In this document: one piece after another, positions 1 to 64,000 of the stretch | Numbering within the stretch: the first letter of the stretch is position 1 | How the letters are laid out: each line of letters opens with the position of its first letter | DNA from: Bacteroidota bacterium | GTDB taxonomy: Bacteria > Bacteroidota > Ignavibacteria > Kryptoniales > JAKASW01 | DNA: 64,000 nucleotides | Assembly: GCA_021845665.1 (NCBI GenBank) | Contig: JAJZVO010000021.1 | Span: forward strand, 1,289-65,288 | Direction of reading: 5' to 3' | The notes under the pieces: model-generated | Databases searched by the model: none | The model's input: the letters and a program-made list of their open reading frames with translations, nothing else | What the model was told of the DNA's origin: nothing | Program-made: the position numbers and the translations under genes

Positions 1-1305
1 TTCCCTAGTACATGTTCCGATGTGAATGGGAGATACATGGGCTACGATGGCAACGTTCACACGACAAGTAAAGGTCGTGTTCAATACGCCAATTTTTCCG
101 GATGGGACATTTACAGGAGCGAATGCCAGCTTCTTGCCATGTTGGTTCCGAAGCACGCGAGCGACATGGCACAGTCTCTGCTCGTCGATTATCAACAGGG
201 AGGGGCTTTCCCGCGATGGGGAGTGCCGAACATGGACAGCGGAGTAATGATGGGCGATCCTGCGGCACCGGTGATCGCCGACTTCTATGCTTTTGGCGCG
301 AGGGATTTCGACGCGAAAGCCGCACTTGCCGGCTTGGTGAAGGCGGCCACCGATCCGCATGTCGTGGCACAGCGCTCTTACACTTATGAACGCGATGCAC
401 TCGCGGACTGCCTGAAACTCGGCTATGTCCCTGAACACCAGAAAGGCGGTTTCGGTACGGTCTCGATGACGCTGGAATACAATACATCTGATTTTGCCGT
501 CTCTCGACTCGCGAAGGCACTTGGAGATACCGCCGACTCACGTTTGCTCCTCAGTCACGCTCAGTTCTGGAAGAATATTTATAATTCGAAAACAGGCTAC
601 ATACAGATGCGCCGCCGCGACGGTTCATGGGCCCCCGGCTTCAAGAGAAACGTCATCAGCTGCGACGGCGTTCGTGCGTATGTCGAGGGAACCGCGGGAC
701 AATACACTTGGATGGTACCGTTCAACCTGAATGGGCTTGCCGAGAAAATGGGGGGCAGAAGAATCGCCACCGCCAGATTGGATTCGTTCTTTACCAAACT
801 GAATGTCGGCGACGGCGGGAAGGATGGCTGGATGGCGTGGATGGGAAACGAGCCCTGTCTCGAAACGCCCTGGATATACTGTTTCCTCGGAAGGCCTTAT
901 AAAACACAAGAGACCGTCAGACGGGTGATGACTACACTCTTCTCCGACAGACCGGACGCTTATCCGGGAAACGACGACCTTGGTGAAATGTCGTCATGGT
1001 ACGTCTGGGGTGCCATGGGAATGTATCCGGAAATTCCTGGCGACAACGTGCTCGTTCTCGGGAGTCCTTTGTTCAGGAAAATCGTGCTCCATCTGAAACG
1101 CGGTGAGGTCACGATCTCAGCCCGCGGCGCTTCGGAAAACGCGCCTTACGTCCGAAGCCTGATCGTCAATGGACGAGGAACGGACAAACCATGGATAAGG
1201 TTTAAGGACATTTCTCACGGAGGATCTCTCGGATTTGATCTCTCTTCCTCGCCGGACAAGCAGTGGGGGAGACCCCCTGACGATTCCCCTCCTTCATATA
1301 ATTGA
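1..1305 (+). CDS. Glycoside hydrolase family 92 (alpha-mannosidase-like), C-terminal ~430 aa; the 5' end lies outside the window
   Basis: Frame 1 is open from nt 1, with no stop before the listed GTG at 22. The translation has GH92-type blocks as I remember them: QYANFSGWDIYRS, GGAFPRWG, GDPAAPVIADFYAFG, YVEGTAGQYTWMVPFN, GNEPCLETPWIY. Confidence 0.8.
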   Translation, partial: FPSTCSDVNGRYMGYDGNVHTTSKGRVQYANFSGWDIYRSECQLLAMLVPKHASDMAQSLLVDYQQGGAFPRWGVPNMDSGVMMGDPAAPVIADFYAFGARDFDAKAALAGLVKAATDPHVVAQRSYTYERDALADCLKLGYVPEHQKGGFGTVSMTLEYNTSDFAVSRLAKALGDTADSRLLLSHAQFWKNIYNSKTGYIQMRRRDGSWAPGFKRNVISCDGVRAYVEGTAGQYTWMVPFNLNGLAEKMGGRRIATARLDSFFTKLNVGDGGKDGWMAWMGNEPCLETPWIYCFLGRPYKTQETVRRVMTTLFSDRPDAYPGNDDLGEMSSWYVWGAMGMYPEIPGDNVLVLGSPLFRKIVLHLKRGEVTISARGASENAPYVRSLIVNGRGTDKPWIRFKDISHGGSLGFDLSSSPDKQWGRPPDDSPPSYN

Positions 1306-1354
1306 CTATGAATTGAATTACTATCGCACAATAAACAGTAAAATCGGAATTCAG

Positions 1355-2452
1355 ATGAACGATACGAAAATTGAATTGAAGACATCTACACCCGGAAGAG
1401 TCTGCCTCTTCGGTGAGCACCAGGATTACCTCAACCTTCCGATAATCGCTTCCGCGATTTCATTGAGAATCGGCATCGAAGGGCATAAACGAGAAGACTC
1501 GAAGGTCATAATTCACCTGCCGGATATTAATGACGAAGAAATCTTTTCCCTCGGCAAACCGATAACGTATGACAAGGAGAGAGACTACCTGAAGAGCGTC
1601 GTCAATGTCCTGAAGCGGCACGGGTTGACATTTTCGAAGGGCGTCGAATGTACGGTAGAAGGGGAGATACCGATAAATGCAGGCACCTCCAGCTCATCTG
1701 CGCTTATCGTGACATGGGTGAATTTCCTCTCGAGGATGAGCGACCAATCGGCACAGCTGTCTGCAGAAACTATCGCCGAATACGCTTACGAAGCCGAAGT
1801 CCTCGAATTTTCAGAGCCCGGCGGAATGATGGATCAGTATTCCACTTCGATAGGCGGGATAATATTCCTCGACTCTTTTCCGAAAATTGAAATCAAGAAA
1901 CTGAATCCGAAACTCGGTAATCTGGTCCTCGGTAATTCCGGCGAGCCCAAGGACACGAAATCCATCCTCGCGAGAGTGAAGAACCAGATCCAGAAAGTCG
2001 TTAAAGAATTGCAGAAATCTCACCCCGATTTCTTACTGCGTACGGTGACGGAGGTGGGGATCGACAACTATGCTTCGATGCTGACCGGCGAGCAGGCGGA
2101 GCTCTTGAAAGGAACTGTCAGGAACAGGGACATTACCTTCAAAGCCTTGAAAGCTCTGACCGAACCGGCACTCGATCACAAGCTCATCGGTGATCTGATG
2201 AATGAGCATCAGAAGGTACTGCGCGACATTTTGAAGATATCCACCCCGAAGATCGACAGGATGATCGCCGCTGCTTTAAATGCGGGGGCCTATGGTGCGA
2301 AGATAAACGGCTCCGGCGGCGGTGGATGCATGTTTGCTTACGCGCCGCAGAATCCACAAATAGTTCGGGAGGCCATCGAGAAAGAAGGCGGTGAGGCCTG
2401 GGTGCTCTCGGTCGACGGGGGCACCAGGTCGAGCGTCATGGAGGCGAAGTGA
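1355..2452 (+). CDS. GHMP-family sugar kinase (galactokinase-like anomeric kinase)
   Basis: I place the start at ATG 1355 (MNDTKIEL...) rather than the listed 1235, which overlaps the GH92 end. GHMP motifs are present: PGRVCLFGEHQDY near the N-terminus, PINAGTSSSSAL (phosphate-binding motif II) and KINGSGGGGCMFA (motif III). Confidence 0.8.
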   Translation: MNDTKIELKTSTPGRVCLFGEHQDYLNLPIIASAISLRIGIEGHKREDSKVIIHLPDINDEEIFSLGKPITYDKERDYLKSVVNVLKRHGLTFSKGVECTVEGEIPINAGTSSSSALIVTWVNFLSRMSDQSAQLSAETIAEYAYEAEVLEFSEPGGMMDQYSTSIGGIIFLDSFPKIEIKKLNPKLGNLVLGNSGEPKDTKSILARVKNQIQKVVKELQKSHPDFLLRTVTEVGIDNYASMLTGEQAELLKGTVRNRDITFKALKALTEPALDHKLIGDLMNEHQKVLRDILKISTPKIDRMIAAALNAGAYGAKINGSGGGGCMFAYAPQNPQIVREAIEKEGGEAWVLSVDGGTRSSVMEAK

Positions 2453-2856
2453 TGGTGCGAGCCAGATTGGCAATCCTCGCCGGCGGAATATCTTCGAGAA
2501 TGAAAAAACCGCCGGAACATGACCTCAAAGTAGAGCAGTCCCTGGTCAACGACGCGAACCTCAAGGCCAAGACGATGATAGGCGTGGGGAAAGGTGGGCG
2601 CCCGTTCCTCGATTATCTTATGAATATATTTGAATTTCAGTACGACATGATCTACCCGTTTCTCGAGAAAGTACCTTTCGACCCTATACGGAATGAAAAG
2701 GAACTCCCTACCGCCGTTAAGATGATGGTGGACGCATACCCGAAGAGCCTTTTCCCTTACCCGGTGTCCGAGCATGTTCCCGACCTGACAAGCAAGAGTG
2801 ACATACTCCCGGTCAAAGAATATCTGGAGGAGAATTTTGCGAACCTTACGCTCTGA
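2449..2856 (+). CDS. Sugar-phosphate nucleotidyltransferase-like ORF, abnormally short (135 aa); the central catalytic core appears to be missing
   Basis: ATGA overlap with the kinase stop. The N-terminus LAILAGGISSRMKK...GVGKGGRPFLDYLM is the nucleotide-binding signature of NTP-transferases. About 60 aa later the protein runs straight into a C-terminal-looking block (ELPTAVKMMVD...VPDLTSKSDILPVKEYL). Normal family members are roughly 230-350 aa. Confidence 0.5.
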   Translation: MMVRARLAILAGGISSRMKKPPEHDLKVEQSLVNDANLKAKTMIGVGKGGRPFLDYLMNIFEFQYDMIYPFLEKVPFDPIRNEKELPTAVKMMVDAYPKSLFPYPVSEHVPDLTSKSDILPVKEYLEENFANLTL

Positions 2857-3724
2857 GAACAACGCGATTGACCGCTTCGTCCATGGACCTTGGAATGTGG
2901 ATTACCATCTCAACGATGGCGGTCGGCTGACACGAATCGCCTATAAGGACTACGACCTCCTTACCCGCGCGCCTTCTGAGTTCAGGCCGCCACAGAAGGA
3001 TCACGGCCAGTTCGAGAACAGGCCGGTCTACGGCTATGACGACTGTTTCCCGTCGGTCGTCTCGTGTTTCTTTCCTGAAAAGAGAATCAGCATCCCCGAT
3101 CACGGCGAGCTCTGCTGGCTTCCATGGGAGATCCAGGAAGAACAAAATGCCCTTCTGTTCACCGTCGAAAGCAAGCTCCTCCCGTTCAAATTCAAACGAA
3201 GGATGCTCTTTACCGATTCGGCAATCGTGTGGAATTTTGAAGTTGGAAATGATGGCGACGAACGGCTTCCTTTTCAGCATTCGATGCACCCGCTTGTAAG
3301 AGCGGACGAAATAAAAAGTGTCTCTCTCCCTTGTTTCGATTCCGTCTTCGATTGGAACAGGAACCGCCCGACGGATGCAATGAACTCCGGCAATCTTCGG
3401 GACTTCCTTGTGAAGAGTAAAAAGGGGGCCGTCGAAATGCTTTTCGTCAGGGGGATCAAATCGGGTGAATTGAGCTGGACTTACCGGACCGGTCTGACGG
3501 TAAGAATGAAATTTCCTTCCGAACTGTTCCCGACTCTGGGCATATGGTGGGACAAGGGCGGATATCCGGATGAGAAAGGTATCGCCCGAAATGAATGCGC
3601 CTTCGAGCCGACGCCGGGTTCGACGAGCCTGCTGAGTCAGGCCTACGCCGACGGTGAATGTCTGTTTGTCGGTCCCGGCGAGAAATTCCGGTGGCAAATA
3701 ACATGGGAAGTCGATGCCCCATAA
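2798..3724 (+). CDS. Galactose-mutarotase/aldose-1-epimerase-like superfamily protein
   Basis: 308-codon ORF beginning at GTG 2798. There is no ATG near the 5' end, so the start is uncertain, and it overlaps the upstream ORF by 59 nt. Blocks such as YGYDDCFPSV, IPDHGELCWLPW and LPFQHSMHPLV resemble the His/Asp/Glu-rich mutarotase-fold signature. A 298-aa antisense ORF is treated as a shadow. Confidence 0.5.
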   Translation: MTYSRSKNIWRRILRTLRSENNAIDRFVHGPWNVDYHLNDGGRLTRIAYKDYDLLTRAPSEFRPPQKDHGQFENRPVYGYDDCFPSVVSCFFPEKRISIPDHGELCWLPWEIQEEQNALLFTVESKLLPFKFKRRMLFTDSAIVWNFEVGNDGDERLPFQHSMHPLVRADEIKSVSLPCFDSVFDWNRNRPTDAMNSGNLRDFLVKSKKGAVEMLFVRGIKSGELSWTYRTGLTVRMKFPSELFPTLGIWWDKGGYPDEKGIARNECAFEPTPGSTSLLSQAYADGECLFVGPGEKFRWQITWEVDAP

Positions 3725-3733
3725 CTTCTTTTC

Positions 3734-6700
3734 GTGTTTCAAATGAATTTTTTTCCGGTGAAATCTAATTTAAGAATGTATTCTAACCGTCTTCATCTCT
3801 CAGAAAGGATCCATATAGTGCAGTCAGACAAGATCGGCTTTGTACGCAGGGGACAATTCAAGTTTAACGGTATGATCGGGCTGATTTTGATAACGCTTGC
3901 CTTTCCGCTGCAGGCGAAAGTCCTAACGCCACACGGTACGGTGACGGTGAGGGAATATGAACGCGTCTTCACGACTTATCCGTATTCCGATCCGGATCCG
4001 GTTCCGGCGATGTCCAGAATCTACCCGTACTTCAGGTATGACGGGTACACGGACAAGCCGATAAAGAAGAAGTGGAAGATCGTCGAGCTCTCGAACAAGT
4101 ATATAAAGGTACTCATCACGCCGCAGATCGGAGGGAAAATCTGGACTGCGATCGAGAAATCGACCGGAAGGCCTTTCATCTATTTCAACGGAGTCGTGAA
4201 ATTCCGTGACATCTCGGAGCGGGGCCCGTGGACAAGTGGAGGCATTGAACCGAACTACGGTATCTTCGGCCATACCCCCGATTGTTTCTCCCCCGTGGAT
4301 TACCGTATTGAGAAACATGCAGACGGCAGTGTGAGCTGCATAATCGGTGCGCTCGACCTTCTGACCCGCAGCACATGGCGGATCGATATAAGGCTCCGTC
4401 CCGGCGTCGCGTATTTTACGACGCATTCGATCTGGCAGAACGGCTCCGGAATGGAAGAACCGTATTACTCATGGATGAACGCTGCAGAGAAGGCAAGCGG
4501 GAACCTGCAGTTCATCTATCCCGGAACGAATTGGATATTTCATACCGGCACCGTCCATCCCTGGCCGATCGACACCGCGAACGGCCACAACATTTCGTGG
4601 TACGACCAGAACGACTTCGGCGGCGCGAAGTCGTATCATGTCCTCGGGAAGTTTACCCGATTTTACGGCGCATACTGGCACGACTATAATTTCGGGATGG
4701 CCCATTACGCCTCTTACGGCCACAAGCTCGGAAAGAAGATCTGGATATGGGGACTGTCTGGCCAGGGAATGATCTGGAAAAAGCTCCTGACGGATAAGAG
4801 CGGCCAGTACGTCGAGATGCAGTCCGGCAGGCTCTTCAATCAGGCCATGCCCCAGAGTACTTATACGCCCTTCAAGCATAAGGGCTTCGCTCCCTACGGA
4901 ACCGATACCTGGACTGAGTACTGGATGCCCGTCAAGGGAATCGGCGGTTTCGTCACCGCCAGCCCGCTCGGCGCAATGAACGTCACGCGCAATGGAAAGG
5001 AAGTCGTTGTCGGTATCTCACCGGTCCGCCCGTATCATGGAACGCTGAGTCTCTTTGACCGCGACAGCCTTCTGTACAGCCGTGAAGTGAGTCTGAAGAC
5101 AATGCAGCCGGTCGAGGACACGGTCCGTCTCAGGGAAGTCCCCGGGCAGCTTCGTGTCACCGTCGGAGGCGATAAGTTGGAATATGCCTCCGGCAACGGA
5201 GACGACCTGACACGGCCTCTGTTCTCTCCGAAAAACTTCGATTGGAATTCGACATACGGTCTTTATGTGCTCGGCAAAGAATGCGTCCGGCGTAGGCAAT
5301 ACGCCGAGGCCGACAGTGATTTCCAGAAATGTCTCTTGAAGAACGCGTACTTTGCTCCAGCGCTTGAGCAGATGGCCTCGCTTGAAAACCGGCGGGCAGA
5401 TTACCGGTCGGCTTACGATTATGCCAGGACTGCATTGAGTATAGACACGTACGATCCTGAGGCGAATTATCAGTTTGGACTCGCGAGCGTCGGGCTGGGT
5501 CACGAAGCAGACGCAAAGGCTGCTTTCAGTATTGCTGCACTTACTCAAGGCTGGCGAAGCGCCGCATGTACCGCGCTTGCAAAAGAGTACATGCGTGAGA
5601 AAAAATGCGATCGGGTCCTCGCAAACGCGAAGGAAAGCCTGAACTATGACAGGTTCAACCTCGACGCGCTCAGGCTCGAAGTGTGCGCCGACCGGCTGAC
5701 CGGCGATGGAGCCGCCGCGAATTCGGTCCTGAAGTTCATGGAGAAGATCGATCCGCTCAGCCATTTCGCCCAGTTCGAGGAGTATCTCATGGGTAAAGCA
5801 AGCGCGGGACAGTTTACCGGAATGATTCGCAGCGATCTTGCCTATCAGACTTATCTTGAGCTCGCCGCATGGTATCACGACATCGGTCTTAACGGAGACG
5901 CCGTCAAGGTGCTCGAACTCGCCCCGCGTCAGGCTGAAGTCCTGTACTGGCTCGCCTATCTCAAACATGATACGAAACTTCTTACTCAGGCAAATGCTGC
6001 TTCGCCGGATTTCGTCTTCCCATTCCGGATCGAGTCGCTTGGCGTCTTCGAGTGGGCGGAGAAACACAGCACGACCTGGCAGCCGAAGTATTATCTTGCG
6101 CTGCTTCGATGGTTCGAAGGAGACATCAAACGGGCTGGCGAGCTTCTGGCCTCTTGCGGCAATAAACCTCGCTTCGCACCGTTCTATGGTGCCCGCGCAC
6201 AGGTCATCTCTGCCGAAGCGATACCAGACCTGCAGCGCGCGGCAACGCTCGATCCGGGCCAGTGGCGATACGGGTATATGATGGCACAGCTCTACCTAGC
6301 CCAGGGAAACTATGCCGCTGCCGATAAAATCGCCGGTGAATACGGCAGCCGGTTTCCTGGCAACAGCAGTCTCATAAAGCTGCAAGCGCAGACGCTGATC
6401 TCGACAGGACGTTACGATTCTGCCGTGAAGCTGCTCTTGTCCTCAAATCTACTTCCGGCTGAAGGCGTTAAGAAAGCTCATACGCTTTACCGCGAGGCCT
6501 ACCTGATGGAAGCCGTCAGGAGTATGAAGGCCGGGTCCTACCGGGACGCGCTGAAGGAAATAGAATTGGCCCGCAAATGGCCCGAGAACCTCGGCGTCGG
6601 AATGCCGTATCCGAAAGACATCGACGACAGGATGGAGAACTGGCTTTCACTTCAGTGCTACCGTCATCTTGGAATGAAGGAGGACGCGGGCCGGACACTC

Positions 6701-6991
6701 GAAGTGTTGGCCCTGCAGCTGTGGCCGGAGACCGGTAACCTGACCGTCTCCAAGCCTCGGAGCTTTGAGGGGAATACCTCCGGCGGATTAATTCACGCGC
6801 TCGCATTGAAAGAAGACGGACGCGATGCCGAGGCACGTGAAGTCCTTCACGCCTGGATGAAAGAAGACACGAGCAGCGCCATGGCAAACTGGGGAGAGAA
6901 AGTGTTCAACGGTGAACGTGTGTCACTTCCCATTAGCGTACAGGACGCCGGCTGCCAGGTGCTCGATGCGTGGCTTAACGAGAGAAAGTGA
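3734..6991 (+). CDS. Large secreted DUF5107-like (mutarotase-fold N-terminal domain) protein with C-terminal TPR repeats
   Basis: 1085-codon ORF. Alternative starts are ATG 3734 or ATG 3872, and the hydrophobic leader MIGLILITLAFPLQA follows 3872. The N-terminal block W.IVELSNKYIKVLITPQIGGKIW...GPWTSGGIEPNYG matches my memory of DUF5107. The C-terminal ~550 aa is helical, Ala/Leu/Tyr-rich and TPR-like. Confidence 0.75.
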   Translation: MFQMNFFPVKSNLRMYSNRLHLSERIHIVQSDKIGFVRRGQFKFNGMIGLILITLAFPLQAKVLTPHGTVTVREYERVFTTYPYSDPDPVPAMSRIYPYFRYDGYTDKPIKKKWKIVELSNKYIKVLITPQIGGKIWTAIEKSTGRPFIYFNGVVKFRDISERGPWTSGGIEPNYGIFGHTPDCFSPVDYRIEKHADGSVSCIIGALDLLTRSTWRIDIRLRPGVAYFTTHSIWQNGSGMEEPYYSWMNAAEKASGNLQFIYPGTNWIFHTGTVHPWPIDTANGHNISWYDQNDFGGAKSYHVLGKFTRFYGAYWHDYNFGMAHYASYGHKLGKKIWIWGLSGQGMIWKKLLTDKSGQYVEMQSGRLFNQAMPQSTYTPFKHKGFAPYGTDTWTEYWMPVKGIGGFVTASPLGAMNVTRNGKEVVVGISPVRPYHGTLSLFDRDSLLYSREVSLKTMQPVEDTVRLREVPGQLRVTVGGDKLEYASGNGDDLTRPLFSPKNFDWNSTYGLYVLGKECVRRRQYAEADSDFQKCLLKNAYFAPALEQMASLENRRADYRSAYDYARTALSIDTYDPEANYQFGLASVGLGHEADAKAAFSIAALTQGWRSAACTALAKEYMREKKCDRVLANAKESLNYDRFNLDALRLEVCADRLTGDGAAANSVLKFMEKIDPLSHFAQFEEYLMGKASAGQFTGMIRSDLAYQTYLELAAWYHDIGLNGDAVKVLELAPRQAEVLYWLAYLKHDTKLLTQANAASPDFVFPFRIESLGVFEWAEKHSTTWQPKYYLALLRWFEGDIKRAGELLASCGNKPRFAPFYGARAQVISAEAIPDLQRAATLDPGQWRYGYMMAQLYLAQGNYAAADKIAGEYGSRFPGNSSLIKLQAQTLISTGRYDSAVKLLLSSNLLPAEGVKKAHTLYREAYLMEAVRSMKAGSYRDALKEIELARKWPENLGVGMPYPKDIDDRMENWLSLQCYRHLGMKEDAGRTLEVLALQLWPETGNLTVSKPRSFEGNTSGGLIHALALKEDGRDAEAREVLHAWMKEDTSSAMANWGEKVFNGERVSLPISVQDAGCQVLDAWLNERK

Positions 6992-7002
6992 AGCTCACTA
7001 TT

Positions 7003-7359
7003 TTATAAACGGTGTAGCGCAAGCGCCCTGTCCTTGGAGGAGAGGGTAAGGGTGAGGTAGACGGACAAATCTAATGTCCCTTCTTCCCCTCCCAGAGATG
7101 TCCGGTTCTTGTACCCTTTCTGTGGACATGATTTCCGTCGCGGCGGTAACTCTATTAACCCCTTCCTCTCCAATTCTCTGAGCACTTCTCTGCACTGCAT
7201 ATCCCGCAACTTCCCTTTTGGCGTTCGCCATCCCCACGCCTCACAAACTCTCCTCGATATGTACGTCCGCCCTTTTTCCCCTTCTTCTCTTATCATCCGC
7301 CGTACTAACTCTACATCTTCTTCCGTCGCTGTCTCTAAGAACCTTTTTGTCTCTGGCAT
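7003..7359 (-). pseudogene. N-terminal fragment of a DUF4338 (Druantia DruA-like) gene; the C-terminal two thirds are absent
   Basis: From ATG 7359 the ORF reads MPETKRFLETATEEDVELVRRMIREEGEKGRTYISRRVCEAWGWRTPKGKLRDMQCREVLRELERKGLIELPPRR. This is the characteristic N-terminal winged-helix block of DUF4338 proteins as I remember them. It stops after ~118 aa, whereas family members are roughly 300+ aa. Confidence 0.45.
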
Positions 7360-7845
7360 CGTCTCTGCCTCAAATATACAGAATCCCCCTCCACGAGTCC
7401 AGCCCCCCACTTCATCTCTCTTCTTATCTTTGCCCTGTAACTGAGCGGTTACTTTTGAACGCGGCGTCCTGAAAGTTTGGAACTTTCCCTTTCCATAATG
7501 AGAAATAAGAAGAAAGTAGTCATTGGACGCTTGATCTGGCAGCTTTTGTGGACAAAGAGGTCCCAATTCCCATGCGGACAAGGTATGTCATCCCCCAGGC
7601 TTTCGATAATTTTGGGGCAAAGCCGCGCATTTTATGGTTTTTTTTCCGGTCCATGCGCGACGGCTTGTGACAAGTCAGACGGGGTCTCCGACAAATTTGT
7701 GAAACTATCGCCATTCGTTAAAATGAACGGCTCAAAAAGTCTCAAAACCCCATTCAGGGTTTCGGGCACCTTCACAGGCGTCCATTTTTAATGGATGCCG
7801 ATGGTGCGTTATATTTTTGTCGCACACCCAGTCACACGGTAAGGG

Positions 7846-7874
7846 TTGAAAAATTCGTTGTCAGGGCGTATATT
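7846..7874 (+). promoter_or_regulatory. Sigma-70-like promoter candidate for the rimP-nusA-infB operon
   Basis: TTGAAA (7846-7851), a 17-nt spacer, then TATATT (7869-7874), about 55 nt upstream of the rimP ATG. Confidence 0.4.
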
Positions 7875-7890
7875 TTACTTGTCTCGGACG

Positions 7891-7921
7891 AATAGCCCGG
7901 AATTTCTGGGCTATTTTTTTT
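7891..7921 (+). terminator. Intrinsic-terminator-like hairpin in the rimP-nusA leader (possible attenuator)
   Basis: AATAGCCC (7891-7898) pairs with GGGCTATT (7908-7915) around a 9-nt loop. A run of 8 T (7914-7921) follows and ends 7 nt before the rimP ATG at 7929. Confidence 0.55.
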
Positions 7922-7928
7922 AGAAGGA

Positions 7929-8387
7929 ATGGAGAATATAGAAAAAATAGAGAAGCTTCGTCAGTTGCTCGAACCCGTGGCACAAGGGAAGAGCGCCTTT
8001 ATCGTCGACATTACTCTTCGCGGTGAAGGGAGGCACCAGCTTCTCGATCTCTTCTGCGAGACTGACACAGGAATAACGATCAGTCAATGTGCAGAGATAA
8101 GCCGGGAGGTACTACCTTTAATAGAATCGTCAGGCATACTCGGCGAGAGCTTCAGGCTTGACGTATCTTCTCCGGGGGTCGGCACTCCGTTAAGAGACCG
8201 GAGGCAATATAGGAGCAATGTCGGAAGGCTCATGTCCGTCAAGTACAGGGATGGCGAAGAGGTAAAAGAGGCAGAAGGCGATTTGGTGGAATTCACTGAA
8301 GACAGGATATTCTTGAAAACAAGAACGGCTTCGATGGAACTCGGATTCGACTCGATATTAGAAGCGAGAGTTAAAATCAGATGGTGA
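7929..8387 (+). CDS. rimP: Ribosome maturation factor RimP
   Basis: 152 aa, located immediately upstream of nusA. Typical RimP layout, with the DVSSPG block (LDVSSPGVGTPL). Confidence 0.9.
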   Translation: MENIEKIEKLRQLLEPVAQGKSAFIVDITLRGEGRHQLLDLFCETDTGITISQCAEISREVLPLIESSGILGESFRLDVSSPGVGTPLRDRRQYRSNVGRLMSVKYRDGEEVKEAEGDLVEFTEDRIFLKTRTASMELGFDSILEARVKIRW

Positions 8388-8398
8388 TAGGAGGATAA

Positions 8399-9724
8399 AT
8401 GCACGCAGAGAAGAATGAGATAATATCTGCCGCGGCTGAAATTGCCAAAGAGAAGGGAATCGACAAAGAGGTCGTTTCGGAAATACTTGAAGAGGTCTTC
8501 GCCGGAATTGTTAAAAAGACCTATGGCGAGGACGCTGAGACCGACATCGTGACAAATGTCGATCGCGGTGAGATTGAGATCTACGTCATCAAGACGATTG
8601 TAGATCAGGTTGAAAACCCCGGAAAGGAAATCAGCCTTGAAGCTGTCAAGCAATTGGAACCGGACGGCGGCTTTGAGGTCGGCGACCAGTACCCGGAAGA
8701 AGTATCGCCTGAAGAGCTTGGAAGGCGTCAGGTAGTATTCGCGCGACAGACCGGGCTCCAGCGCCTCCATGAGTATGAGAAGAATGTAATATACGACGAA
8801 TACAACAAGATGATTGGCGAGATCGTTGTCGGAGAGATATACCAGGTGAAGCGAGACTTCATTTTAGTCAACCATAATAGGCGCGAGCTTTTTCTTCCTC
8901 GGTCGGAGCAGATTTCAAACGAGCACTATCGCAAGAACTCTACGGTCCGTGCCGTCGTGAAAGAGGTTCGCAAGGGGACGTCGGGTCCGCAGGTTATTAT
9001 ATCGAGAGCCGATCCGATGTTTCTGAAGAAGTTGTTCGAAATGGAGATACCCGAGATTTTCGACGGCGTGGTGGAGATAAAGGCTATCGCGCGCGATCCG
9101 GGAAAAAGAGCAAAAGTTGCGGTTCTGTCGACCGATTCAAGAGTCGACGCGGTTGGAGCGTGCGTTGGGATGAAAGGAGTAAGAATTCACTCCATAGTTC
9201 GCGAGCTTAATAACGAAAATATCGATGTGCTCCTGTACTCCGAAGATCGTCAGATGTTTGTCGAACGCGCGCTCACTCCTGCGAAAGTCACGAAAGTTGA
9301 AGTGGACGTTGAAAATCACAAGGCCCAGGTATGGGTCGACAATAACCAGGAGTCGATCGCGATAGGCAAAGAGGGAATAAACGTCAAGCTAGCTTCACGT
9401 CTTACAGGTTTTGATATTGACCTGATGAGAGAAGGTGCCGCCCCTGAAGCAAAAGGCCAGGGCAAGGAGAAGGCCGAAGCGGAGATGTACGACATCGATC
9501 TGTCTGAGTTCAAGGAAGAACTTGGAGAGGCCTTGCTTGCAAAATTCCTTGATGCCGGTTACCTGACCGCCAGAAATGTCCTTGAGGCCACGGAAGAAGA
9601 GATAAAAATGGATGTGGATATTCCCGAGGAAGAAATTCTGAAGATCTATGAGATGATGCGTAAGGAGCTTGAAGAAGAACCCGAAAACGAACCTACCCAA
9701 GATGCTCTCGGGAAGGAAGAATAG
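8399..9724 (+). CDS. nusA: Transcription termination/antitermination factor NusA
   Basis: GGAGG RBS before the ATG. The order is an N-terminal domain, an S1 domain (GEIVVGEIYQVKRDFILV), then two KH domains (GACVGMKGVRI, AIGKEGINVKLA). Conserved rimP-nusA-infB synteny. Confidence 0.95.
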   Translation: MHAEKNEIISAAAEIAKEKGIDKEVVSEILEEVFAGIVKKTYGEDAETDIVTNVDRGEIEIYVIKTIVDQVENPGKEISLEAVKQLEPDGGFEVGDQYPEEVSPEELGRRQVVFARQTGLQRLHEYEKNVIYDEYNKMIGEIVVGEIYQVKRDFILVNHNRRELFLPRSEQISNEHYRKNSTVRAVVKEVRKGTSGPQVIISRADPMFLKKLFEMEIPEIFDGVVEIKAIARDPGKRAKVAVLSTDSRVDAVGACVGMKGVRIHSIVRELNNENIDVLLYSEDRQMFVERALTPAKVTKVEVDVENHKAQVWVDNNQESIAIGKEGINVKLASRLTGFDIDLMREGAAPEAKGQGKEKAEAEMYDIDLSEFKEELGEALLAKFLDAGYLTARNVLEATEEEIKMDVDIPEEEILKIYEMMRKELEEEPENEPTQDALGKEE

Positions 9725-9749
9725 CTGCTAAAGAAAGGCATTTTTCAGC

Positions 9750-12587
9750 ATGGCTGAAACCACCACGAAGAAAAAACTCGTTACTAAAGTTGCCTCGGAA
9801 TTTCAGGTGTCTGCCGACCAGATTGTGGACTTTCTTAAAACGAAAGGACATGATAAGGTAAAGCGGACTTCGTCTGTCGATGAACAGATGTATGCCGAGC
9901 TGGCCGCTCACTTCAAAAAGGAGCTCGACCAGGTAGAAAAGCGGCAGAAGATCAAAGAACAGCTGACGGATAAGCAGGAAGAAAAAGTAGCGGTCAAAAA
10001 ACTCGTGGATACCGTTACGGTCGAGAGACCTCACATCCCGGATGCAAAACAAGAGCCGCAGGTGGCCCCGAATATATTTGAAGTTGAGCCGGTGAATGTT
10101 AATGCAGTTGAGTCGCAGGCCGAAGCTCCTTCGCCAGTCGTTGAGACGCCGCCGACACAGCCGAACACCGAGATAGAAACCTCAGCTGCGGAATCTCCAC
10201 GCCCTGTCATGGAACAGCCTCCGCTGGTCGTTGAAGAAACGAACGGGGAAGTCTCGGTGCCGTCGCCTGCGTCAGTTCAGGAAACACCTGTCGTCGAACA
10301 GTCTAAACGGCCCGAACACCAACTGATTGAAAATGTCATCCAGGCTCCACCGGCTTCGGCACCCGCAAAGGTTGAAGAACCGCAGCCAGTTATTCCGAAG
10401 AAGGAGGAGAAAGGACTCAAGATCCGCGGGCGGATGGATCTTAGAACGGGGCGTCTGATTACCGAAGAAGAAATGCGCATGAGCAAAGAGCTTGAGGAGG
10501 CCGAGAAGAAGACAAAAGAGGCGGAGAAACTTCTCGAATCGGAATCCCAGTCTCAGAAGAAGAAAAAGAAGAAGAAAAAGAAAATCAGAGAGGCAACTGT
10601 CGTGACCGCTCCGGCGCCTGAGACGGAGACCGAAGAGGATATTAAAAAGCGAAAGAAGAAGAAAGGGAAACACCCTGAAGTTGATCAGGCGGAAGTCGAG
10701 CTCGCTTTCCAGCGCACGATGGCAAGCATAGAGGAGACAGGAGAATCGGATCGCGCCGCAATCCGCAGAAAGAAGCGAAAAGAAAAATTCGAGGCCCAGC
10801 AAATAGAGATCGAGAAGAAAGAGATCGAAAAGCGCCAACTAAAACTGTCGGAGTTCGTTTCTGTGGGAGAGTTGGCAAAACTCATGAACGTCGACGTCGC
10901 CGAATTGATCTCTAAATGCATATCCTTTGGATTGATGGTATCGATTAATCAGCGCCTGGATCTGGAAACCATAACGTTGCTGGCAGACGATTTCGGATAT
11001 GAAGTTGAACTCCAGCAGGAGTACAGTGACGATGCGCTCGAAGACAGGCCGGAGGATCCCGCTACATTGAAGCCGAGACCGCCTGTCGTGACGATAATGG
11101 GGCATGTCGATCACGGAAAGACGTCCCTGCTCGATTTCATAAGACAGACGAACGTTGTCGCGGGAGAGGCCGGTGGTATTACTCAGCATATTGGTGCGTA
11201 CCAGGTAAGACTTTCAAACGGGAAACAGATCACTTTTCTGGATACGCCTGGGCACGAAGCGTTCACTGCCATGCGTGCACGCGGTGCACAGGCAACGGAT
11301 ATCGTGATACTTGTCGTCGCAGCGGACGACAACGTTATGCCTCAGACGATCGAGGCAATCAATCACGCGCGCGCGGCGAATGTTCCACTCATCGTGGCTA
11401 TAAACAAAATCGACAGACCTGAGGCCAATCCCGAAAGGATCAAGAAACAGCTGGCGGATCAAGGCGTGCTCCTCGAAGAATGGGGAGGTAAAACTCAGTC
11501 GGTCGAGATCTCTGCGAAAAAGGGTACTAATGTCGAGATCCTCCTTGAGAAAGTTCTCTTGGAAGCCGAGCTGCTGAATCTGCAGGCAAATCCAGACAGG
11601 CTTGCGAGAGGAGTAGTTATCGAATCGACACTGGACAGGGGACGAGGCGCTGTAGCGACCGTCCTGGTTCAGAAGGGGACATTGAAGGTCGGCGATGCGT
11701 ATGTGGCGGGCACCAGCAACGGAAAGGTCCGTGCTATGACGGACGAACGCGACAACAGGATGGAATCCGCGGGGCCGGCGATGCCGGTCCAGGTGGTCGG
11801 ATTCGACGAACTGCCGCTCGCTGGAGATGTGCTTGTCGCCGTTCCTACTGAGAAGATATCCCGAGACATTAGCAATCGAAGGAAGGTTATCAAACGCGAA
11901 CAGACGATGCGAGGCTCTCAGCACCATGTAACGCTTGAAGAGCTATCGAAGGAAATCAAAGAGGGAATGGTTAAGCAGCTTAGCATTGTCGTCAAAGGAG
12001 ACGTCGACGGTTCGGTCGAGGCTTTGAGCGATGCGTTGGCAAAGCTCTCCAACGAGGAAGTTAGAGTCCAGGTTATTCATAAGGCCGTCGGTGCAATTTC
12101 GGAATCTGACGTGCTCCTTGCTGCCGCCTCGAACGCTATCATCCTGGGATTTCATGTCCGGCCGAGCTCCGCAGCCAGAAAGCTCGCCGAAGCTGAATCG
12201 GTCGATATAAGGCTTTACAGTATTATCTACGATGCTATTGAGAATGTGCGCAAGGGTCTTGAGGGCCTCCTCAGTCCGGAAATCCGCGAAGATGTGGTTG
12301 GATCACTCGAAGTGCGGCAAACATTCAAGGTCCCGAAATTCGGAACTGTCGCCGGATGCTATGTCGTGGACGGCAAGATAACCAGGAATAACCGCGTCAG
12401 GCTCATTCGCGACGGCATAGTCGTTTTTGAAGGTAGCATTGCTTCCTTGCGGCGGTTCAAAGATGATGTTAGGGAAGTCGAAGAAGGTTATGAGTGCGGC
12501 GTCAGCCTAGAAAATTACAACGACATCAAGGTCGGCGATACTATAGAAGCCTTCGTCATAGTGGAGACCCAGCGCACTCTTGCGTGA
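9750..12587 (+). CDS. infB: Translation initiation factor IF-2
   Basis: 945 aa with a low-complexity Lys/Glu/Pro-rich N-terminal region. GTPase motifs are [20 protein letters not shown] and NKID. Confidence 0.97.
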
Positions 12588-12640
12588 TCTCTCAATTACC
12601 GATTGCCCGATGGACCGAGCCGAAATTAAGGATTCAAGAA

Positions 12641-13021
12641 ATGTCAGTGAGAACTGAGAAAGTCGGTAACTTGATAAAAGAAGAAGTCGGTCAGCTCATC
12701 GAGCGAGACTACCGTACTGCCGAGATGGGTTTCATGACGGTGACGAAAGTCTCGATGTCCCCCGACCTGCGGCTCGCGAGAATCTATATCAGCATCCTGG
12801 GTGATCCGAAGGTCAAAGAGAGGACTCTCTTCCTTTTAAACGAAGCCAAGAAAGACATCCGGCAGTTTATCGGCGCGAAAGTTAGGCTGAAGTTTACTCC
12901 TGAGATCGCATTCTTTAACGACGATACAATGGATTATGTTGCGAGCATCGAAGAGCTTCTCAGAAAGACTCATGAAGTCGATGGCGGCAAACCAGAGGCG
13001 AAGGACGATGACGGCGAATAA
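12641..13021 (+). CDS. rbfA: Ribosome-binding factor A
   Basis: I place the start at ATG 12641 (MSVRTEKVGNLIKEEV...). The listed start at 12494 would overlap infB. The RbfA-type KH fold signature and the position after infB support the call. Confidence 0.9.
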   Translation: MSVRTEKVGNLIKEEVGQLIERDYRTAEMGFMTVTKVSMSPDLRLARIYISILGDPKVKERTLFLLNEAKKDIRQFIGAKVRLKFTPEIAFFNDDTMDYVASIEELLRKTHEVDGGKPEAKDDDGE

Positions 13022-13670
13022 CGACAACATTCTGGCATTTTACAAGCCGAAAGGAATGACTTCGTTCGAAGTCGTCAGGAGAGTCAGGTGTGAGATGGGA
13101 CTCAAGAAAGTCGGGCACGCTGGGACTCTGGATCCGCTTGCGGAAGGACTCCTCATAATTCTGACCGGCAGTAAAACCAAGATGATGGAGCGCTTCCTCA
13201 AAATGGAGAAAGAATACCTGGCAACGCTCAGGCTCGGAGTCACCTCCAGGAGTCACGACCTTGAAACCGAGATAGTTGAGCGGACCTCCGAGACTTCCTT
13301 TTCGGAAGAGGAGCTGTCACGGGTCATCGGAAAGTTCACCGGAAAGATCGAGCAGGTCCCGCCTGACTTTTCCGCTGCGTGGGTTGACGGAAAACGAGCC
13401 TATCATCTCGCGAGAAAAGGCGTGGAATTCGAACTTAAGCCGAAGTCGGTGGTGATTAGTGAAATTACAGTCGAGTCGTATGCCCCTCCGATTCTAAAGA
13501 TCCGCGTGGTGTGTTCGAGCGGCACGTATATCAGGAGTCTTGCCCGTGATATCGGTGAAGAGCTAGCGTGCGGAGCAGTTCTCGAAGGACTTGTCCGGAC
13601 GCGGATCGGCGAATACCGGGCTGAAGACGCGTTGAGATTGGAAGATATGAGTGTGAGCTGCGCGGCATGA
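13008..13670 (+). CDS. truB: tRNA pseudouridine(55) synthase TruB
   Basis: GILAFYKPKGMTSFEVV-type N-terminus and the catalytic block GHAGTLDPLAEGLL. Start chosen at ATG 13008, with a 14-nt overlap with rbfA; ATG 12981 is an alternative. Confidence 0.9.
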   Translation: MTANNDNILAFYKPKGMTSFEVVRRVRCEMGLKKVGHAGTLDPLAEGLLIILTGSKTKMMERFLKMEKEYLATLRLGVTSRSHDLETEIVERTSETSFSEEELSRVIGKFTGKIEQVPPDFSAAWVDGKRAYHLARKGVEFELKPKSVVISEITVESYAPPILKIRVVCSSGTYIRSLARDIGEELACGAVLEGLVRTRIGEYRAEDALRLEDMSVSCAA

Positions 13671-14608
13671 TCCGATATTCCCTGGACGATATTACTTACG
13701 ATCCGAAATCCATCGTAACCGTCGGCACCTTCGACGGTCTCCATGTTGCTCACCGGAGGATACTCGATACGCTTCAGGAGAAGGCCGGGGCGATCGCGAG
13801 CAGGAGCGTCGTGATAACCTTCAAGCCGCATCCTCAGGAGATTATCGGTAAGAAAAAAATCGAGCTGCTCATGACCGAGGAAGACCGGGTGCGGATGATA
13901 AGTGATGCAGGGATCGACGAGATCTGCGTCATTAAGTTCGACCGCGACTTTTCGCTTGTCACAGCCGAGGATTTTCTCGTGAAGCTCGTTTACGGAAAGA
14001 TCGGCGTGCACGAACTGGTCCTCGGATACAACCACACTTTCGGGCGCGGTGCGCAGGGGACAGTCGAGTTTGCTCGAAAGGTTGGAGAGAAGCTCGGCTT
14101 TGCCGTCGATTATGTCGAGGCCGTGCGGATGGAGGCCGAAATCGTTTCAAGCAGCACGATAAGACGGCTTCTTCACACGGGTAACCTTGCGCTGGCGAAC
14201 GGCATGCTCGGTAGGCCGTACTCGTTTGAAGGATATGTTATTCGTGGTGACGCGCGTGGAAGGGATCTCGGCTTTCCGACGGCTAATCTCAAACTGGCGG
14301 ATGAACGGCTGTTGATCCCTTCGTTCGGCGTTTATGTGGTTGAGGCGATCGTCCAGGGAGAAAAGTTCGCTGGGCTGGCGAGCATCGGTGTAAGACCAAC
14401 TTTCGAGGATGGCGGAACGCCGATGGTGGAGGTCTGGTTGAGCGACTTTGACAGGGACATCTACGGAAAGCGGATGAGAGTGAGTCTCATACACAGATTG
14501 CGGGACGAGATGAAATTTGATTCCGCCGAGCAGCTTATCTTGCAGATGGAGCAGGACAAGCGTGTCATGAGCGAGTTTTTGGTAAAAACAGTAAACAAAC
14601 AAAGATAG
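13667..14608 (+). CDS. ribF: Bifunctional riboflavin kinase / FMN adenylyltransferase
   Basis: ATGA overlap with tru[18 protein letters not shown] marks the adenylyltransferase domain, and GFPTANL with the following C-terminal region marks the riboflavin kinase domain. Confidence 0.93.
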
Positions 14609-14619
14609 GAGTTTTTGGA

Positions 14620-14889
14620 ATGCCTCTGACTAAAGAGCAGAAACAAGAAATCATTAGGAAGTACGGCAAATCCGGCAGTGACTCGGGCAGCACGGAAGTG
14701 CAGGTCGCCATACTGACAGAGAGAATAAACGAACTTGCTTCCCACTTTGAAACTCACAAAGGGGATCACCACTCACGGAGCGGGCTACTTAAGATGGTCG
14801 GGAAACGCCGCCGGCTTCTAGAATACCTGCAGTCTGAAGACATCGAGCGATATCGCAAAATCGTAGAGGAACTCCATCTCAGAAAGTAA
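14620..14889 (+). CDS. rpsO: 30S ribosomal protein S15
   Basis: 89 aa: [43 protein letters not shown]...[22 protein letters not shown]. Confidence 0.97.
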
Positions 14890-14907
14890 AACAAGAAGGA
14901 TACATAA

Positions 14908-17073
14908 ATGGAAGGTTTCATAACCAAAGAAATAGACATAGGCGGCAGAAAATTATCACTGGAGACTGGTAAACTTGCTAAGCAGGCCAGTGGTGCAGTG
15001 ATGGTCCGTTATGCCGATACGCTCGTCCTTGCAACGGTCGTGGCTGCTGAAGAAAAGAAGGAAGGGATTGATTTTCTTCCACTATCAGTCGAATACCGTG
15101 AAAGGACATCCGCCGCTGGTAAGATCCCGGGCGGATTCATAAAAAGGGAAGGCCGACCCAACGAGAAGGAGATCCTTTCCGCCCGCCTTATCGACAGGCC
15201 GATTCGCCCGCTCATCCCGAAGAAATGGAGCTATGAGACTCAGATTGTCACGACGGTCTTTTCTTTCGACGGAGAGAACGACCCGGATGTACTCGGGGCC
15301 ATCGGAGCATCGGCCGCACTGGCTGTCTCCGACATACCGTTCGACGGACCAATCGCGGAGGTTAGGGTCGGGAGAATTGAAGGCCAGTATATCCTCAATC
15401 CGCTGGTCTCCCGACTTCAAAACAGCGACATGGACCTGACAGTTGCCGGCACAGAAGATTCGATCGTGATGGTCGAGGGCGAATCCCACGAAGCATCGGA
15501 ATCGGAACTGCTCGGCGCACTCGAGTTCGCTCACAAGTACATCAGGGAGATCGTGGCGCTCCAGAAGGAATTCGCCGCTCTGGTCAACAAGCCGAAGAGA
15601 GAGGTACCGGAGGACGCCGTTGACGCGGCGCTGGTTTCCGAGATTAAGTCGCTCGCTTTCGACAGGATTCACGAGTTGAACAGGATGGTCGTGAAGAAGG
15701 CCGAGCGGAGCGAGAAGACTAAGAAGATAAAGGAAGACGTGTTGGCGGCGCTCGCGGAAAAATATCCGGAGCAGGAAGGGAAGATTGCAGAGATCCTTCA
15801 CGACATCGACCGCGACGACATGCGCCAGATGATTTTGAAGGAGGGTCGCAGGCTTGACGGACGGGGCTACAAAGATGTCCGGCCCATCACCTGCGAAGTG
15901 GGCATTCTTCCGAGGACACATGGCTCGTCGCTCTTCACACGCGGCGAGACACAGAGTCTCACGTCGGTCACACTCGGCACCAAGCTTGACGAGCAGATGA
16001 TCGACGGATTGCTGCCGGAATCTACAAAGAGGTTCATGCTTCATTACAATTTTCCCGGCTACAGCGTCGGTGAGGTATCGAGAATCGGAAGCCCGGGTCG
16101 GAGGGAGATCGGACACGGAAACCTTGCAGAGAGGGCATTGAAGAATCTTGTCCCCGGCGAAAAAGAATTCCCGTACACTGTCAGGATCGTCTCGGATATT
16201 CTCGAATCAAACGGCTCCTCATCTATGGCGACGGTCTGTGCAGGATCACTCGCTCTCATGGATGCCGGTGTACCTCTCGCGAAGCCCGTGGCCGGAATAG
16301 CTATGGGACTCATCAAGGAAGATGATGAAGTCTCTGTTATCACCGATATACTCGGCAACGAGGATCATCTCGGAGATATGGACTTCAAAGTCGCAGGAAC
16401 GAGGGACGGCATAACGGCTTTCCAGATGGATATCAAGATACGCGGTATTTCATTCGAGATTTTGGAACGCGCTCTTGCTCAGGCAAAGGAAGGACGACAT
16501 CATATCCTCGGAATCATGGAAGGGACGATCGCCGAACCGCGAAAGGAGCTTTCGCAATTCGCTCCAAGAATGACGTCGATGAAGATACCTGTCGATATGA
16601 TCGGAGCCGTTATCGGACCCGGCGGCAAGGTGATAAAAAACATCGTCCAGCAGACGGGAGCTGAAGTTAACATCGAGGATGACGGCTCCGTCGTCATCGC
16701 TGCGGTTTCCGCTGAATCCAGCGACAAGGCGCGCGAAATGATAGAACGCCTGGTCGAGCTTCCGGAAGTCGGAAAGGTATACAAGGGCACAGTGAAGCGA
16801 CTTATGGACTTCGGTGCTTTCGTCGAGTTTCTCCCCGGTAAAGAAGGGCTCCTCCACATTTCTCAGATCGACCACAGGCGAGTCAACAAGGTTGAGGATG
16901 TATTCAAACTTGGCGACGAGGTGGAAGTAAAGCTGATGGAGATTGACGATATGGGACGATACAACCTGAGCAGAAAGGTCCTGATTGAGAATCCGAACCC
17001 CGATGCGCTGAATGAAGAACATCATTCCGATCATCGTCCCTCCGACAGACAAAGAAGAGGCCCGCGCCGTTAA
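14908..17073 (+). CDS. pnp: Polyribonucleotide nucleotidyltransferase (PNPase)
   Basis: 721 aa with two RNase PH domains, a KH domain (IGAVIGPGGKVIKNI) and an S1 domain (GKVYKGTVKRLMDFGAFVEF). Conserved rpsO-pnp synteny. Confidence 0.97.
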   Translation: MEGFITKEIDIGGRKLSLETGKLAKQASGAVMVRYADTLVLATVVAAEEKKEGIDFLPLSVEYRERTSAAGKIPGGFIKREGRPNEKEILSARLIDRPIRPLIPKKWSYETQIVTTVFSFDGENDPDVLGAIGASAALAVSDIPFDGPIAEVRVGRIEGQYILNPLVSRLQNSDMDLTVAGTEDSIVMVEGESHEASESELLGALEFAHKYIREIVALQKEFAALVNKPKREVPEDAVDAALVSEIKSLAFDRIHELNRMVVKKAERSEKTKKIKEDVLAALAEKYPEQEGKIAEILHDIDRDDMRQMILKEGRRLDGRGYKDVRPITCEVGILPRTHGSSLFTRGETQSLTSVTLGTKLDEQMIDGLLPESTKRFMLHYNFPGYSVGEVSRIGSPGRREIGHGNLAERALKNLVPGEKEFPYTVRIVSDILESNGSSSMATVCAGSLALMDAGVPLAKPVAGIAMGLIKEDDEVSVITDILGNEDHLGDMDFKVAGTRDGITAFQMDIKIRGISFEILERALAQAKEGRHHILGIMEGTIAEPRKELSQFAPRMTSMKIPVDMIGAVIGPGGKVIKNIVQQTGAEVNIEDDGSVVIAAVSAESSDKAREMIERLVELPEVGKVYKGTVKRLMDFGAFVEFLPGKEGLLHISQIDHRRVNKVEDVFKLGDEVEVKLMEIDDMGRYNLSRKVLIENPNPDALNEEHHSDHRPSDRQRRGPRR

Positions 17074-17113
17074 AGCCTGGCGATGAAGTGAATGGGAAAC
17101 TACAGCATTTGCC

Positions 17114-17196
17114 GCCACGGATTTCATGGGTTATGAATTTTTTCAAAAGTCTTCCTGGTAAAATTCACTCGAAGATAAATCTGTGTAATCCGTGGC
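17114..17196. other. Long nested inverted repeat between pnp and tRNA-Leu
   Basis: GCCACGGATT (17114-17123) is perfectly complementary to AATCCGTGGC (17187-17196). Nested inside, TGAATTTT (17134-17141) is complementary to AAAATTCA (17160-17167). All pairs are Watson-Crick, so the strand is not determined. Confidence 0.6.
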
Positions 17197-17277
17197 CTTC
17201 CACGTTTGCGGCAAGGATGAATCCTTGAAAACGGTGTTGTTTTTTCAATTCACGTTTCCTAATTTTTTGCCTAGCCA

Positions 17278-17362
17278 GCCGAAGTGGTGGAACTTGGTAG
17301 ACACACTGTCTTGAGGGGGCAGGGCCCGAAAGGGCGTGCGGGTTCGAGTCCCGCCTTCGGCA
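17278..17362 (+). tRNA. tRNA-Leu, anticodon GAG, type II (long variable arm); CCA not encoded
   Basis: Hand-folded cloverleaf. Acceptor stem GCCGAAG/CTTCGGC. Anticodon stem CTGTC/GGCAG with loop TTGAGGG (U33, GAG, G37). Variable arm GCCC-GAAA-GGGC. T arm GCGGG-TTCGAGT-CCCGC. Discriminator A. Confidence 0.95.
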
Positions 17363-17387
17363 CTGTACAAGATCGGAAGTTAGATTG

Positions 17388-17422
17388 AAACGCCAGCATG
17401 ATCCGCTGGCGTTTCTGTTTTT
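17388..17422 (+). terminator. Rho-independent terminator after tRNA-Leu
   Basis: AAACGCCAGC (17388-17397), loop ATGATCC, GCTGGCGTTT (17405-17414), then CTGTTTTT. Confidence 0.8.
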
Positions 17423-17527
17423 CAGTTTGAGACCCCACCTCCATGAGTTGCCGCCGTGACCTGGATCATTTGACAAGTTTCCTTTGGGTGTGCACATTTA
17501 ACCGAACGTTGAGCTAAAGGAGAACCA

Positions 17528-18091
17528 ATGGGTACGGGACAGATGCTGCTTACGATTGGCGCAATGATGTTGCTGGGGACCATAATACTCACCACGAATC
17601 GTGGCATAGAAGACAGCACTCAAGTATTGCTCAATACCGGCTATGGAATCGATGCTGTGTCGCTTGCCACTTCCACTATCGAAAGAGCGAATGGACTGGC
17701 TTTTGATCAAAACACCAAAGATGATTCGACCGGGAAATTGATCTCGCTAAGTCAGTTGACTCCGCCTGCAAGTCTTGGGCAGGAGAACGGAGATTCCACG
17801 GACTTTGATGACTTTGATGATTTCAACGGCTTGCCCGGAGGACCGAACAGCTTCTATAACCAACTGGATACGCTTCGACTTCCGACCGACACAACAAAAA
17901 TTATTGGGATCTATGACATTAAGACTGAGGTCCATTACGTCTATCGGGATCCATCATCAGGTGACTTTGTGGAAGAGACATCTTCTGCGGATACGGCAAC
18001 CTGGAGCAAGGAACTTGATGTATGGGTTTGGAGCGTTACCACGCCGGACGATAGTGTTCATATGAGAGATATTTTTAGTTACTGGTATTAA
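17528..18091 (+). CDS. Pilin-like (PilV-position) protein with a single N-terminal hydrophobic helix and no canonical prepilin leader
   Basis: AAGGAG RBS 5 nt before the ATG and an in-frame TGA 7 codons upstream, so the start is firm. The N-terminus is MGTGQMLLTIGAMMLLGTIILTTNRG. First gene of a three-gene cluster with 10-12-nt spacers. Confidence 0.65.
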   Translation: MGTGQMLLTIGAMMLLGTIILTTNRGIEDSTQVLLNTGYGIDAVSLATSTIERANGLAFDQNTKDDSTGKLISLSQLTPPASLGQENGDSTDFDDFDDFNGLPGGPNSFYNQLDTLRLPTDTTKIIGIYDIKTEVHYVYRDPSSGDFVEETSSADTATWSKELDVWVWSVTTPDDSVHMRDIFSYWY

Positions 18092-18103
18092 TCGAGGTAA
18101 GCT

Positions 18104-18718
18104 ATGGGCACCACAACGATGCTCGACATACTTGGGTCAATGATAATTGGTGGCCTACTGCTGATTACTGCGCTGCAAATGAACGATACTGCAACGAACA
18201 ATAACTTCGTGACCCAGGAGGACCTGACAGTTCAACAGAATCTGACTTCATTGGTCGAGAACATTGAATACGATTTCAGAAAGATCGGTTATATCAAAGG
18301 CGGCTATCCTCCGCCGACTGACAAGTGCATCATATTCGGCGATAGCGACAGCATAGCGTTCCTGAGCGACATCGATAACGATGGAGAGCTCGACACTGTA
18401 ATATGGTACAAGGAGAATGGACCGATTGCAGGTTGTCCGAATCAGAACGCGAGAATGCTTGTTAGAGAAACGGTGACACCTGAAGGGGTGAGTGTTGATA
18501 GCGCAAACCTTGGTGTTACGGAATTCTCAATCCGATATTATGATGCCTTCGGTACTCAGATATGGCCTGAATATAAGCAAGGGAGTCCTGATCCACCTAA
18601 CCTGATGAAGCTCAACCTGATGGTGGAACCCACATCAGCTTATGACACATCATATTCAACTAATTTCGCGTTCTGGACACAGACGAGACTAGTATCAAAG
18701 AATTTGACGGCAAGATAA
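18104..18718 (+). CDS. PilW-like minor-pilin-like protein (non-canonical N-terminus)
   Basis: GAGGT RBS. The N-terminus MGTTTMLDILGSMIIGGLLLITAL is paralogous to the previous gene. The following block QEDLTVQQNLTSLVENIEYDFRKIGY resembles the PilW signature (.....dlr.AGy), from memory. Confidence 0.65.
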   Translation: MGTTTMLDILGSMIIGGLLLITALQMNDTATNNNFVTQEDLTVQQNLTSLVENIEYDFRKIGYIKGGYPPPTDKCIIFGDSDSIAFLSDIDNDGELDTVIWYKENGPIAGCPNQNARMLVRETVTPEGVSVDSANLGVTEFSIRYYDAFGTQIWPEYKQGSPDPPNLMKLNLMVEPTSAYDTSYSTNFAFWTQTRLVSKNLTAR

Positions 18719-18728
18719 GAGGTGTAAA

Positions 18729-20219
18729 ATGGTCGGAAGAGCTTCATTGATCGTAATACTTGGCTTCAGCGTGATTTTCGGAATGGCAAGCCTGTACTGG
18801 AACAGGGAAAGTGATAGCGCTACGAACAACATGGTAGATTATTACTCGGCATCGGCCGCGCACAATATCGCCGTCGGTGCAGCAAACTACGCGGTCTCTC
18901 TGATTTTCCAGAACACTGCGGACACTTCAGCAATTGATGGGATGTCAGGGCAATTCCCCGGAGGTGGTACATACGACATTACAGATCAAATGCTCGCCGG
19001 ACCTTACGGAACCAGAGACCCTTACATAACCACCACGGGATCTTTTACCGGGGGTGATGGCGTCCCGATAAATGATACCGTCAGAGTGCTCCTTTCAACG
19101 TACAAGTTTTCCAGCTTTGCTATGTTCGACAGCTCTGATGAAATGCAAAACGGTGCGCCCGTTTACTGGACCACTGGCGACACGTTGACTGGCCCGTTTC
19201 AGACGAATGGCAACATGTACGTACAGGGGGTTCCCGTCATCAAGGGCCCGGTCACAATCGGAGGTACGACGTATACAAACGATAATGGGCAGTCTGCTAC
19301 AGCAAACCCGACTAAGCTTCCAGACCCATACGGCGATACTCTCAAAGCAAACTCTTTCAGATCGGGTGTGGTTGTGCAGATGCCCCCGACGTTGAGCAGC
19401 TACAGAGGGGCGGCCAGCTCAAGCGCGACATTTACTCAGTCAAGCTATAGCGGGAGCAACTACGCCTACGATGTGTATTTGAATTTTAATTCTGGAGGGA
19501 CAGTATCGGAAACGGATACAACCCGCCAAATAGCAAGTACCAGCACCAGCTGGCAGTGGGTGAATGGGCAGGGTGGGCAGCAGGTTACAACAACGACCTG
19601 GTCCATTGTGGCAACGCACTCAAATCCCAATCTCTCTCTCTCTGCATTGGAAAACTCGTATGGACAAAGTGTGATTGTCGTTCAGAACGGGGATGTGAAT
19701 GTGTCGGGAGTGGTAAACGGAAATGTTACGGTGGTCGCGCTGCAGGGCAGTGGCGCATCCGGCAGATCGAGTTACGGCGGAAGTAACTCCGGAGGTCTCA
19801 TTAGCTCCAGTACCAACGGAAATGTTATGATAACCGGAGATATTACCTACAACGATAACCCTCAGACTAATCCGGCCAGTACCGATATGTTGGGGCTCGT
19901 AGCCTCGAATAATGTCATGCTGACGACGCAGCCAGAAGGCAACGTTACCATTGACGCCGCGATCTTCGCTCATCATGGATCCTTCATGTGTGAAGGATAT
20001 AATTCCACTACAGGCAACACCAGCAACGGTAATTATAATACGTTTGCCGGTTATCTAGATTTGTATGGGTCGCTTTCGCAGGATTACAGAGGACCCGTGG
20101 GGACGACCGGTGGAACAGGGTATTTGAAGGATTACAAATTCGATCCCCGTTTTGAAAAAGACTCTCCTCCTGCCTTTCCGGGTACAACCCGGTACAAAGT
20201 TGTATCGTGGGAAGAATAG
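18729..20219 (+). CDS. PilX-like protein with a large Gly/Thr/Asn-rich, probably beta-helical C-terminal domain
   Basis: The N-terminus GRASLIVILGFSVIFGMASL....SAAHNIAVGAANYAVSLIF resembles the PilX N-terminal domain. The C-terminal part has repeated NG(D/N)V.V.G segments, and the protein ends ...YKFDPRFEKDSPPAFPGTTRYKVVSWEE. Confidence 0.65.
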   Translation: MVGRASLIVILGFSVIFGMASLYWNRESDSATNNMVDYYSASAAHNIAVGAANYAVSLIFQNTADTSAIDGMSGQFPGGGTYDITDQMLAGPYGTRDPYITTTGSFTGGDGVPINDTVRVLLSTYKFSSFAMFDSSDEMQNGAPVYWTTGDTLTGPFQTNGNMYVQGVPVIKGPVTIGGTTYTNDNGQSATANPTKLPDPYGDTLKANSFRSGVVVQMPPTLSSYRGAASSSATFTQSSYSGSNYAYDVYLNFNSGGTVSETDTTRQIASTSTSWQWVNGQGGQQVTTTTWSIVATHSNPNLSLSALENSYGQSVIVVQNGDVNVSGVVNGNVTVVALQGSGASGRSSYGGSNSGGLISSSTNGNVMITGDITYNDNPQTNPASTDMLGLVASNNVMLTTQPEGNVTIDAAIFAHHGSFMCEGYNSTTGNTSNGNYNTFAGYLDLYGSLSQDYRGPVGTTGGTGYLKDYKFDPRFEKDSPPAFPGTTRYKVVSWEE

Positions 20220-20254
20220 ACGGCATCTCTTGTTTGTGAGATGCCGTGGTGTTT
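20220..20254 (+). terminator. Hairpin terminator after the pilin-like cluster
   Basis: ACGGCATCTC (20220-20229), loop TTGTTTGT, GAGATGCCGT (20238-20247). The tail GGTGTTTG is only a weak U tract. Confidence 0.55.
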
Positions 20255-20314
20255 GATGGCAGGCAACGATGTGCCTTGATGATTACACTGTATTACCTTA
20301 TTGTTTGACGCGTG

Positions 20315-20343
20315 TTGACAAATACAAAACGCTGACTTATAAT
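20315..20343 (+). promoter_or_regulatory. Consensus sigma-70 promoter
   Basis: TTGACA (20315-20320), exactly 17 nt, then TATAAT (20338-20343). This lies 28 nt upstream of ATG 20371, which has an AAAGGAG RBS. Confidence 0.6.
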
Positions 20344-20370
20344 GTATATCATAACAAAGGAGATTGTACC

Positions 20371-20571
20371 ATGATGAGCGATGTTCAGAAAAGAATGCGA
20401 ATTGTCGAGACGTACAAGAAGCTTGAAAGCCTTAGAGGCACTGCGGAGAAGGTCGACGCGAACGTGAAGACAGTCAAGAAGTGGGTCGATCGGTTCGCAA
20501 AATACGGCAAGAAAGGGCTGGTCGACAAACGATTTAAGATGCCTGCTAAGAGCAAAGGAAAATCCAGATAG
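20371..20571 (+). CDS. Small stand-alone helix-turn-helix protein resembling the N-terminal HTH of IS630/IS481/IS3-type transposases
   Basis: 66 aa: MMSDVQKRMRIVETYKKLESLRGTAEKVDANVKTVKKWVDRFAKYGKKGLVDKRFKMPAKSKGKSR. The V.TV.KWV.RF...G..GL.DK pattern is typical of transposase HTH modules. No DDE domain follows. Confidence 0.6.
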   Translation: MMSDVQKRMRIVETYKKLESLRGTAEKVDANVKTVKKWVDRFAKYGKKGLVDKRFKMPAKSKGKSR

Positions 20572-20677
20572 ACCCTCAAGCAAGTCGGGCGATTTATCGG
20601 CAGGCACTATTGTGCCGGGGACCGGCTGCGGTCTGGATTAGTACGCAACCATTTCTGTATAGAGATCTAGTATTATC

Positions 20678-21553
20678 ATGATTCAAAGCATGACGGGCTT
20701 CGGCAAAGGTGAAGCTAGGGTCGGAGAGTGCCTGGCGAGCGTCGAGATCAGGAGCGTGAATAGCCGCTACCTGGAGATGAACATAAAGCTTCCCCAGACT
20801 CTTTCGACACGCGAGATGGAAATCCGCGAAATGGTGAGGCAGAACGTCGGTCGTGGAAAATTGACGGTCATGGTCTCGACGAACACCGGTGCAAAGGAAA
20901 GTGAGATGTCCGTCGACACGCAGTCGGTGGAAGATGTCCTTCATTTGCTGAAGTCATTGAAGAAGACTGCAAAGCTGACTTCTCCGATTAGGCTCGAACA
21001 CCTGCTTCAATTCAGGGACCTTTTCAGAAGCCCATCGGTTGAACCCGAAAACAACGAGGAATGGGATGCAGTCAAAGCGGCGACCGAAGCCGCGCTCGTG
21101 CAACTGCGCCAGGCGCGGACAATGGAAGGGAATGCGCTAAAGACAGATCTTGGAATGAGAATAGATAAGCTCAATTCCTCGTTGAAGGAAATTGAGACGC
21201 TGGCCAGGCAGCGCGCCATTGATGAGAAATCGAAGCTCAGACAAAAAGTCGCCGACGTCTTAAACGGAAAAGAAGTCGATCCTTCCCGCCTTGAGCTTGA
21301 GATTGTTTTGATCGCCGATAAACTCGATATCACGGAAGAATTAGTCAGGTTCAGAACCCACAATAACTTCTTTGTGCAGCTCCTTAATGGTGAGGACTCA
21401 AATGGGAGGAGATTGAACTTCCTCCTCCAGGAGATGAACCGTGAGGCTAACACGATGGGTTCGAAAGCGTTCGACGCCGATTTGTCCCACCTTGTGGTTG
21501 AGATAAAGGAAGAACTGGAGAAAATGAGGGAACAGGTGCAAAACCTGGAATGA
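20678..21553 (+). CDS. yicC: YicC-family stress-induced protein
   Basis: MIQSMTGFGKGE N-terminus, and a C-terminal block EEL.R...H...F..L........GR.LNFLLQEMNREANT.GSK typical of YicC. Conserved yicC-gmk-rpoZ order. Confidence 0.9.
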   Translation: MIQSMTGFGKGEARVGECLASVEIRSVNSRYLEMNIKLPQTLSTREMEIREMVRQNVGRGKLTVMVSTNTGAKESEMSVDTQSVEDVLHLLKSLKKTAKLTSPIRLEHLLQFRDLFRSPSVEPENNEEWDAVKAATEAALVQLRQARTMEGNALKTDLGMRIDKLNSSLKEIETLARQRAIDEKSKLRQKVADVLNGKEVDPSRLELEIVLIADKLDITEELVRFRTHNNFFVQLLNGEDSNGRRLNFLLQEMNREANTMGSKAFDADLSHLVVEIKEELEKMREQVQNLE

Positions 21554-22140
21554 AACGCCGTGGTATGCTCCTCGTCGTTTCGGCACCGAGCGGCGCGGGG
21601 AAAACGACGATAGTAAAAGAAATCCTCAGAGCTTATCCCACTTTCGGGTTTTCTGTTTCTGCCACAACTCGTGAAAAGCGCCGTGGTGAAGTAGACGGGA
21701 AGGACTATTTTTTCCTTTCAAGGTCTGAGTTCGAAAGGAAAATTGCGGCGGGTGACCTTGTCGAGCACGAGGAAATCTACTCGAATTACTACGGGACGCT
21801 GAAGATTGAGGTGGAGAACGCTCTCTCGAACGGGCGGGATATCGTCTTCGACGTAGATGTAAACGGTGGCCTGTCGATAAAAGCAAAGTTTCCGGAGGCG
21901 ATCCTGGTATTCATCAAGCCTCCGTCTATCGAAATACTCAGGAGAAGGCTGAAGGGGAGAGGGAGTGAGACCGATGCGCAAATCGAGAAGCGTATGGCGC
22001 GGGTTGAAATGGAGCTTGAGAAAGGGGAGGGTTTTGACTATATTATTATCAATGATGAGTTGAAACGCGCAGTTAACGAGGTTTTTGGCATAATAAATAA
22101 GAAATGCAAGGAGTTATCGAGTGGGACTGAAACCGATTGA
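21550..22140 (+). CDS. gmk: Guanylate kinase
   Basis: ATGA overlap with yicC. P-loop SAPSGAGKTT, followed by SATTREKRRGEVDGKDYFF. Confidence 0.95.
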   Translation: MKRRGMLLVVSAPSGAGKTTIVKEILRAYPTFGFSVSATTREKRRGEVDGKDYFFLSRSEFERKIAAGDLVEHEEIYSNYYGTLKIEVENALSNGRDIVFDVDVNGGLSIKAKFPEAILVFIKPPSIEILRRRLKGRGSETDAQIEKRMARVEMELEKGEGFDYIIINDELKRAVNEVFGIINKKCKELSSGTETD

Positions 22141-22417
22141 CATACGACAGCTTGACGTGGTTACCGGAAACGCTTACGAAGCGATCGTGGTCGCTTCGCG
22201 CCGGGCGCGGCAGATCAGCGACGAGCGCAAAGTCGAATTCAGCCAAAGGCTTGAAGGGATCAAGCAAATCCAGGAATCGCTCGAAGAGGATGAGAAAGTC
22301 AACCCAGAGCAAGTCGAGCTGAGCAAAGAATTCGATAAACTGGAAAAGCCGACGGAAGATGCTCTTGCCGAGCTTCTCGACGGCAAGATAGTTTATCGTT
22401 ACAAGACCCCCCTTTAA
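22121..22417 (+). CDS. rpoZ: DNA-directed RNA polymerase subunit omega
   Basis: GTG start overlapping gmk by 20 nt. NAYEAIVVASRRARQI is the omega signature. Confidence 0.85.
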   Translation: MGLKPIDIRQLDVVTGNAYEAIVVASRRARQISDERKVEFSQRLEGIKQIQESLEEDEKVNPEQVELSKEFDKLEKPTEDALAELLDGKIVYRYKTPL

Positions 22418-22481
22418 TAATCTTCCCGTAGTCATGCACGCCGGCGCCATCTTACCGCCATTTTGAAAACGAGCCGGCAAC

Positions 22482-23702
22482 GTGACATCCATCTCTGGCA
22501 AGAAAATAATCCTCGGAGTCTGCGGAAGCATCGCAGCCTATAAGAGTGCATATCTCCTTCGTGAACTGATGAGAGAAGGGGCAGACATCAGGGTCGTAAT
22601 GACTCCTTCTGCCGCGAATTTTGTAACTCCGCTCACGTTCTCGGCTCTTTCTCGCAAGCAGGTCTATACAGAAATGTTTCCCGAGGGAGGAAGTGCCACT
22701 TCGATAGGAACCTGGCATATTGAACTCGGGCTCTGGGCCGATCTCATGCTGATAGCGCCGGTCACAGCTTCCACGATAGCGAAGCTTGCTTACGGAATCG
22801 CAGACAACTTCCTAACTTCCATTGCACTCGCCCTTCGTGCTCCTATGATGATTGCGCCGGCGATGGATGCAGACATGTTAATTCATCCGTCGACGTCATC
22901 AAATCTTTCAAAATTGAAAGAGCGCGGAGTCCTTGTGCTCGAACCCGAAAAAGGCGAGCTTGCCAGCGGCCTGACAGGGACGGGAAGGCTTGCTGAGGTC
23001 GGCAGGGTAGTCGAGAGTGTCGAAGCCTTCTTCGAAGGACATCATCGGGATCTGGTAGGAAGAAAGATTCTTGTCACAGCCGGCCCGACGCAGGAGGCGA
23101 TCGATGCCGTGAGATATATATCGAATCGCAGTTCCGGGAAGATGGGCTTTGCCGTCGCAACTGCAGCTGCGAACCGCGGCGCAGAGGTTAAGCTGATTTC
23201 CGGGCCAGTTGCCCTTGAGACTCCTCGCAACGTTGAGAGAGCGGACGTGTCCACCGCGCACGAAATGTACTTGGCGCTCGACCGGAATATTGACTGGTGC
23301 GATGCACTGGTTATGACCGCTGCAGTTGCGGATTATAGAGTCGCGGAACCGCCGGATAGAAAGATCAAGAAATCGGAGTTCGCAGGAGGGGAGGCAAGGA
23401 TCGGCCTGGTCGAGAATGTCGATATCCTGAAGGAACTCGCGCCGAGAAAAGGAAAGAGGGTATTTGTCGGATTCGCTCTGGAGACGGACGATGTGCTCGC
23501 CAACGCGAAGAAGAAGCTTGCTGCGAAGTCGCTTGACGCTATCGTAGTAAACAACCCGAGAGAGGAAGGCGCAGGATTCGGGACGGACACGAACAAGGTG
23601 CGGATTCTCTTTTCCGGAGAAAGGCAGGATATTGACGTTCCGCTCCTCTCTAAGTACGATGTGGCTCAAAAAATTCTGGATCAGGTAAGATCCCTTCTCT
23701 GA
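22482..23702 (+). CDS. coaBC: Bifunctional phosphopantothenoylcysteine decarboxylase / phosphopantothenate-cysteine ligase
   Basis: GTG start. Flavoprotein domain ILGVCGSIAAYKS...PAMD, and CoaB domain ITAGPT.E.ID.VRYISNRSSGKMG. Confidence 0.95.
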   Translation: MTSISGKKIILGVCGSIAAYKSAYLLRELMREGADIRVVMTPSAANFVTPLTFSALSRKQVYTEMFPEGGSATSIGTWHIELGLWADLMLIAPVTASTIAKLAYGIADNFLTSIALALRAPMMIAPAMDADMLIHPSTSSNLSKLKERGVLVLEPEKGELASGLTGTGRLAEVGRVVESVEAFFEGHHRDLVGRKILVTAGPTQEAIDAVRYISNRSSGKMGFAVATAAANRGAEVKLISGPVALETPRNVERADVSTAHEMYLALDRNIDWCDALVMTAAVADYRVAEPPDRKIKKSEFAGGEARIGLVENVDILKELAPRKGKRVFVGFALETDDVLANAKKKLAAKSLDAIVVNNPREEGAGFGTDTNKVRILFSGERQDIDVPLLSKYDVAQKILDQVRSLL

Positions 23703-23856
23703 ATATCCATCCCGTGCTCCCTGCACGGATGTCATCTTCAGAAGACAAATCCCCCATGAGCAGAAATTCGAGAGATTGAGATTGTTTGTTGCGCAGCTGC
23801 AATATTTTTTATATGATATAGCAGGGAATTAGCGTAATAGAAAGGAGCGGTTTCTA

Positions 23857-24933
23857 TTGAGCGACTCAATTATTATGTGGGAAAGCCTTGCGTGGGCCGT
23901 CGGAGCGCTTGTCGTAGCAGTACTGGGCAGCTTAATCGCACATAGGGTGGTGTTTGCAGTGCTCTCCAGGATTACAAAGGGGACCACGAATAGGGTGGAT
24001 GCTTCTCTGGTTCGGCATTCGAAGAAACCGGCAAAGCTTCTTCTACCTCTTATCGGGATCATACTCGTCATGCCTGTCCTCCAATTATCGCCTGAAGTAC
24101 GTGCCGCCGTAAATCACATCATTGGACTACTTATCATTGCGTCGATGGCCTGGCTCTCGATCGCCATGACCAGCGTCTTTTCCGACGTGATTGCCGCGAA
24201 GTATGATGTGACTGTCAAAGATAACTTGACGGCAAGGAGAGTGCAGACCCAGGTCCATGTCCTAAGGAGGATTCTGGTAGTCGTGATAGTCACAATCTCC
24301 GTTTCGGTCATGCTGATGACATTCCCGGAAATAAGGAGCATCGGTGCGGGTCTTTTCGCGTCAGCGGGAATTGCCGGACTGATAATCGGCATGGCGGCAA
24401 GGCCGACTCTCTCCAATCTCATTGCAGGTATCCAGATGGCTTTGACGGAGCCCATAAGGCTCGATGACGTCGTAATCGTCGAAGGTGAATGGGGATGGAT
24501 AGAGGAAATAGGCACGACTTACGTGGTGGTCAGGATCTGGGACCTCAGGAGACTGGTCGTTCCCCTCTCCTATTTCATAGAAAAGCCTTTCCAAAACTGG
24601 ACAAGGAGGTCCGCCGATCTCCTGGGCACAGTTTTTATTTATACCGATTACACAATACCTGTTGATGAAATCCGGGCGGAGCTTCACTCCTCGCTTCAGT
24701 CTTCCTCGCGATGGGATGGGAAGGTCTGGGGTTTACAAGTGACAAATGCCACAGAACAGACTCTCGAATTGAGGGCTTTAATGAGTGCCAGGGATTCGAG
24801 CACGGCATGGGATCTCAGGTGTGAAATTCGGGAAAAGCTGATAAAGTTTCTCCAGGAAAAGTACCCGGGCTCACTTCCGAAGGTGCGCGCGGAATTCAGG
24901 CAGAACGCAAGAAGCGGGGAAACAGCAGCGTGA
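23857..24933 (+). CDS. Mechanosensitive ion channel (MscS family)
   Basis: TTG start after AAGGAG. Several N-terminal TM helices, then LSNLIAGIQMALTEPIRLDDVVIVEGEWGWIEEIGTTYVVVRIWD, the MscS pore-helix/beta-domain signature. Confidence 0.85.
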   Translation: MSDSIIMWESLAWAVGALVVAVLGSLIAHRVVFAVLSRITKGTTNRVDASLVRHSKKPAKLLLPLIGIILVMPVLQLSPEVRAAVNHIIGLLIIASMAWLSIAMTSVFSDVIAAKYDVTVKDNLTARRVQTQVHVLRRILVVVIVTISVSVMLMTFPEIRSIGAGLFASAGIAGLIIGMAARPTLSNLIAGIQMALTEPIRLDDVVIVEGEWGWIEEIGTTYVVVRIWDLRRLVVPLSYFIEKPFQNWTRRSADLLGTVFIYTDYTIPVDEIRAELHSSLQSSSRWDGKVWGLQVTNATEQTLELRALMSARDSSTAWDLRCEIREKLIKFLQEKYPGSLPKVRAEFRQNARSGETAA

Positions 24934-25070
24934 ATTGGCAATCCCTTTTTAGAAAATAGCTTTTCTTTCGGGCGTAATTCCCGGAACAAATACCAATCCG
25001 GGACTGTTGTATGAGTCACTCGACACATTGTCACAAACTAACAGAGATGCCACGAACCATATATGACTAA

Positions 25071-25961
25071 GTGATTCTACTACTTTCCTGCTGGCTGATC
25101 CTTTCACCGAATCACCCCGCTTCTTTGGATTCCGCTTCTTCTGCTACCGCTACAAGCGTGAAGGTGGCAGTCGTGTCGGGTGCTCACGGAGGGAAATCGT
25201 CTGTATCTGCAGACAAGACCGAGGCAACTCAGGTTCGCCCGGTGGTTTTTCTTCACGCAAAGAAACCTCTCCTCACCCCCGTTGAAATGATAGGTGGAGG
25301 TTTGGCTATAACATACGGTCTCTTCGAGACGGACGATGAAGTCTACGAGACCCTTAGGGGCATAAGGATGAGAAGCTCGGTGCTTTCCGCCGTAAGCCCG
25401 GTGGTAAGCATGATGGGCCTCGGTACGTTTTCCATCGCGCTCTTCGGAGGATTCTACGCCTACCATTTTGTGACGGGCGACGCAACGTCCCTTCGCGCAG
25501 CAAACCTCGGAATGGAAACTTTCCTTTTCAGCGGCATATCGACACAAATCCTGAAGAATCTGTTCGGCCGTGAAAGACCGAGCATGCGGACCAGGGAGGG
25601 AGGCCGGTGGAGCGGACCGCTGTCTTATTTTGAGCACAGTGACAACGGTAGCAAAAGCATAGCGAGCTACGATGCCTTCCCATCGGGGCATACTGCGACT
25701 ATCTTCGCAGCTGCTTCCACCATTGCTGATACATATCGTGGGACGTGGGTCCCGTACGTTGCATACGGCACCGCGACCATCGTCGGTATCTCCCGCGTTA
25801 TGGAAAGCGCTCATTGGCCGAGCGATGTCTTCGTTGGTGCGATCATCGGCATCGGGAGCACCAAGATCGTCGAGAATCTTCCCTTCAACAAGCACAGGGC
25901 GAAAATCAGGCTCGGAGTCGTCAACCATTCCCTGGGCGCAACCCTAAGCGTGGATTTTTGA
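25071..25961 (+). CDS. PAP2-superfamily phosphatase (membrane)
   Basis: The three PAP2 motifs are present: KNLFGRERPS, PSGH, SRVMESAHWPSDV. Listed GTG start; the start is uncertain. Confidence 0.8.
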   Translation: MILLLSCWLILSPNHPASLDSASSATATSVKVAVVSGAHGGKSSVSADKTEATQVRPVVFLHAKKPLLTPVEMIGGGLAITYGLFETDDEVYETLRGIRMRSSVLSAVSPVVSMMGLGTFSIALFGGFYAYHFVTGDATSLRAANLGMETFLFSGISTQILKNLFGRERPSMRTREGGRWSGPLSYFEHSDNGSKSIASYDAFPSGHTATIFAAASTIADTYRGTWVPYVAYGTATIVGISRVMESAHWPSDVFVGAIIGIGSTKIVENLPFNKHRAKIRLGVVNHSLGATLSVDF

Positions 25962-26361
25962 GAAGTATCTGCTGAGCGAAGGGGCTCTCAGCGAAAACCG
26001 TGTCCAATAGCTCATTAGTCGGATGACCAGAATGTCCGGCTGATCGAACGGGCGGTCTCCGAGATCCGATCGTAAACTGGTGCTTCCCCTCCGGGAAATC
26101 GAACGCACATGATTTCATATTCACATCATCCCGACACTTCCGTGGAAGCCGAGCGATCGGTCACATAAGTCTGCCTGTAATCCCGAGACCATCCGGCAAG
26201 CGGCGTGATTGGAACCGGCGTCACTATATAACTTCCCATTGCTCCTGCCGTGCCGCGGCACCGGTTCGAAAGCGCGGGCGAGGATGCCGCCGGGCGTTGT
26301 CGCGGACGACTCGAGACGGGGTGTCGAGCACGACCGTCTCCTTCGCGCTGTACCACTTTGC

Positions 26362-26389
26362 TTGACATTTGAGAAGAAACAATTATATT
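26362..26389 (+). promoter_or_regulatory. Sigma-70-like promoter candidate for the ATP-grasp/GNAT/KamA operon
   Basis: TTGACA (26362-26367), a 16-nt spacer, then TATATT (26384-26389), about 60 nt upstream of ATG 26451. Confidence 0.5.
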
Positions 26390-26450
26390 AAACGCAAATG
26401 ATGGGCGCTTCGCCAACATACATGAAGTCGAACTTGACACGCGAAACCGT

Positions 26451-27515
26451 ATGAATGTTGCTCTTGTCTTTAACCAGAAAAGAGAGAGCATGCTCATCGA
26501 CAATCCTCAATCTCATCCCCACTCTTCTCTCCTCAACACAGCAACAGCCCCAGAGAAAGTAGCGGACATGTACGCCGAATGGGATACTCCCGAAACGATC
26601 AATGCTGTCGCCCGGGCGTTGTCTCTTTTTCATAACGTGACGATGATCGAGGCGGACGAGTATGCCTTCGAGAAGTTGCGCACGGCGAAGTTTGACATCG
26701 TCTTCAACATTGCTGAAGGGATGAATGGGGTAACTCGTGAGGCTCAGCTTCCCGCCATGTTCGAGTTTCTCGGGATACCTTACACTGGTTCGGACCCACT
26801 CACGCTTGCCATCAGTCTCGACAAGGCAAGAACGAAGGAAGTCTTAAGTTATCACGGCATCCCGACTGCCAGGTTTGTTGTTGCGCATTCATTTGAGGAA
26901 GCCTCGACGGCTTCTTTGCGCTTTCCACTCTTTGTTAAGCCGCTGCACGAAGGCTCGAGCAAGGGAATTTACAACTCTTCCTACGTTACGACGCCCGAAG
27001 CCCTGAGGCAGGAGGTAGAACGAATACTCAACAATTACGAACAGCCAGCGCTTGTGGAGGAGTATCTCCCCGGAAGGGAGTTCACCGTCGCACTGCTTGG
27101 TAATGGGAGCGAATTGAAAGTCTTCCCGCCCGTGGAATTAAATTTCAGTTCACTGCCATCAGAAGCACTGCCGGTCTATTCTTACGAAGCCAAGTGGCTC
27201 TGGGACACCAAGAATTCTCCGATCGAAGTGTTCAAGTGTCCGGCGCCGATTGATGCAGCGCTCAATGCCAAGATCGAGAGAATTTGCCGGAAGACCTTCG
27301 GAGTTCTTAAGTGCCGGGATTGGAGCCGGATCGACGTCAGGCTTGACGCGGCCGGCGAGCCGAATGTACTGGAGATCAATCCCTTACCCGGAATATTGCC
27401 CGACCCTGAAGAACATTCCTGTTTTCCCATGGCATCCAGAGCGGCAGGACTGACTTATGATGAAATGATCAATGCAGTCCTCGACACGGCAACCAAAAGG
27501 CTCGGCAAGGTATAG
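26451..27515 (+). CDS. ATP-grasp ligase, D-Ala-D-Ala-ligase-like family but lacking the canonical Ddl N-terminal motif (paralog 1)
   Basis: ATP-grasp blocks LDKARTKEVL, FPLFVKPLHEGSSKGI, EEYLPGREFTVALLGN, CRDWSRIDVRLD and VLEINPLPG. The N-terminus MNVALVFNQKRE...EWDTPETINAVARAL lacks the GG.S.EHEVS motif of genuine Ddl. Confidence 0.8.
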   Translation: MNVALVFNQKRESMLIDNPQSHPHSSLLNTATAPEKVADMYAEWDTPETINAVARALSLFHNVTMIEADEYAFEKLRTAKFDIVFNIAEGMNGVTREAQLPAMFEFLGIPYTGSDPLTLAISLDKARTKEVLSYHGIPTARFVVAHSFEEASTASLRFPLFVKPLHEGSSKGIYNSSYVTTPEALRQEVERILNNYEQPALVEEYLPGREFTVALLGNGSELKVFPPVELNFSSLPSEALPVYSYEAKWLWDTKNSPIEVFKCPAPIDAALNAKIERICRKTFGVLKCRDWSRIDVRLDAAGEPNVLEINPLPGILPDPEEHSCFPMASRAAGLTYDEMINAVLDTATKRLGKV

Positions 27516-27556
27516 TTCGTAACTTCCAGTATTTGTTGAACTTATAGAGACGGCTT

Positions 27557-28627
27557 ATGCCAAAGAAAAAAAAGATAGCTGTCGTTTACGACGAAGGCGC
27601 CCTGGACATCAGTTCCGAGGTCCAACTGGCCCTAAATGGCAAATCTGAGCCTGAAGGGAAAATTTCCCATCGAGATACCTCTTTAACCAGTGTGATCGAA
27701 CAGGTCGACACCATCGTTGAAGTGCTAACTGAGTCGGGGTACAACGTCTCGACTCTTCTTGCGGGTGCGGATATCGGCAAGCTCATGGATAGACTCCGCG
27801 AAGACAAGCCCGACTTGATTTTCAATTTCTGCGAGGCTATCGAAGATAACTCATTTCAAGAGATGAATGTTGCCGGTCTCTATGAACTTCTTGGCATGAG
27901 ATATACCGGCAGTGGACCGCTCACGCTTGGAAGCTGTCTCAACAAAGTCAGAACCAAGGAAGTGCTCTCCTTTCATAAGCTGAACATAGCGCCCTTTCGT
28001 GTTTTCAATTCGCCCGATGAAGTGCTGAGAAAGAAGATGGCGTTCCCGGTGATAGCGAAGCCGATACATGAAGATGCGAGTGCTGGAATAACGAATGCTT
28101 CGGTTGTGTACGATCGTGACCATCTGCAGTCTCTTTTGGCAGAGATGCTCAAGAAGTTCAACCAGCCTATCCTGGTTGAGCAGTACATTGAAGGAAGGGA
28201 GTTCAACGTTGCGATCGTCGGAAACGAGGAACTTGTCGCGCTTCCTGTCTCGGAAATAGATTTCAGCACGATGCCGGAAGGCTTTCATCACATAGTATCT
28301 TACGAAGCGAAGTGGATGCCTGAAACCGTCGAATACAAGTCCACCGTACCGATATGCCCGGCAAAGATCAACCAGCGGATGCAGAAGAAAATTCAAAACA
28401 CCGCCATAAGAGCATACGAGGTGATGGGGTGCAGAGATTACGCCAGAGTCGACATGCGCGTCGACAAAGCCGGAAGGGTATTTGTGCTTGAGGTCAATTC
28501 CAATCCCGATCTTTCACCGGGAGAGTCCGGATTTGCTCGAAGTGCAGGGGCTTTTGGCTGGACGTACAGCCAGCTTATCAACAACATTGTCGAATCAGCC
28601 TTTAAGAGGAGCGTTGGTACGTATTAG
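27557..28627 (+). CDS. ATP-grasp ligase, D-Ala-D-Ala-ligase-like family (paralog 2)
   Basis: 41 nt after paralog 1 and collinear with it: LNKVRTKEVL, FPVIAKPIHEDASAGI, EQYIEGREFNVAIVGN, CRDYARVDMRVD, VLEVNSNPD. It has no Ddl N-terminal motif either. Confidence 0.8.
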   Translation: MPKKKKIAVVYDEGALDISSEVQLALNGKSEPEGKISHRDTSLTSVIEQVDTIVEVLTESGYNVSTLLAGADIGKLMDRLREDKPDLIFNFCEAIEDNSFQEMNVAGLYELLGMRYTGSGPLTLGSCLNKVRTKEVLSFHKLNIAPFRVFNSPDEVLRKKMAFPVIAKPIHEDASAGITNASVVYDRDHLQSLLAEMLKKFNQPILVEQYIEGREFNVAIVGNEELVALPVSEIDFSTMPEGFHHIVSYEAKWMPETVEYKSTVPICPAKINQRMQKKIQNTAIRAYEVMGCRDYARVDMRVDKAGRVFVLEVNSNPDLSPGESGFARSAGAFGWTYSQLINNIVESAFKRSVGTY

Positions 28628-29093
28628 ACCAACTGTCAGGGAAGATCATCCCCTGATACTGGACATCCTCAAGAGGACGGATTATTTCACACCGGCCGAA
28701 GTAGAGATCGCAGATGAGCTGCTCAATTCCTATTTCGATGACTCCCTTGAAAGCGGATACTGGACTTATACGGCCGAATCCGACGGAGTCGCCGGTTATG
28801 TCTGTTACGGCCCGACGCCTTTGACTGAGGGAACGTACGATATTTATTGGATTGCCGTCGACCCGAACCAACAGGGAAAGAAGATAGGCACGGAGCTGCT
28901 CCACTTTGCAGAGAAAGACATAGCGGAGCACAAGGGGAGACTCATAACGGTTTACACGAGTTCACAGGAGAAATACGGCTCCACCAGGAGTTTTTATCTT
29001 AAGCGGGGCTATCACGAAGGATGTAGAATAAAGGACTACTACCGACGCGGAGACGACCTCGTGGTCTATGTTAAACAAATATCGGAGGACTAA
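28614..29093 (+). CDS. Small GNAT-family N-acetyltransferase (~159 aa)
   Basis: The ORF frame is open from 28482. The most plausible start is TTG 28614, just after AAGAGGAG, overlapping the upstream stop by 14 nt. The GNAT core is YWIAVDPNQQGKKIGTELLHFAEKDI...TRSFYLKRGY. The exact start is uncertain. Confidence 0.75.
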   Translation: MVRIRPTVREDHPLILDILKRTDYFTPAEVEIADELLNSYFDDSLESGYWTYTAESDGVAGYVCYGPTPLTEGTYDIYWIAVDPNQQGKKIGTELLHFAEKDIAEHKGRLITVYTSSQEKYGSTRSFYLKRGYHEGCRIKDYYRRGDDLVVYVKQISED

Positions 29094-29096
29094 TTT

Positions 29097-30281
29097 ATGG
29101 AACTGTGGCAGCAGATGCTGAGGCAGAGTATAGACAGTGCTGATGACCTTGTCAAGCGCTTCAACTTTGACAAAGAAACTGCCGAAAGGTTGAACAGCCT
29201 TTTCCACATCAGAATAAACCCGTACTATTTAAGCCTAATTCGCCATCCGGGCGACCCCATCTGGCTTCAATGCATCCCCGATGCGAAGGAGCTCGATGAT
29301 GACGGTCTTCCCGAAGACCCGCTGAATGAAGACGGTGATAGCCCGGTTCCAAGCATTACGCACCGATATCCCGACAGAGTCCTTTTTCTCGTTACCAGTC
29401 AATGCTCGATGTATTGCAGATTCTGCACGAGAAAAAGGAAAGTGAGTGATTCAAGCAAGATCAGCATGAGATACATCCAGGATGGATTGGACTACATTAA
29501 GGCTCATCCGGAAGTGAGAGACGTCATCGTGTCCGGAGGCGATCCTCTCATGCTTACAGATGTCATGCTCGAAAAAGTGCTGAAGGGCCTCCGTGAGATC
29601 CCGCACGTCGAGATTATCCGCGTGCATACGAAGATGCCCTGCGTTCTCCCGCAGAGAATTACTCCCGAACTCGTCGAGATGATGAAAAAGTACCAGCCGC
29701 TTTATGTTAATGTCCATTTCAATCATCCTTGGGAGGTCACTCCGGAAGCCAAGCAGGCGTGCAATCTTCTTGCCGATGCAGGCTTCCCGCTCGGGAACCA
29801 GATGGTTTTGATGAAAGGGGTGAACGACGATCCAGAAGTCGTGAAGGAGCTCAACCGCAAACTACTCATGATGAGAGTTCGGCCGTACTATATCTACCAG
29901 GCCGATATGGTGAAGAGCACGAACCACTTCAGGACCCCGATAAAGACCGGTCTGGAAATAATGGACAAGCTTCGCGGACACACGAGCGGACTTGCGGTTC
30001 CATACTTCGTGATAGATGCTCCAGGCGGAGGCGGTAAGATACCGATCCTTCCACAATACGTCCTCTATCACGACGAGCAGAAGATCGTCATTCGTAACTA
30101 CAAGTATGAGGTCTTCGAATATGACGAGATCACAGGACAGTCGAAGGCAGCACCGTCCGACGTCGACTCGAGGTTCCTGAGAAAATCGCCGGTTATCATA
30201 AGGGAGAGGCGCAGACGTGTGTCCAAGGCTAAGCGCCGGCAGGCCGTTAAGGTCAAAATAGAGAAGACGGTTCAAGAATAA
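29097..30281 (+). CDS. KamA-family radical-SAM aminomutase (lysine 2,3-aminomutase-like)
   Basis: ATG 3 nt after the GNAT stop. Radical-SAM cluster CSMYCRFCTRKR, SGGDPL, and the PLP-lysine block VIDAPGGGGKIPI. YYIYQADMV retains an Asp where lysine aminomutases have one (from memory). There is a strongly basic C-terminal tail, RERRRRVSKAKRRQAVKVKIEK. Confidence 0.9.
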   Translation: MELWQQMLRQSIDSADDLVKRFNFDKETAERLNSLFHIRINPYYLSLIRHPGDPIWLQCIPDAKELDDDGLPEDPLNEDGDSPVPSITHRYPDRVLFLVTSQCSMYCRFCTRKRKVSDSSKISMRYIQDGLDYIKAHPEVRDVIVSGGDPLMLTDVMLEKVLKGLREIPHVEIIRVHTKMPCVLPQRITPELVEMMKKYQPLYVNVHFNHPWEVTPEAKQACNLLADAGFPLGNQMVLMKGVNDDPEVVKELNRKLLMMRVRPYYIYQADMVKSTNHFRTPIKTGLEIMDKLRGHTSGLAVPYFVIDAPGGGGKIPILPQYVLYHDEQKIVIRNYKYEVFEYDEITGQSKAAPSDVDSRFLRKSPVIIRERRRRVSKAKRRQAVKVKIEKTVQE

Positions 30282-30291
30282 GCATATGAAT

Positions 30292-30324
30292 GGCTGTCCG
30301 GGCCAGTGCTTTGTCCGGACAGCC
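30292..30324 (+). terminator. Hairpin at the convergent junction after the KamA gene
   Basis: GGCTGTCCGG (30292-30301) pairs with CCGGACAGCC (30315-30324). There is no clear T tract on the plus strand. Confidence 0.5.
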
Positions 30325-30388
30325 CAGATTTACGATACGAGATAGATACGGCGAGGATAGAGGTTCGCGAAGGCCCCAATAGTTCTTG

Positions 30389-30964
30389 TCAATTCGCCGA
30401 GCCGGCGAGTGCCGCGTAAATTGTGCTGTTCAACACCCCGTGTTTCAAAATCAACTTTCTACCGAGGACTATGTAATGGCTCCAAGCAATCACAGATATG
30501 AAAACGAATAAATCTCCCTTAAGATCCGAAATCGCGATACGTGGACCTTCATCGAGAACTATCTCCAATACTCCCGTGAATGCTGGCATTGTGCCGCGGC
30601 AAGCTTGGGTAGCGCAATTTTCTCTTTGAGGTAGACTCTCCTTACAGCAATAACACGATAACGGGAGATGTCGAGTAGAGGATTACTGCCGAAGTCACCG
30701 TCGTACATCTGACACCGTACAGGATTAAGAACTGATTCACTGGTATTGATATTAAGCCGGGATGCAGCGGTAGAGCGAGACCTCTTCCTCTATAGCTGAA
30801 TTTGGGTCTGGCATACAAAAGGTAGAGCAGATTGTCGAGCCTTAAATCAGAGCCCTGATGAAAGTGAGATTTGCGGCGGGGATTAATTGGGTGGCAGCGT
30901 TCGCGATTATGCAGGTGCCGCTCGAAAAGAATATCTGGATGATTAAGATTATGTAGGGGTTCAC
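30389..30964 (-). pseudogene. EamA/DMT-family transporter pseudogene (at least two frameshifts, a premature stop, 3' truncation)
   Basis: My own translation shows EamA-like segments in three different minus-strand frames. The first, from GTG 30964 (GTGA overlap with the upstream stop), reads NPYIILIIQIFFSSGTCIIANAATQLIPAANLTFIRALI then stops. The second, in the listed ORF 30642-30983, reads ...NQFLILYGVRCTTVTSAVILYSTSPVIVLLL then stops. The third, ORF 30389-30589, reads ...GDLFVFISVIAWSHYIVLGRKLILKHGVLNSTIYAALAGS then stops. The second EamA domain is missing. Confidence 0.7.
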
Positions 30965-32370
30965 GCGAAGTTATCTGCGACACTTGCGAGTGTTCCTGCC
31001 GTCATGCCGTTTTCTTTTATCTCCTGAAGGACGGCAGTGAATATTTCGGTGTAGCCTTGAAAATCTATCGGATCTGTAAGTGAATTGTGAAAAAGGATAG
31101 ACGCAGTTCCATTTGCCATCCTGGTTTCCTTAATCAGTTCCTTCATCCTGGTCAGGGCCTGGTCATTGCTGATGGTCTTATTCTCGGCAAGAGTCCCGTC
31201 CATAAAAACCAGGGGCAGCTCAATGACGGTCGACGGCCTGTCTTCTGCAAAATTGTAGAGTGGATAGGGGAAAGCGACGCTGTTTCTGAATCCGATCTCT
31301 CGCGAGAAGCCAAGTGTAGAATCGTATTTCATCTCTGCCTTTTCCCAAATCTGTACGGTTCTTCCCGCAGTGAATTTAAGGTAATGCTGTCTTACGGAGT
31401 TGACGCGTTTCCCGATGAAATCCTGGAGCCGGTTCTTCTCGCGAACGAATTCGTCCACGTCTACGTAAGTACCCATGCTTGGATGGATGCCGATCTCGAA
31501 TCCTTCAGCAGCAAGCATGTTCAGGAAGTTCCGCATCGTCTTCGATCTGAAGTTATACGGAATATCCTGCTTCCCTGTGGTTCCTGTTTTGATGAAGAAT
31601 GTGGACTTAAGTCCGAGTGAGTTCTCGGCATTGAATATGAATTTCAGTCCTATCTTGGGAAGATCGAACCCGAAAAGTGCGTATAACGGAAACAGCAGTT
31701 TTGTTGCGCGCTGCTTCGACGGGAGGCCGTGCCTGTTAAGAACGGCAATGCCGACTATTTCCCGGCTTATCATTTTGGGGTTGAGGAAGCTTACGAAATC
31801 TACGTCGTGAGTCAATGCTATTGCGCTGTCCGTGCTGGCGTACATTTTGCGATCGAGTGTAATCCCGAAGTATTCTTCGACTCGCTCTTTCAAGAGACGG
31901 GAATAGTAGTTAACCGCCGGGAATTCGAGGATTCCAAGTTTATATTGGAGAGAATCCATTGCGCGAAGCCTGTCGAATTCATCTCTCTCGAGGCTAATGA
32001 GATCCTGGAAATCGGAAGCTAGGATAAACGCTGCCGCTGGGATGTCGAAATCGATTGAGGGATTGAGCGGGTTGGCAACTGCAAAGATCTTCGGAAGAAC
32101 TTTCCCGGCATACTCGAACCTGGGAATGCTTTCGGTTTCCGGGAGCGTGGAGCCGGAAATGCATGTTCGGAACTGATCCGACGACCTAATCCACAACACC
32201 TTTTTCGAATCGTTGGGCATCTGCCGTCCGTAAAAGATATTGGGGCAATCAGGGGAGAGTGTCTTCGCGAAGTTGAGCTCGACGCGTAAAGGCTGAAAGA
32301 GCAGACTGAACCCGTATTGAATCTTCCGCTTGATGTTGTCGTCGGCGCTGACGATTATGCTTATTCTCAT
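30961..32370 (-). CDS. Polysaccharide-deacetylase-like (CE4-superfamily-like) protein with an uncharacterised N-terminal domain
   Basis: 469 aa. Central blocks IALTHDVDFVS, FEIGIHPS and SVRQHYLKF resemble the Asp/His metal-site motifs of deacetylase-fold proteins. The assignment is from memory and tentative. Confidence 0.55.
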   Translation of the reverse strand: MRISIIVSADDNIKRKIQYGFSLLFQPLRVELNFAKTLSPDCPNIFYGRQMPNDSKKVLWIRSSDQFRTCISGSTLPETESIPRFEYAGKVLPKIFAVANPLNPSIDFDIPAAAFILASDFQDLISLERDEFDRLRAMDSLQYKLGILEFPAVNYYSRLLKERVEEYFGITLDRKMYASTDSAIALTHDVDFVSFLNPKMISREIVGIAVLNRHGLPSKQRATKLLFPLYALFGFDLPKIGLKFIFNAENSLGLKSTFFIKTGTTGKQDIPYNFRSKTMRNFLNMLAAEGFEIGIHPSMGTYVDVDEFVREKNRLQDFIGKRVNSVRQHYLKFTAGRTVQIWEKAEMKYDSTLGFSREIGFRNSVAFPYPLYNFAEDRPSTVIELPLVFMDGTLAENKTISNDQALTRMKELIKETRMANGTASILFHNSLTDPIDFQGYTEIFTAVLQEIKENGMTAGTLASVADNFA

Positions 32371-32384
32371 GGCGCTGGAATTCT

Positions 32385-33551
32385 TCAGGAGAAGAAGAGC
32401 TTCATGACATCAAGTATTAATCCCGGGTGTTTAAGAACGGCTTGTTTGAAGAGCATGCCAAGTGTCTGCTCGTCTTCGGGAAGACGTGACATCTGGGCCG
32501 CGATGGAGTTAAGGTCGCTGTCCTTAAACTTATAGATCACTTTCTTAATCTTGTAGTATCTATGGTGACGGCTTCCGAGTGAATCCTGCCATTCCTTCTC
32601 GTATCTGCCGAGAGAGCTCATGTCGTTGTTCTTTACCGCCTCTGCTGCGACGATGCCGGCCATCTTTCCTGCTATCATTCCGCTAATTATTCCACCGCCG
32701 GAAACGGGATTTACCTGGTGAGCCGCATCGCCGACGAGCATCAGGCCGGGCATCGATATGCGGTCGAGTGTCTCGGCGCAGGGAACGCCTCCCGCGAGCT
32801 TGGTGAGGATGGCGGCCTCCGGAAAGTGTTCCTGCATGAACTCATCGAGGAACTTCAGCGCGTGCTTCTGCCTGCTCCTGTCTGCGGCAACAGCGAGACC
32901 GATATTGGCGGTCTTGTTCCCTTTCGGGAACACCCAAAGATAGCCTCCCGGAGCGTATTTCTCGCCGAAGTAGAAGTAGCAAGTATCCTGTTCAACATCG
33001 ATGTTGGCCGCAGTCACCTGTGCTGCGGATTCCATGTCGTGCATCGAAACCGTTGTGTCTATACCTGCCCATCTTCCGACACGCGACTCGACTCCGTCTG
33101 CCCCAATCACGATCTTGCTCTTCAAGGTTAGGCGTTCTCCGTGGTACTGGACCGTGACACCGGTGACGCTCTCGTCGGTGCGTGTCACTCCGTCGACATA
33201 CGCCTTCGTTATCACTTCCGCCCCTTCGTCGGCGGCGATTCTCGCGAGGTCGTAGTCGAACACCTTCCTGTCCAGGACGTACCCGACACCGTCTATGTTC
33301 GGTTTCACCGTCATTCCGTTTGGGGCAACGAGTTTGAAATACTTAATTTCCGCGGCCACGAATTTTTTATCCGGCTCTATGAACGGAGCCAGCCCCTCGT
33401 GGTCCACAGCTTCACCACATCTCACCGGCACGCCGATCTCTCTGTCTTTCTCGAGGACGAGGACACTCGCTCCTTCCATAGCCGCATACCGCGCGGCGGT
33501 CGAGCCTGCCGGTCCGCCACCCACTACGATTATATCGTACGATTCCCTCAT
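32385..33551 (-). CDS. Geranylgeranyl-reductase-family FAD-dependent oxidoreductase
   Basis: YDIIVVGGGPAGSTAARYAAMEGASVLVLEKD (FAD dinucleotide fold), RCGEAV, and LVGDAAHQVNPVSGGGI. All are typical of the GGR/ChlP/BchP family. Confidence 0.85.
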   Translation of the reverse strand: MRESYDIIVVGGGPAGSTAARYAAMEGASVLVLEKDREIGVPVRCGEAVDHEGLAPFIEPDKKFVAAEIKYFKLVAPNGMTVKPNIDGVGYVLDRKVFDYDLARIAADEGAEVITKAYVDGVTRTDESVTGVTVQYHGERLTLKSKIVIGADGVESRVGRWAGIDTTVSMHDMESAAQVTAANIDVEQDTCYFYFGEKYAPGGYLWVFPKGNKTANIGLAVAADRSRQKHALKFLDEFMQEHFPEAAILTKLAGGVPCAETLDRISMPGLMLVGDAAHQVNPVSGGGIISGMIAGKMAGIVAAEAVKNNDMSSLGRYEKEWQDSLGSRHHRYYKIKKVIYKFKDSDLNSIAAQMSRLPEDEQTLGMLFKQAVLKHPGLILDVMKLFFS

Positions 33552-33766
33552 GCCGTCACTTTCACTCTTATTCTTTCGCCTTTGCCGGAATGATCGTTAT
33601 GAAACTCGAAGACTTCGAAAGGACACGCCCACTCGCATTTCCGACAATTCGTGCATATCTCGTGCACAATTGAAATGCGGCTTTCGGTGAGGTCTATGCA
33701 GTTCTCCGGACATACGCCGACGCAGCATCCGCATAAATCACACTTTTCTTCATATATCTCTATCAC
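33548..33766 (-). CDS. 2x[4Fe-4S] ferredoxin
   Basis: I place the start at GTG 33766, with AAGGAG 7 nt upstream, rather than the listed 33895. Two C..C..C...CP motifs are present: CDLCGCCVGVCP and CTNCRKCEWACP. The stop overlaps the reductase ATG (ATGA). Confidence 0.8.
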   Translation of the reverse strand: MIEIYEEKCDLCGCCVGVCPENCIDLTESRISIVHEICTNCRKCEWACPFEVFEFHNDHSGKGERIRVKVTA

Positions 33767-33988
33767 TCTTCCGCTCCTTTTGGATCTCGGGACGGATTGA
33801 AATTTCCTCTTCCCATTATAAACAGACTCGAAACGATTTGCCGTCGAATGGAAGGTCAAACGGCTCAGACAATATAAGAAACGGCGAAGATGCAAACAGC
33901 GCTTTCGCCGTGTGTGCCATGGTCTGAATATGCCGAGGTAGGTGGAATGTATTAGTTCACTGAGACGGCAAGGCGGCCGTTTACCGAT

Positions 33989-35839
33989 TCATCTCAGACT
34001 TTCGAAATAATGCTCCAGTAGTTCCTTGTCGCGGTAGGTTTCGCTCAATATCCGTTTCCTTTGAACGAGCTCCTGGTATTCGAAATCGAGGTCGTGGGTG
34101 CTCGTCCCTTTCTTTTCCTGGTCGGCGATTCGCGCGGTAAGCATTTTCAACCTCTGATCAATCTGCTCGAGTTCGAATGAAATGAGGAGCTGCGAAATCC
34201 ATTTGAGATAGTCTGGCGTTTCACTTCCAGGTCTTATCTCTTCCCACCATATCCTACTTCTTTGAGGGGCAGCAAAAGCCAGTTCGGCGAATGCTTTCCT
34301 GACATTTTCGGACGAGAGTTCATCGATCACGGCAGACGCGGGGTTTCCGGTGTTTCGTGCCGTGATGACCTTCTCGATGATTTCGCCGCTCATCGGGTTC
34401 TGGATCTCCAGCCTGGAAATTTGACCGGCAATAATCTCGAATAAGGATTCGTCGACATTTACGAGAAGGCTTATAAGATCGCGATCCGCGATCGTGAGGC
34501 GAAAATCCTGTCGTTTCACCTGGGCCGGCTGAGCAGATTGGTATCTCGAATGCGTCGATTTTCTCTTCTTCAGCTCTTCGTATATGGCTTCCTCGCGCAA
34601 ACCGAATTTGCCCGCAAGATCTTTGACGTAAAGGTTGACCTTGATGGCGTCGCTAATTCTTGTGAGCGATTCCACTATCGACTGAATTATCGCGGCAACG
34701 TTCGAAGATGAGCCGGCCCGGCGTGTAAGCAATGAGGCTTTGAATTCAACGATATTCATCGCGCTGCCGATAAGCGACATGAACTCTTCGCTTCCCTTCG
34801 CAAGAACGAAGGTATCCGGGTCCTCACCCGGCGGGAGCTCTACGATGTAGACGTTCATTCCCTGTTCGAGGAGTATGTCCGATCCGCGCATCGAAGCGTC
34901 CTGTCCGGCCGTATCCGCATCATAAACGAGATATACATTCTGCGTGTAGCGGGAGATGTGCTGAATCTGTTCGATGGTAAGGGCGGTGCCGCTGGAGGCG
35001 ACTACGTTTCGAATTCCGGACTGGTGGAGTGCGATGAGATCGGCGTAGCCTTCCACAAGGATGGCAGAGTCCTTTTCTATTATTGCGTCCTTAGCCTGAT
35101 AAATCCCGAAAAGGGTCTTGCCTTTTATGTAGGCGGCCGTCTCGGGGGAATTGATGTATTTTGCTTTCTCGTCCGGCTTCAGCGTCCTGCCTCCAAAGGC
35201 GATGACGCTACCGCCGGCCGAAAAAACAGGGAACATCACTCTTGCCCTGAAACGGTCATAATATCCAGAACCATCCTGCCTCATTAATATGAGACCCGAC
35301 TTTTCGATGGTTTTTTCGTTCATTCCCTTTTTCTTCAGGTAGTTGAGAAGTCCGTCCCACCTGTCAGGGGCGTACCCGATCATGAACCTGTCGATGGAGT
35401 CGTCGTTAAACTGCCTCTTCTCTTTCAGGTACGCGAGTGCACTGGCCCCTTCGTCGGACCGAAGCATATCACGATAGTACCTGACCGCCTTTTCATTTAT
35501 GTCGAGAACCTCGTCGACGTCGTTGTGCCTCTCGTCGGAATACGAAGGAAGTGTAATGTTCGCCCGCGAAGCCAGCTGGCGAAGCGCCTCTCCGAAAGAT
35601 ATCTTCTCGTGCTGTGTAAGGAAAGTGAAAACGTTTCCTCCAGCGCCGCAGCCGAAACAGTGGTACAGCCCCTTTTCCCTGTTAACGGTGAATGACGGAG
35701 TTTTCTCGGTATGGAACGGACAGAGGCCGAGATAGTTCTTCCCGCGCTTCTGAAGCCGGACGTACTGGGATATGATATCGACGATGTCCGTGGCGCGTCT
35801 GACTTCTTCTACGATGCTGTCTGAGGAAAATTTGCTCAT
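33989..35839 (-). CDS. dnaG: DNA primase
   Basis: Start at ATG 35839 (MSKFSSDSIVEEV...). Zinc-finger CPFHTEKTPSFTV...YHCFGCGAGGN, and TOPRIM blocks EGYADLIAL and YLVYDADTAGQ. Confidence 0.95.
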   Translation of the reverse strand: MSKFSSDSIVEEVRRATDIVDIISQYVRLQKRGKNYLGLCPFHTEKTPSFTVNREKGLYHCFGCGAGGNVFTFLTQHEKISFGEALRQLASRANITLPSYSDERHNDVDEVLDINEKAVRYYRDMLRSDEGASALAYLKEKRQFNDDSIDRFMIGYAPDRWDGLLNYLKKKGMNEKTIEKSGLILMRQDGSGYYDRFRARVMFPVFSAGGSVIAFGGRTLKPDEKAKYINSPETAAYIKGKTLFGIYQAKDAIIEKDSAILVEGYADLIALHQSGIRNVVASSGTALTIEQIQHISRYTQNVYLVYDADTAGQDASMRGSDILLEQGMNVYIVELPPGEDPDTFVLAKGSEEFMSLIGSAMNIVEFKASLLTRRAGSSSNVAAIIQSIVESLTRISDAIKVNLYVKDLAGKFGLREEAIYEELKKRKSTHSRYQSAQPAQVKRQDFRLTIADRDLISLLVNVDESLFEIIAGQISRLEIQNPMSGEIIEKVITARNTGNPASAVIDELSSENVRKAFAELAFAAPQRSRIWWEEIRPGSETPDYLKWISQLLISFELEQIDQRLKMLTARIADQEKKGTSTHDLDFEYQELVQRKRILSETYRDKELLEHYFESLR

Positions 35840-36073
35840 GCTTATCTGAAATGATGGCCGGTGTGAGTAACGATCTCGCATCACAGGCGGAACGATGCTG
35901 CAATGATTACGAACCTATTGCTGTTACCCGTTTACTCCAGAACGTCAGAACTTAATCAAGCGTACTGTGATATTCAATCATGGACGATCCTCCGCATCCT
36001 CAGCGAGTCACGAGTTTTTTTGGTCCTCCGATTTTCTTGAATATTGTTTGCATGGATTATAAATTTTTACTGC

Positions 36074-36769
36074 ATGACAGAAAAATCATTGCTTGTCGTT
36101 TCGCGAACTCCGCTCCCGAAAGAAGTGAAGACTAATCTCGTGCCTCCTCTCACTAACGAAGAGGCCGCCGAGTTGCACGCTTCGCTGCTGTTCGATATCG
36201 TAGAGCGCGCCGCGCTTCATCTGCACGTACAGCCGTATGTGTATTTCGATCCGGCGGACGCGCGCGCCGACTTTGAACACGTATTCCGTCACGCGAGTTT
36301 CGAGTACAGGCTTAAGCCTGCGATCGGAAGCAAGCTTTCCGATAAGATCTCCAACGCGGTGGACGGCGTTTTTTCCGACGGCGTGAAAAAGTTGATTTAC
36401 CTCGATGTAGATGCCGCACTCGTGTCGCCGCAGATTGTCAAACACTGTTACGACCTTCTCAGTTTTGACGACGACGTTGTCGTACTCGCGCCGGATGAAA
36501 TCAACCAGCTTTACATGGTAGGTCTAAAGAAGCCTCATGTTCAGATCTTCGACGCGATAAATTCCAGGGACCCTTTTGAAGTCTCAATGAAGATCGCGGC
36601 CCCGATTTCCGCAATGCTCTTTACACTCGAGCGATTTCATTGCATGCGCGACATAACCGGTCTCAGAAGAGTCTTCAATGCGTTCACGAGAAACGGTCAG
36701 ATCATAGATCAAGCCCGCCGCACGACTGATTTTTTAATCGGCCTGAAGGAAAAGTACAGCGAGATTTGA
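36074..36769 (+). CDS. DUF2064 / TIGR04282-like nucleotide-diphospho-sugar-transferase-fold protein
   Basis: Start at ATG 36074. SLLVVSRTPLPKEVKTNLVPPLTNEEAAELHASLLFDIV matches the family N-terminal pattern (..FAK.P.PG.VKTRL.P.L....AA.L..A.L.D), from memory. Confidence 0.7.
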   Translation: MTEKSLLVVSRTPLPKEVKTNLVPPLTNEEAAELHASLLFDIVERAALHLHVQPYVYFDPADARADFEHVFRHASFEYRLKPAIGSKLSDKISNAVDGVFSDGVKKLIYLDVDAALVSPQIVKHCYDLLSFDDDVVVLAPDEINQLYMVGLKKPHVQIFDAINSRDPFEVSMKIAAPISAMLFTLERFHCMRDITGLRRVFNAFTRNGQIIDQARRTTDFLIGLKEKYSEI

Positions 36770-37401
36770 TGGGCGAGAGGTCCTTTCCGAGGAGATCCTC
36801 CGGTTTGAAGGAACCTGCGGTCAGAAAGCTTGGGATCTTCGGCGGCACATTTAATCCGCCTCACATGGCGCACCTGATGGCGGCCGAGGGAGTAAGAGAT
36901 CAGCTGAAACTTGACAAGGTCTTGTTCGTCCCTGCAGCGATTCCTCCCCACAAGCAGAAAGAGAATATTGTCCCGGTAAAGCATCGTCTCGAGATGGTAC
37001 GACTTGCCATCAGAGGGAACCGTTATTTCGAGATATCCGATGTCGAGCTCCATAGAAAGGGGCCGTCTTATACTATCGATACCGTTCGCGAGATGAGGCG
37101 CTCATATCCCGACGACGAGCTTCTCTTCATCATGGGAATAGATCTTCTGACTGAGTTCGACACATGGAAGGAACCCGACATGATCCTTGAGGAATGCAGA
37201 CTTGTGGCAATGAACCGCCCGGGGTTTGATCTGGCCGTGATCGACAAGGATTTGCTCATGAGGGTGGAATTGGTGAACGTGCCTAGCGTCGACATATCAT
37301 CGACAAATATCCGCAGAAGGGTGAAATCCGGCCGGTCGATAAGATACCTTGTAACGCAAGATGTCGAAGAATACATACATGGGAATTCCATCTACCTGTA
37401 A
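36769..37401 (+). CDS. nadD: Nicotinate-nucleotide adenylyltransferase
   Basis: ATG 36769 overlaps the upstream TGA by 1 nt; the listed start is TTG 36766. GIFGGTFNPPHMAHL and ISSTNIRRRV motifs. Confidence 0.9.
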   Translation: MGERSFPRRSSGLKEPAVRKLGIFGGTFNPPHMAHLMAAEGVRDQLKLDKVLFVPAAIPPHKQKENIVPVKHRLEMVRLAIRGNRYFEISDVELHRKGPSYTIDTVREMRRSYPDDELLFIMGIDLLTEFDTWKEPDMILEECRLVAMNRPGFDLAVIDKDLLMRVELVNVPSVDISSTNIRRRVKSGRSIRYLVTQDVEEYIHGNSIYL

Positions 37402-37492
37402 GTTGTTGCGGGTCAAAGAATTGTATATCCGCTGCACGCATTTTATATTTATAAAAAAGTAATAACCCAACTTTCAAATGGAGTGAGAGATA

Positions 37493-38914
37493 ATGAAGAA
37501 GTACAGTCTACTGGCGCCACTTATCAGCCTTCTTGCCGTAAGTTTCGCGTTTGTGGGTTTCCAGTGCTCATCGGCTGAGTTGACGAGTGCGAAGCTCTAC
37601 ATGCAGAAGAGTGAATGGAATAAGGCTGAGTCTGAGCTTGAGAAAGCCGTAAAGAAAGATTCCCTGGACGAAGAGAGTTGGTATTACCTAGGGATTGTTC
37701 GGGGTGAGAAGAAGGACTATGCGGGTTTGATGGATGCCTTCGCTCATGCGCAGAAGATTTCAGCCGCCCACGATTCCGATATCGTCCAGGTAAGACTCCA
37801 CTACTGGGTCATTGCTTACAACGACGGAAGCAAGGATCTTCAGAAGGGCAGGGATTCCTCCGTTTATTACCAGGATGCATTGAAGCTGTTCAAGGGGACA
37901 GTGCTCCTCGAACCGGACAGCACTATGGGATACAGAGGTCTCGCTTACACATACCTTAACATGGGTAATGAAGACAGCGCCGTTGCGCCTCTCGAAGTCC
38001 TGTGGAATAGGGACAAAGATGAAAATGCCGCGAAGCTTCTCGGGGAGATCTATTATGAAAAGGGCCGTAATCTGAAATTGAAGTTTGAGGAAGCCAACGG
38101 AGAAAAGATCAAGATTGCCAACGGACTTGCCGCGCTGAAGACAGGAATCAGTAAGTACGACGTCACATCCGATATCGGTAAGCCGGATGAAAAGACCACG
38201 GAGCCCGCGCACAAAGTGAAACAAGGTAGAAAAATGGTCGAGATCCCTGTCAAGGATGTCTGGACATACAAGAAACTCGGCCTGACGATTACTTTCCAGG
38301 CAGACACGGTTGCCGAAAAGAAGGTTGACTTCGTTTACTCTCCTAATATCGATTCGACCGATTACAAGCTTGCGTTTGCGGATTTTCAAAAAGGATTAGC
38401 TGTTCTCAAACCAGCGAGCGAGATGTATCCGAACGATGCGAGCGTCATGACGGTTCTGACGAACTGTTATATCGGAGCGGACATGACTCAGCAGGCAGCC
38501 GATGCGTTTAAGTTAGCCGCGCAGAAAAATCCGGACAACAAGGATTTCCAGTATAACTACGGAGTGATACTCCTCAGGGCTAACAATTATCCGCAAGCCA
38601 TATCCGAGTTCGAGAAGACTCTGAAGATCGATCCGGAATACTGGAACGCCGTGTACAATATGGGGGCTTCCTACGTTAACTGGGGAGTCGAGGTCCAGGA
38701 CAATGCATCACAGAACAGCGATCCGGATTCGCTTCGCAAGGCCGTAAGCGCCAAGTTTGAAAAGGCTCTCCCGTATCTCGAGAAATTCTCGAATTACAAG
38801 CCGTCTGATCCAAGTATCTGGGATCTTCTCGGTAAGGTATATGCCAATCTTAACGAAGTCCAGAAAGCTCAAGACGCGATGCAAAGGGCAGATTCTTTAA
38901 GGAATGTCCATTAA
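37493..38914 (+). CDS. Secreted or lipoprotein TPR-repeat protein
   Basis: Signal-like N-terminus MKKYSLLAPLISLLAVSFAFVGFQCSS. There are multiple TPR-like units, for example W.YLGIV, A...FEKTLKIDPEYWNAVYNMG. Confidence 0.7.
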   Translation: MKKYSLLAPLISLLAVSFAFVGFQCSSAELTSAKLYMQKSEWNKAESELEKAVKKDSLDEESWYYLGIVRGEKKDYAGLMDAFAHAQKISAAHDSDIVQVRLHYWVIAYNDGSKDLQKGRDSSVYYQDALKLFKGTVLLEPDSTMGYRGLAYTYLNMGNEDSAVAPLEVLWNRDKDENAAKLLGEIYYEKGRNLKLKFEEANGEKIKIANGLAALKTGISKYDVTSDIGKPDEKTTEPAHKVKQGRKMVEIPVKDVWTYKKLGLTITFQADTVAEKKVDFVYSPNIDSTDYKLAFADFQKGLAVLKPASEMYPNDASVMTVLTNCYIGADMTQQAADAFKLAAQKNPDNKDFQYNYGVILLRANNYPQAISEFEKTLKIDPEYWNAVYNMGASYVNWGVEVQDNASQNSDPDSLRKAVSAKFEKALPYLEKFSNYKPSDPSIWDLLGKVYANLNEVQKAQDAMQRADSLRNVH

Positions 38915-38940
38915 AATTTGGCCCACGTCATGATTGCAAG

Positions 38941-38978
38941 GCCGCTGAGCTGGCAAATCGCCGGCCCAGCGGCTTTTT
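38941..38978 (+). terminator. Rho-independent terminator
   Basis: GCCGCTGAGC (38941-38950) pairs with GCCCAGCGGC (38964-38973) with one mismatch, followed by TTTTT. Confidence 0.65.
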
Positions 38979-39118
38979 CAATTGCAGGGTGTTGTAACAG
39001 AGAGGTTTTAAGCTTATCCTTATAGGAAATTTCACGCAAGGAGGGCACAGAGGCAAGAGAGTGCGGAGCCAAATCGGTAACCTAATGTGAAACACGAACC
39101 GTGCAAATCTAGGAGTTT

Positions 39119-39439
39119 ATGATGTCAGAAGACAAGAACGTTCCACAGCAGATCAATATCGAGCTCGGCGACAAGGAGGCTGAGGGTATCTACTCCAACC
39201 TCGCCATCATTTCGCACTCTCCGGCGGAGTTCATTATAGACTTCACCAGGCTGCTGCCTGGTGTGCCGAAGGCAAAGGTGCATGCCAGGATAATAATGAC
39301 ACCGCAACATGCAAAGATGCTTCTCGGAGCCCTTCGTGAGAACGTCGAGAAATATGAGCGTACCTTTGGCGAAATAAAAGTTTTTGCGGGCCCCGTCCCG
39401 CCGACCGCGCCTTTTGGCTTCCAGTCCCCAGGTGCGTGA
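39119..39439 (+). CDS. DUF3467-like small protein
   Basis: 106 aa. The block EAEGIYSNLAIISHSPAEFIIDFTRLLPG...AKVHARIIMTPQHAKMLLGAL matches my memory of DUF3467. Confidence 0.7.
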   Translation: MMSEDKNVPQQINIELGDKEAEGIYSNLAIISHSPAEFIIDFTRLLPGVPKAKVHARIIMTPQHAKMLLGALRENVEKYERTFGEIKVFAGPVPPTAPFGFQSPGA

Positions 39440-39661
39440 CAAAATTCTTTTCGAGTGTTGGCTTTTTTTTAAGAACGCAGCAGTTCTCCTGGCGCAGGCA
39501 CAGATCAACCGAAGTCGGGCTGCTTCAGCAGTCTGGAAGTATGTTTCTATTCCAGGCTCTGTGACCTGAGACAAGTATTCCCTCGTTGACTTGCCTTAAC
39601 TTGAGCGCGAGAGAGTAGCTCGTTCAACAAATCCCGTAACAACTAGTAGAAGGAGTCCCCT

Positions 39662-41755
39662 ATGAAAAAGGGAGTGACGTACGCCATATTCGTGGCGCTT
39701 CTCCTTACCATGGCCGGATGTTCAAAATACAAAGTGGCGTCTTTCGTGATGCCGACCTGGAATATGCAGCTTTCCGCACCGATTTTCGACCGGACGTATA
39801 CACTTTTGCAGATGATTTCAAAGGATACGGTTCAGGTCTCAAATGGTGATACCACTTTCTTACTTCCAAATTCGCAGACCCAGGTTTTCACGCTTATTCG
39901 ATCTCAGAACTTGAACGGGGTGTCTGTTGGGAACAATCTGAAGATTGGCGCCGTGCCTCAGACAAACGTTGCCCAGAGCCCGAAAGATTTTTCGATCGCC
40001 AATCCTCCGTCCATCCACTATTCGGCGGTGAACCCGTCAATCGTGACCGGTTCGGTTCCGTTTGTCCCTGCGATTCCCAAGCAGACCCAAACGATTACCC
40101 CGGCGGACGCATTCACGAACTTCAAGACTGCTACACTTAGCACCGGAACATTGACGATTACGATTCACAACGGATATCCCGCTCCTATCATCTTTGAGAA
40201 CGGGCTCATCTACTTGGTCGATGCCTTTGGAGGATACATACACATATCTGTCCCGAAGGATTCTATACTGGGAAACCAGACAGTCACCCTTCCGGCTGTT
40301 TCTCTGGCGGGCCGTACTCTTTCTGATCAGCCTACTGTTACATTTACTGATAGCTCCAATGGGTCATCGTCGGCTGCGACGATACAATCCGATACTACTA
40401 TATCATTTTCCGCTTCTTTGGCGAATGTCCATGTGTCGTCTGCAAACGCCATAGTACCTCCACAGCCTGATATTGTCATCGACTCCAGCATCGTAATACA
40501 GGATGGCAACAAAGTTCAGACCGCATCCATCGACACCGGAAGCGTCAGTCTGACGGTAAGAAACAATTATAACATAAGCATTCCGGTCAGTCTCAGCATC
40601 CCGGGACTTACCAAAAGCGGAGTATCTCTGACACGGAACTTCACGTTGTCTCCGAAGGGGACGTCGGGGAGTGTATACGCTACTCCGATTTCTCTCAACG
40701 GCTACACTTTAAACATGGCCGACCCTTCGACGGGAGCACCTTCAGATTCTCTGAAATACAGTGTCACCGCACAGATACCTGGGTCAAATGGGAGTTACGT
40801 TGGTATCTCAACTACCGATTCCATCACCGCTTCGTTCCAGCTGACCGGGCTTCAACTTTCGTCTTTCTCCGGCGAGGTACATCTCGCGAATGCTATCAAT
40901 ATCGCTCCCGACACTCAGAAGGTGGATCTGGGGTCGTTTGCATCGAAGTTCAACGGTGCGATCCTCTTCGGACCTGGAACAACACTACAGATGAGAATTA
41001 ACAGCATAGGCTTCCCATGTGAGGCGCACATCTCGCTAATACCTACGAGTAGCGAATACCTTTCGCTTCCCCCGGTGGATTCAGCCGTCGTGGACACAAC
41101 TATCTATCCCAACCGCACTAACGTGATAACGCTTGGTCAGAGTTTCGTTAAAGCTCTTAATGCATTCTCCGAAGCTCACAGGACTATTCCCGACAGGTTC
41201 ATAATCAGCGGATACGTGCTTGTGAACCCGGGAGGTACCGCAATAGGATCGGTTAAGAGCACAGACATGGTCACGGGGAGCGGAACTATAACGATGCCGT
41301 TAGATCTCGGAATCATTAACGCTCAGTACGCTGATACAACCAAGACTGCCGTCATAACCGATTCCAGTACATCCGCGAAGCTCGCCAATGTCGATAGCGG
41401 TAACGTCGTCATTGAAGTATGGAACGGTCTGCCTCTGCAGGTTACCATGATGGGCCAGCTGATCGACACGACCACTCACGCCGTCCTCATGAATTTTCCG
41501 AGTGACAGCATCTACATCCCGGCGGCTCAGATCAACCCGGACGGGAGTGTAAAGGACTCGGTGTTCAGCAAGAACATAGTTTCGCTGACGGCGACGCAGG
41601 CAAGGAATCTCGGGAACAGTTACATGAGATTCTTCTTCAGAGTTGTGACGCCACCCGGGGCGACCACCGTCCCGTTCATGAAGGATAACGATATTTCCTT
41701 GAGGGTTTACGGCAATTTTGCCCTTAAGGTTGACAAAAGTCTGACCGGAAAGTGA
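39662..41755 (+). CDS. Large lipoprotein of unknown function (repeated beta-sandwich-like modules)
   Basis: GAAGGAG RBS and a lipobox LLLTMAGC. Ser/Thr/Asn-rich. A strand pattern recurs: TLTITIHNGYPAPIIF, VSLTVRNNYNISIPVSL, VVIEVWNGLPLQVTM. Confidence 0.6.
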   Translation: MKKGVTYAIFVALLLTMAGCSKYKVASFVMPTWNMQLSAPIFDRTYTLLQMISKDTVQVSNGDTTFLLPNSQTQVFTLIRSQNLNGVSVGNNLKIGAVPQTNVAQSPKDFSIANPPSIHYSAVNPSIVTGSVPFVPAIPKQTQTITPADAFTNFKTATLSTGTLTITIHNGYPAPIIFENGLIYLVDAFGGYIHISVPKDSILGNQTVTLPAVSLAGRTLSDQPTVTFTDSSNGSSSAATIQSDTTISFSASLANVHVSSANAIVPPQPDIVIDSSIVIQDGNKVQTASIDTGSVSLTVRNNYNISIPVSLSIPGLTKSGVSLTRNFTLSPKGTSGSVYATPISLNGYTLNMADPSTGAPSDSLKYSVTAQIPGSNGSYVGISTTDSITASFQLTGLQLSSFSGEVHLANAINIAPDTQKVDLGSFASKFNGAILFGPGTTLQMRINSIGFPCEAHISLIPTSSEYLSLPPVDSAVVDTTIYPNRTNVITLGQSFVKALNAFSEAHRTIPDRFIISGYVLVNPGGTAIGSVKSTDMVTGSGTITMPLDLGIINAQYADTTKTAVITDSSTSAKLANVDSGNVVIEVWNGLPLQVTMMGQLIDTTTHAVLMNFPSDSIYIPAAQINPDGSVKDSVFSKNIVSLTATQARNLGNSYMRFFFRVVTPPGATTVPFMKDNDISLRVYGNFALKVDKSLTGK

Positions 41756-41766
41756 GGAGAGGGAAA

Positions 41767-43230
41767 ATGAAGAGAATATTAGTCCTTGCAGCCCTTTTCC
41801 TCGCTCCGTTGTTCAGCGTTCGCGCGCAACAGATCGCAAGCAGCAGGCTGATCTCGATGGGCGGAGTCTCCACGGCAGTATCATCCAACGTAGATGCCAT
41901 AGGTACGAATCCCGCGAATTTGATCGCGACTTCTCGCGGCAATGTCGTCGTTGAACTGGCGCCGATCAGTCTGAGGGCAGGAACAGATTTTTTGAGCCTG
42001 AACCTGTACAACAACTACTTTACCGGCACCGGTCAGGTGGACAGCGCCGGGAACAAGATCGGGAAGTACCTCACAGCCGCGGATAAGCAGAGCATACTCG
42101 ATGCATTCCCCGGTGGCATAGGGACGGTGCTGACCGACGTCAGCATCCGTGATTTAGGCCTTTCGGTTAGGAATAACGATTTCGCCCTCGGTTTTGCCAT
42201 CGACGATCACGTCGGTGCCCGCGCTACTGTGCCGAACTCTTTCGTGATGTTTGCTCTTGACGGGAATGCTCCGGGATCGAACTTCTCGTGGGACAACATC
42301 AGCTCGAAGGCGTGGTGGTACAGGAGCTACAACGCCGATTTTGCGATTAGACTGCCCAATCCAGTTATAATTCCGAAAGATATCGCAAACGGTTTCAGCG
42401 CGGGCATCGGGGTCAAATACGTCACCGGCCTTGCTTATGCTTCGGCGCAGACGAACAACAGTTATCTGCAGACCGACTCCGCAAACTATGCTTTCAACGT
42501 AGGCTTAGGATTCAGCGGACAGCGCGCCGGCATATTGAGCAACGCGATTTCGAAGGCGATGAAGAGCAGCGTCGGCGATACCACGACGAACGTGAATCCG
42601 TTCTCTCCCGCAGGTTCGGGATTCGGTTTCGATCTCGGAGGGACGGCAAGAGTTCTCGGCTTCATCAAGGTCGGCATGAGCTTGACTGACATCGGAGCTA
42701 TTTCGTGGACGAAGAACACTATCAGCACGTCCGGAGATACATCTTTCACGTTCAATGGATTTTCACCGGCCGAAACCGGCGTCCCGAACGCGACGAGTAA
42801 CCTCGACAGCCTGAACAATGCTTTCAAGAATTTCTTCAAGAACAGGGATTCATTGTCATCGGGCTTCACTACACCGCTCCCGACCAGGTTTAACCTGGGT
42901 GCGTCAGTGAACATGGATGAGGTGTTCCCCTCGATTCCGGGCCAACTCCTTCTCGCAGTTGACTATCACCAGGGACTCAACAATTCTCTCGGTAATTCCA
43001 CGGTTCCTGAAATCGACCTCGGGGCGGAGTGGAAGCCCATAGGTGTGCTTCCGATAAGGACGGGCCTTGGATTTGGAGGTGCGTATGGTTTCAGATGGGC
43101 ATTGGGCATCGGCATCGACATGCCATTTTGGGATATCGATCTTGGCGTCGGAACATTCAACGATTTGGTTGCGCCAACCAGTGCCAAGAACCTGTCTGTG
43201 ACGTTAAGTTTTCTCAAGTTCAGATTCTGA
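41767..43230 (+). CDS. Outer-membrane beta-barrel protein (PorV/PorQ/DUF5723-like N-terminal motif)
   Basis: Start at ATG 41767, giving the signal peptide MKRILVLAALFLAPLFSVRAQQ. The motif MGGVSTAVSSNVDAIGTNPANL, alternating beta-strand patterns and a C-terminal ...LSFLKFRF ending in Phe are all typical of OMPs. Confidence 0.6.
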   Translation: MKRILVLAALFLAPLFSVRAQQIASSRLISMGGVSTAVSSNVDAIGTNPANLIATSRGNVVVELAPISLRAGTDFLSLNLYNNYFTGTGQVDSAGNKIGKYLTAADKQSILDAFPGGIGTVLTDVSIRDLGLSVRNNDFALGFAIDDHVGARATVPNSFVMFALDGNAPGSNFSWDNISSKAWWYRSYNADFAIRLPNPVIIPKDIANGFSAGIGVKYVTGLAYASAQTNNSYLQTDSANYAFNVGLGFSGQRAGILSNAISKAMKSSVGDTTTNVNPFSPAGSGFGFDLGGTARVLGFIKVGMSLTDIGAISWTKNTISTSGDTSFTFNGFSPAETGVPNATSNLDSLNNAFKNFFKNRDSLSSGFTTPLPTRFNLGASVNMDEVFPSIPGQLLLAVDYHQGLNNSLGNSTVPEIDLGAEWKPIGVLPIRTGLGFGGAYGFRWALGIGIDMPFWDIDLGVGTFNDLVAPTSAKNLSVTLSFLKFRF

Positions 43231-43256
43231 CGGCGACAGGTGTCTTGAAATTATCG

Positions 43257-43288
43257 AACGCATCCCGGATATCCGGGATGCGTTTTTA
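43257..43288 (+). terminator. Rho-independent terminator
   Basis: AACGCATCCCGG (43257-43268), ATAT, CCGGGATGCGTT (43273-43284). The T run spans 43283-43287. Confidence 0.8.
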
Positions 43289-43356
43289 TATGCCGAAATA
43301 CTTGATTACGCCTTCCACGCTGACTATAATAGAGGCAGCGAACAGCTAGTTCCTTA

Positions 43357-46300
43357 ATGACAATTGCTGCCGACATACTCGACTTCCTTTTTGTTCTCCT
43401 GCCCGTTGTTTCTCTGACTCATCTCGCATTCAGGATAGGTCTATCCTACGGAAGATCTAAAGGGAGTCCGTCGCTCTTTGCGGGGACTTCGATCGTCACC
43501 TTTTCCTACCTATTCAAGATATACTTTGAAATTGTTTTCGGTAAGGTGGACTCTTTCTGGTTTTTCCTTCTCACTTTCGGAACCGCGGTCGGGCTTGTGT
43601 TTGCGCTTGTCGGTACTATCAGGATAAATACATTTCTCAATAGGAATCTTCCGGAGACGGCATCGAGAAACAAAAAGGCGGCCCGAATCAGCCAATTCGC
43701 GGCGGCGATTTTCCTCCTTATCTTCATCCCTTCGTTCCTCGGTTTCGGCCGTCCGATATACTGGAGGCTCGGAGTCGTCTGTTATGTCATAAGGCAGGCA
43801 GCCCTTTTCGGCGTCGTTATGTTCGCCGCAGAACTATATGGCCTTACCGATCAGAAGAACGCGGCCTGGAAGGCGAAGTTAACCAGAGTGCTCGGGACCT
43901 ATTATTTGGCGGAGCCCGCGGTCTGGCTTGCCGTCGCCGGTCTGTCCGGCGGACTAACCTTACAGCCGAGATTAAGGCTGTCAATAAATGTTGTCAGCTT
44001 GGCGGTGTCCGTGGCAGTGAGTCTGATGATTATACAATTCATACAAATTCACCTGTCTGTAGTTCTTCGAAATGTTAAGACCACATACATTGACGCGCTC
44101 AGGGTGCGGGTACTTCGCGATCTATATTTGATAGGTGCGGGGCTGACAATATTTATCTTTGTGATTCTTCTCATCGCGCAATCGCTCTACGAAGATCTGA
44201 GGATATCAACGCTTCAAACCTATGCACAATCCGGGCTGGCAATCGAGAAGTTAGCTGCCGCCAGGGTTAGGTCTTCATTACAGGACGTAGTCCTTCGCCT
44301 CCAACGATCGGAAGAAGCCGCCGATCCAAGGATGGCCCTGATGGACCTTAAGCAAAGCAAGCCGTTCGTTGAAGCGGTAGGCGATGCGGATAGTGCAAAA
44401 TCAATCCGCCTGTTATACGGGCCAGGATCGGCTGTTGTGGATACCATCATCTCGAGACTCCTTGACGAAACTCGACAGGAGGCGGACGACAATGGAATAG
44501 ACATAACCTCGGGTAGAACCGGAAACCGCTTGAAGTATCTTGTCGTAGTCAGATCTCGAAGTCGATACAGGGTCAGTAAATACGTATTCGCGTTGTTGGA
44601 CGTCGGCAGCCTGATTTCCAATAACGTATCGGGGTTGAACGGGTTTGGAGCCGATTTCAGGATGATTTCTCCCGGCATGAAGATCGTCTACTCTGCGACA
44701 AGAGATGAAATCGGTGAGGATTTCAGCGATGCCGTTCTCACCGACACCGAGGTTCAGCCAAGGAGCCTTTCGGCGAAGATGAACGAGTTATCCGGCATGC
44801 GGTCCGGAGGATATAAGATACTCAGGGGACAGAGCAAATCCGGAATGGGTGAATATTTTCTACTCATTACAACTCCATTGAACTTCCAGGGATTCCGCGG
44901 TGCAATTGCCTCTGTCCAACCAGAGGAAAGGATCTCAAACCTTTTCAAACCCACAAATTCGCTTTTACTGCTCGCGGGACTCTTGGTGGTGGGGCTACTG
45001 GGCGGAGGAATTGTAATAATGTCTGTCGCATTCAAGTGGTCCATGAGACTTGAGAAGGAAGTGCAGGACAAAGTTTCCGAGCTTAGGGGCTCGGAGGATA
45101 AGTATCGTCGGATAGTTGAGAATCCGTATATAGGCAGCTTCATCCTGGTTGATAATCGCTTGATTTTTGCGAACTCGCGGCTGGCCGAGATACTTGAGAC
45201 CGAGGTCGACCGCCTTTCGGGGAGCGATCTTTCGGTCTTCATAGACGGCAAGGAATATGGTACACTTCAGAATGTCTTCAATTCGATATTGAAAGGCGAG
45301 AAGAACGGTGATCGGTGGCAAGTGAATGGCACAACGGCTTCCGGCAGGCACATTACCTTGTCTGGGTATTCGAGCCTTATTCATATCGGGAGCAAGGTCG
45401 GCGTTCAATCCCTTGTTGTCGACAGCACGAGTGAATTCCGGGAGAAGGAAAAACTGGAGCAGTTCGAGCGGCTTGAGTCAATGGCGACCCTGGCGGCAGG
45501 CATAGCTCATGACTTCAATAATATCCTGCAAGTTGTGCTCGGCTCCTCTCAACTCCTTCAACGAAGGCTGGAGAAAACAGATCTTAAAAAATATGCCGAC
45601 AATATTACTAATGTCGCATTACGAGGAAGTGATCTGTCGAGGCGCCTCCTTACGTTCAGCAGGCAGAAGGGTCTTGATCAGACGAGGGCCTTTGACGTCA
45701 ACGCGATAATCGTCGAATCGCTGCCGTTGTTTGAGGAGACTTTCCCGCGTACTATCAAAATAGAAACAGAGCTCCAGGATAAACCGATTTACGTAGAGGG
45801 AGATCAAAGCCAGATACAGCAGGTTATTTTTAACCTCGCGGTCAACGCGAGAGATGCCATGCCTCATGGTGGAACATTACTCATCAAGACCGAGACGCGC
45901 GAAGTCCTACCGATGGAAGCGGATATTTACCAGGTCACTCCCGGCACGTACGCCTACATAATGGTGAGGGATAATGGAGAAGGAATACCACCGGAGTTGA
46001 TGAGCAAGGTATTCGAACCCTTCTTTACGACGAAGCCTCCTGGGAAAGGTACGGGACTCGGACTCAGTGTGGTATATGGAATCGTACGGTCGCACAACGG
46101 TTTTCTGAAGGTTTACAGCGAAGTTAGAAAAGGGACGGTCTTCAGTATCTTCCTTCCGCCTACTTCGCCCAAGGAAATTGCGGAACCGGGTGACATGCAG
46201 CCGAGGATAAGCGAGCCTTACTCGACATATGGCAGCCGAATTCTGTTTGTGGACGATGAACCGGGTATCAGGGAAGCGGCTGAATTCCTGCTCGACCAGG

Positions 46301-46608
46301 CAGGCTATTCTGTCGTTACGGCAAAAGACGGCATGACCGCTCTGGATATCTATCGGAAGGAATGGGAGGAGATTAGTCTCGTCGTTCTCGACTTGAATAT
46401 GCCGGAACTGTCGGGGAGGGAAGTACTCGAGAATTTTACGATTATCAACCCTGATGTTCGAGTCCTAATTGCGACGGGTTATATCACTGCGGAGGAGCGT
46501 GCCGGCTTGAAGGGAATCGTCGAGGTCATAGAGAAGCCTTTTGATTTCGATCAACTTATCCAGAAGGTCAGGGCCGCGCTGGAGACTCCGAGCGGCGCGA
46601 AGACGTAA
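43357..46608 (+). CDS. Hybrid sensor histidine kinase / response regulator with a polytopic membrane N-terminus, an extracytoplasmic sensor segment and a PAS domain
   Basis: There are ~8 predicted TM helices in the first ~290 aa and a further TM helix around LLLLAGLLVVGLLGGGIVIM. A PAS-like region follows. Kinase motifs are the H-box AHDFNNILQ, the N-box NLAVNARDAM and the G-box GTGLGLSVV. The receiver domain reads ILFVDDEPGIRE...VVLDLNMPELSG...KPF. Confidence 0.9.
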   Translation: MTIAADILDFLFVLLPVVSLTHLAFRIGLSYGRSKGSPSLFAGTSIVTFSYLFKIYFEIVFGKVDSFWFFLLTFGTAVGLVFALVGTIRINTFLNRNLPETASRNKKAARISQFAAAIFLLIFIPSFLGFGRPIYWRLGVVCYVIRQAALFGVVMFAAELYGLTDQKNAAWKAKLTRVLGTYYLAEPAVWLAVAGLSGGLTLQPRLRLSINVVSLAVSVAVSLMIIQFIQIHLSVVLRNVKTTYIDALRVRVLRDLYLIGAGLTIFIFVILLIAQSLYEDLRISTLQTYAQSGLAIEKLAAARVRSSLQDVVLRLQRSEEAADPRMALMDLKQSKPFVEAVGDADSAKSIRLLYGPGSAVVDTIISRLLDETRQEADDNGIDITSGRTGNRLKYLVVVRSRSRYRVSKYVFALLDVGSLISNNVSGLNGFGADFRMISPGMKIVYSATRDEIGEDFSDAVLTDTEVQPRSLSAKMNELSGMRSGGYKILRGQSKSGMGEYFLLITTPLNFQGFRGAIASVQPEERISNLFKPTNSLLLLAGLLVVGLLGGGIVIMSVAFKWSMRLEKEVQDKVSELRGSEDKYRRIVENPYIGSFILVDNRLIFANSRLAEILETEVDRLSGSDLSVFIDGKEYGTLQNVFNSILKGEKNGDRWQVNGTTASGRHITLSGYSSLIHIGSKVGVQSLVVDSTSEFREKEKLEQFERLESMATLAAGIAHDFNNILQVVLGSSQLLQRRLEKTDLKKYADNITNVALRGSDLSRRLLTFSRQKGLDQTRAFDVNAIIVESLPLFEETFPRTIKIETELQDKPIYVEGDQSQIQQVIFNLAVNARDAMPHGGTLLIKTETREVLPMEADIYQVTPGTYAYIMVRDNGEGIPPELMSKVFEPFFTTKPPGKGTGLGLSVVYGIVRSHNGFLKVYSEVRKGTVFSIFLPPTSPKEIAEPGDMQPRISEPYSTYGSRILFVDDEPGIREAAEFLLDQAGYSVVTAKDGMTALDIYRKEWEEISLVVLDLNMPELSGREVLENFTIINPDVRVLIATGYITAEERAGLKGIVEVIEKPFDFDQLIQKVRAALETPSGAKT

Positions 46609-46763
46609 TCCGCGTCACGTCTCATTCGGGAGTGGCGGGTATTCTGCAGCTAATGAAAGTGCAGCGGTCTCTTTATGATTGTAGTCCTTCCTTGTCAAGA
46701 TGGACTCCCGCCGGTTGCCGATATCCTTCCGTTTTAAGTCTTGCCTTGATTATATTTTAGATC

Positions 46764-49415
46764 ATGAGAGAAGAAGTAGCCACAGCAATTGAGCGACTAA
46801 ACTCGAAGCGAGAAAGCGCGAAGAGTCTGCACTCTTCCGGTGCGAAAGGGTCGGAAGTATCACTGGCATTGACTGCCGCCGTTGATGAAGCTATCGTCAA
46901 AGCCGTCGAGGAGGCGGGGAATCCGGACAACATCGCTGCCGTTGCAGTGGGTGGATACGGAAGAGCGGAGTTGTGTCCGCATTCCGACATCGACATACTC
47001 TTCATCGTGGGAAGCGGAATCGAGTCGAGTTTCCTGGCCCAGCGTATAATGCATTTTCTTTGGGACATGGGGCTGAACATAGGCCATTCGGTTCGCAACG
47101 TCGGGCAGGTTCTCCAGACTTACAAGGACGACCACGATAGCTGGGCCGCGACGCTGGAGTACCGGTACGTGGCCGGGAGCAGGAAGCTGTTCGTGAAGCT
47201 TGAATCTGCGATCAGAGATTTCGTTTCGAAGAACGCAGACAGAAGCTTCGTGAAGTCTACGCTCGATGGCATCCGCGTCCGGCACAATAAATACGGCAGG
47301 TCGACATCGCTGCTGGAGCCGAATCTGAAGAAGAGCGCAGGCGGGCTTCGTGATCTGCATGCACTCCTCTGGATGTTCAGGGATACATATCCCGATTTCC
47401 TCCCTGAAGTGAATTACGAGCTGAGGCAGCCCGCCATCCTTGATTTTCTATCGAAACTCCTCGAAAGGGGCCATATAAACCAGCTTCAGTACAATCACAC
47501 TCGCGAAGCATTCGAGTTCATCTTACGCACGAGGCAGAGCCTCCATTATCAGTCTGCAAGCCTTAACGACCTCCTTGATTTCGAAATTCAAAAAAAAGTC
47601 GCTGCGGAAATGGGCTATGAAAGTGCCGACTATGCCAAGGGAATTGAGAGCTTCATGCGCGTATATTTCCGTCACGCGAGGAAAATACTCAGGCTTAACC
47701 AGGTCCTTTCGGATAAGATGAGGGCTGCCCTGAGGCCGCATGAGGAGAGGGGCGAAGCAAGATATCTTGATGAAGACTATGCACTCGCCGGAGACCAGAT
47801 AGCTTTCAGGCGAGAGGTGACGACCGATCCCGTTATTTTGTTCAAGGCTTTCAAGCACAAGTCGGACACCGGGCTTCACTTTGACGATAACGTCCATGAG
47901 ACGATCGCCCGTGAGCTGGAGAGTTTCAGCAAGCCGGAATTCCAAAAATCGGAGGAAGCTGCCGGGATATTCAGATCTATTCTACTTTCTGAGAGGAACG
48001 TGGCGTTCACCTTGAAATCGATGAACGAACTCGGAGTGCTCGGAAGGTATTTGCCCGAATTCGGCAGGTTGATCGGCTTCTTCCAGCATAATGTTTATCA
48101 TTATTATACCGCGGACGAGCACACGCTCTCTGCCATGGAGAACCTCGAGACTGTTGGAGAAAATGACAGGATGTTGGGCGAGCTCCTGATGAGCGTGAAG
48201 AGGCGGGACGCCCTTTATCTCGGCGTTCTGTTCCACGACATCGCGAAGCCGATTTCCATCGGCAAGCATGAGATCATTGGCGTCGACGTTGCCGAGAAGG
48301 CGCTCGGTCGCATCGGGTTCGACGACGTCGTGGAGGATGTTGGCTTTCTTGTTAGGAATCACCTCAAGATGGAACAGATCGCTTTCCGACGAAATATTGG
48401 TGACCCGGAAACTGTTTACGCGTTCACAAGGATTTTCGCGAACGAAGAGCAGTTGAAGATGCTCTACCTCTTGACATACGCCGACCTCAGCGCCGTCAAC
48501 CCGACAGTTTGGACAAAATGGAAAGCCCAGCTTCTCAATGAATTGTATAGGAAGTCTTACCAGATAGTTGCTCAGTCGCTGGACAAAGAGGCGATAGAGA
48601 CGCTTCAGCAGAAGCAGCGCCGCCAGAAGGAGAAGGCAATTATCAGGCAAATGCCTGTCGAGAAAACCGAGGTTATAAGGAAGCACTTCGACGGAATTAA
48701 GAACGACCTCTACACCGTCGTGTTTGAAGATGGAGAGATAGTCGGCCATATCGAGGCCATTGAGTCGGACTTCGCGAGCGGTTCGGCAGTTTCAGCAGTT
48801 CATGTCGACTTCAGCCGCAGCGACGAGCATACCGACGTCACCATCATCTCACGAGATGCGCCGTTCCTCCTGTCAAAGTTTTGCTCTTCCCTGAGCGCGA
48901 ACGATGCCAATATCGTCGACGCCAACATTTTCACAAGGGACGACGGTATAATCATCGACCGGTTCCGCGTGTTCGACAACATCACAAAGAAAAACCTTAC
49001 GGATTCGCAAATGACTAAGATCGAATCGGATCTGCAAGCGATTCTATCGGGCGACACCGATCCGGAGAAGCTTTTCGAACGCCACCGAATGAAATGGCAG
49101 AGAAGGCTGAAGAACGAGGTGAACCCGAATGTGAAGGTGGCTGTTCAGACTTCCGAGACGAGCGACTTCACACTCATCGAGGTGTTTGCTCCCGATTCTC
49201 TGGGTTTCCTTTATAAGGTTACATCCGCGATGTCGAGGGCAAAGCTGAATATTCATTTCGCGAAGATTGCCACGAGGGTCGATGGCATCGTCGATACGTT
49301 TTATGTATTGCGTCAGGACGGCACCAAGCCTTCACCGGAAGATCTCGACAGAGTGAGGGATAGCATCCTGGAAATCATACATGAATCGATCGACTCCGAG
49401 CTGATCTTCAAGTGA
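46764..49415 (+). CDS. glnD: [Protein-PII] uridylyltransferase / uridylyl-removing enzyme
   Basis: 883 aa. Nucleotidyltransferase motif AVGGYGRAELCPHSDIDILF, HD domain HNVYHYYTADEHTL...LFHDIAKP, and two C-terminal ACT-like domains. Confidence 0.9.
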   Translation: MREEVATAIERLNSKRESAKSLHSSGAKGSEVSLALTAAVDEAIVKAVEEAGNPDNIAAVAVGGYGRAELCPHSDIDILFIVGSGIESSFLAQRIMHFLWDMGLNIGHSVRNVGQVLQTYKDDHDSWAATLEYRYVAGSRKLFVKLESAIRDFVSKNADRSFVKSTLDGIRVRHNKYGRSTSLLEPNLKKSAGGLRDLHALLWMFRDTYPDFLPEVNYELRQPAILDFLSKLLERGHINQLQYNHTREAFEFILRTRQSLHYQSASLNDLLDFEIQKKVAAEMGYESADYAKGIESFMRVYFRHARKILRLNQVLSDKMRAALRPHEERGEARYLDEDYALAGDQIAFRREVTTDPVILFKAFKHKSDTGLHFDDNVHETIARELESFSKPEFQKSEEAAGIFRSILLSERNVAFTLKSMNELGVLGRYLPEFGRLIGFFQHNVYHYYTADEHTLSAMENLETVGENDRMLGELLMSVKRRDALYLGVLFHDIAKPISIGKHEIIGVDVAEKALGRIGFDDVVEDVGFLVRNHLKMEQIAFRRNIGDPETVYAFTRIFANEEQLKMLYLLTYADLSAVNPTVWTKWKAQLLNELYRKSYQIVAQSLDKEAIETLQQKQRRQKEKAIIRQMPVEKTEVIRKHFDGIKNDLYTVVFEDGEIVGHIEAIESDFASGSAVSAVHVDFSRSDEHTDVTIISRDAPFLLSKFCSSLSANDANIVDANIFTRDDGIIIDRFRVFDNITKKNLTDSQMTKIESDLQAILSGDTDPEKLFERHRMKWQRRLKNEVNPNVKVAVQTSETSDFTLIEVFAPDSLGFLYKVTSAMSRAKLNIHFAKIATRVDGIVDTFYVLRQDGTKPSPEDLDRVRDSILEIIHESIDSELIFK

Positions 49416-50251
49416 TTTCATCCGGCACACTTCGAGGACAGGAGAGTCCGATAGGAGTGTTCGACTCCGGCATCGGCGGGCTCACCGTCGTGCGTCAGCT
49501 TATCGAACTCCTGCCCAACGAGAACATCGTGTACTTCGGCGACACTGCCCGAGTTCCCTACGGCAACAAGTCAGCCGAGGTCATAAGGGAATATGCGGTC
49601 CAGGATGCGAAGTTTCTCGTGTCAAAGGGAGTCAAGATGATCGTTATAGCGTGCAACACCGCCTCCGCGCTTGCCATGGATGCAGTGCACGCTTACTCTC
49701 CGGTTCCGACGATCGGCGTCATTGATCCGACGGCGAAAGAGGCGTCGAAGCTGTCCGGCGCGAAGGGGATAGGAGTCATCGGGACGCTTTCGACAATCGG
49801 TTCCGGGGCTTACAGTTACGCTCTTCAACGGATCGATCCAAAGACAAGGATAATGACTCAGGCCTGTCCGCTCTTCGTGCCGCTTGCGGAGGAGGGGATG
49901 TTCGATCACCAGGTTACCGATCTTGTCGCGCGCGAGTATCTCTCTCAATTCACGGGGAAGGTCGACGTGATGATATTAGGATGCACGCATTATCCTCTTC
50001 TCCGGGGAGCGATATCGCGTATACTCGGAAAAGACGTCTGTCTTGTCGACGCGGGGGCGGCAACTGCGAAGTATGTGTTTGAATTGCTGTCTTCCTCAAA
50101 GATGCTGAATCCTCAGAAGGCGAAGCCGCGTTACGAGTTCTACGTCAGCGATTTTCCTCAGAAGTTCAACGAGATAGCCGAGAGGTTTCTCGGCAGGAAA
50201 TTGGAGTTCGTGAGAAAGGTGCAGATATTTTCTAACGGAGAGATCCGCTGA
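49412..50251 (+). CDS. murI: Glutamate racemase
   Basis: GTGA overlap with glnD. Motifs GVFDSGIGGLTV, IACNTASA and LGCTHYPL. Confidence 0.93.
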   Translation: MISSGTLRGQESPIGVFDSGIGGLTVVRQLIELLPNENIVYFGDTARVPYGNKSAEVIREYAVQDAKFLVSKGVKMIVIACNTASALAMDAVHAYSPVPTIGVIDPTAKEASKLSGAKGIGVIGTLSTIGSGAYSYALQRIDPKTRIMTQACPLFVPLAEEGMFDHQVTDLVAREYLSQFTGKVDVMILGCTHYPLLRGAISRILGKDVCLVDAGAATAKYVFELLSSSKMLNPQKAKPRYEFYVSDFPQKFNEIAERFLGRKLEFVRKVQIFSNGEIR

Positions 50252-50383
50252 AACCGAGAGGGTGCCGAACGCGTCGCGAGCGTCTTTAGAGAGAAGGTTG
50301 TAGTCATCGATTATAGATGCTGAGCGTCCGGATTCGCCCCACTTCGTTCCATCTTCTTTACAACAACTCCATTGAGAATGAAC

Positions 50384-50746
50384 TTACCCACCACCTAAGT
50401 AAAGGAAACAACCCACAACCATCACTTCACCTGCAATCCTATGGTTAGTGCTCCCAATTACGATAATGTCATAACCGTCGTGGTTCACGTTGCCGCCTGT
50501 CCCCGCGCTCACATACCCGCCAAATCCCATGTCTGATGCGTCAAGACATATTACTGAATCGGAGCGGAAGGATACGTAAATCGCTTTTTCCGATGTGACG
50601 AGGAAATCATCACCTCCATCTCCATTTAAGTCGCCTGCTCTTTCTATATCGTTGCCAAACTCGATGTCCCCCTGAACAGGTTTGAGTTTGGACAACAATC
50701 TTCCTGAACTGAGCCATGACAATCCGTGCTCATGTTTGTGTGTCAT
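50384..50746 (-). pseudogene. Orphan FG-GAP/VCBS-repeat fragment (probable gene remnant)
   Basis: The 120-aa ORF contains two FG-GAP-like units, FGNDIERAGDLNGDGGDDFLV and FGGYVSAGTGGNVNHDGYDIIVIGS. It has no signal peptide and sits in a ~700-bp stretch that is otherwise non-coding. Confidence 0.35.
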
Positions 50747-50971
50747 AAGCCAATGTCTGCAAAATTGTACGGTCTCGAAAGACAGCGCTCAAATTCCACG
50801 ATTCTGGAAGCGCATTCACCATCCCCCCAAATACGGTTTAAACCCTGCGGATAGCGCTCTAGCGTTATCAAGGCGCGTCTGTGTTTGTCAAGTCCTTTGT
50901 TGCTATCCTCCCTTGCACCTCCGCAGTCAAATTCGAAATCAGGACACCGCCGCCTGGTTCCGCCGGAGATC

Positions 50972-51463
50972 TCAGCTTTTGGCTTGTGCCGCCAGGTCCA
51001 GCTCGAAGAACATCGCGTCCGGAAGGGGATTCACACGGTATTGTGGAATCTCTTTGAACCCGAACGACCTGTACAGCGCGATCGCTTCGATCATGCCGCT
51101 TACCGTGTCGAGGCGCATTCTTCCGTATCCGATTTTCTTTGCCTCGCCGATAACTCTCTCTGCGAGTCTCCTCCCGAGTTTCAGTCCTCTGAACTCAGGT
51201 CTTACATACAACCGCTTCATCTCGCAGATACCATCTCCAATTGTTCTAAGCGCGACACAACCCGCAGCGTGGTCACCTCCAAGCGCGACAAGAATGCAGC
51301 CGCCCGGTCTCGAGTACTCACCGGGGAGATGAGACACCTCTTCATCAAAGTTTTGAAAGTCGAGATCGAAGGGAAGGGACCTTTCGTAATCGAGGAAGAG
51401 ATCTCTTGCAGCCGAGAGCAGGTCCTTTGAATCGGCATCGAGAATTCGGAGCGTGGGTTTCAT
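50972..51463 (-). CDS. GNAT-family N-acetyltransferase
   Basis: Start at ATG 51463 (MKPTLRIL...). GNAT core: ICEMKRLYVRPEFRGLKLGRRLAERVIGEAKKIGY...AIALYRSFGF. Confidence 0.8.
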   Translation of the reverse strand: MKPTLRILDADSKDLLSAARDLFLDYERSLPFDLDFQNFDEEVSHLPGEYSRPGGCILVALGGDHAAGCVALRTIGDGICEMKRLYVRPEFRGLKLGRRLAERVIGEAKKIGYGRMRLDTVSGMIEAIALYRSFGFKEIPQYRVNPLPDAMFFELDLAAQAKS

Positions 51464-51660
51464 GAAAGGAAAAATGCTTTCGTCTTCCTGAAGTTGGCGT
51501 CTCGGCTCACCCTCTGTCCCGAGGCTGTCCCCCAAGCAGCCATCCGATGAATCGGACGGCTACCAACAGCGCAAAACCCTCCGGGTTTCTCGCTTTGAGA
51601 GGCGTCGATTTCAATCGATGCCTCTTTTGGGACACCTCCGCAGGGGGTGAGTACATCCCA

Positions 51661-53904
51661 CTACCTTACTATTCTCAGATTCGCATACCTTACCATCAGC
51701 TGCTTCTTCTGATTCGCGCCGAAGAGGACAACGACACGCTCGTTGTCGCCTTTGCCAGACATTTCGATTACTTTCCCTTCGCCGAAGAACTGGTGCTCCA
51801 CTATAGTCCCGATCTTTATATGAGGCCCTGCCGTCCTGTCCTTCTCAACCTCCCGGGAGCGGGGCACTTCCTGTGCCATGGTGCCGATGCCTTCGAGCGA
51901 AGGGCGGAGGGAATCGAAAGTTGATGTCGCTTCCAAGAGGGAGCGCTGCTGGGAGAGCCTCACGGCGTGTTCTTGGTCAAGGAGGTCGGGCTCTATCTCC
52001 GCGAGAAAGCGTGATGGCGCCTGATATGAGAGCTTACCGAAACGGAACCTCTGCCTTGCGTAAGAAAGGTAGACCTTCTTTTGCGCACGCGTTATCGCCA
52101 CGTAGAAAAGCCGGCGCTCCTCTTCGAGCTCATCCTGCTCTTTGGAGCCGAGTGGAAAGAGACCTTCTTCGAGTCCGCTGACGAACACGACCGGGAATTC
52201 GAGCCCCTTCGCGGCGTGGATGGTCATCAGTGTGACGGAATTCCGCTTCGTGTCCCAGCGATCGACGTCGGCGATGAGCGACACCTCGGCGAGAAAGTCC
52301 TGGAGCGTCCCTTCAGGGTTCTCTGTCTGGAACTCCGCTATGCCTGCGAGAAACTCCTGGATGTTGTCCATCCTGTTCTGCGACTCGACCGTATTCTCGT
52401 CCTTCAGGCTTCTCACGATGCCGAGCTCGTCGGTCAGTGAACGAGAGAGTTCACCTACCGAAAGCTCATCTTTAAGCTTGTTGTATTTGTTGATGAGCCT
52501 GGCAAATTGTTTCAGCTGGTTCTTCTGACGCGGCTGGATCTCGACCATCTCATCCACACGTTCCGCTGTTGCCAGGAGCGGCTTCTGCTCTTTCGACGCA
52601 AAGCTTCGCACGTAATCTATCGTCACATCCCCGATCCCGCGCGCAGGGAAGTTCACGATTCTCAGGAACGACGCGTCGTCCTGCGGGTTTACTATGAGCT
52701 TCAGGTACGCGAGTAAGTCTCTGATTTCCTTCCGCTTATAGAAGGCGACACCGCCGACTATTATGTACGGAATGCCGCCTCGGTTGAACGCCTCTTCAAG
52801 CGAGCGCGACTGCGAATTAGTTCTGAAAAGGACGACAAAATCCTTCAGCTGGAGTTTGTCCTTTATACTCTCGTCCCTGATTCGCTGGACGATCTTGTAT
52901 CCTTCATCTCGGTCGCTCTCGCATTCCAACACCGAGAGCTTGTCACCTTCGTGGTTCTCGGTCCAGAGTTCCTTGTCGAGCTTGCGCTGGTTGTGAACGA
53001 TGACCGAGTTTGCCGCTTTGAGAATTTTTCCAGTCGAACGGTAGTTCTGTTCGAGCCTGACGACCTTCGCGTCGCGGTAATCCGACTGAAAGTCGAGTAT
53101 GTTCTGGAGATCGGCACCGCGCCAGGAGTAGATGCTCTGTGCGTCGTCGCCTACGACACACAGGTTTCTGTGTTTCTCTGCCAGGAGTTTGAGAAGCATA
53201 TATTGAGCGCGGTTCGTATCCTGGTACTCGTCGACGAGTACGAACCTGAACTTGTTCTGGTACTTCTCTAGCGTGGATCGGTCGCGGTTGAAGAGGACTA
53301 TCGGCTTCATTAGGAGGTCGTCGAAATCCATCGCGTTGCTGTTCTTCAACCTTTCTTCATAGGCGGCATATACTTCCGAAGTCACCTGGTCCATCCGGCT
53401 CTTGGCCGATTGCTCCAATTGTGAAGGAAGCACGAGGCTGTTTTTCGATCTGCTGATCTGCCACCGGATTCCCGCCGGCACGAAAACCTCTTCCGAAAGA
53501 TTGCGCTCTCGAAGTATCTGCTTGATCAGCCTAAGTGAATCTTCCTCATCGTATATAGAATAGTTCGAAGTGTATCCGAGTTTGTCGGCTTCCATCCTGA
53601 GCATCTTGCCGAACAGTGAATGGAATGTCCCGATCCATGAGCCGAATTTCCGCCCGCCGCCGTTCTCGTCCATGCCGAGGAGCTTCTCGGTGCGCAACTT
53701 CATTTCGTTTGCCGCCTTGTTGGTGAATGTGAGGCAGAGAATGTTGTGGATTGGCACTCCTATCGAGACGAGATACGCGACCCGGTAGGTAAGTACTTTC
53801 GTCTTTCCGCTTCCGGCGCCTGCGAGGACCAGCTCAGGGCCTTCGACTGCTTTTACCGCGGAGAGCTGCGCGGGATTGAGATCTCTAAGAAAATCCGTGT
53901 TCAT
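51661..53904 (-). CDS. UvrD/PcrA/Rep-family ATP-dependent DNA helicase
   Basis: 747 aa. LNPAQLSAV, Walker A AGAGSGKTKVL, VDEYQDTN, and further SF1 helicase motifs (TIHAAKGLEF, YVAITRA). Confidence 0.93.
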   Translation of the reverse strand: MNTDFLRDLNPAQLSAVKAVEGPELVLAGAGSGKTKVLTYRVAYLVSIGVPIHNILCLTFTNKAANEMKLRTEKLLGMDENGGGRKFGSWIGTFHSLFGKMLRMEADKLGYTSNYSIYDEEDSLRLIKQILRERNLSEEVFVPAGIRWQISRSKNSLVLPSQLEQSAKSRMDQVTSEVYAAYEERLKNSNAMDFDDLLMKPIVLFNRDRSTLEKYQNKFRFVLVDEYQDTNRAQYMLLKLLAEKHRNLCVVGDDAQSIYSWRGADLQNILDFQSDYRDAKVVRLEQNYRSTGKILKAANSVIVHNQRKLDKELWTENHEGDKLSVLECESDRDEGYKIVQRIRDESIKDKLQLKDFVVLFRTNSQSRSLEEAFNRGGIPYIIVGGVAFYKRKEIRDLLAYLKLIVNPQDDASFLRIVNFPARGIGDVTIDYVRSFASKEQKPLLATAERVDEMVEIQPRQKNQLKQFARLINKYNKLKDELSVGELSRSLTDELGIVRSLKDENTVESQNRMDNIQEFLAGIAEFQTENPEGTLQDFLAEVSLIADVDRWDTKRNSVTLMTIHAAKGLEFPVVFVSGLEEGLFPLGSKEQDELEEERRLFYVAITRAQKKVYLSYARQRFRFGKLSYQAPSRFLAEIEPDLLDQEHAVRLSQQRSLLEATSTFDSLRPSLEGIGTMAQEVPRSREVEKDRTAGPHIKIGTIVEHQFFGEGKVIEMSGKGDNERVVVLFGANQKKQLMVRYANLRIVR

Positions 53905-55292
53905 CTCCTGTCGGATTTCCTCCCCGACAGGATTCGGTTTGCAAGAGCCAGTTGCTCCTTCAGCCTCTTTGAACTCGTTCCGCCGTATACGTCGCGGCCT
54001 TCGACCGACTTGTTGGGATCGAATATCTTGTAGTAACTGCCGTCAAACAAGTTCGAGATCGGCTTGAGCTCTTCCGGCGAAAATTGACGGAGCTTCCTAC
54101 CGGTTTGCGCTCCGGTAAGGACGAGCCTCCCGACTACTTTGTGAGCCTCGCGGAACGGCATCCCCTTCTCGACGAGGTAATCCGCGATGTCCGTCGCATA
54201 TATGGAATCGTCGGTGTTTCTCATTAAGCTTGCCCGCTTGACTTTCAGTGTAGAGATTACGCCGGTGAAGACCTTCAGAGAAGCGAGGAGTGTGTCGACC
54301 GAGTCGAACATCGGTTCCTTGTCTTCCTGCAAATCCTTCGAATAAGTGAGTGGAAGGCCTTTCTGAAGCATGAGAAGTGAATTCAGATCGGAGATCGACC
54401 TTGCGGTTTTTCCTCTTATGAGTTCGAGCGAATCGGGATTTTTCTTTTGCGGCATCATGCTGCTGCCGGTGGAATAAGCGTCATCGAGTTCGACGAACGC
54501 GAATTCGGTCGAGCTCCACATAATGAGGTCTTCGGCGAACCTGCCCAGGTGAATCATCGTCTGTGCCGCGACAAATAGAAAGTCCGCGATGAAGCCTCGG
54601 TCACTCACGGCGGCGATGCTGTTCGGCGAGAGTTCCGAGAAGCCGAGCTCCCGTTTCAACAAGTTCCTGTCGATCTTGGCGGTCGAACCGGTAACCGCGC
54701 CCGACCCGAGAGGAAGTACGTCCATCCTTACTTTCAGGTCTTTTAGCCTTCGATAATCATCTTCGAGCATGAAGAAGAGAGCCATGAAGTAATGCCCGAG
54801 CCTAACGAGCTGCGCCTGCTGGAGATGAGTATAGGAGGGAAGTATGTCGTCTGCCGAATCGGCGGCGAGATCGCGAACGGCAGATTGCAGCGCGCGTAAA
54901 AGTACGCCAGCCTCTGCCATGGCCGACTTCAGAAAGATTCTCTCGTCGGTCGCGACCTGTTCGTTGCGGCTCCTGCCGGTGTGTATCTTCTTGCCGGTGT
55001 CGCCGATCTTTTCAACGAGTCTTCTCTCGATCGCAGTGTGGATGTCTTCGTCCTCAGGCTTGAACCTGAACTTTCCTTCGGCGAATTCTTTCCCGATTTC
55101 ACGGAGAGATCTTGCAACCTTTGTCTGCTGCGACTTTGTGAATGTCCCCGCGTTAGCCAGCGCGGCTGAATATGCCGTGCTCGCTTCAATTTCTTCCTTC
55201 CAGAGTCTCTTGTCGAATGGGAGGGAGTCGTTGAACTCGCTCATCAGTTTCGACATGCTCTTCGTAAATCTACCGCCCCAGAGTTTTGGCAT
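53901..55292 (-). CDS. argH: Argininosuccinate lyase
   Basis: MPKLWGGRFTK N-terminus and the fumarate-lyase signature GSSMMPQKKNPD. Confidence 0.95.
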   Translation of the reverse strand: MPKLWGGRFTKSMSKLMSEFNDSLPFDKRLWKEEIEASTAYSAALANAGTFTKSQQTKVARSLREIGKEFAEGKFRFKPEDEDIHTAIERRLVEKIGDTGKKIHTGRSRNEQVATDERIFLKSAMAEAGVLLRALQSAVRDLAADSADDILPSYTHLQQAQLVRLGHYFMALFFMLEDDYRRLKDLKVRMDVLPLGSGAVTGSTAKIDRNLLKRELGFSELSPNSIAAVSDRGFIADFLFVAAQTMIHLGRFAEDLIMWSSTEFAFVELDDAYSTGSSMMPQKKNPDSLELIRGKTARSISDLNSLLMLQKGLPLTYSKDLQEDKEPMFDSVDTLLASLKVFTGVISTLKVKRASLMRNTDDSIYATDIADYLVEKGMPFREAHKVVGRLVLTGAQTGRKLRQFSPEELKPISNLFDGSYYKIFDPNKSVEGRDVYGGTSSKRLKEQLALANRILSGRKSDRR

Positions 55293-55327
55293 AACTTGTT
55301 AAGCTCCTCAAAGAGTCCTTCGGACAA

Positions 55328-55437
55328 TTTCCAACTTTTAAGTTCCAAACAATTTCCAAGAAAACAAAAAACTAAGTTCCGGTCACTCAGAAAGAAGAAT
55401 TGATCTGGTCTTGAGGTTGGAACTTGGCTTTTGGAAC
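55328..55437. repeat. Array of a short (G/T)TTCCAA motif and its inverted copies, in the spacer upstream of argH
   Basis: Plus-strand copies: TTTCCAA 55328-55334, GTTCCAA 55342-55348, TTTCCAA 55353-55359, and a half copy GTTCC 55376-55380. Inverted copies: TTGGAAC 55417-55423 and 55431-55437. Confidence 0.6.
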
Positions 55438-56403
55438 CTATTTCAAGGGAGTTAAGACTTTTTTGTTTGATTTAGTGTCTTTCTCGAAAAGATCGTGGAA
55501 AGCTTTCCATACTTTCCCGGGCTTGCCGTCTCCGATTGTCCGCCCGTCATATTTTACCACCGGCGCCACGAAGAATGAAGTACTGAAAAAAAGCATCTCA
55601 GCTGCGTTATAGGCATCCGAAAGCGGGATGTTCTCAACGCTCACGCCGGCAATGATCCGCTTCTTCTTGAGCTGATCGGCCATCTCGAGAGCGCGTGCAA
55701 GCGTCGTTCCGCGCAATATCTTCTCGGGCGGCGGGACGCGGAGTACTCCATCTCTGCCGACGACGGCGACGTTCTTGTTCGACCCTTCGGTGATGTTCCC
55801 CGAGGCGTCGATTGCAATGGCAGAATCGGCTTCGCTCTGTTTTGCGGCGAGCTCCATCAAGGCATTGGAAAGGTAGTCGACGGACTTTACCTGAGGCGAT
55901 GTGGGAGGTCTCATCTGTGTCGGGCTTGTCGCCGCGACCATACCGGTTTTGAAATATCTCTCCGGTGCAGGCGAGAACTTCCCGATCAAAATATAAAGGT
56001 TTGGCGCTATAGCCTCGTGCGGATAAACGCTCATGCTTCCGTGACCGCGGGAGAGAAAGAACCGGGCGATGAAATTCATCCTGCCGGACTCAAGCCCGAG
56101 TTTAACTACGAACCCCTTCATCTCTTCGCGAGAGAACGATGGGACTATGCCTATGGCGTTTGCCGATAAGTAAAACCGTTCGATGTGCCGTTCGAGGAGA
56201 TAATAATTCCCGTTTATGCAGACGGCGTTGTCGAAGACTCCGTCGCCCCGATGGACCATGTGATCGTCGATAGGGACAGACATAAGAAGGCGGTTACGAG
56301 TGTAACCGCCCAAATAGGTCGAATAATAGAGGAAGAAGTCGTCGTCGGTCTGCAACTTCTCCTGCACCTCGTCAGGGTTCACCTCGCGCAGGTCGAGCGT
56401 CAT
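55438..56403 (-). CDS. Class IV (branched-chain / D-amino-acid type) aminotransferase
   Basis: 321 aa. Blocks [13 protein letters not shown] and [12 protein letters not shown] are typical of fold-type IV PLP enzymes. 4-nt overlap with the argG stop. Confidence 0.85.
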
Positions 56404-57614
56404 TCTTTCGGCTTTCCATGGACTTCGGATGCAACCTTCATGGAAAGTCCGAACAGGTCGATGAAGCCCTCGGCCTTTTTCTGGTCGTATACTTCATCCT
56501 GCGAGAAAGTGGCCAGGTCTTCGCGATACAGCGAATACGGGCTCTTTACGCCGGCGGCGCTGATGCTTCCTTTGTAGAGCTTCAGCCTTACAACTCCGGT
56601 CACGTACTTTTGGGTGGATTCCATGAACGCGTCTAACGCCTCACGAAGCGGCGTGTACCACTGCCCATTGTAGACGAGCTCTGCGTAACGCTGTGAAACG
56701 ATGTCTTTGTAATGAAGCGTATCTTTGTCGAGTATGATGTGCTCAAGCTCGCTGTGCGCGGCATACAGGATGGTGCCGCCGGGAGTCTCGTAGACGCCTC
56801 TCGACTTCATGCCGACGAGACGGTTCTCGACGAGGTCGACTCGACCGATTGCGTTTGCCGCGCCTATCTTGTTAAGTCTTTCTACAAGTGAGACGGCGTC
56901 GTATTTCTTTCCATCGATGGCGACCGGAACGCCACGTCTGAATTCTATCTGGACATAGGTCGGCCTGTTCGGAGCCTTTTCAGGAGAAACGGTTCTGACG
57001 AACAAGTCGCTCTTCGGCTCATTCCAGGGGTTTTCAAGCTCGCCTCCCTCGTGGCTGAGGTGCCAGAGGTTTCCGTCCCGGCTGTAAATCTTCTTGAGCG
57101 TTGCCTTTATGGGCACGCTATGCTTCGCGGCGTACCGAATTGCATCTTCCCGGGACCGGATATCCCATTCGCGCCAGGGCGCGATGACCTTAAGCTTAGG
57201 GGCGAAGACCTTATAAGTCAATTCAAACCTGACCTGATCGTTTCCTTTGCCGGTGCAGCCGTGAGCGAGGGCATCAGCCCCTTCTTTCAGGGCGATTCTC
57301 GCCTGGTACTTTGCGATGAGCGGTCTGGCGATTGAAGTGCCTAGCAGATATTTCCTTTCGTATATCGCGTTCGCCTTGATCATCGTAAAAAGGAACTTCT
57401 CGACAAATTCTTTTCTAAGATCGAGCATATAGAAGTTATCAGCGCCGGTCTTTTTTGCTTTTTTGTCGAGTCCTCGAAGTTCTTCATCGCCCTGACCAAT
57501 GTTAGCGGCATATGCTATTACCTTACAGCCGTATTTCTCTTTCAGGTAAGGTATTATTATTGATGTATCCAGTCCTCCCGAATAGGCGAGGACTACCTTC
57601 TTCACTTTCGACAA
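56400..57614 (-). CDS. argG: Argininosuccinate synthase
   Basis: TTG start at 57614 with AGGAG 9 nt upstream. Motifs [12 protein letters not shown] and [15 protein letters not shown]. Confidence 0.95.
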
Positions 57615-57774
57615 TTCATTATACTCCTGTTTTGGAGATAAAATTTACAAAAACCAAAGGTGATTTAGTATTAGCAGTGAAAAAAAATTAAGGCAAAATT
57701 CATTTTAAATGCTTGACTAAAACGCTTGTTTCAGTTAAACTTAGGTCGATGAAAATATGCAAAGGAGGTAGAAA

Positions 57775-58050
57775 ATGAGAAAATTGCCGGGTGTAGTCCT
57801 GAGCCTCATTGTAACGTCCATTTTGCTTGCTGGATGTACTAAATATGCGGATCAGAGTCAAATGCAGCAACTATCGGATCTGAAGAACGAAATAGCGACA
57901 TTGCAGCAGCAGATACAGACCGCTGATCAGCAGAAGGCTGATTTGCAGAAACAAGTTGCAGACAAGAAGGACCAAATCAAGAAACTTGAGAACGACGAGC
58001 AACTTCTCCAGCAGAGGCTGCAGTCGCAACAGAATTCTAATTCAAACTGA
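57775..58050 (+). CDS. Small coiled-coil lipoprotein
   Basis: AAAGGAGG RBS and a lipobox ILLAGC. The rest is Gln/Lys/Leu-rich heptad-like sequence. 91 aa. Confidence 0.65.
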   Translation: MRKLPGVVLSLIVTSILLAGCTKYADQSQMQQLSDLKNEIATLQQQIQTADQQKADLQKQVADKKDQIKKLENDEQLLQQRLQSQQNSNSN

Positions 58051-58063
58051 CAAGGAGCCATAG

Positions 58064-58831
58064 ATGAAACGTATATCCGTATTGGCAGTGGTCGCGATGA
58101 TGTTCGCGATTTCCTCTGTGGCTTCCGCACAGCAGGAAAAGATGAAGTACGCAGATTGGCAGGCCGAGATGACGTCATTGACCGCCAAGCGCGACTCTTT
58201 GAAAAACGTGCTGAGTCAACTTAATACTGACATAGCTAATCTGAAGAGCGAACTCGCCAGCCTCGATGGACAGTACCAGGCGCAGTGGAAGAAGTATCTC
58301 GGAATGCTTGGAACAGATGAGGCGGGTTATAAGGCTTTTGGGCTCGCCCTCCAGAACATGAAGTCCCAGATTGACAACTACATGTCGATGTCGGATCAGG
58401 ACCTCTGCGCTCAACGTAAAAATGTCGAGGCGCTCGGAGCCAGGATCGATTCGATGAAGACCAGCAAACTGGCGCTCGCACAGCAATACTATAATGAGGT
58501 CCAGACTCTGGTTAACGATTATGCTCAGTTAAAGGCCCGTCTTGCCAATTGCTCTACGGCAATGACTTATACGGTCGGTACTTGGGCTCGTAACAGAGAC
58601 TGTCTCTGGAACATTGCGAAGAAATCCTCGATTTACAACGATCCCTGGAGATGGCCTAAGATCTACATGGCCAACAGGAATCAGATCAGGAATCCTGATT
58701 TGATCTATCCGAAGGAAGTGCTGAAGATCCCGGCAAATGCTCCTCTTACGAATAGTGAGAGAGCCGCCGCGCGCGCCTATTATGCAAGAAAGGCCCGTAT
58801 GGAAAGAATGTCGGCACATCCCTCGAAGTAA
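58064..58831 (+). CDS. Secreted coiled-coil protein with a C-terminal LysM domain
   Basis: Signal peptide MKRISVLAVVAMMFAISSVASA. The C-terminal YTVGTWARNRDCLWNIAKK...IRNPDLIYPKEVLKIP is a LysM motif. Confidence 0.8.
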   Translation: MKRISVLAVVAMMFAISSVASAQQEKMKYADWQAEMTSLTAKRDSLKNVLSQLNTDIANLKSELASLDGQYQAQWKKYLGMLGTDEAGYKAFGLALQNMKSQIDNYMSMSDQDLCAQRKNVEALGARIDSMKTSKLALAQQYYNEVQTLVNDYAQLKARLANCSTAMTYTVGTWARNRDCLWNIAKKSSIYNDPWRWPKIYMANRNQIRNPDLIYPKEVLKIPANAPLTNSERAAARAYYARKARMERMSAHPSK

Positions 58832-58868
58832 GTAAGTACTAGCACGAAAAGTAAGTTAAGTTTCAATA

Positions 58869-58912
58869 ACGCTCCCGTCTGCTTATGCGGCAAGGCGGGA
58901 GTGTTTAATTTT
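58869..58912 (+). terminator. Hairpin terminator after the LysM gene
   Basis: ACGCTCCCG (58869-58877) pairs with CGGGAGTGT (58896-58904), including one G-U pair, followed by TTAATTTT. Confidence 0.55.
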
Positions 58913-58941
58913 CCTGCCATATATTTGCGCCGGAAGAATCG

Positions 58942-59934
58942 ATGGATATCGTCGAAAAACGGATAAGGATCTCGGGAGTAGATCCGCTTTCCCTCCTTGG
59001 CATTAACGATTCGAATCTCCAGATAATATCAGACAGGTTCGATGCAAATATCATCGTTCGTGGTGACAATATCACAATAAAGGGCGAGGAGGATGAAACA
59101 GCCCGCGTCGAGAAGGTTTTCAAAGAACTGATATACGTCCTGGACAAGACCGGAGTCCTCAGACCGGATGATGTCGTCACGGTCGTCGAGCTCGTATCCG
59201 GAGAAGGGGAAGCAGCCGTTGCCTCCGAAACGGGCACTTCGACGCAGGGTGACAACAGGGATGTGGTTGTCCTCTCCGCCCGGAACGACTTGATAAAACC
59301 TAAGACTCCAGGTCAAAGACAGTTTGTCAGGGCAGTGCGGAAGAACGATGTCGTATTTGCAGTCGGACCAGCGGGAACTGGAAAAACATATCTCGCAGTC
59401 GCAATGGCCGCAGCGGCGCTAAGGAACAAGGAAGCTCAGAAGATAGTGCTCACTCGGCCGGCAGTCGAAGCAGGCGAGAGTCTGGGATTCCTCCCCGGCG
59501 ACCTGAAGGAGAAAGTTATCCCTTACCTTCGCCCGCTTTACGATGCCCTCGACGATATGCTGCCTCAGGACAAGTTGAAATTGTACGTGGAAAAGAATGT
59601 CATTGAAATTGCTCCCCTCGCGTATATGAGAGGAAGAACGCTCTCCAACGCCTTTGTAATCCTAGATGAAGCCCAAAACGCATCTGCGATGCAGATGAAG
59701 ATGTTCCTCACCAGGCTCGGAGTCAATTCTAAGGCCATTATTACGGGTGACATTACACAAATTGATTTACCCCAAAAGAGCCTTAGCGGACTGGTCGAGA
59801 TACAGAAAGTGCTTAAAGGTGTCGAGGGCATAAGTTTCGTTTACCTTGAGAAGACCGATGTGGTCAGGCACAAGCTGGTAAAGGATATTATCGACGCGTA
59901 TGAAAAGTATAACAGCTGGGACGGCAAAGACTAA
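58942..59934 (+). CDS. phoH: PhoH-family ATPase
   Basis: 330 aa. Walker A GPAGTGKTYLAVA, ILDEAQN, and GD.TQIDLP. Confidence 0.93.
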   Translation: MDIVEKRIRISGVDPLSLLGINDSNLQIISDRFDANIIVRGDNITIKGEEDETARVEKVFKELIYVLDKTGVLRPDDVVTVVELVSGEGEAAVASETGTSTQGDNRDVVVLSARNDLIKPKTPGQRQFVRAVRKNDVVFAVGPAGTGKTYLAVAMAAAALRNKEAQKIVLTRPAVEAGESLGFLPGDLKEKVIPYLRPLYDALDDMLPQDKLKLYVEKNVIEIAPLAYMRGRTLSNAFVILDEAQNASAMQMKMFLTRLGVNSKAIITGDITQIDLPQKSLSGLVEIQKVLKGVEGISFVYLEKTDVVRHKLVKDIIDAYEKYNSWDGKD

Positions 59935-60177
59935 AACCAATGGCTAAATTGCGGGGGGTGGTCTGCAAAGCGGGCTTGCACATACATGCTGTCAATATTT
60001 GTGTCTGCTCCTGCGTGTGTAAACTTGGTCGCGGGCAATTCACTTGCATCCCTCTTCACGTCAGAAAATTTGTCAATCCGGAAAATTCCTCTTCGTCTCA
60101 GGTCTGCATATTATCCGGGTATTCGACAGATATCTCGATATAAATTCACCTACTAATCCCATGGGCAAGGCCTCGAA

Positions 60178-63100
60178 ATGATAAAAAGGTTAGCGGCAAC
60201 TATAGTTATGCTCTATTCCCTTAATGCTTTCGCGGGGAATCGAGTGCTGATAGTGTACGAAGGCAAAGATGTGCAGAGTAACCCTGCGAAAGGCGATGCT
60301 CTGCAGTTGTACCAGCTCCTCGGCCATTTCGATCTGCGTAAAAAGGTCGTCGCGGCCGACGATTACCGTCCGGGGGAATGCAACGGATTCGATTATGTTT
60401 TCTTCAACGGGTTTACTCCAAACTGCCAGCCGCCGGACAAGTTTCTCGATGATGCTTTCGAATACAAAGGAACACTTGTCTGGTTAAATACAGGAATAAT
60501 TGCTTTCAACGCGCGCCACAATCTGGAAAAAAAATACGGGTTTGTTCCCGAGAGGTATGATTCTACACTAGGGTTCGACGCGGTGGTACCGACGGACAGG
60601 GATTTCAGGTTTGACAAGGGCGACAATTATCTGACCGTGATGACAATTACCAACAGTACAATGGTTAAGGTCCTTGCAAACGCCTATGCGCCTCATCATA
60701 TCGTATCGCCGTACGCCATTCATTCCGGCAACCTTTATCTATTCGGCGACTCGCCCTTTTCTTATATTGGCCCGACGGACCGGTACATTTTCTTTGCCGA
60801 GAAGCTGCACGATATCCTTCACCAGGAGCACCCCGAATTTCATTCTGCAATGATTCGTATTGAAGATGTCGACCCGACCGAGGATCCGAACAGCATCAGG
60901 AAGATCACGGACCTTCTTTACAGCGAGCATGTTCCGTTCCTCATAGCCGTTGTCCCCTTTTACGTCGACCCGGCAAACAACGTTCGTATCTCACTTTCCG
61001 ACAAGCCCGATATGGTGGACGCTCTCCGCTATGCCGAGGACCATGGCGCGACGATCGTCATGCATGGAGTCACTCATCAGTATCACGGAGTAACCGATGA
61101 CGATTATGAGTTCTGGGACAGTGCGTTGAACAGACCGATAGCGAACGACAACGCGGCATATGTTAAACAGAAGCTCGAGACCGGAGTGGAAGAGCTGATG
61201 CGCAACGGTGTTTACCCGCTCGCGTGGGAGACGCCTCATTATGGCGCATCCGACCTCGACTACGCTACGATCGCGAAAGTATTTTCGACAGCAGTCGAAG
61301 AACGCACCGTTATGAACGATCTCGATTACAGTCAGTACTTCCCTTATGTCATTCGGAAAGATATGTTCGGCGAAAGGATCGTTCCTGAAAACACAGGTTA
61401 CGTCCCGTACGGTTCGCCCCAGGAAGAGGAGAAGGGGGTTCAGGATATCCTCGCTGCGGCTAAAGCAAATCTGTACGTGAGAGACGGCTATGCGACGGCT
61501 TTCTTCCATCCGTTCATGCCGATCCATCTTCTCAGGGAGATTGTTGAGGGAACGAAAGCGCTCGGCTACACTTATGTGAGCCTGCGCGATAGCAGCAATA
61601 TGGTACGGCTCCCCGACAGGGTGATCCTGTCAGGTGCCGACTCGTTCAAGATTTCGATCGAAGACGAATATCTCAAACAAATCTATTTGAATGAGAAAGG
61701 AGAGCGGGCTCGAAGAGAAATAACTTCGAAGAGGGTTACCGAGACATTCAAGAAACAGGTCGAACTCAAGCCGGGTTGGATTTATGCTGCCGAACCTATC
61801 GAGTACAGGGAAAGGGCTCTGACTATTTGGGACAAAGCGCTGATCGGAATCAAGAGTGTCTGGAGCAGGTTCTTTCCGGAGAAGAAAAAGATAACTCCCG
61901 CAGTCGCAGGTATTCTCTGGGATTCGACGGCTACGGGGGGGGCAAAGCTGGACGAGGCCAGTTTCGCAACAGCACTCGGGAGCGTCGGGATACCCACCGA
62001 TACTCTCGCTCCGGGCGACCTTGACAGTCTGAATCCATATAACCTGATTATCGTCCCGTACACCGTCGCGGATAACCTGCCTGATTCCCTCTATGAAGTT
62101 CTCGAGAAGTTTGTCTCTTCCGGCGGAAGACTTATCACCGATTCGAAGAACCCGCTCGCAGTCGACTTTGGTGTGAAGTTCAGCCAGAATGTCATGCGGC
62201 TCGAGAAGGTGAGAGACCGCATGTTTCCTGAACAGCTCCTAAGCTGGGGGAATTTTGAAACAGTCCATCGGATCGATGTCGAGGAAAATGATCAGATAAT
62301 TTGCACAAACGATCTAAACGACGCGCCAGTGGCCGTCGCTAGAAAGTACGGTAAGGGGAAAATAATCGTAATGAGCGCCCGATTCGATCCGGTGACTGGC
62401 GGAGGCTATGCAAGGTTCCCGTACCTGATAGAGTGGATCAAGAAATATTTTCAGCTTTATCCGACTTTAAGACGTGACAAGCTGGATATGTTCTTCGATC
62501 CGGGACTTAGGTCCACGTCGCACATAAGCATAGAGTCTCTGGTAAAAGACTGGGCGGCGAAAGGTATCAGTGTCATCCAGGTCGCCGGATGGCACGAATA
62601 CCCGAAATACACATACGATTACGACAGGCTGATCAGGCTTTGCCACGCTTACGGGATCGCCGTGTACGCGTGGATCGAACCGCCGCAGATAAGCAAGATG
62701 TTCTACGATGAGCATCCGCAATGGCACGAGAAGAACTACAAAGGAGAGGATGTCCGTCCCGACTGGCGTTACCCGGTGGCGCTTGCGGACAGCGCGTGCA
62801 TGCGTGCGGCCTCCGGCTGGACTTATAATTTCCTCACTTCTCACGATTGGGACGGAGTGAACATATCTGAGCTCTATTTCGGCGGCGAAGGTGCACCGGC
62901 AGATCCGAGAATGCTTACACCGTTCGACATGAGTGTGCGTGTCATGTTCAGGAAGGAATATGGTTTCGACCCCGTCCGGCTCTTCCAGCAGAACTCTCCG
63001 CACTATTACAAGACATCGCCCCAGGACTGGAAGAGCTTCGTGGACTTCCGCGCCTCGCTTGTGACCAGACTGACTTCACATTTCATAGATATTGCCCGGG

Positions 63101-64000
63101 ACGCTTTTAGCGGCAAACCCGGTGCCCAGATCATACTTACTGTGATGGATCAGAAAACATTTCCCGGGCTCAGAACTTCGCTCGGGGTGGATATGAACCA
63201 GATCCTTCAGCTCAGGAAGACTTACCCGTTTATCCTCAACGTCGAGGACCCTGCCGTAAGCTGGAACTCCGATCCGAGGCGCTATGTCGCGATCGGAAAC
63301 ACATACAAGAAGTTGTTGGGTCCCGATTCTACTGACCTGATGATCGACCTGAATATCCTGGAATTCCGTCATTCTAACTACAACGGTGTGTTTCCAACAA
63401 AGATGCCGACCGGAATCGAAAGCTACCTGCTCGTAAACTCGGCCTCACAGGTTGCGCCACGGGTGGCGATCTACTCCGAAGCGACGGCACTCCCACAGGA
63501 TATTGCCGATTTCCCGTATGCGGCAACCCCACAGGCGAACTTCCAGGCTTCCGACGGCGGCTTCACAGTAAATGCTCCCTATTCAACCTGCATGAGGCTC
63601 AGCAATGATGTCGCTGAAGTATCGGTAGACGGCAGGGTTGTATATCCATATCAGCCTGGCTGCTTCTCAATCCCGGCGGGAAACCATTTCGTCAGGATTG
63701 TGAAGGCCGATGTCAACCCGTTTGAGAGCGGATTGATGCATTCGCATGTAGAGTCCGCTTCCTGCAACATCCTTAGTGAGAAGACATTTCAACGCGGAGT
63801 GGAGTTCACTTACTCTTCGCTGGGAAGATGCGCGGTATCGTTCGGAAAATTGCCGTATGCGGTTGTTGTGGACAACCACGAAATACCGTTTACCGTGGCA
63901 CGGGAGGAACAACATTACGGCATAGTTCTCCCGCCTGGCCGGCACAAGGTCCTTGTCGTGCTGGAGAGCACGGTCTCTTACGGGATCGACATGACGAGTC
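60178..64000 (+). CDS. Very large secreted multidomain protein, 3' end outside the window: signal peptide + unknown domain + DUF2334/deacetylase-like domain + GATase-like domain + glycoside-hydrolase-like TIM-barrel domain
   Basis: This ORF is not in the supplied track, presumably because it has no stop inside the window. My own translation from ATG 60178 runs 1274 codons to nt 64000 without a stop. The N-terminus is MIKRLAATIVMLYSLNAFAGN. Deacetylase-like blocks are MIRIEDVDPTEDP, PFLIAVVPFYVD, IVMHGVTHQY and AWETPHYGAS. Later blocks WHEYPKYTYDYDRLIRLCHAYGIAVYAWIEPPQ and HDWDGVNISELYFGG resemble GHL-type TIM barrels. Only short minus-strand shadow ORFs lie opposite. Confidence 0.85.
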   Translation, partial: MIKRLAATIVMLYSLNAFAGNRVLIVYEGKDVQSNPAKGDALQLYQLLGHFDLRKKVVAADDYRPGECNGFDYVFFNGFTPNCQPPDKFLDDAFEYKGTLVWLNTGIIAFNARHNLEKKYGFVPERYDSTLGFDAVVPTDRDFRFDKGDNYLTVMTITNSTMVKVLANAYAPHHIVSPYAIHSGNLYLFGDSPFSYIGPTDRYIFFAEKLHDILHQEHPEFHSAMIRIEDVDPTEDPNSIRKITDLLYSEHVPFLIAVVPFYVDPANNVRISLSDKPDMVDALRYAEDHGATIVMHGVTHQYHGVTDDDYEFWDSALNRPIANDNAAYVKQKLETGVEELMRNGVYPLAWETPHYGASDLDYATIAKVFSTAVEERTVMNDLDYSQYFPYVIRKDMFGERIVPENTGYVPYGSPQEEEKGVQDILAAAKANLYVRDGYATAFFHPFMPIHLLREIVEGTKALGYTYVSLRDSSNMVRLPDRVILSGADSFKISIEDEYLKQIYLNEKGERARREITSKRVTETFKKQVELKPGWIYAAEPIEYRERALTIWDKALIGIKSVWSRFFPEKKKITPAVAGILWDSTATGGAKLDEASFATALGSVGIPTDTLAPGDLDSLNPYNLIIVPYTVADNLPDSLYEVLEKFVSSGGRLITDSKNPLAVDFGVKFSQNVMRLEKVRDRMFPEQLLSWGNFETVHRIDVEENDQIICTNDLNDAPVAVARKYGKGKIIVMSARFDPVTGGGYARFPYLIEWIKKYFQLYPTLRRDKLDMFFDPGLRSTSHISIESLVKDWAAKGISVIQVAGWHEYPKYTYDYDRLIRLCHAYGIAVYAWIEPPQISKMFYDEHPQWHEKNYKGEDVRPDWRYPVALADSACMRAASGWTYNFLTSHDWDGVNISELYFGGEGAPADPRMLTPFDMSVRVMFRKEYGFDPVRLFQQNSPHYYKTSPQDWKSFVDFRASLVTRLTSHFIDIARDAFSGKPGAQIILTVMDQKTFPGLRTSLGVDMNQILQLRKTYPFILNVEDPAVSWNSDPRRYVAIGNTYKKLLGPDSTDLMIDLNILEFRHSNYNGVFPTKMPTGIESYLLVNSASQVAPRVAIYSEATALPQDIADFPYAATPQANFQASDGGFTVNAPYSTCMRLSNDVAEVSVDGRVVYPYQPGCFSIPAGNHFVRIVKADVNPFESGLMHSHVESASCNILSEKTFQRGVEFTYSSLGRCAVSFGKLPYAVVVDNHEIPFTVAREEQHYGIVLPPGRHKVLVVLESTVSYGIDMTS

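Follow-up and report, generated by a model that had tools for sequence, protein, structure and literature searches.

A leaderless three-gene minor-pilin-like operon, probably the priming and tip module of a type IVa-pilus-like machine in Ignavibacteriota and related FCB bacteria

Introduction

To our knowledge, the subunits of every characterised type IV filament, be it T4aP, T4bP, Tad, T2SS, Com, archaeal pilus or archaellum, are made with a class III leader. This leader is removed by a dedicated aspartic peptidase, after which charge inside the filament is neutralised by contact between Glu5 and the N-terminus in its core. The T2SS has a GspI-GspJ-GspK (EpsI/J/K) tip complex, the T4aP minor pilins of Pseudomonas are encoded in an operon for FimU-PilV-PilW-PilX-PilY1-PilE, and Myxococcus xanthus carries three minor-pilin/PilY1 clusters.

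Within Bacteroidetes, a T2SS-like secretion function has been proposed for a T4aP-derived 'T2SS' (PMC6668835, PMC5553014). In Cytophaga hutchinsonii the cluster (CHU_3191-3201) includes a gene for an A24 prepilin peptidase, CHU_3197, and it was a canonical N-terminal helix that revealed the pseudopilins (PMC5553014). The genome paper of M. roseus reported pilT, pilQ, pilB and pilC as found and pilA and pilD as not found (PMC3534657), the genome paper of I. album is silent on pili, and one Ignavibacteriales MAG has been reported with a canonical Geobacter-type PilA (PMC7399161). Literature searches returned no paper on 'leaderless pilin', and 'DUF4900' gave one unrelated paper.

Operon structure

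The window, that is the whole stretch of 64,000 nucleotides analysed here, contains three plus-strand genes, g1 (17528..18091; 187 aa), g2 (18104..18718; 204 aa) and g3 (18729..20219; 496 aa), separated by gaps of 12 nt (g1-g2) and 10 nt (g2-g3). Upstream lies a tRNA-Leu gene (anticodon GAG; 17278..17363, plus strand; ARAGORN), whose transcription unit is closed by an intrinsic-terminator-like hairpin and T-run (17387..17415, plus strand; 11-bp stem with seven GC pairs, tail TGTTTTTCAG). A second terminator-like hairpin (20220..20247, plus strand; 10-bp stem with six GC pairs) closes the three-gene operon. Each gene is preceded by a Shine-Dalgarno-like site, AAAGGAG at 17516-22 for g1 and GAGGT at 18094-98 and 18719-23 for g2 and g3, and each product has one N-terminal hydrophobic helix. 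The initial annotation, made from the sequence by eye, had described this tight packing between the tRNA-Leu terminator and the operon's own terminator, with one ribosome-binding site per gene, and both are confirmed; the two sequence blocks it quoted, IEYDFRKIGY and SAAHNIAVGAANYAV, are present in the translations.

No sigma70-like site was found between the tRNA gene and g1. Because pilus clusters carry a sigma54 regulator (see below), a sigma54 promoter was also looked for upstream of g1; there was no match from the tRNA to g1, and matches across the window were at chance level. The Pfam scan detected no T4P or T2SS machinery gene across the 64-kb window, which agrees with the earlier statement that none lies nearby.

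Genomic context

The tRNA-Leu gene is a conserved upstream neighbour of the trio and not an integration scar, and the position of the trio behind it is ancestral in the clade, with no recent insertion. The order tRNA-Leu, trio, HTH gene, yicC is kept in at least nine species-level genomes, whose trio proteins are 46-71% identical, and the longer order pnp, tRNA-Leu(GAG), trio, HTH gene, yicC, gmk in genomes with flanking proteins of only 63-86% identity; the tRNA gene lies between pnp and g1 at seven loci, and HTH orthologs of 62-67 aa are found between g3 and yicC at eleven. The trio is AT-richer than its flanks, as had been noted by eye, and the difference is real though modest: GC and GC3 are 0.470 and 0.495 in g1, 0.460 and 0.512 in g2, and 0.508 and 0.553 in g3, versus means of 0.516 ± 0.021 and 0.616 ± 0.034 in the 36 other genes of the window (z of -2.3 to -3.6 for g1 and g2). 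The GC3 dip recurs in an ortholog locus from a genome of different overall GC. Across the window no repeat of the tRNA 3' end was detected even with three mismatches, in keeping with the earlier search, and no integrase was found. The horizontal acquisition suggested in the initial annotation is rejected because the synteny is conserved.

The small gene downstream of the trio (20371..20571, plus strand; 66 aa, HTH_28 at 4e-8) had been read as a transposase-type HTH remnant, which we also reject. It is kept at full length in at least 10 genomes, has its own sigma-70 consensus promoter (TTGACA-17-TATAAT, 20315..20343, plus strand; 12/12 matches) and encodes an HTH with no DDE catalytic domain; its matches to the N-terminal HTH models of IS481/IS630 are weak (26.4 bits versus a cut-off of 224). 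A functional link of this conserved neighbour to the trio is unproven.

The three subunits

The g1 protein starts with MGTGQMLLTIGAMMLLG, has Gln at position 5 and carries an invariant acidic motif, FDDFDDFNG. A stop codon in the g1 frame, TGA at 17510-12, lies 15 nt before the gene and excludes a longer protein, as had been argued from the sequence. The g1 family (alignment A3) comprises 1583 representatives at 50% identity, nearly all of which begin at profile position 1, and the best 150 representatives align from residue 1. Among 74 orthologs, position 5 is Gln in 70 and Glu in four, position 2 is Asn and not Gly in 29, and Asn, Thr or Ser replaces Gly2 in half. The gene is always directly followed by g2 (79 loci), and its product is a putative small minor-pilin-like subunit. 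Profile-profile comparisons of g1 with g2 (alignment A2) and with the candidate major pilin described below were insignificant, as were those of g1 and g2 with the leader-bearing proteins of a related locus, L009; these alignments cover the N-terminal helices only, in the register Met1 = +1 and Gln5 = Glu5.

The g2 protein starts with MGTTTMLDILGS, in which Asp8 is invariant, and its residues 87-97 form a DxDxDG..D loop. Its AF2 model (pLDDT 82.8) consists of a helix (residues 3-59) followed by a beta sheet, the pilin "lollipop". In a Foldseek search of the PDB the first six ranks were EpsJ chains of 2RET/3CFI (prob 1.00, E 1.2e-3 to 3.5e-3, target-normalised TM 0.53-0.60), followed by a Thermus T4-like pilin; these matches are of modest strength and suggest that g2 has a GspJ fold, which supports the pilin nature implied by its earlier description as PilW-like. 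None of 31 g2 homologs matched any Pfam family, T2SSJ and PilW included, and in NCBIfam the N-terminal helix weakly matched PpdB only (15.9 bits versus a cut-off of 120). For the whole trio, Pfam and NCBIfam yielded nothing beyond this match and the DUF4900 match of g3 described below. Some homologs bear a precomputed PF27121 annotation, a family absent from the Pfam library copy searched.

The g3 protein, a probable large cap or adhesin-type minor pilin, starts with MVGRASLIVILGFS, with Gly3, Arg/Lys4 and no acidic residue. It combines a PilX-like helix, a DUF4900 region and a large beta-rich domain, and ends in a conserved GYLKxYxYDxRF..PPxFP motif. The AF2 model (pLDDT 83.9, pTM 0.79) has a helix at residues 2-62 and strands at 72-126 that make up a small sheet, and is beta-rich to the C-terminal end; Foldseek gave no PDB match below E=1. 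DUF4900 (PF16241) reached 25.7 bits where the gathering threshold is 29.4 (E 1.5e-5), and was matched in 19/26 homologs (best E 1.7e-7), PilX_N in 1/26 (E 0.03), and weak FapA-solenoid matches occurred in three. Of the beta-helical domain proposed initially, the beta-rich character is borne out by the model; no PDB fold matches it, and the helical part of the guess goes back only to that secondary structure and the three FapA-solenoid matches. The pilin-like character proposed for g3 is upheld by its long N-terminal helix and sheet and by remote homologs that are named PilX and carry leaders (MxxxRQNKG↓FALI). The GspK/PilX sequence models and the GspK fold were not matched; with GspK/PilX caps g3 shares its place as last gene, its rank as biggest subunit, the lack of an acidic residue and those leader-bearing, PilX-named remote homologs. 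PDB sequence searches with single proteins and profiles returned nothing for g1, g2, g3 or the candidate pilin.

Conservation of the trio and linkage to a pilus machine

All 79 genome loci have the genes tightly spaced and in the order g1-g2-g3, matching the V/W/X order (or an I/J/K-like one) recognised initially. Some loci have tandem trios or additional g3 copies, there are several copies per genome, and trios are often near large surface proteins. In several relatives the trio forms part of a cluster with the order sigma54 regulator, CheW, g1-g2-g3, pilin, PilC, PilB, PilT, PilMN, PilOP, secretin. Two such loci encode a sigma54-RR, CheW, the trio, a 134-aa protein beginning MGQQQ, T2SSF, T2SSE, a PilT-family ATPase (321.7 bits versus the NCBIfam cut-off of 319.1) and, ahead of the secretin, proteins of 506 and 296 aa; trio-machinery linkage is also present at three other loci. 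The candidate major pilin, which starts MGQQQLLL, gave no sequence match in Pfam, NCBIfam or the PDB, and at 82 pilin-anchored loci its gene immediately precedes PilC-PilB-PilT-PilMN-PilOP-PilQ. At 17 of these 82 the cluster includes the trio, ahead of the pilin or between PilB and PilT. Starting from the trio, machinery was found within 10 kb at only three of about 80 genome loci and none in the window, so that the linkage of the window's copy is by homology only. The linkage in relatives supports the earlier suggestion that the trio might prime or tip a pilus whose genes lie elsewhere.

Leaderless N-termini

All four subunit families begin with a hydrophobic segment at the translation start, and a leader is absent. 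The starts are MGQQQLLL in the pilin, MGTGQMLL in g1, MG(F/S/T)xTL(I/L)D in g2, with short variants starting MSVILD or MQVVYD, and M(V/G/A)G(K/R) in g3. Even the longest-possible ORF starts exactly at the family N-terminus in 114/121 pilins, 104/119 g2, 78/121 g1 and 89/131 g3 proteins, and the non-canonical starts are conserved across hundreds of homologs, which excludes a start-calling error. Homologs with normal leaders, which could have pointed to mis-called starts, do occur among remote relatives of g3. Gln5 and Gly2 are each present in 112/112 candidate pilins, Gly2 in 87/87 g2 proteins, and Gly3 is invariant in g3, the Gly positions of g3 and the pilin being partly fixed by the selecting pattern. 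Counted from Met1, the Glu5 of canonical pilins is present only in the four g1 orthologs mentioned above; otherwise g1 and the pilin have Gln5, g2 Asp8 and g3 no equivalent. Thus Met1 and Gln5 appear to stand where Phe1 and Glu5 would.

A motif of the G↓FTLIE type was found in none of about 490 pilin, g1, g2 and g3 ORFs, which bears out the absence of a class III signal stated in the initial annotation. A scan for the canonical class III motif in 11,407 ORFs (170 loci plus the window) gave one spurious match only, and the same ORFs contained no GxGDxKL, which we take to be the A24 prepilin peptidase motif, a weak result; both regex scans covered about ±10 kb around trios or pilins. Every complete cluster lacks a peptidase gene, and the gene spacing leaves no room for one. 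With the leader absent from all four families, the whole system appears leaderless. Judged from the sequences, the leaderless starts with Gln or Glu at residue 5 make it most likely that no prepilin peptidase cuts the subunits on their way into the membrane and the filament.

Comparison with described systems

Like GspI-GspJ-GspK, the trio consists of three consecutive genes of increasing size, each product having a single N-terminal hydrophobic helix; the middle protein best matches the EpsJ fold and the last and largest lacks the conserved acidic residue. Unlike that complex, it has no class III leader and no Pfam T2SSI/J/K matches, g3 has a large beta-rich domain and no GspK-like fold match, no GspH-like fourth gene is evident beside it, and the associated machine has PilT and looks T4aP-like. 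The minor-pilin operons of Pseudomonas and Myxococcus resemble it in standing apart from pilBCD and pilMNOPQ, in their presumed priming or tip function, in the presence of several paralogous sets per genome and in a large terminal adhesin-like component. They differ from the trio, which has only three genes, no separate PilY1, no leaders, and Gln5 in place of Glu5; g3 may combine the roles of PilX and PilY1.

The T4aP-derived 'T2SS' of Bacteroidetes belongs to the same superphylum, FCB, and is similar in having highly divergent pilins and platform proteins, which escape standard HMMs, and a machine that branches with T4aP (PMC6668835). In contrast to the Cytophaga cluster, Ignavibacteria-type clusters have no peptidase gene and their subunits no leader. 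A further comparison is provided by the four-gene module at L009, in which a DUF4900 protein also comes third, after two small pilin-like genes. This protein is homologous to g3 over about 75-80% of the g3 length, including a GDxxxGPxxTNG region and the C-terminal YDxRL..PP motif. The L009 proteins, unlike those of the trio, have canonical leaders (MDRFSNKEGG↓FTIAEVL, MNNKA↓FNLVEMM and MINIRQNKG↓FALIF), and the two small ones have no detectable kinship to g1 and g2. Association with an assembly ATPase, platform and secretin, a further feature of the pilin superfamily, is seen for orthologous trios and not in the window.

Proposed function and alternative explanations

We propose, with a probability of roughly 0.75, that the trio is a stand-alone minor-pilin (priming and tip) operon of a lineage-specific type IVa-pilus-like machine, whose hosts are Ignavibacteriota, Ca. 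Kryptoniota and related FCB bacteria. If GspI-J-K and FimU/PilVWX are taken as models, the proteins of the trio would be anchored in the inner membrane through their N-terminal helices and come together on the PilC/PilMN platform in a small complex, from which polymerisation of the major pilin would start and which would finally sit at the pilus tip. As a large last subunit without an acidic residue, g3 would cap the fibre, and the beta-rich domain that it displays would be the part that adheres or varies. The relatives with the trio inside the cluster suggest that the remaining machine would be encoded elsewhere in the genome. A broader claim, which we put forward tentatively, is that Ignavibacteriota, Kryptoniota and relatives have a T4aP of leaderless subunits (Met1, Gln5) which, being made without a leader, would need no prepilin peptidase.

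The subunits of the same module might instead be processed, a divergent peptidase encoded elsewhere removing a minimal leader that would be MG in the pilin and in g1 and g2, and MVG in g3. The invariant Gly residues of the pilin, g2 and g3 (with the selection noted above) would fit, and the most frequent g2 start, MG↓FSTLID, resembles a vestigial G↓FTLIE; moreover, the canonical PilA of one Ignavibacteriales MAG implies a peptidase in that genome (PMC7399161), and related Bacteroidetes T2SS-like clusters encode an A24 enzyme (PMC5553014). We nevertheless consider this unlikely: a peptidase that needs Gly at -1 would be unable to cleave at Asn2, and position 2 of g1 is Asn, Thr or Ser in half of the orthologs; the short g2 variants have no Gly; and the Gln/Glu of g1 and the Gln of the pilin fall exactly at position 5 when counted from Met1. 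The complete clusters without a peptidase gene, the weak negative GxGDxKL scan of the 170 loci, and the pilD reported missing in M. roseus (PMC3534657) point the same way.

That the trio tips a short pseudopilus for protein secretion, and not an adhesive or motile pilus, seems rather improbable to us. The EpsJ-like fold of g2, the three-membered I-J-K-like order, the large surface proteins often encoded near trios, and the divergent pilins of Bacteroidetes T2SS-like systems that branch with T4aP (PMC6668835; PMC5553014) would all suit T2SS-like secretion, but the PilT-family retraction ATPase, CheW and sigma54 regulator of the cluster typically accompany T4aP, not T2SS, and adhesive tips that can be exchanged would agree with the large domain of g3 and with the presence of several paralogous trios. 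The initial annotation had also offered a distinct fibre or adhesin system; an autonomous membrane-anchored surface complex, built on the pilin fold but working with no pilus machine, would account for the distance of most trios, the window's included, from machinery genes, for the several copies per genome and for the unmatched fold of the large g3 domain. Such autonomy is made very unlikely by the presence of trio families inside the pilus cluster at no fewer than 17 independent loci, where two alternative positions are occupied, and by the N-terminal design common to the trio and the candidate major pilin; stand-alone minor-pilin operons such as fimU-pilVWXY1E of P. aeruginosa are, besides, normal in canonical T4aP. 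A recently acquired islet at the tRNA-Leu 3' end, with the HTH gene as a transposase relic, is hardly credible: the tRNA adjacency, the lowered GC and GC3 of g1 and g2 and the weak IS481/IS630 matches speak for it, against the gene order shared with diverged orthologs, the recurrent GC3 dip, the absence of integrase and direct repeat, and the full-length HTH gene with its consensus promoter.

If the leaderless reading is correct, the machine would be the first among type IV filaments without a class III signal and peptidase step, with the trio as its priming and tip module, and would offer a natural test of what the leader and Glu5 do when subunits enter the membrane, are kept from assembling too early and pack into the core. 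The 'not found' pilA and pilD of Melioribacter would be accounted for as well, since N_methyl HMMs and PilFind cannot see such pilins. A function could be assigned to three large families of hypothetical proteins, DUF4900 included. The peptidase step would then be dispensable in a widespread lineage whose environmental abundance is indicated by the 1583 g1 clusters at 50% identity and by at least 473 relatives of the candidate pilin in metagenomes.

Association of the trio with pilus gene clusters

The three consecutive plus-strand ORFs that follow tRNA-Leu(GAG) in the window (g1, 187 aa, 17528-18091; g2, 204 aa, 18104-18718; g3, 496 aa, 18729-20219; together, the trio) have counterparts that lie inside pilus gene clusters. 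In two loci fetched from relatives (L089, an 845-kb contig, and L090), a single co-directional cluster comprises a sigma54 response regulator, CheW, g1-g2-g3, a 134-aa candidate major pilin (the MGQQQ protein), PilC (T2SSF) and PilB (T2SSE), and continues with a PilT-family ATPase (321.7 bits versus an NCBIfam cut-off of 319.1), a 506-aa PilM/N-like protein, a 296-aa protein and a secretin. The same linkage to the machine is found in L008, L067 and L081. At least 473 relatives of the MGQQQ protein are present in metagenomes; in the loci examined (n = 82) it is encoded immediately 5' of PilC-PilB-PilT-PilMN-PilOP-PilQ, and in 17 of these the trio falls within the cluster, either preceding the pilin or separating PilB from PilT. 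As the trio is embedded in the pilus clusters of these relatives, we conclude that it is a component of that type IVa-like system. Stand-alone trios, such as that of the window, outnumber the cluster-embedded ones, and stand-alone minor-pilin operons are usual for canonical type IVa pili (T4aP) too.

Where the trio heads a pilus cluster, genes for a CheW-domain protein and a sigma54-dependent response regulator are situated directly 5' of it (L089 8855-9343 and 7335-8735; also L067, L081, L099 and L100); in the window, a search of the region 5' of g1 revealed no promoter of sigma54 type. The cluster secretin is short, at ~410-425 aa, compared with a typical PilQ (L089 20017-20675; L153 17436-18684).

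With each species represented by one genome, a scan recovered 429 relatives of g2, from Ignavibacteria, Melioribacteraceae, Ignavibacteriaceae, Ca. Kryptoniota and unclassified 'Bacteroidetes' MAGs, and the g1 family has 1583 representatives at 50% identity. Gene order g1-g2-g3 with minimal spacing was conserved in all loci fetched (79/79), some genomes having two or three trios in tandem or additional g3 copies. L007 (2315-5694, minus strand) carries a second and divergent module, encoding proteins of 161, 190, 372 and 368 aa; two of these are g3-like, both with another type of C-terminal domain, and the module is flanked on one side by a paired response regulator and histidine kinase and on the other by a 1885-aa adhesin bearing a T9SS sorting tail. 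Two-component regulator genes often adjoin stand-alone Ignavibacteriaceae trios on the 3' or 5' side (~100 nt past g3 in L047, L051, L054, L062, L063, L075, L078 and L080; also L005 6341-8421), as judged with a phmmer query unspecific for receiver/AAA+ domains, a hint that alternative tip modules may be regulated separately. In several long-read MAGs, g3 and the pilin are broken or shortened by apparent frameshifts (L067 10686-12036 and 12264-12482; L068; L090 12204-12350), which probably reflect assembly errors and not pseudogenes.

Leaderless N-termini

The absence of a class III signal (the leader removed by A24 prepilin peptidase) was verified in the trio and extends to the candidate major pilin, which begins MGQQQLLLI(V/I)LGVI. 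The longest possible ORF starts exactly at the family N-terminus in 114 of 121 pilin sequences, leaving no room for a leader, and does so for g2 in 104/119, g1 in 78/121 and g3 in 89/131. In independent gene calls from a 50%-identity library, alignment to the g1 profile begins at residue 1 for nearly all of the 150 top-ranking sequences. No member of the four ORF sets contains a G|FTLIE-type site (the bar marking the cut). The consensus starts, in which some positions were predetermined by the patterns used to select sequences, are M-G-Q-Q-Q-L-L-L-I for the pilin, M-(G/N)-T-G-(Q, rarely E)-M-L-L-T-I-G-A for g1, M-G-(F/S/T)-(S/T)-T-L-(L/I)-D-I-L-G-S for g2 and M-(V/G/A)-G-(K/R)-A-(S/T)-L-(L/I)-V-I-L-G-F for g3. 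The trio lacks both the class III signal and Glu5, which are defining features of type IV pilins. Gln occupies position 5 counted from Met1, matching Glu5 of canonical mature pilins, and thus the proteins look like pilins translated in 'mature' form; the g1 of a syntenic ortholog has Glu at this position.

Alternatively, a very short leader could be processed, with Gly2/Gly3, present in three of the four subunit families, and the g2 start MG|FSTLID serving as a minimal cleavage site; a canonical Geobacter-type PilA has also been reported from one Ignavibacteriales MAG (PMC7399161). However, position 2 is Asn, Thr or Ser, not Gly, in half of the g1 orthologs, which argues against Gly(-1)-dependent cleavage. 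In complete clusters, gene spacing leaves no gap for a peptidase gene, and the M. roseus genome paper lists pilT, pilQ, pilB and pilC, and neither pilA nor pilD (PMC3534657). No published description of the trio families or of leaderless pilins was found in a literature search. The trio itself falls into an ordinary functional category, the minor pilins; if absence of processing were confirmed, it is the lack of leaders throughout the system that would surprise specialists.

Structure and proposed role of the trio proteins

Sequence libraries were nearly silent on the trio: g1 had no match in any library searched, g2 showed a weak resemblance of its N-terminal helix to the prepilin-peptidase-dependent protein PpdB, and g3 gave a sub-threshold DUF4900 match. 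Neither GspJ/PilW nor GspK/PilX was recognised by sequence models. Predicted structures indicate a pilin fold for g2 and for the N-terminus of g3. The g2 model (pLDDT 82.8) packs a 57-residue N-terminal helix against a beta sheet, and the minor pseudopilin EpsJ, from the EpsI:EpsJ complexes 2RET and 3CFI, accounts for its best six PDB matches (probability 1.00, E about 1e-3); a Thermus type IV-like pilin comes next. The g3 model (pLDDT 83.9, pTM 0.79) has a helix at residues 2-62, a four-strand sheet and then ~370 beta residues, the last region having no significant PDB counterpart. Distant g3 homologs are DUF4900 proteins, PilX by JGI naming, with a normal PilX-type leader (e.g. MINIRQNKG|FALIFSL); they are the third gene of a module whose genes 1 and 2 encode canonical leaders (MDRFSNKEGG|FTIAEVL and MNNKA|FNLVEMM). 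We tentatively assign g1 as a minor-pilin-like subunit based on its size, position and N-terminus. Near-invariant in g2 is a DxDxDG..D loop (FLSDIDNDGELDTV; residues 86-99, window 18359-18400), which aligns weakly with dockerin-type Ca2+ loops, and an acidic motif, FDDFDDFNG, is invariant in g1 (residues 93-101, window 17804-17830); on the basis of these motifs, Ca2+ binding may be speculated for both.

The trio encodes three membrane-anchored pilin-like proteins in a fixed operon that belongs to a T4aP-like gene set in relatives. Its nearest known counterparts are the T2SS GspIJK tip complex, T4aP minor-pilin operons and, from the same superphylum as the trio hosts, the T4aP-derived 'T2SS' of Cytophaga (PMC6668835), which encodes an A24 peptidase (PMC5553014). 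By analogy with GspIJK and FimU/PilVWX-PilY1, g1, g2 and g3 would join on the platform into a staggered complex that primes MGQQQ pilin polymerisation and stays at the tip. The g3 protein would cap the fibre with its variable beta-rich domain exposed, and several trios per genome would supply alternative tips. More speculatively, g2 Asp8, which is invariant, and g3 Lys/Arg4 may stand in for the Glu5-N-terminus contact inside the tip complex.

Genomic setting of the trio in the window

The factual parts of the initial annotation were confirmed: the genes are tightly spaced (12 nt between g1 and g2, 10 nt between g2 and g3), each follows an SD-like site (AAAGGAG, GAGGT and GAGGT, respectively), an in-frame TGA (17510-17512) excludes a longer g1, the tRNA-Leu 3' end is not repeated within the window, and pilus/secretion machinery genes are absent from all 64 kb. 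Terminator-like hairpins lie between tRNA-Leu(GAG) (17278-17363) and g1 (17387-17415) and 3' of g3 (20220-20247). The flanks are housekeeping and metabolism genes, with nusA-infB-rbfA-truB-ribF-rpsO-pnp upstream and yicC-gmk-rpoZ-coaBC and others downstream.

Horizontal acquisition at the tRNA, suggested initially, is contradicted by related genomes. L004 (genome GC 45%) has the window's order of pnp, tRNA-Leu(GAG), g1-g2-g3, small HTH, yicC, gmk, rpoZ and coaBC, with flanking proteins 63-86% and trio proteins 46-64% identical to those of the window. The arrangement recurs in L011, L015, L016, L021, L022 and L027, tRNA included where the contig extends that far, and in part in L010, L013 and L014; Ca. 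Kryptoniota MAGs are among these genomes. The reported AT-richness is modest in g1 and g2 (GC3 0.50 and 0.51 versus 0.616 ± 0.034 for the other 36 window genes) and slight in g3; since the GC3 dip recurs in L004, it is a property of these genes and not a sign of recent import.

The supposed transposase remnant is instead a conserved HTH protein with its own promoter: a perfect TTGACA-17-TATAAT sigma-70 promoter followed by a 66-aa HTH_28 gene (20315-20571); at least ten related genomes have a 62-67 aa equivalent in the g3-yicC interval. This small protein could regulate either the trio or yicC. Elsewhere in the window (39662-43230), a 697-aa protein without a Pfam match precedes a DUF5723 protein, both uncharacterised and unrelated to the trio.

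Follow-up and report, generated by a model that had tools for sequence, protein, structure and literature searches.

The four genes at positions 26451-30281 of the window (the whole 64,000-nucleotide stretch of DNA that was analyzed) form a real, tightly packed operon. All lie on the same strand, and they encode in order two paralogous Ddl-like ATP-grasp ligases (grA and grB), a GNAT and a KamA-type radical-SAM aminomutase. At its center the system consists of grA-grB-GNAT, and polyamine genes can stand in the place of KamA. We give about even weight to the joint reading that the operon represents one form of an ancient and widespread biosynthetic cassette, and that this cassette makes a small molecule built on beta-lysine, with an N-acetylated product. 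No account of such an operon or its product was found in the searchable literature.

Layout of the operon and its flanks

The first gene, grA (26451-27515, forward strand), encodes a Ddl-derived ATP-grasp ligase of 354 amino acids (Pfam Dala_Dala_lig_C, 1e-35), and is separated by 41 nt from grB (27557-28627, forward strand), which encodes the paralogous ligase of 356 amino acids. The latter overlaps by 14 nt with the gene for a small N-acetyltransferase of 159 amino acids (28614-29093, forward strand; Pfam Acetyltransf_1 and Acetyltransf_7), with a TTG start codon preceded by the Shine-Dalgarno sequence AAGAGGAG. After a further 3 nt comes the gene for the KamA-family radical-SAM/PLP aminomutase of 394 amino acids (29097-30281, forward strand). 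These coordinates match the compact arrangement described in the sequence-only reading. There is no space for a conserved small ORF within or ahead of the operon.

A near-consensus promoter had been proposed to precede the genes. The sigma-70-type sequence TTGACA-16-TATATT (26362-26389, forward strand) matches at 11 of 12 consensus positions. The consensus match alone is weak evidence, since the region contains 4 promoter-like sites where 3.8 are expected from shuffled sequences, and kamA itself contains another 11/12 match on its antisense strand. The assignment is upheld by comparison with the upstream DNA of five relatives, where the -35 and -10 hexamers are both invariant. Besides the promoter the sole conserved islands in these sequences are two short blocks, and the remaining upstream DNA cannot be aligned. 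The block CTGTACCACTTTGC (26348-26361, forward strand) adjoins the -35 hexamer on its 5' side, with one mismatch among five sequences, and may be a regulator-binding or UP-like element. The block TGAAGTCGAAC (26423-26433, forward strand) is kept in the 5'UTR of the five relatives and matches no Rfam family. A stable hairpin with a 12-bp stem is present 3' of the kamA stop codon, as noted before (30292-30324, forward strand; -23.7 kcal/mol, z = -3.46). No U-tract follows, and it is thus not a canonical intrinsic terminator.

The frameshifted and truncated EamA gene reported on the right flank is real, with residues 1-195 of 307 remaining in three pieces and two frames (30395-30964, reverse strand). 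The recent acquisition that had been suggested for the cluster is however contradicted by its GC content of 50.4% against 51.3% for the window, and by its conservation throughout the Ignavibacteriota with RecG or DnaG as neighbors. The left-flank non-coding DNA, described as GC-rich-looking, has 55% GC compared with 51% for the window, which is not striking.

Conservation and gene context

The four genes hold together as a syntenic unit across phyla. The order grA-grB-GNAT-KamA is shared by 71 of 94 well-flanked loci. It is represented in Ignavibacteriota, Kryptonia, Aminicenantes, Calditrichota and Planctomycetota. KamA accompanies the module in 79 of the 94. A separate and deep grA clade (Desulfovibrio, Pirellulales and Woeseia) has the alternative order KamA-grA-grB-GNAT, and minimal KamA-grA pairs are also found. 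The linkage of KamA to the module therefore spans at least six phyla, two gene orders and two deep grA clades. Between representatives of different phyla the identity of grA is 53-64%.

In two Thermodesulfobacteriota-like clades KamA is absent from the locus, and arginine decarboxylase and homospermidine genes adjoin the module. The adjoining genes are ADC, agmatinase and SpeY (agmatine, putrescine and homospermidine), and polyamine genes lie immediately 5' of grA in 25 loci. SpeY, SpeB and ADC produce homospermidine (PMC13625781). Three well-flanked loci have neither KamA nor polyamine genes, a point against the beta-lysine reading. Four distant lineages have an HDAC-family deacetylase next to the cluster, each in a different arrangement. 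Some polyamine-linked loci carry glycosyltransferases 3' of grB, and RimI-like genes are found close by in such loci.

Features of the encoded enzymes

The two ligases are paralogs as had been proposed, with 39% identity (E = 2e-68), and their nearest relatives of known structure are without exception Ddl/Van ligases. Both retain the Ddl catalytic residue set and the omega-loop, and this loop suggests that the active sites of grA and grB are enclosed and accommodate small molecules. Their scores of 193 and 169 bits against the Ddl model fall below the cut-off of 243, all curated Ddl cut-offs are missed, and Tyr216 and His63 of DdlB are replaced by Trp and Glu. We therefore reject Ddl orthology for both, in agreement with the earlier view. 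In grA L282 is also changed, to C, and E15, S150, S151, K215, R255, D257, E270, N272, G276 and S281 are kept. The N-terminal Ddl motif had been described as missing. Its Gly-rich part is indeed replaced, by a variable segment inserted after strand beta-1, but grA retains the equivalent of DdlB Glu15 in an AEWD motif. The second-substrate loop of grB is altered, with G276 replaced by D and S150 by A. No active-site position of grA or grB differs between KamA-linked and polyamine-linked loci. This weighs against the beta-lysine reading: either the ligases do not share beta-lysine as a substrate, or the gene that supplies it is encoded elsewhere.

The GNAT is homologous to the structural-genomics entry 2R7H from Desulfovibrio (E = 3e-34) and gives no match to the AblB model, confirming that it is distinct from AblB. 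Among its 150 best relatives there are 29 grB-GNAT fusions, with the ligase N-terminal and the GNAT C-terminal; the ligase partner in the fusions of other lineages is grB. The recurrence of these fusions strengthens the analogy with Ngg that had been drawn.

KamA scores 308 bits against TIGR00238, exceeding the cut-off of 199, and lies under the cut-offs of the AblA (462 against 525) and EpmB (243 against 369) models. The latter score leads us to reject identity as EpmB. All of 105 operon-linked KamAs score below the cut-offs for AblA, EpmB and glutamate aminomutase. The protein has the sequence motifs that had been described for it, and matches structure 2A5H (3e-120), with D270 and D307 aligning to D293 and D330, the two aspartates singled out previously. 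In the 105 linked homologs the catalytic and lysine-binding residues C125, C129, C132, R134, D293, D330 and K337 are 100% conserved, and the zinc-site cysteines of clostridial LAM are absent. The predicted activity of KamA is thus that of a lysine 2,3-aminomutase without the clostridial LAM zinc site. Its Arg/Lys-rich C-terminal tail, remarked upon earlier, is lineage-specific low-complexity sequence and not a family-wide feature. Taken together, none of the outcomes that the sequence-only reading had set against itself (EpmB placement of KamA, Ddl orthology of the ligases and missing synteny) was found.

The nature of the product

The cassette might make a dedicated compatible solute, a salt-induced zwitterionic N-acetyl-beta-lysyl peptide for osmoprotection comparable with N-epsilon-acetyl-beta-lysine or NAGGN, but we consider this unlikely. 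The AblA/AblB pathway to N-epsilon-acetyl-beta-lysine, found in methanogens and annotated in some bacteria, likewise has a KamA-type lysine 2,3-aminomutase beside a GNAT, and AblA is the nearest model for the operon KamA. Against this, KamA remains under the AblA cut-off and lacks the LAM zinc-site cysteines, the GNAT is of the 2R7H type, and the unit, unlike the Abl pathway, includes two ATP-grasp ligases as integral members. Ngg/AsnO shares the logic of a GNAT with an ATP-grasp ligase, fusions included, and an N-acetylated small peptide product. The operon ligases differ in being Ddl-derived, with beta-lysine as the predicted building block where Ngg/AsnO uses glutamine, and the order of domains in the fusions probably differs from that of Ngg; an asparagine-synthase-like partner is absent from all inspected loci. 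The MscS gene two genes 5' of the operon in the window had been taken as an osmolyte clue, but this adjacency varies between loci, and at locus L001 a restriction-modification system and transposase occupy the position. Most of the carriers derive from groundwater, fens, lakes, soils or hot springs, and the cassette is near-universal in Ignavibacteriota, including genomes from such places; a dedicated salt-osmolyte role therefore lacks contextual support. The sigma-54 activator directly 5' of the cluster in Desulfovibrio also argues against it, and the polyamine genes and deacetylase found with the cassette favor another role.

It is distinctly unlikely that the ligases, like EpmA/EpmB or RimK, modify a protein with beta-lysine or a polyamine, be it a ribosomal protein, a translation factor or another target. 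The two donors known for the modification of EF-P and eIF5A are beta-lysine and polyamines, the module context switches between KamA and DHS-like/ADC genes, the family is highly conserved, and the RimI-like genes would fit. In EpmB/EpmA, moreover, a KamA-family enzyme feeds beta-lysine to an ATP-dependent ligase. However, the operon ligases are ATP-grasp enzymes and not LysRS paralogs, efp is absent from the window and an EpmA-like gene from the surveyed neighbors, and the cluster has no conserved target gene. The DHS-like genes encode SpeY enzymes of homospermidine synthesis, and the omega-loop is typical of enclosed small-substrate sites. Bacteroidota EF-P is also reported to function unmodified (PMC12856214).

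A role of the ligases in the cell envelope, where they would couple beta-lysine or a different amine to peptidoglycan precursors or some other polymer, is very unlikely. The ligases share the fold and catalytic residues of the DdlB/VanA family (closest to DdlB entries 1IOV and 2DLN, E = 3.5e-35), grA retains almost all D-Ala-binding residues, S281 included, and the glycosyltransferases would be in keeping. Yet the ligases are two paralogs found with KamA and a GNAT, none of about 170 loci places the cassette within a cell-wall gene cluster, Mur-type partners are absent, and the GNAT fusion and HDAC partner better match soluble amine metabolism. Most improbable is that KamA is a mere neighbor serving another need, with a grA-grB-GNAT product unrelated to beta-lysine; the module does lack KamA in loci that are polyamine-linked or partner-free, and the ligases have no context-specific residues, but the breadth of the linkage, start and stop codons that overlap or lie a few bases apart, and the minimal KamA-grA pairs all speak against it.

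For the beta-lysine cassette we propose the following pathway. KamA would convert L-lysine into beta-lysine by radical-SAM/PLP chemistry, as its conserved residues indicate, and grA and grB would then form one amide bond each through an acyl-phosphate intermediate. At the level of single residues, the Glu15 equivalent and the Glu for His63 in grA would fit an acyl donor of the diamino-acid type, for example beta-lysine, and the Asp for Gly276 in grB a cationic amine nucleophile. Carnosine synthase and the L-amino-acid ligases have the same proposed chemistry, in which an ATP-grasp enzyme joins a beta-amino acid into a dipeptide, although the L-amino-acid ligase 3VOT is distant (grB matches it at 2e-10, against 1e-26 for Ddl). 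Working with grB, the GNAT would acetylate a free amino group on what grB uses or makes, with the beta-lysine unit as the most plausible site, and in some lineages an enzyme of the HDAC/acetylpolyamine-amidohydrolase type would undo the acetylation. A similar pairing is seen for SpeG-type GNATs and acetylpolyamine amidohydrolases, matched here in some loci.

The module adjoins SpeY/SpeB/ADC homospermidine genes in two clades, and we would therefore place the compound in cationic-amine (polyamine-like) metabolism and not in dedicated salt protection. It differs from polyamine systems in that its usual partner is KamA and not a decarboxylase, and none of the polyamine pathway clusters described in PMC13625781 includes an ATP-grasp ligase. 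As the product we envisage an N-acetylated compound that contains beta-lysine and resembles a di- or tripeptide, the charge of which could be switched by acetylation, and which is possibly tied to the polyamine economy of the cell.

The four-gene operon and its distribution

Within the window there are four open reading frames on the same strand, spanning 26451-30281 (+), that encode two paralogous ATP-grasp ligases, an acetyltransferase and a radical-SAM aminomutase. The ligase genes grA (26451-27515, 354 aa) and grB (27557-28627, 356 aa) are followed by the acetyltransferase gene GNAT (28614-29093, 159 aa), which begins at a TTG codon 5 bases past AAGAGGAG and shares its first 14 nt with the end of grB. 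The gene for the KamA-family protein (29097-30281, 394 aa) begins 3 nt past the GNAT stop codon, and 3′ of it lies a hairpin (30292-30324) with a 12-bp stem, a folding energy of -23.7 kcal/mol and z = -3.46, without a U-tract.

Upstream of grA we find the promoter sequence TTGACA-16-TATATT (26362-26389, +), matching the consensus at 11 of 12 positions. Promoter-like sites in the region are not in excess over shuffled sequence, and an equal sigma-70-like match, TTGACA-17-TATACT, lies antisense within the 5′ end of kamA (29127-29155, -; 11/12), so the match alone means little. The antisense match may be due to chance or may be an antisense promoter. In the aligned upstream DNA of five relatives, however, the promoter is conserved together with a 14-nt block directly upstream of it (CTGTACCACTTTGC, 26348-26361) and an 11-nt block in the 5′UTR (TGAAGTCGAAC, 26423-26433), amid upstream DNA that otherwise does not align. 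This is good evidence that the predicted promoter is real, and the layout and promoter reported in the sequence-only reading were thus borne out. The two blocks may be regulator-binding or leader elements. A riboswitch or leader RNA upstream of grA was rejected, with zero Rfam matches at E ≤ 1.

The four genes, in unchanged order, are found on three related contigs whose flanks differ. A scan with a ligase profile of one genome per GTDB species gave 80 loci, almost all with the order grA-grB-GNAT-KamA, and including those of Ignavibacterium album, Melioribacter roseus, Rosettibacter primus and Stygiobacter electus. Others of the 80 belong to Kryptonia (Chrysopegis, Thermokryptus), Aminicenantes, Calditrichaceae and Planctomycetota, and a scan of metagenomes added 80 further loci. 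Context was counted where at least 2 kb was available on both sides; of these loci 79 bear KamA (71 in the exact order), 12 have an arginine decarboxylase in its place, and 3 have neither.

A second order, KamA-grA-grB-GNAT, was reached from a GNAT resembling the structure 2R7H. It occurs in Desulfovibrio mangrovi, Pirellulales, Woeseia (in reduced form) and one metagenome contig with a GNAT that shares 99% identity with 2R7H; by that identity the contig is probably Oleidesulfovibrio alaskensis, making this species a likely carrier. The grA proteins of the KamA-first loci form a separate deep clade, and minimal KamA-grA pairs are present in two loci (L129 and L131). Linkage in two orders, in two deep clades and in at least six phyla is strong evidence that the genes are functionally coupled. 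The sequence-only reading had proposed a test for such synteny, which recurs, and none of the outcomes it named as fatal (an EpmB-type KamA with ligases not co-conserved, ligases orthologous to D-alanine-D-alanine ligase, loss of synteny) was encountered.

Two loci of the Desulfovibrio type have, immediately 5′ of KamA-grA-grB-GNAT, a gene for a sigma-54 enhancer-binding protein (L173 3874-5310; L170 3857-5293), which suggests sigma-54-dependent control there; a paper on the Desulfovibrio vulgaris sigma-54 regulome mentions none of the cluster genes. RecG, DnaG, GpsA/PlsY, an M24 peptidase and a 191-aa membrane protein recur as neighbors within sub-lineages only, and we treat them as synteny. 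The membrane protein has a metalloprotease-like HEAGH motif and no Pfam match, and is encoded after kamA in some of the Ignavibacteriota-like loci (L003 9228-9803 and 18 more).

The encoded enzymes

The two ligases are 39% identical. In both, the top Pfam match is the C-terminal domain of D-alanine-D-alanine ligase (Ddl), and the nearest solved structures are all Ddl or Van ligases. Against the curated Ddl cut-off of 243 bits grA scores 192.9 and grB 169.4, and neither reaches any Ddl cut-off. We aligned 153 grA and 141 grB sequences with E. coli DdlB. K97, K144, E180, E187, K215, R255, D257, E270 and N272 (DdlB numbering) are at least 90% conserved, placing both proteins in the ATP-grasp superfamily. 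grA, whose representatives across phyla are 53-64% identical, retains E15 (in an AEWD motif), S150, S151, K215, R255, D257, E270, N272, G276 and S281, with Tyr216 replaced by Trp, His63 by Glu and Leu282 by Cys. grB retains the ATP-site and catalytic residues, with Gly276 replaced by Asp, Ser150 by Ala and Tyr216 by Trp. The glycine-rich N-terminal motif GGxSxE is absent from both, and in grA a variable insert takes its place. Both keep the omega-loop, which in Ddl encloses small substrates. From these residues grA and grB look catalytically competent. They are Ddl-derived, and the sub-cut-off scores together with the altered substrate residues (Trp216 in both, Glu at His63 in grA) are inconsistent with D-alanine-D-alanine ligase identity; the sequence-only reading had already called a Ddl role unlikely. 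A ligase of the RimK or cyanophycin-synthetase type was likewise rejected: for grB the Pfam RimK score is 26 bits and that of Dala_Dala_lig_C, its best match, 127 bits, and grA has no RimK match.

The sole curated model passed by KamA is that of the generic KamA family (TIGR00238; 307.9 bits, cut-off 199.2). Its best score is with AblA (TIGR03820), yet at 462 bits this lies below the equivalog cut-off of 525.4. The scores against glutamate 2,3-aminomutase (TIGR04368; 435.6 bits), arginine 2,3-aminomutase (332 bits) and EpmB (242.6 bits) also fall short of their cut-offs (650, 600 and an equivalog cut-off of 369.3, respectively). Linked KamAs from other phyla score 412-516 bits against AblA, always below the cut-off. 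Judged by these scores, the cluster KamAs are an AblA-related but distinct group.

KamA aligns with Clostridium lysine 2,3-aminomutase (2A5H) at 3e-120, without gaps through the active site. We take Asp293 and Asp330 of 2A5H to bind the lysine epsilon-amino group, and Arg134 to bind the carboxylate. D270 and D307 of the window protein correspond to the two aspartates and the arginine of its CTR sequence to R134, so that all three lysine 2,3-aminomutase residues are present. In glutamate 2,3-aminomutase, by contrast, both lysine-binding aspartates are replaced. C125, C129, C132, R134, D293, D330 and the PLP lysine K337 (2A5H numbering) are conserved in 100% of 105 cluster-linked KamAs, fully in accord with the earlier assignment of a lysine-type enzyme. 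The inter-subunit zinc site of the clostridial enzyme presumably comprises Cys268 and three C-terminal cysteines; these are absent from all 105 linked KamAs, which have D, N, S or K at position 268. The Arg/Lys-rich C-terminal tail that had been singled out is present in the window protein. Among the 105 homologs, however, the tails are diverse, with varying lengths and sequences and a net charge from -4 to +12; the basic tail is thus a feature of the lineage, and we rejected it as a functional one.

The GNAT had been described as shorter than AblB, and it has no match to an AblB model at E ≤ 0.01; weak matches to RimI-like and other GNAT models were the only ones obtained. Its closest structure is 2R7H (E = 3e-34), a clear homolog and a structural-genomics entry from Desulfovibrio labeled 'putative D-alanine N-acetyltransferase', on which no paper was found in the searched literature. 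Searching 1.84 billion representative proteins with the GNAT gave 1433 at E ≤ 1e-10, 56 of them at E ≤ 1e-30. Among the best 150 relatives, 29 are ATP-grasp-GNAT fusions of 487-624 aa (P0371, P0384, P0386, P0442 and 25 further representatives), with the ligase N-terminal and a 2R7H-type GNAT C-terminal. The fused ATP-grasp domain is nearer to grB than to grA in 29 of 29, and most carry the grB-specific NPNPD loop. This recurrent fusion ties the GNAT to grB, physically as well as genetically. It parallels Ngg of NAGGN synthesis, a bifunctional GNAT and ATP-grasp enzyme; the genes in the window are separate, unlike those of an Ngg-type synthetase. No AsnO-like or asparagine-synthase-like neighbor is present in any locus inspected.

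A protein of the HDAC/acetylpolyamine-amidohydrolase family is an occasional partner. Four distant lineages encode it next to the cluster, each in its own arrangement: Desulfovibrio mangrovi, a Calditrichaceae genome, Woeseia and one metagenome contig (L170 9629-11386; L084 9340-11082; L171 7505-9001; L161 3-1457). The protein usually has an N-terminal GNAT-like domain, as in L170 and L084. Such a deacetylase partner suggests that acetylation by the GNAT is reversible.

Polyamine-linked loci

A group of 25 loci, which make up two pure clades inside the KamA-last clade, has no linked KamA. In these loci a pyruvoyl arginine decarboxylase directly precedes grA, often with agmatinase and a deoxyhypusine-synthase-like (DHS-like) gene, and RecJ lies upstream of the cluster. 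The order in this variant cluster, seen for example in L080 (2908-9822) and L087 (6283-11669), is [DHS-like SpeY], [agmatinase], pyruvoyl arginine decarboxylase, [301-aa ATP-grasp-like protein], grA, grB, GNAT, methyltransferase and RimI-like GNAT. Sets of SpeY, SpeB and arginine decarboxylase have been shown to make homospermidine (PMC13625781); the ligases are absent from that paper. Some KamA-less, polyamine-linked loci lack the GNAT; in them a 292-aa ORF comes after grB, and beyond it lie a pair of paralogous glycosyltransferase-like genes and one for a methyltransferase (L103 11176-13732; L109 11264-13851). The 64-kb window contains no arginine decarboxylase, agmatinase or DHS-like gene.

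At the thresholds used, KamA-linked and polyamine-linked loci cannot be told apart at any position of the grA or grB alignments. With zero specificity-determining positions a substrate swap has no support from the sequences, and the ligases probably share the same substrates in both settings. Three explanations are possible: the amine is swapped without clear residue changes; beta-lysine and a polyamine both serve as substrates, and only one of the supply genes is clustered; or the polyamine adjacency is synteny alone.

The proposed product and its alternatives

KamA would make beta-lysine, each ligase would form one amide bond on a small substrate, and the GNAT would acetylate an amino group that probably belongs to the beta-lysine unit. 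The product would be a small, N-acetylated, peptide-like compound of beta-lysine with a switchable charge, tied to cationic-amine metabolism. This is the reading that we favor, and we hold it with moderate confidence. A bolder form of it is rather doubtful: that the cassette makes a new class of primary metabolite, a beta-lysine-based oligo-amide cation with its charge switched by the GNAT/deacetylase pair, replacing polyamines or conjugated to them in Ignavibacteriota, Aminicenantes, Calditrichota, many Planctomycetota and Desulfovibrio. It would account for a ligase pair wired either to KamA or to arginine decarboxylase/homospermidine genes.

A dedicated osmolyte, the role first emphasized, is unlikely. 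Upstream of the cluster the window has a PAP2 gene and an MscS gene (23857-24933), the latter taken earlier as an osmolyte sign. This flank is variable: where the window has MscS and the PAP2 phosphatase (23857-25961), the close relative L001 carries a restriction-modification pair of the XhoI type together with a Y1 transposase (1870-4287), and more distant relatives have RecG (49 of 80 loci). We therefore rejected MscS as functional context. Downstream, the degraded EamA transporter gene described earlier is real (30395-30964, -; residues 1-195 of 307, in three pieces and two frames), and is intact at the same position in L001, L008, L082 and L009; nothing links it to the cluster. The habitats of the carriers are groundwater, fens, lakes, soils, mines and hot springs. 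With the varying flank, the unlinked EamA gene and these habitats, the arguments for an osmolyte and for recent acquisition lose their contextual support. Recent horizontal acquisition was rejected on the GC content (50.4% for the cluster, 51.3% for the window) and the phylum-wide synteny.

Protein modification, in which beta-lysine would be attached to a protein such as EF-P, is improbable. KamA misses the EpmB cut-off, no efp gene lies in the 64-kb window, and neither EpmA nor efp is among the recurrent neighbors. Bacteroidota EF-P works unmodified, according to a review (PMC12856214). A part in envelope chemistry is slightly less probable again. Least probable of all is that KamA is a mere neighbor of the ligases, given the linkage in two gene orders, even with the loci that lack it.

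Each enzyme comes from a known family and the chemistry resembles that of GNAT plus ATP-grasp and beta-lysine pathways, so the system is not categorically new. We found no description of this gene combination in the searchable literature, nor of its phylum-wide conservation, its fusion and deacetylase partners or its alternation with polyamine genes. It is a solid, testable lead for a new metabolite, with the mechanism inferred, and cultured carriers (Melioribacter roseus, Ignavibacterium album, Rosettibacter, Stygiobacter and Desulfovibrio mangrovi) make it directly testable. The cassette is present in whole phyla. It would assign function to a large set of genes that now bear the labels 'D-alanine--D-alanine ligase', 'RimI-like acetyltransferase' and 'lysine 2,3-aminomutase', and would give one to the orphan structure 2R7H. 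That KamA and polyamine genes alternate hints that beta-lysine and polyamine physiology are connected in a way not yet explored.

Follow-up and report, generated by a model that had tools for sequence, protein, structure and literature searches.

A DUF2334 deacetylase-fold and TIM-barrel fusion protein encoded directly upstream of a processive GT2 synthase gene in a Bacteroidota bacterium

Results

The gene at the right edge of the window and its product

The window analysed in this study, a stretch of 64,000 nucleotides, ends inside a very long gene on the plus strand. Direct translation from position 60178 met no stop over 60178-63999, which corresponds to 1274 codons, and base 64000 is the first base of codon 1275. 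The chance of such a stop-free run, estimated from the stop-codon frequency at about 51% GC, is about 1e-27. This frame is the longest of the window (the runners-up encode 1085 and 1083 aa). The preliminary description had read it as a frame of more than 1270 aa running off the right edge, which retranslation upheld, and had guessed correctly why the list of open reading frames omits it, since frames running past an end are excluded from that list. The motifs RIEDVDP, VVPFYVD, MHGVTHQY, ETPHYG, ILWDSTATGG, AYGIAVYAWIEPPQ and WDGVNISELYFGG were all found in the translation. Moreover, a near-identical public contig (L001) encodes a complete protein of 1309 aa (P0001) with 3 differences over the 1274 shared residues. 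Extension into this contig supplied the remaining 35 residues, which form a hydrophobic helix followed by an RRR tail and whose codons fall outside the window, and then a GT2 gene. The frame is a real gene encoding an extracytoplasmic, membrane-anchored protein of 1309 residues, called the giant below. Its domains follow in the order signal peptide, flavodoxin/GATase1-like domain, DUF2334, beta-sandwich, GATase1-like domain, TIM barrel, two beta-sandwiches and membrane anchor. The features of the locus are as follows:

59935..60177, + strand: intergenic region of 243 nt, after phoH, presumed to bear the promoter (sigma-70 scan, comparison with L002)
60161..60181, + strand: six-codon uORF of 21 nt, overlapping the giant's start codon (window and near-identical L001)
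60178..63999, + strand: partial coding sequence of the giant enzyme, codons 1-1274 of 1309 (open frame; P0001 on L001)
60178..60234, + strand: Sec-type signal peptide, aa 1-19, MIKRLAATIVMLYSLNAFA followed by G (read from the sequence by eye)
60235..60822, + strand: N-terminal flavodoxin/GATase1/ThuA-like domain, aa ~20-215 (AlphaFold pLDDT 91; Foldseek)
60847..61551, + strand: DUF2334, CE4-fold putative de-N-acetylase, aa 224-458 (Pfam PF10096; Foldseek)
61597..61800, + strand: beta-sandwich domain, aa ~474-541 (secondary structure of the model; the HMM 'bsand' recurs in fused homologs)
61825..61872, + strand: amphipathic linker helix, aa 550-565 (secondary structure of the model)
61891..62451, + strand: second GATase1-like/GH42-trimerisation-like domain, aa ~572-758 (model pLDDT 90; weak profile matches)
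62482..63522, + strand: (beta/alpha)8 TIM barrel of GHL6/GHL10/PgaB-C type, aa ~769-1115 (Foldseek; weak GHL6 match)
63538..63963, + strand: two C-terminal beta-sandwiches, aa ~1121-1262 (secondary structure of the model; 'Cbeta' HMM)

The signal peptide was found to lack a lipobox cysteine. In the AlphaFold model, residues 2-17 form a helix ahead of the first domain, and pLDDT drops below 50 for residues 16-18. At the other end, a single transmembrane segment (residues 1280-1298) precedes the RRR tail. With this anchor in place, the protein is best explained as a type-I membrane protein in which one C-terminal helix tethers a large periplasmic ectodomain. The earlier label "secreted" needs correcting to the extent that the protein is not freely secreted, since the C-terminal helix anchors it.

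A sigma-70 scan upstream of the giant's start gave no convincing plus-strand site, and in L002, a relative of 81% identity, the region 59935..60177 is identical in a few short patches only. The six-codon uORF is present as previously described but is not conserved in relatives: its start ATG reads TTG in L002, and nothing like it was found in L087, L088, L089, L079, L044 or L026. It is probably a chance occurrence.

The N-terminal half

The N-terminal domain of about 180 aa, left unplaced in the preliminary description, is a second flavodoxin/GATase1/ThuA-like fold of the giant. Foldseek matched it to PabA (8rp0), PhzE and ThuA-like proteins (4pxy, 4e5v), and the same kind of domain is found in stand-alone YdaL-like proteins of Firmicutes. 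The two GATase1-like domains of the giant share no sequence similarity with each other.

The following domain, earlier suspected to be DUF2334/CE4-like from its motifs, gave a strong Pfam match to DUF2334 (PF10096; COG 'YdaL'), with E=2.4e-49 and 168.1 bits (cut-off 26) over profile positions 2-202 of 203. Its model was matched by Foldseek to the CE4 deacetylases SpPgdA, PdaC, BC1960 and V. cholerae CDA, several CE4 enzymes being matched with probability 1.0, and the CE4 pseudoenzyme BA3943 was also among the matches. In an alignment of 50 homologs, down to about 42% identity, the residues E229-D230, H296, H300, W350-E-T-P-H-Y355, R435-D436 and H444 were invariant. The D...H-x3-H pattern (E229-D230, H296-x3-H300) is that of the CE4 metal triad, these residues and H444 may correspond to the Asp-His-His triad and the catalytic base and acid of the distorted (beta/alpha) barrel of CE4 enzymes, and the putative catalytic-residue equivalences to CE4 enzymes are drawn from pattern and fold. 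No match of the giant to PF01522 (Polysacc_deac_1) was obtained at E<=1 in Pfam, and searches of the PDB with the single sequence or the family profile found no solved CE4 or PgaB chain.

The linker helix at 550-565 occupies the place of the C-terminal membrane helix of stand-alone YdaL-like proteins, as in the 557-aa YdaL-like protein of the Clostridia locus L005, which has a transmembrane segment at 524-542.

The C-terminal half

The middle domain had been read as a class-I glutamine-amidotransferase or trimerisation-like fold. This was supported by a profile match to the GH42 trimerisation domain (5xb7 residues 434-502), by a sub-threshold Pfam match to Glyco_hydro_42M (18 bits) and by the precomputed PF08532 matches that many homologs carry.

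The TIM-barrel glycoside-hydrolase-like segment was likewise recovered, and almost all the domains assigned by eye were thereby upheld. Among its best compact fold matches was the C-terminal domain of PgaB (4p7q/4p7o/4p7n; TM 0.65-0.67 normalised to target length, rmsd ~5 A, E~5e-9), with similar scores for GH42 and Cwp19 (5oq3); BpsB (6au1), GH36 and GH66 were also matched. GHL6 scored 16.7 bits on the giant, below the Pfam gathering score of 35, and precomputed PF14871/PF02638 matches are carried by some fused homologs and by many stand-alone homologs of the C-module. The invariant carboxylates of the barrel lie at or just after strand ends, namely E898 (beta4), E1023-D1024 (beta6) and E1101 (beta8), and D1057 sits within beta7. 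The two beta-sandwiches just before the anchor are possibly carbohydrate-binding, and their 'Cbeta' HMM was found again in homologs of both the fused and the stand-alone kind.

The partner GT2 gene and its surroundings

A search of the downstream sequence for glycosyltransferases was proposed earlier, and one was found immediately. A processive GT2 gene lies directly downstream of the giant in all 17 fused loci examined, from several MAG lineages; overlapping stop and start codons are frequent, and in L001 the GT2 start overlaps the giant's stop codon by 8 nt. The partner, which lies outside the window, has the motifs VYDADN, AITEDSE and QRTRW and four hydrophobic segments, that is, the D, DxD, TED and QxxRW motifs and transmembrane helices of processive membrane GT2 synthases. 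Pfam GT2 families and the chains of BcsA and hyaluronan synthase were matched. Its best NCBIfam model is PgaC_IcaA (E=1e-50), and it scores 172.6 bits against the PgaC/IcaA equivalog (TIGR03937) cut-off of 422.3.

In the lineage of the window, the GT2 gene is followed by convergent, unrelated Fur/DUF3501/CCG/rubrerythrin genes. The exopolysaccharide locus expected just past the window therefore exists as to its synthase and is smaller than expected, amounting to one further gene in this lineage. No outer-membrane export component, c-di-GMP receptor or epimerase is encoded in this lineage's operon, and no PgaA- or PgaD-like gene was found near the pair. Genes for a BcsB-like protein, a degenerate-GGDEF receptor and GH8 are all absent from L001, L002, L087 and L088; the window holds no BcsB-like gene, and no GGDEF or GH8 domain was seen among its surveyed ORFs. 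Of 14 fused loci, 8 have a UDP-GlcNAc 2-epimerase gene adjoining the pair, a hint, by analogy with Listeria Pss, of a ManNAc-type polymer.

Discussion

Relation to the yda/pss systems

In evolutionary terms, the giant joins two components that Firmicute loci of the ydaJKLMN/pss type encode separately, namely the YdaL-type protein (N-domain plus DUF2334) and a GATase-like, TIM and beta module. The Clostridia locus L005 reads GH8, GGDEF (a protein with hydrophobic N-terminal segments), N-domain plus DUF2334, GT2, BcsB-like and GATase-like plus TIM module, matching the gene order of B. subtilis ydaJKLMN but for an added sixth gene. Residues 22-502 of the giant align to the third gene (E=2e-61) and residues 593-1258 to the sixth (E=1e-87), and the GT2 of the window's lineage is 48% identical to that of L005. 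The giant and its GT2 also show the pairing of a YdaL-type protein with an adjoining PssC/YdaM-type GT2 that characterises yda/pss loci. The assignment of the giant to YdaL/PssB is suggested by the name 'YdaL' given to the fused proteins by JGI, by the Pfam family and by the gene order of L005.

Previous studies have documented that B. subtilis requires ydaLMN for an EPS (PMC13274460, PMC5422440). The Listeria pssA-E genes encode the same kinds of parts as L005; their Pss polymer is beta-1,4-ManNAc with alpha-1,6-Gal (PMC13492145), a backbone that fits the epimerase genes of the related fused loci. The deacetylase of Pss is given as PssB (PMC6307706), and PssD is a BcsB orthologue (PMC4125290). 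Unlike these systems, the pair described here has beside it no BcsB-like (PssD, YdaN position), degenerate-GGDEF (PssE, YdaK) or GH8 (PssZ, YdaJ) component, and the deacetylase-fold part, collinear with the YdaL-type protein of L005, is fused to a 700-residue GATase-like, TIM and beta module. This module is the separate sixth gene of L005 and is not reported in the described Bacillus or Listeria operons. In addition, the host of the window is probably a diderm, encoding outer-membrane-type proteins, unlike the Firmicute hosts.

Proposed role of the giant

The fusion is real and widespread. Since it always lies just upstream of a synthase gene, it most likely represents a compact form, as yet uncharacterised, of the machinery known for biofilm polysaccharides, and there is good reason to regard the giant as the modifying and processing partner of the next, translationally coupled GT2. 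Given the observed open frame, folds, anchor, invariant putative catalytic residues, strict GT2 pairing and collinearity with split loci, we infer enzyme activities, a polymer and a physical contact of the giant with the synthase along the following lines. From a nucleotide-activated N-acetylhexosamine (GlcNAc, ManNAc or both) the GT2 would build a beta-linked chain, which it would thread across the inner membrane. The CE4-fold DUF2334 domain of the tethered giant would then strip some of the N-acetyl groups, the PgaB-C/GHL-type barrel, flanked by beta-sandwiches, would bind the chain and trim or release it, and the two GATase1-like domains may serve as scaffolds or oligomerisation modules.

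A bolder reading, possible but to be held tentatively, is that of a self-contained two-protein exopolysaccharide machine of diderms, in which the giant undertakes chain guidance (the role of BcsB), de-N-acetylation and trimming, and the product is a beta-linked ManNAc/GlcNAc polymer that is partly deacetylated and has so far not been described outside Firmicutes. If so, one protein would cover three jobs that are split among Yda/Pss, Pga and Bcs subunits, and DUF2334 would be the founding member of a new carbohydrate-esterase family, the GHL6-like barrel that of a new glycoside-hydrolase family.

Comparison with PgaB and other barrel proteins

PgaB of E. coli and BpsB of Bordetella are bifunctional PNAG deacetylases and GH153 hydrolases. 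The giant resembles them in placing a periplasmic CE4-fold domain before a TIM barrel (which superposes on PgaB residues 310-672) beside a PgaC-type GT2. It differs in being about twice the size, in carrying DUF2334 rather than Polysacc_deac_1, in its two additional GATase1-like domains and three beta-sandwiches, in its C-terminal transmembrane anchor where PgaB has an N-terminal lipid, and in having no PgaA or PgaD partner. PDB searches with the single sequence and the family profile revealed no sequence similarity to PgaB. A strict PNAG (poly-beta-1,6-GlcNAc) system, in which the giant would correspond to PgaB/IcaB in a long form, the GT2 would be orthologous to PgaC/IcaA and PNAG would be made in partially deacetylated form, could claim this shared deacetylase-plus-barrel logic, the fold match of the barrel and the best NCBIfam model of the GT2. 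Nevertheless, we consider it unlikely: the GT2 falls far short of the equivalog cut-off and is close to a yda/pss-type GT2, the epimerase genes of related loci point to UDP-ManNAc, and the giant lacks both the CE4 Pfam family of PgaB/IcaB and the lipobox of a pgaABCD-encoded lipoprotein, with the GT2 alone following it.

Stand-alone C-module homologs carry GHL10/GHL6 annotations, while the giant scores below the Pfam thresholds of both families. Cwp19 of C. difficile has a similar barrel (TM 0.61 normalised to target length), and the giant has an acidic residue after beta4 like its Asp196 (PMC5765458); unlike the giant, Cwp19 is a peptidoglycan hydrolase anchored in the S-layer, and it has neither a GATase-like domain nor a deacetylase partner. 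The GH42 beta-galactosidases also combine a TIM barrel with a GATase1-like 'trimerisation' domain, but in the giant the order is reversed, no Pfam match to the GH42 catalytic domain is found and the setting is a biosynthetic, membrane-tethered one.

Scaffold and catabolic alternatives

BcsB is built from flavodoxin-like and beta-sandwich domains. The giant has both classes and a similar C-terminal single-helix anchor; moreover, a BcsB-like gene is missing from the fused loci and present in the split locus L005, and CE4 pseudoenzymes exist, BA3943 being one of the fold matches. One or both 'enzyme' domains might then be non-catalytic, with binding grooves rather than active sites, in what would be mainly a periplasmic scaffold or chaperone guiding the nascent chain away from the synthase in the manner of BcsB. 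We give this somewhat less credence than the PNAG system, because the CE4-like triad pattern and the strand-end carboxylates are invariant down to about 42% identity, hhalign detected no similarity between the BcsB-like protein and any part of the giant (probability 0.3%) and the stand-alone barrel-module homologs are secreted with no synthase nearby, as enzymes would be.

A catabolic surface-tethered enzyme for environmental N-acetylated glycans, with a coincidental GT2 neighbour, is highly improbable: its barrel relatives do include many catabolic GH families (GH42, GH36, GH66) and soil Acidobacteriota often have stand-alone C-modules, but the GT2 follows in every fused locus examined, no transporter, SusC/D or sugar-catabolism genes adjoin the giant, and the same parts sit in the yda/pss-type biosynthetic operon of L005.

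About 60 stand-alone C-terminal modules, mostly of Acidobacteriota, were found with neither a DUF2334 nor a GT2 gene within 10 kb, and the module can therefore work outside the partnership with the synthase proposed here.

The open frame and the full-length protein

The frame opening at ATG 60178 on the plus strand was stop-free on translation over 1274 codons, up to 63999, and is the longest of the window (the runners-up encode 1085 and 1083 aa). As the preliminary description had supposed, the largest ORF was missing from the ORF list because its frame runs off the window end before any stop. This giant is real, and the first reading was almost wholly correct. The complete protein, P0001 on public contig L001, has 1309 aa and differs from the window protein at three positions (V920A, N1007S and A1167V); it supplied the C-terminal end missing from the window (...LWSSALIAIFGSVAGGILILLYFVFKFRRRTIAHV). 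The N-terminus, MIKRLAATIVMLYSLNAFA followed by G, reads as a Sec-type signal peptide lacking a lipobox, and a hydropathy scan found a single transmembrane-like segment at 1280-1298. These two features together make the product a type-I membrane protein, whose ectodomain spans ~1255 residues. The signal peptide described earlier was therefore retained, and the idea of a freely secreted enzyme was given up.

Domain anatomy and conserved residues

Pfam placed DUF2334 at residues 224-458 (E=2.4e-49), with sub-threshold matches to Glyco_hydro_42M (598-654) and GHL6 (807-858), and no NCBIfam model matched. Neither single-sequence nor family-profile searches found solved relatives, except for a weak match to a GH42 trimerisation domain. 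Two AlphaFold models, each built on 50-sequence alignments, reached pLDDT 91 for residues 1-570 and pLDDT 90 with pTM 0.92 for residues 561-1274. In Foldseek, the N half matched the CE4 deacetylases SpPgdA, PdaC, BC1960 and V. cholerae chitin deacetylase, and also the GATase1/ThuA-like proteins PabA and 4pxy, which indicated a first domain of flavodoxin/GATase1-like fold, then a CE4-fold DUF2334 barrel and then a beta-sandwich. The Pfam and fold matches thus bear out the DUF2334/CE4-like segment recognized previously.

In the C half, with TM values normalised to the target's length, the Foldseek matches of the barrel included the C-terminal domain of E. coli PgaB (TM 0.65-0.67, rmsd about 5 A over ~390 columns), Bordetella BpsB (TM 0.65) and C. 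difficile Cwp19 (TM 0.59-0.61). Moreover, GH42 enzymes matched the barrel plus their own GATase-like domain. With these proteins among the best compact fold matches, the TIM-barrel glycoside-hydrolase-like assignment held, as did that of a GATase or beta-galactosidase-trimerisation-like middle domain, for which the Glyco_hydro_42M, GH42 trimerisation and GH42 fold matches all speak. The barrel is followed by two beta-sandwich domains and then the membrane anchor. No sequence similarity, and hence no sign of internal duplication, was found between the two GATase1-like domains. The two halves are connected by an amphipathic helix, LTIWDKALIGIKSVWS (window 61825-61872, aa 550-565), at the position of the C-terminal membrane helix in a stand-alone YdaL-like protein; it may for this reason be a relic of the fusion.

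Across 50 homologs, with identity down to about 42%, the invariant DUF2334 residues were E229-D230, H296, H300, the WETPHY motif, R435-D436 and H444. CE4 metal triads show the same D...H-x3-H spacing, and by pattern and fold these residues form a putative CE4-like triad. In the barrel, D892, E898 (just after beta4), E1023-D1024 (end of beta6), D1057 (within beta7) and E1101 (just after beta8) were invariant. An acidic residue likewise follows beta4 in PgaB (D466) and Cwp19 (D196) (PMC5765458), and that of the giant would be its counterpart, judging from pattern and fold.

Gene neighbourhood and the GT2 partner

The window is ordinary chromosome, with genes for IF-2, PNPase, DnaG, GlnD, a hybrid histidine kinase, UvrD, ArgH, ArgG and PhoH, and no epimerase, GT2 (family-2 glycosyltransferase), BcsB-like or beta-propeller partner was found within it. 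Beyond the window, on L001, lies the gene for a 434-aa GT2, with its ATG overlapping the stop of the giant gene by 8 nt, and then convergent Fur, DUF3501, CCG and rubrerythrin genes. The polysaccharide locus expected past the window edge thus comes down, in this lineage, to one further gene, that of the adjacent synthase. The same synteny is kept in relatives at 81%, 78% and 71% identity; a 58% relative has a different neighbourhood and retains nothing but the giant-GT2 pair. The GT2 carries DAD, TED and QRTRW motifs, one N-terminal and three C-terminal hydrophobic segments, and it matches the cores of BcsA and of hyaluronan synthase. PgaC_IcaA was the best NCBIfam model, with a score of 172.6 bits, far below the equivalog cut-off of 422.

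Neither an outer-membrane exporter nor a c-di-GMP receptor was found in the operon of the window's lineage. In the 78% relative, a third gene comes directly after GT2 and overlaps its stop (L088:14155-15414, +). Its 419-aa product has a signal peptide, ends in Phe and matches SlipAM marginally (22.8 bits against a cut-off of 22); it is probably a beta-barrel of the outer membrane and might be the exporter that is otherwise missing. Near another giant-GT2 pair there is a distant homolog (L073:7146-8450, -), and the gene is absent from the window's own lineage.

Upstream of the giant gene, a sigma-70 scan gave no convincing plus-strand promoter. The 21-nt uORF reported to overlap the start codon is present in the window, but its ATG is TTG in the 81% relative and it has no counterpart before the start codon in six other relatives; not being conserved, it was dismissed as a regulatory element and treated as chance. 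Two small coiled-coil genes precede phoH, and all three keep their synteny with the giant gene in three relatives (L002, L087 and L088):

57775-58050 (+), coiled-coil protein, 91 aa
58064-58831 (+), coiled-coil protein, 255 aa, weak LysM match

Comparison with split yda/pss-type loci

A Clostridia locus, L005, carries the parts of the giant as separate genes.

Gene content of the Clostridia locus L005
Gene 1: GH8, 385 aa
Gene 2: GGDEF protein with several hydrophobic N-terminal segments, 289 aa
Gene 3: N-domain and DUF2334, C-terminal transmembrane segment, 557 aa
Gene 4: GT2, 418 aa
Gene 5: BcsB-like, 711 aa (Pfam E=1e-49)
Gene 6: GATase-like, TIM and beta module (C-module), 846 aa

The sizes of genes 3-5 fit those of YdaL, YdaM and YdaN (569, 420 and 703 aa). 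Genes 1-5 have the order and kinds described for B. subtilis ydaJKLMN, namely hydrolase, degenerate-GGDEF receptor, YdaL, YdaM and YdaN (PMC13274460, PMC5422440). Parts of the same kinds occur in Listeria pssA-E, where PssC is a GT2, PssD the BcsB orthologue and PssE a GGDEF receptor (PMC4125290). Residues 22-502 of the giant aligned with gene 3 (28% identity, E=2e-61) and residues 593-1258 with gene 6 (28% identity, E=1e-87), which makes the window protein a YdaL-type protein fused to the sixth-gene module. Furthermore, the GT2 of the window's lineage is 48% identical to that of L005.

The C half has many stand-alone homologs of ~700-740 aa, and its identity with B. subtilis YdaN was considered. 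This was rejected, since the gene in the YdaN position of L005 is BcsB-like, the C-module is an extra sixth gene there, and no similarity was found between the giant and the BcsB-like protein. A search with the Paenibacillus C-module had no Bacillus subtilis protein among its matches, and one with the Paenibacillus GT2 found Bacillaceae GT2s in unrelated contexts. GT2s of Parageobacillus thermoglucosidasius (L083) and Bacillus cytotoxicus (L084), 58% identical to the Paenibacillus yda-type GT2, lack any DUF2334, BcsB-like or C-module gene in their vicinity; the neighbours of one include a UDP-glucose dehydrogenase gene, and the other is solitary. This GT2 clade therefore serves more than one kind of system. 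In a tblastn search of plasmids, the only matches were DUF2334 genes standing alone, in B. thuringiensis and an unannotated Bacillus record.

Proposed function and candidate polymers

The giant is best viewed as a new, fused version of the deacetylase/hydrolase partner in synthase-dependent exopolysaccharide systems. With its GT2, it is nearest to Yda/Pss by gene content and nearest to PgaB by fold logic. The synthase would polymerise the chain and carry it across the inner membrane, and the C-terminal helix may keep the giant next to the synthase. The putative DUF2334 deacetylase would de-N-acetylate the chain, and the barrel and beta-sandwiches may bind or trim it, in the manner of PgaB and PelA in their own systems.

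Because GT2 enzymes are inverting, a beta-linked chain is expected, and the deacetylase-fold domain implies N-acetylated sugars. A gene for UDP-GlcNAc 2-epimerase, whose product is UDP-ManNAc, adjoins the giant-GT2 pair in 8 of 14 fused loci (three calls by Pfam, E 1e-112 to 1e-121; the remainder by clustering). Listeria Pss is a beta-1,4-ManNAc chain with alpha-1,6-Gal (PMC13492145), and PssB is given as its deacetylase (PMC6307706). Since no epimerase was found near the giant in the window's own clade, a ManNAc-type polymer is a lead rather than a conclusion, and PNAG-like or chitin-like products are possible.

Synthase-dependent exopolysaccharides (cellulose, PNAG, Pel, alginate and Listeria Pss) form biofilm matrices, and their periplasmic deacetylases/hydrolases, PgaB and PelA for example, matter both for understanding the mechanism and as tools against biofilms. 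The giant family places a DUF2334 deacetylase-fold domain and a PgaB-like barrel within one anchored protein next to a minimal synthase, and the giant-GT2 pair is a tractable two-gene system for learning the function of DUF2334 (YdaL-type) proteins. In addition, the family ties two little-understood systems, Bacillus yda and Listeria pss, to environmental diderm lineages and offers candidate new CAZy esterase and hydrolase families. The finding overturns no concept, and its value is incremental.

The wider family

The gene family is widespread but uncharacterised. Relatives of about 1300 aa form >700 90%-identity protein clusters from environmental metagenome-assembled genomes labelled Ignavibacteria, Bacteroidota, Thermoanaerobaculaceae (Acidobacteriota also given) or Ca. 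Acidiferrales; their names go no further than 'DUF2334 domain-containing' or 'YdaL'. When the C half by itself was searched exhaustively, 544 representatives were found, one per 50%-identity cluster, including many stand-alone secreted proteins of ~650-850 aa and some giants of ~1650-1700 aa.

A scan of one genome per GTDB species from a 9-sequence alignment returned 80 loci, which were scored with domain HMMs cut from the giant-family alignment. The fused gene directly preceded GT2 in 14 of 14 cases (12 of the 80 loci plus L001 and the 81% relative L002), and in 17 of 17 after three more look-ups. About 60 of the scanned loci (L003-L082), mostly in Acidobacteriota (Bryobacteraceae, Terriglobia), carry only the C-module, which is there a secreted protein of ~650-760 aa, and have neither a DUF2334 nor a GT2 gene within 10 kb of it. 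Firmicute copies have an added C-terminal copper-amine-oxidase-like 'stalk' domain.

Larger fused genes, of ~1650-1706 aa, occur in L031, L034, L035, L037, L045, L063 and L081; these ~1670-aa forms usually have an extra N-terminal TIM (GHL-like) domain. On contigs that reach far enough, the operon goes on with a ~290-aa repeat protein without Pfam matches (five loci) and an FG-GAP/PQQ beta-propeller of ~620-780 aa (six loci); most also hold UDP-GlcNAc 2-epimerase. The one propeller scanned, from L063, has a T9SS sorting tail. Some of these loci have YfiR/HmsC-like and histidine-kinase genes nearby: hybrid and CHASE8 histidine kinases and a YfiR/HmsC-like periplasmic protein adjoin the larger operon at L081:17456-21437 (-), and also in L031 and L035. 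YfiR and HmsC regulate c-di-GMP-controlled biofilm polysaccharides, so these genes may be a regulatory input.

One Thermoanaerobaculales genome (L017) has a second, stand-alone C-module copy divergent beside the fused giant-GT2 pair:

5633-9817 (-), giant-GT2 pair
10001-12010 (+), stand-alone C-module

Other large frames of the window are as follows:

3734-6991 (+), 1085-aa protein with DUF5107 (E=8e-115) and TPR repeats, the second-largest ORF
39662-41755 (+), 697-aa ORF without a Pfam match, overlapping the start of the DUF5723 gene
41752-43230 (+), DUF5723 gene, 492 aa
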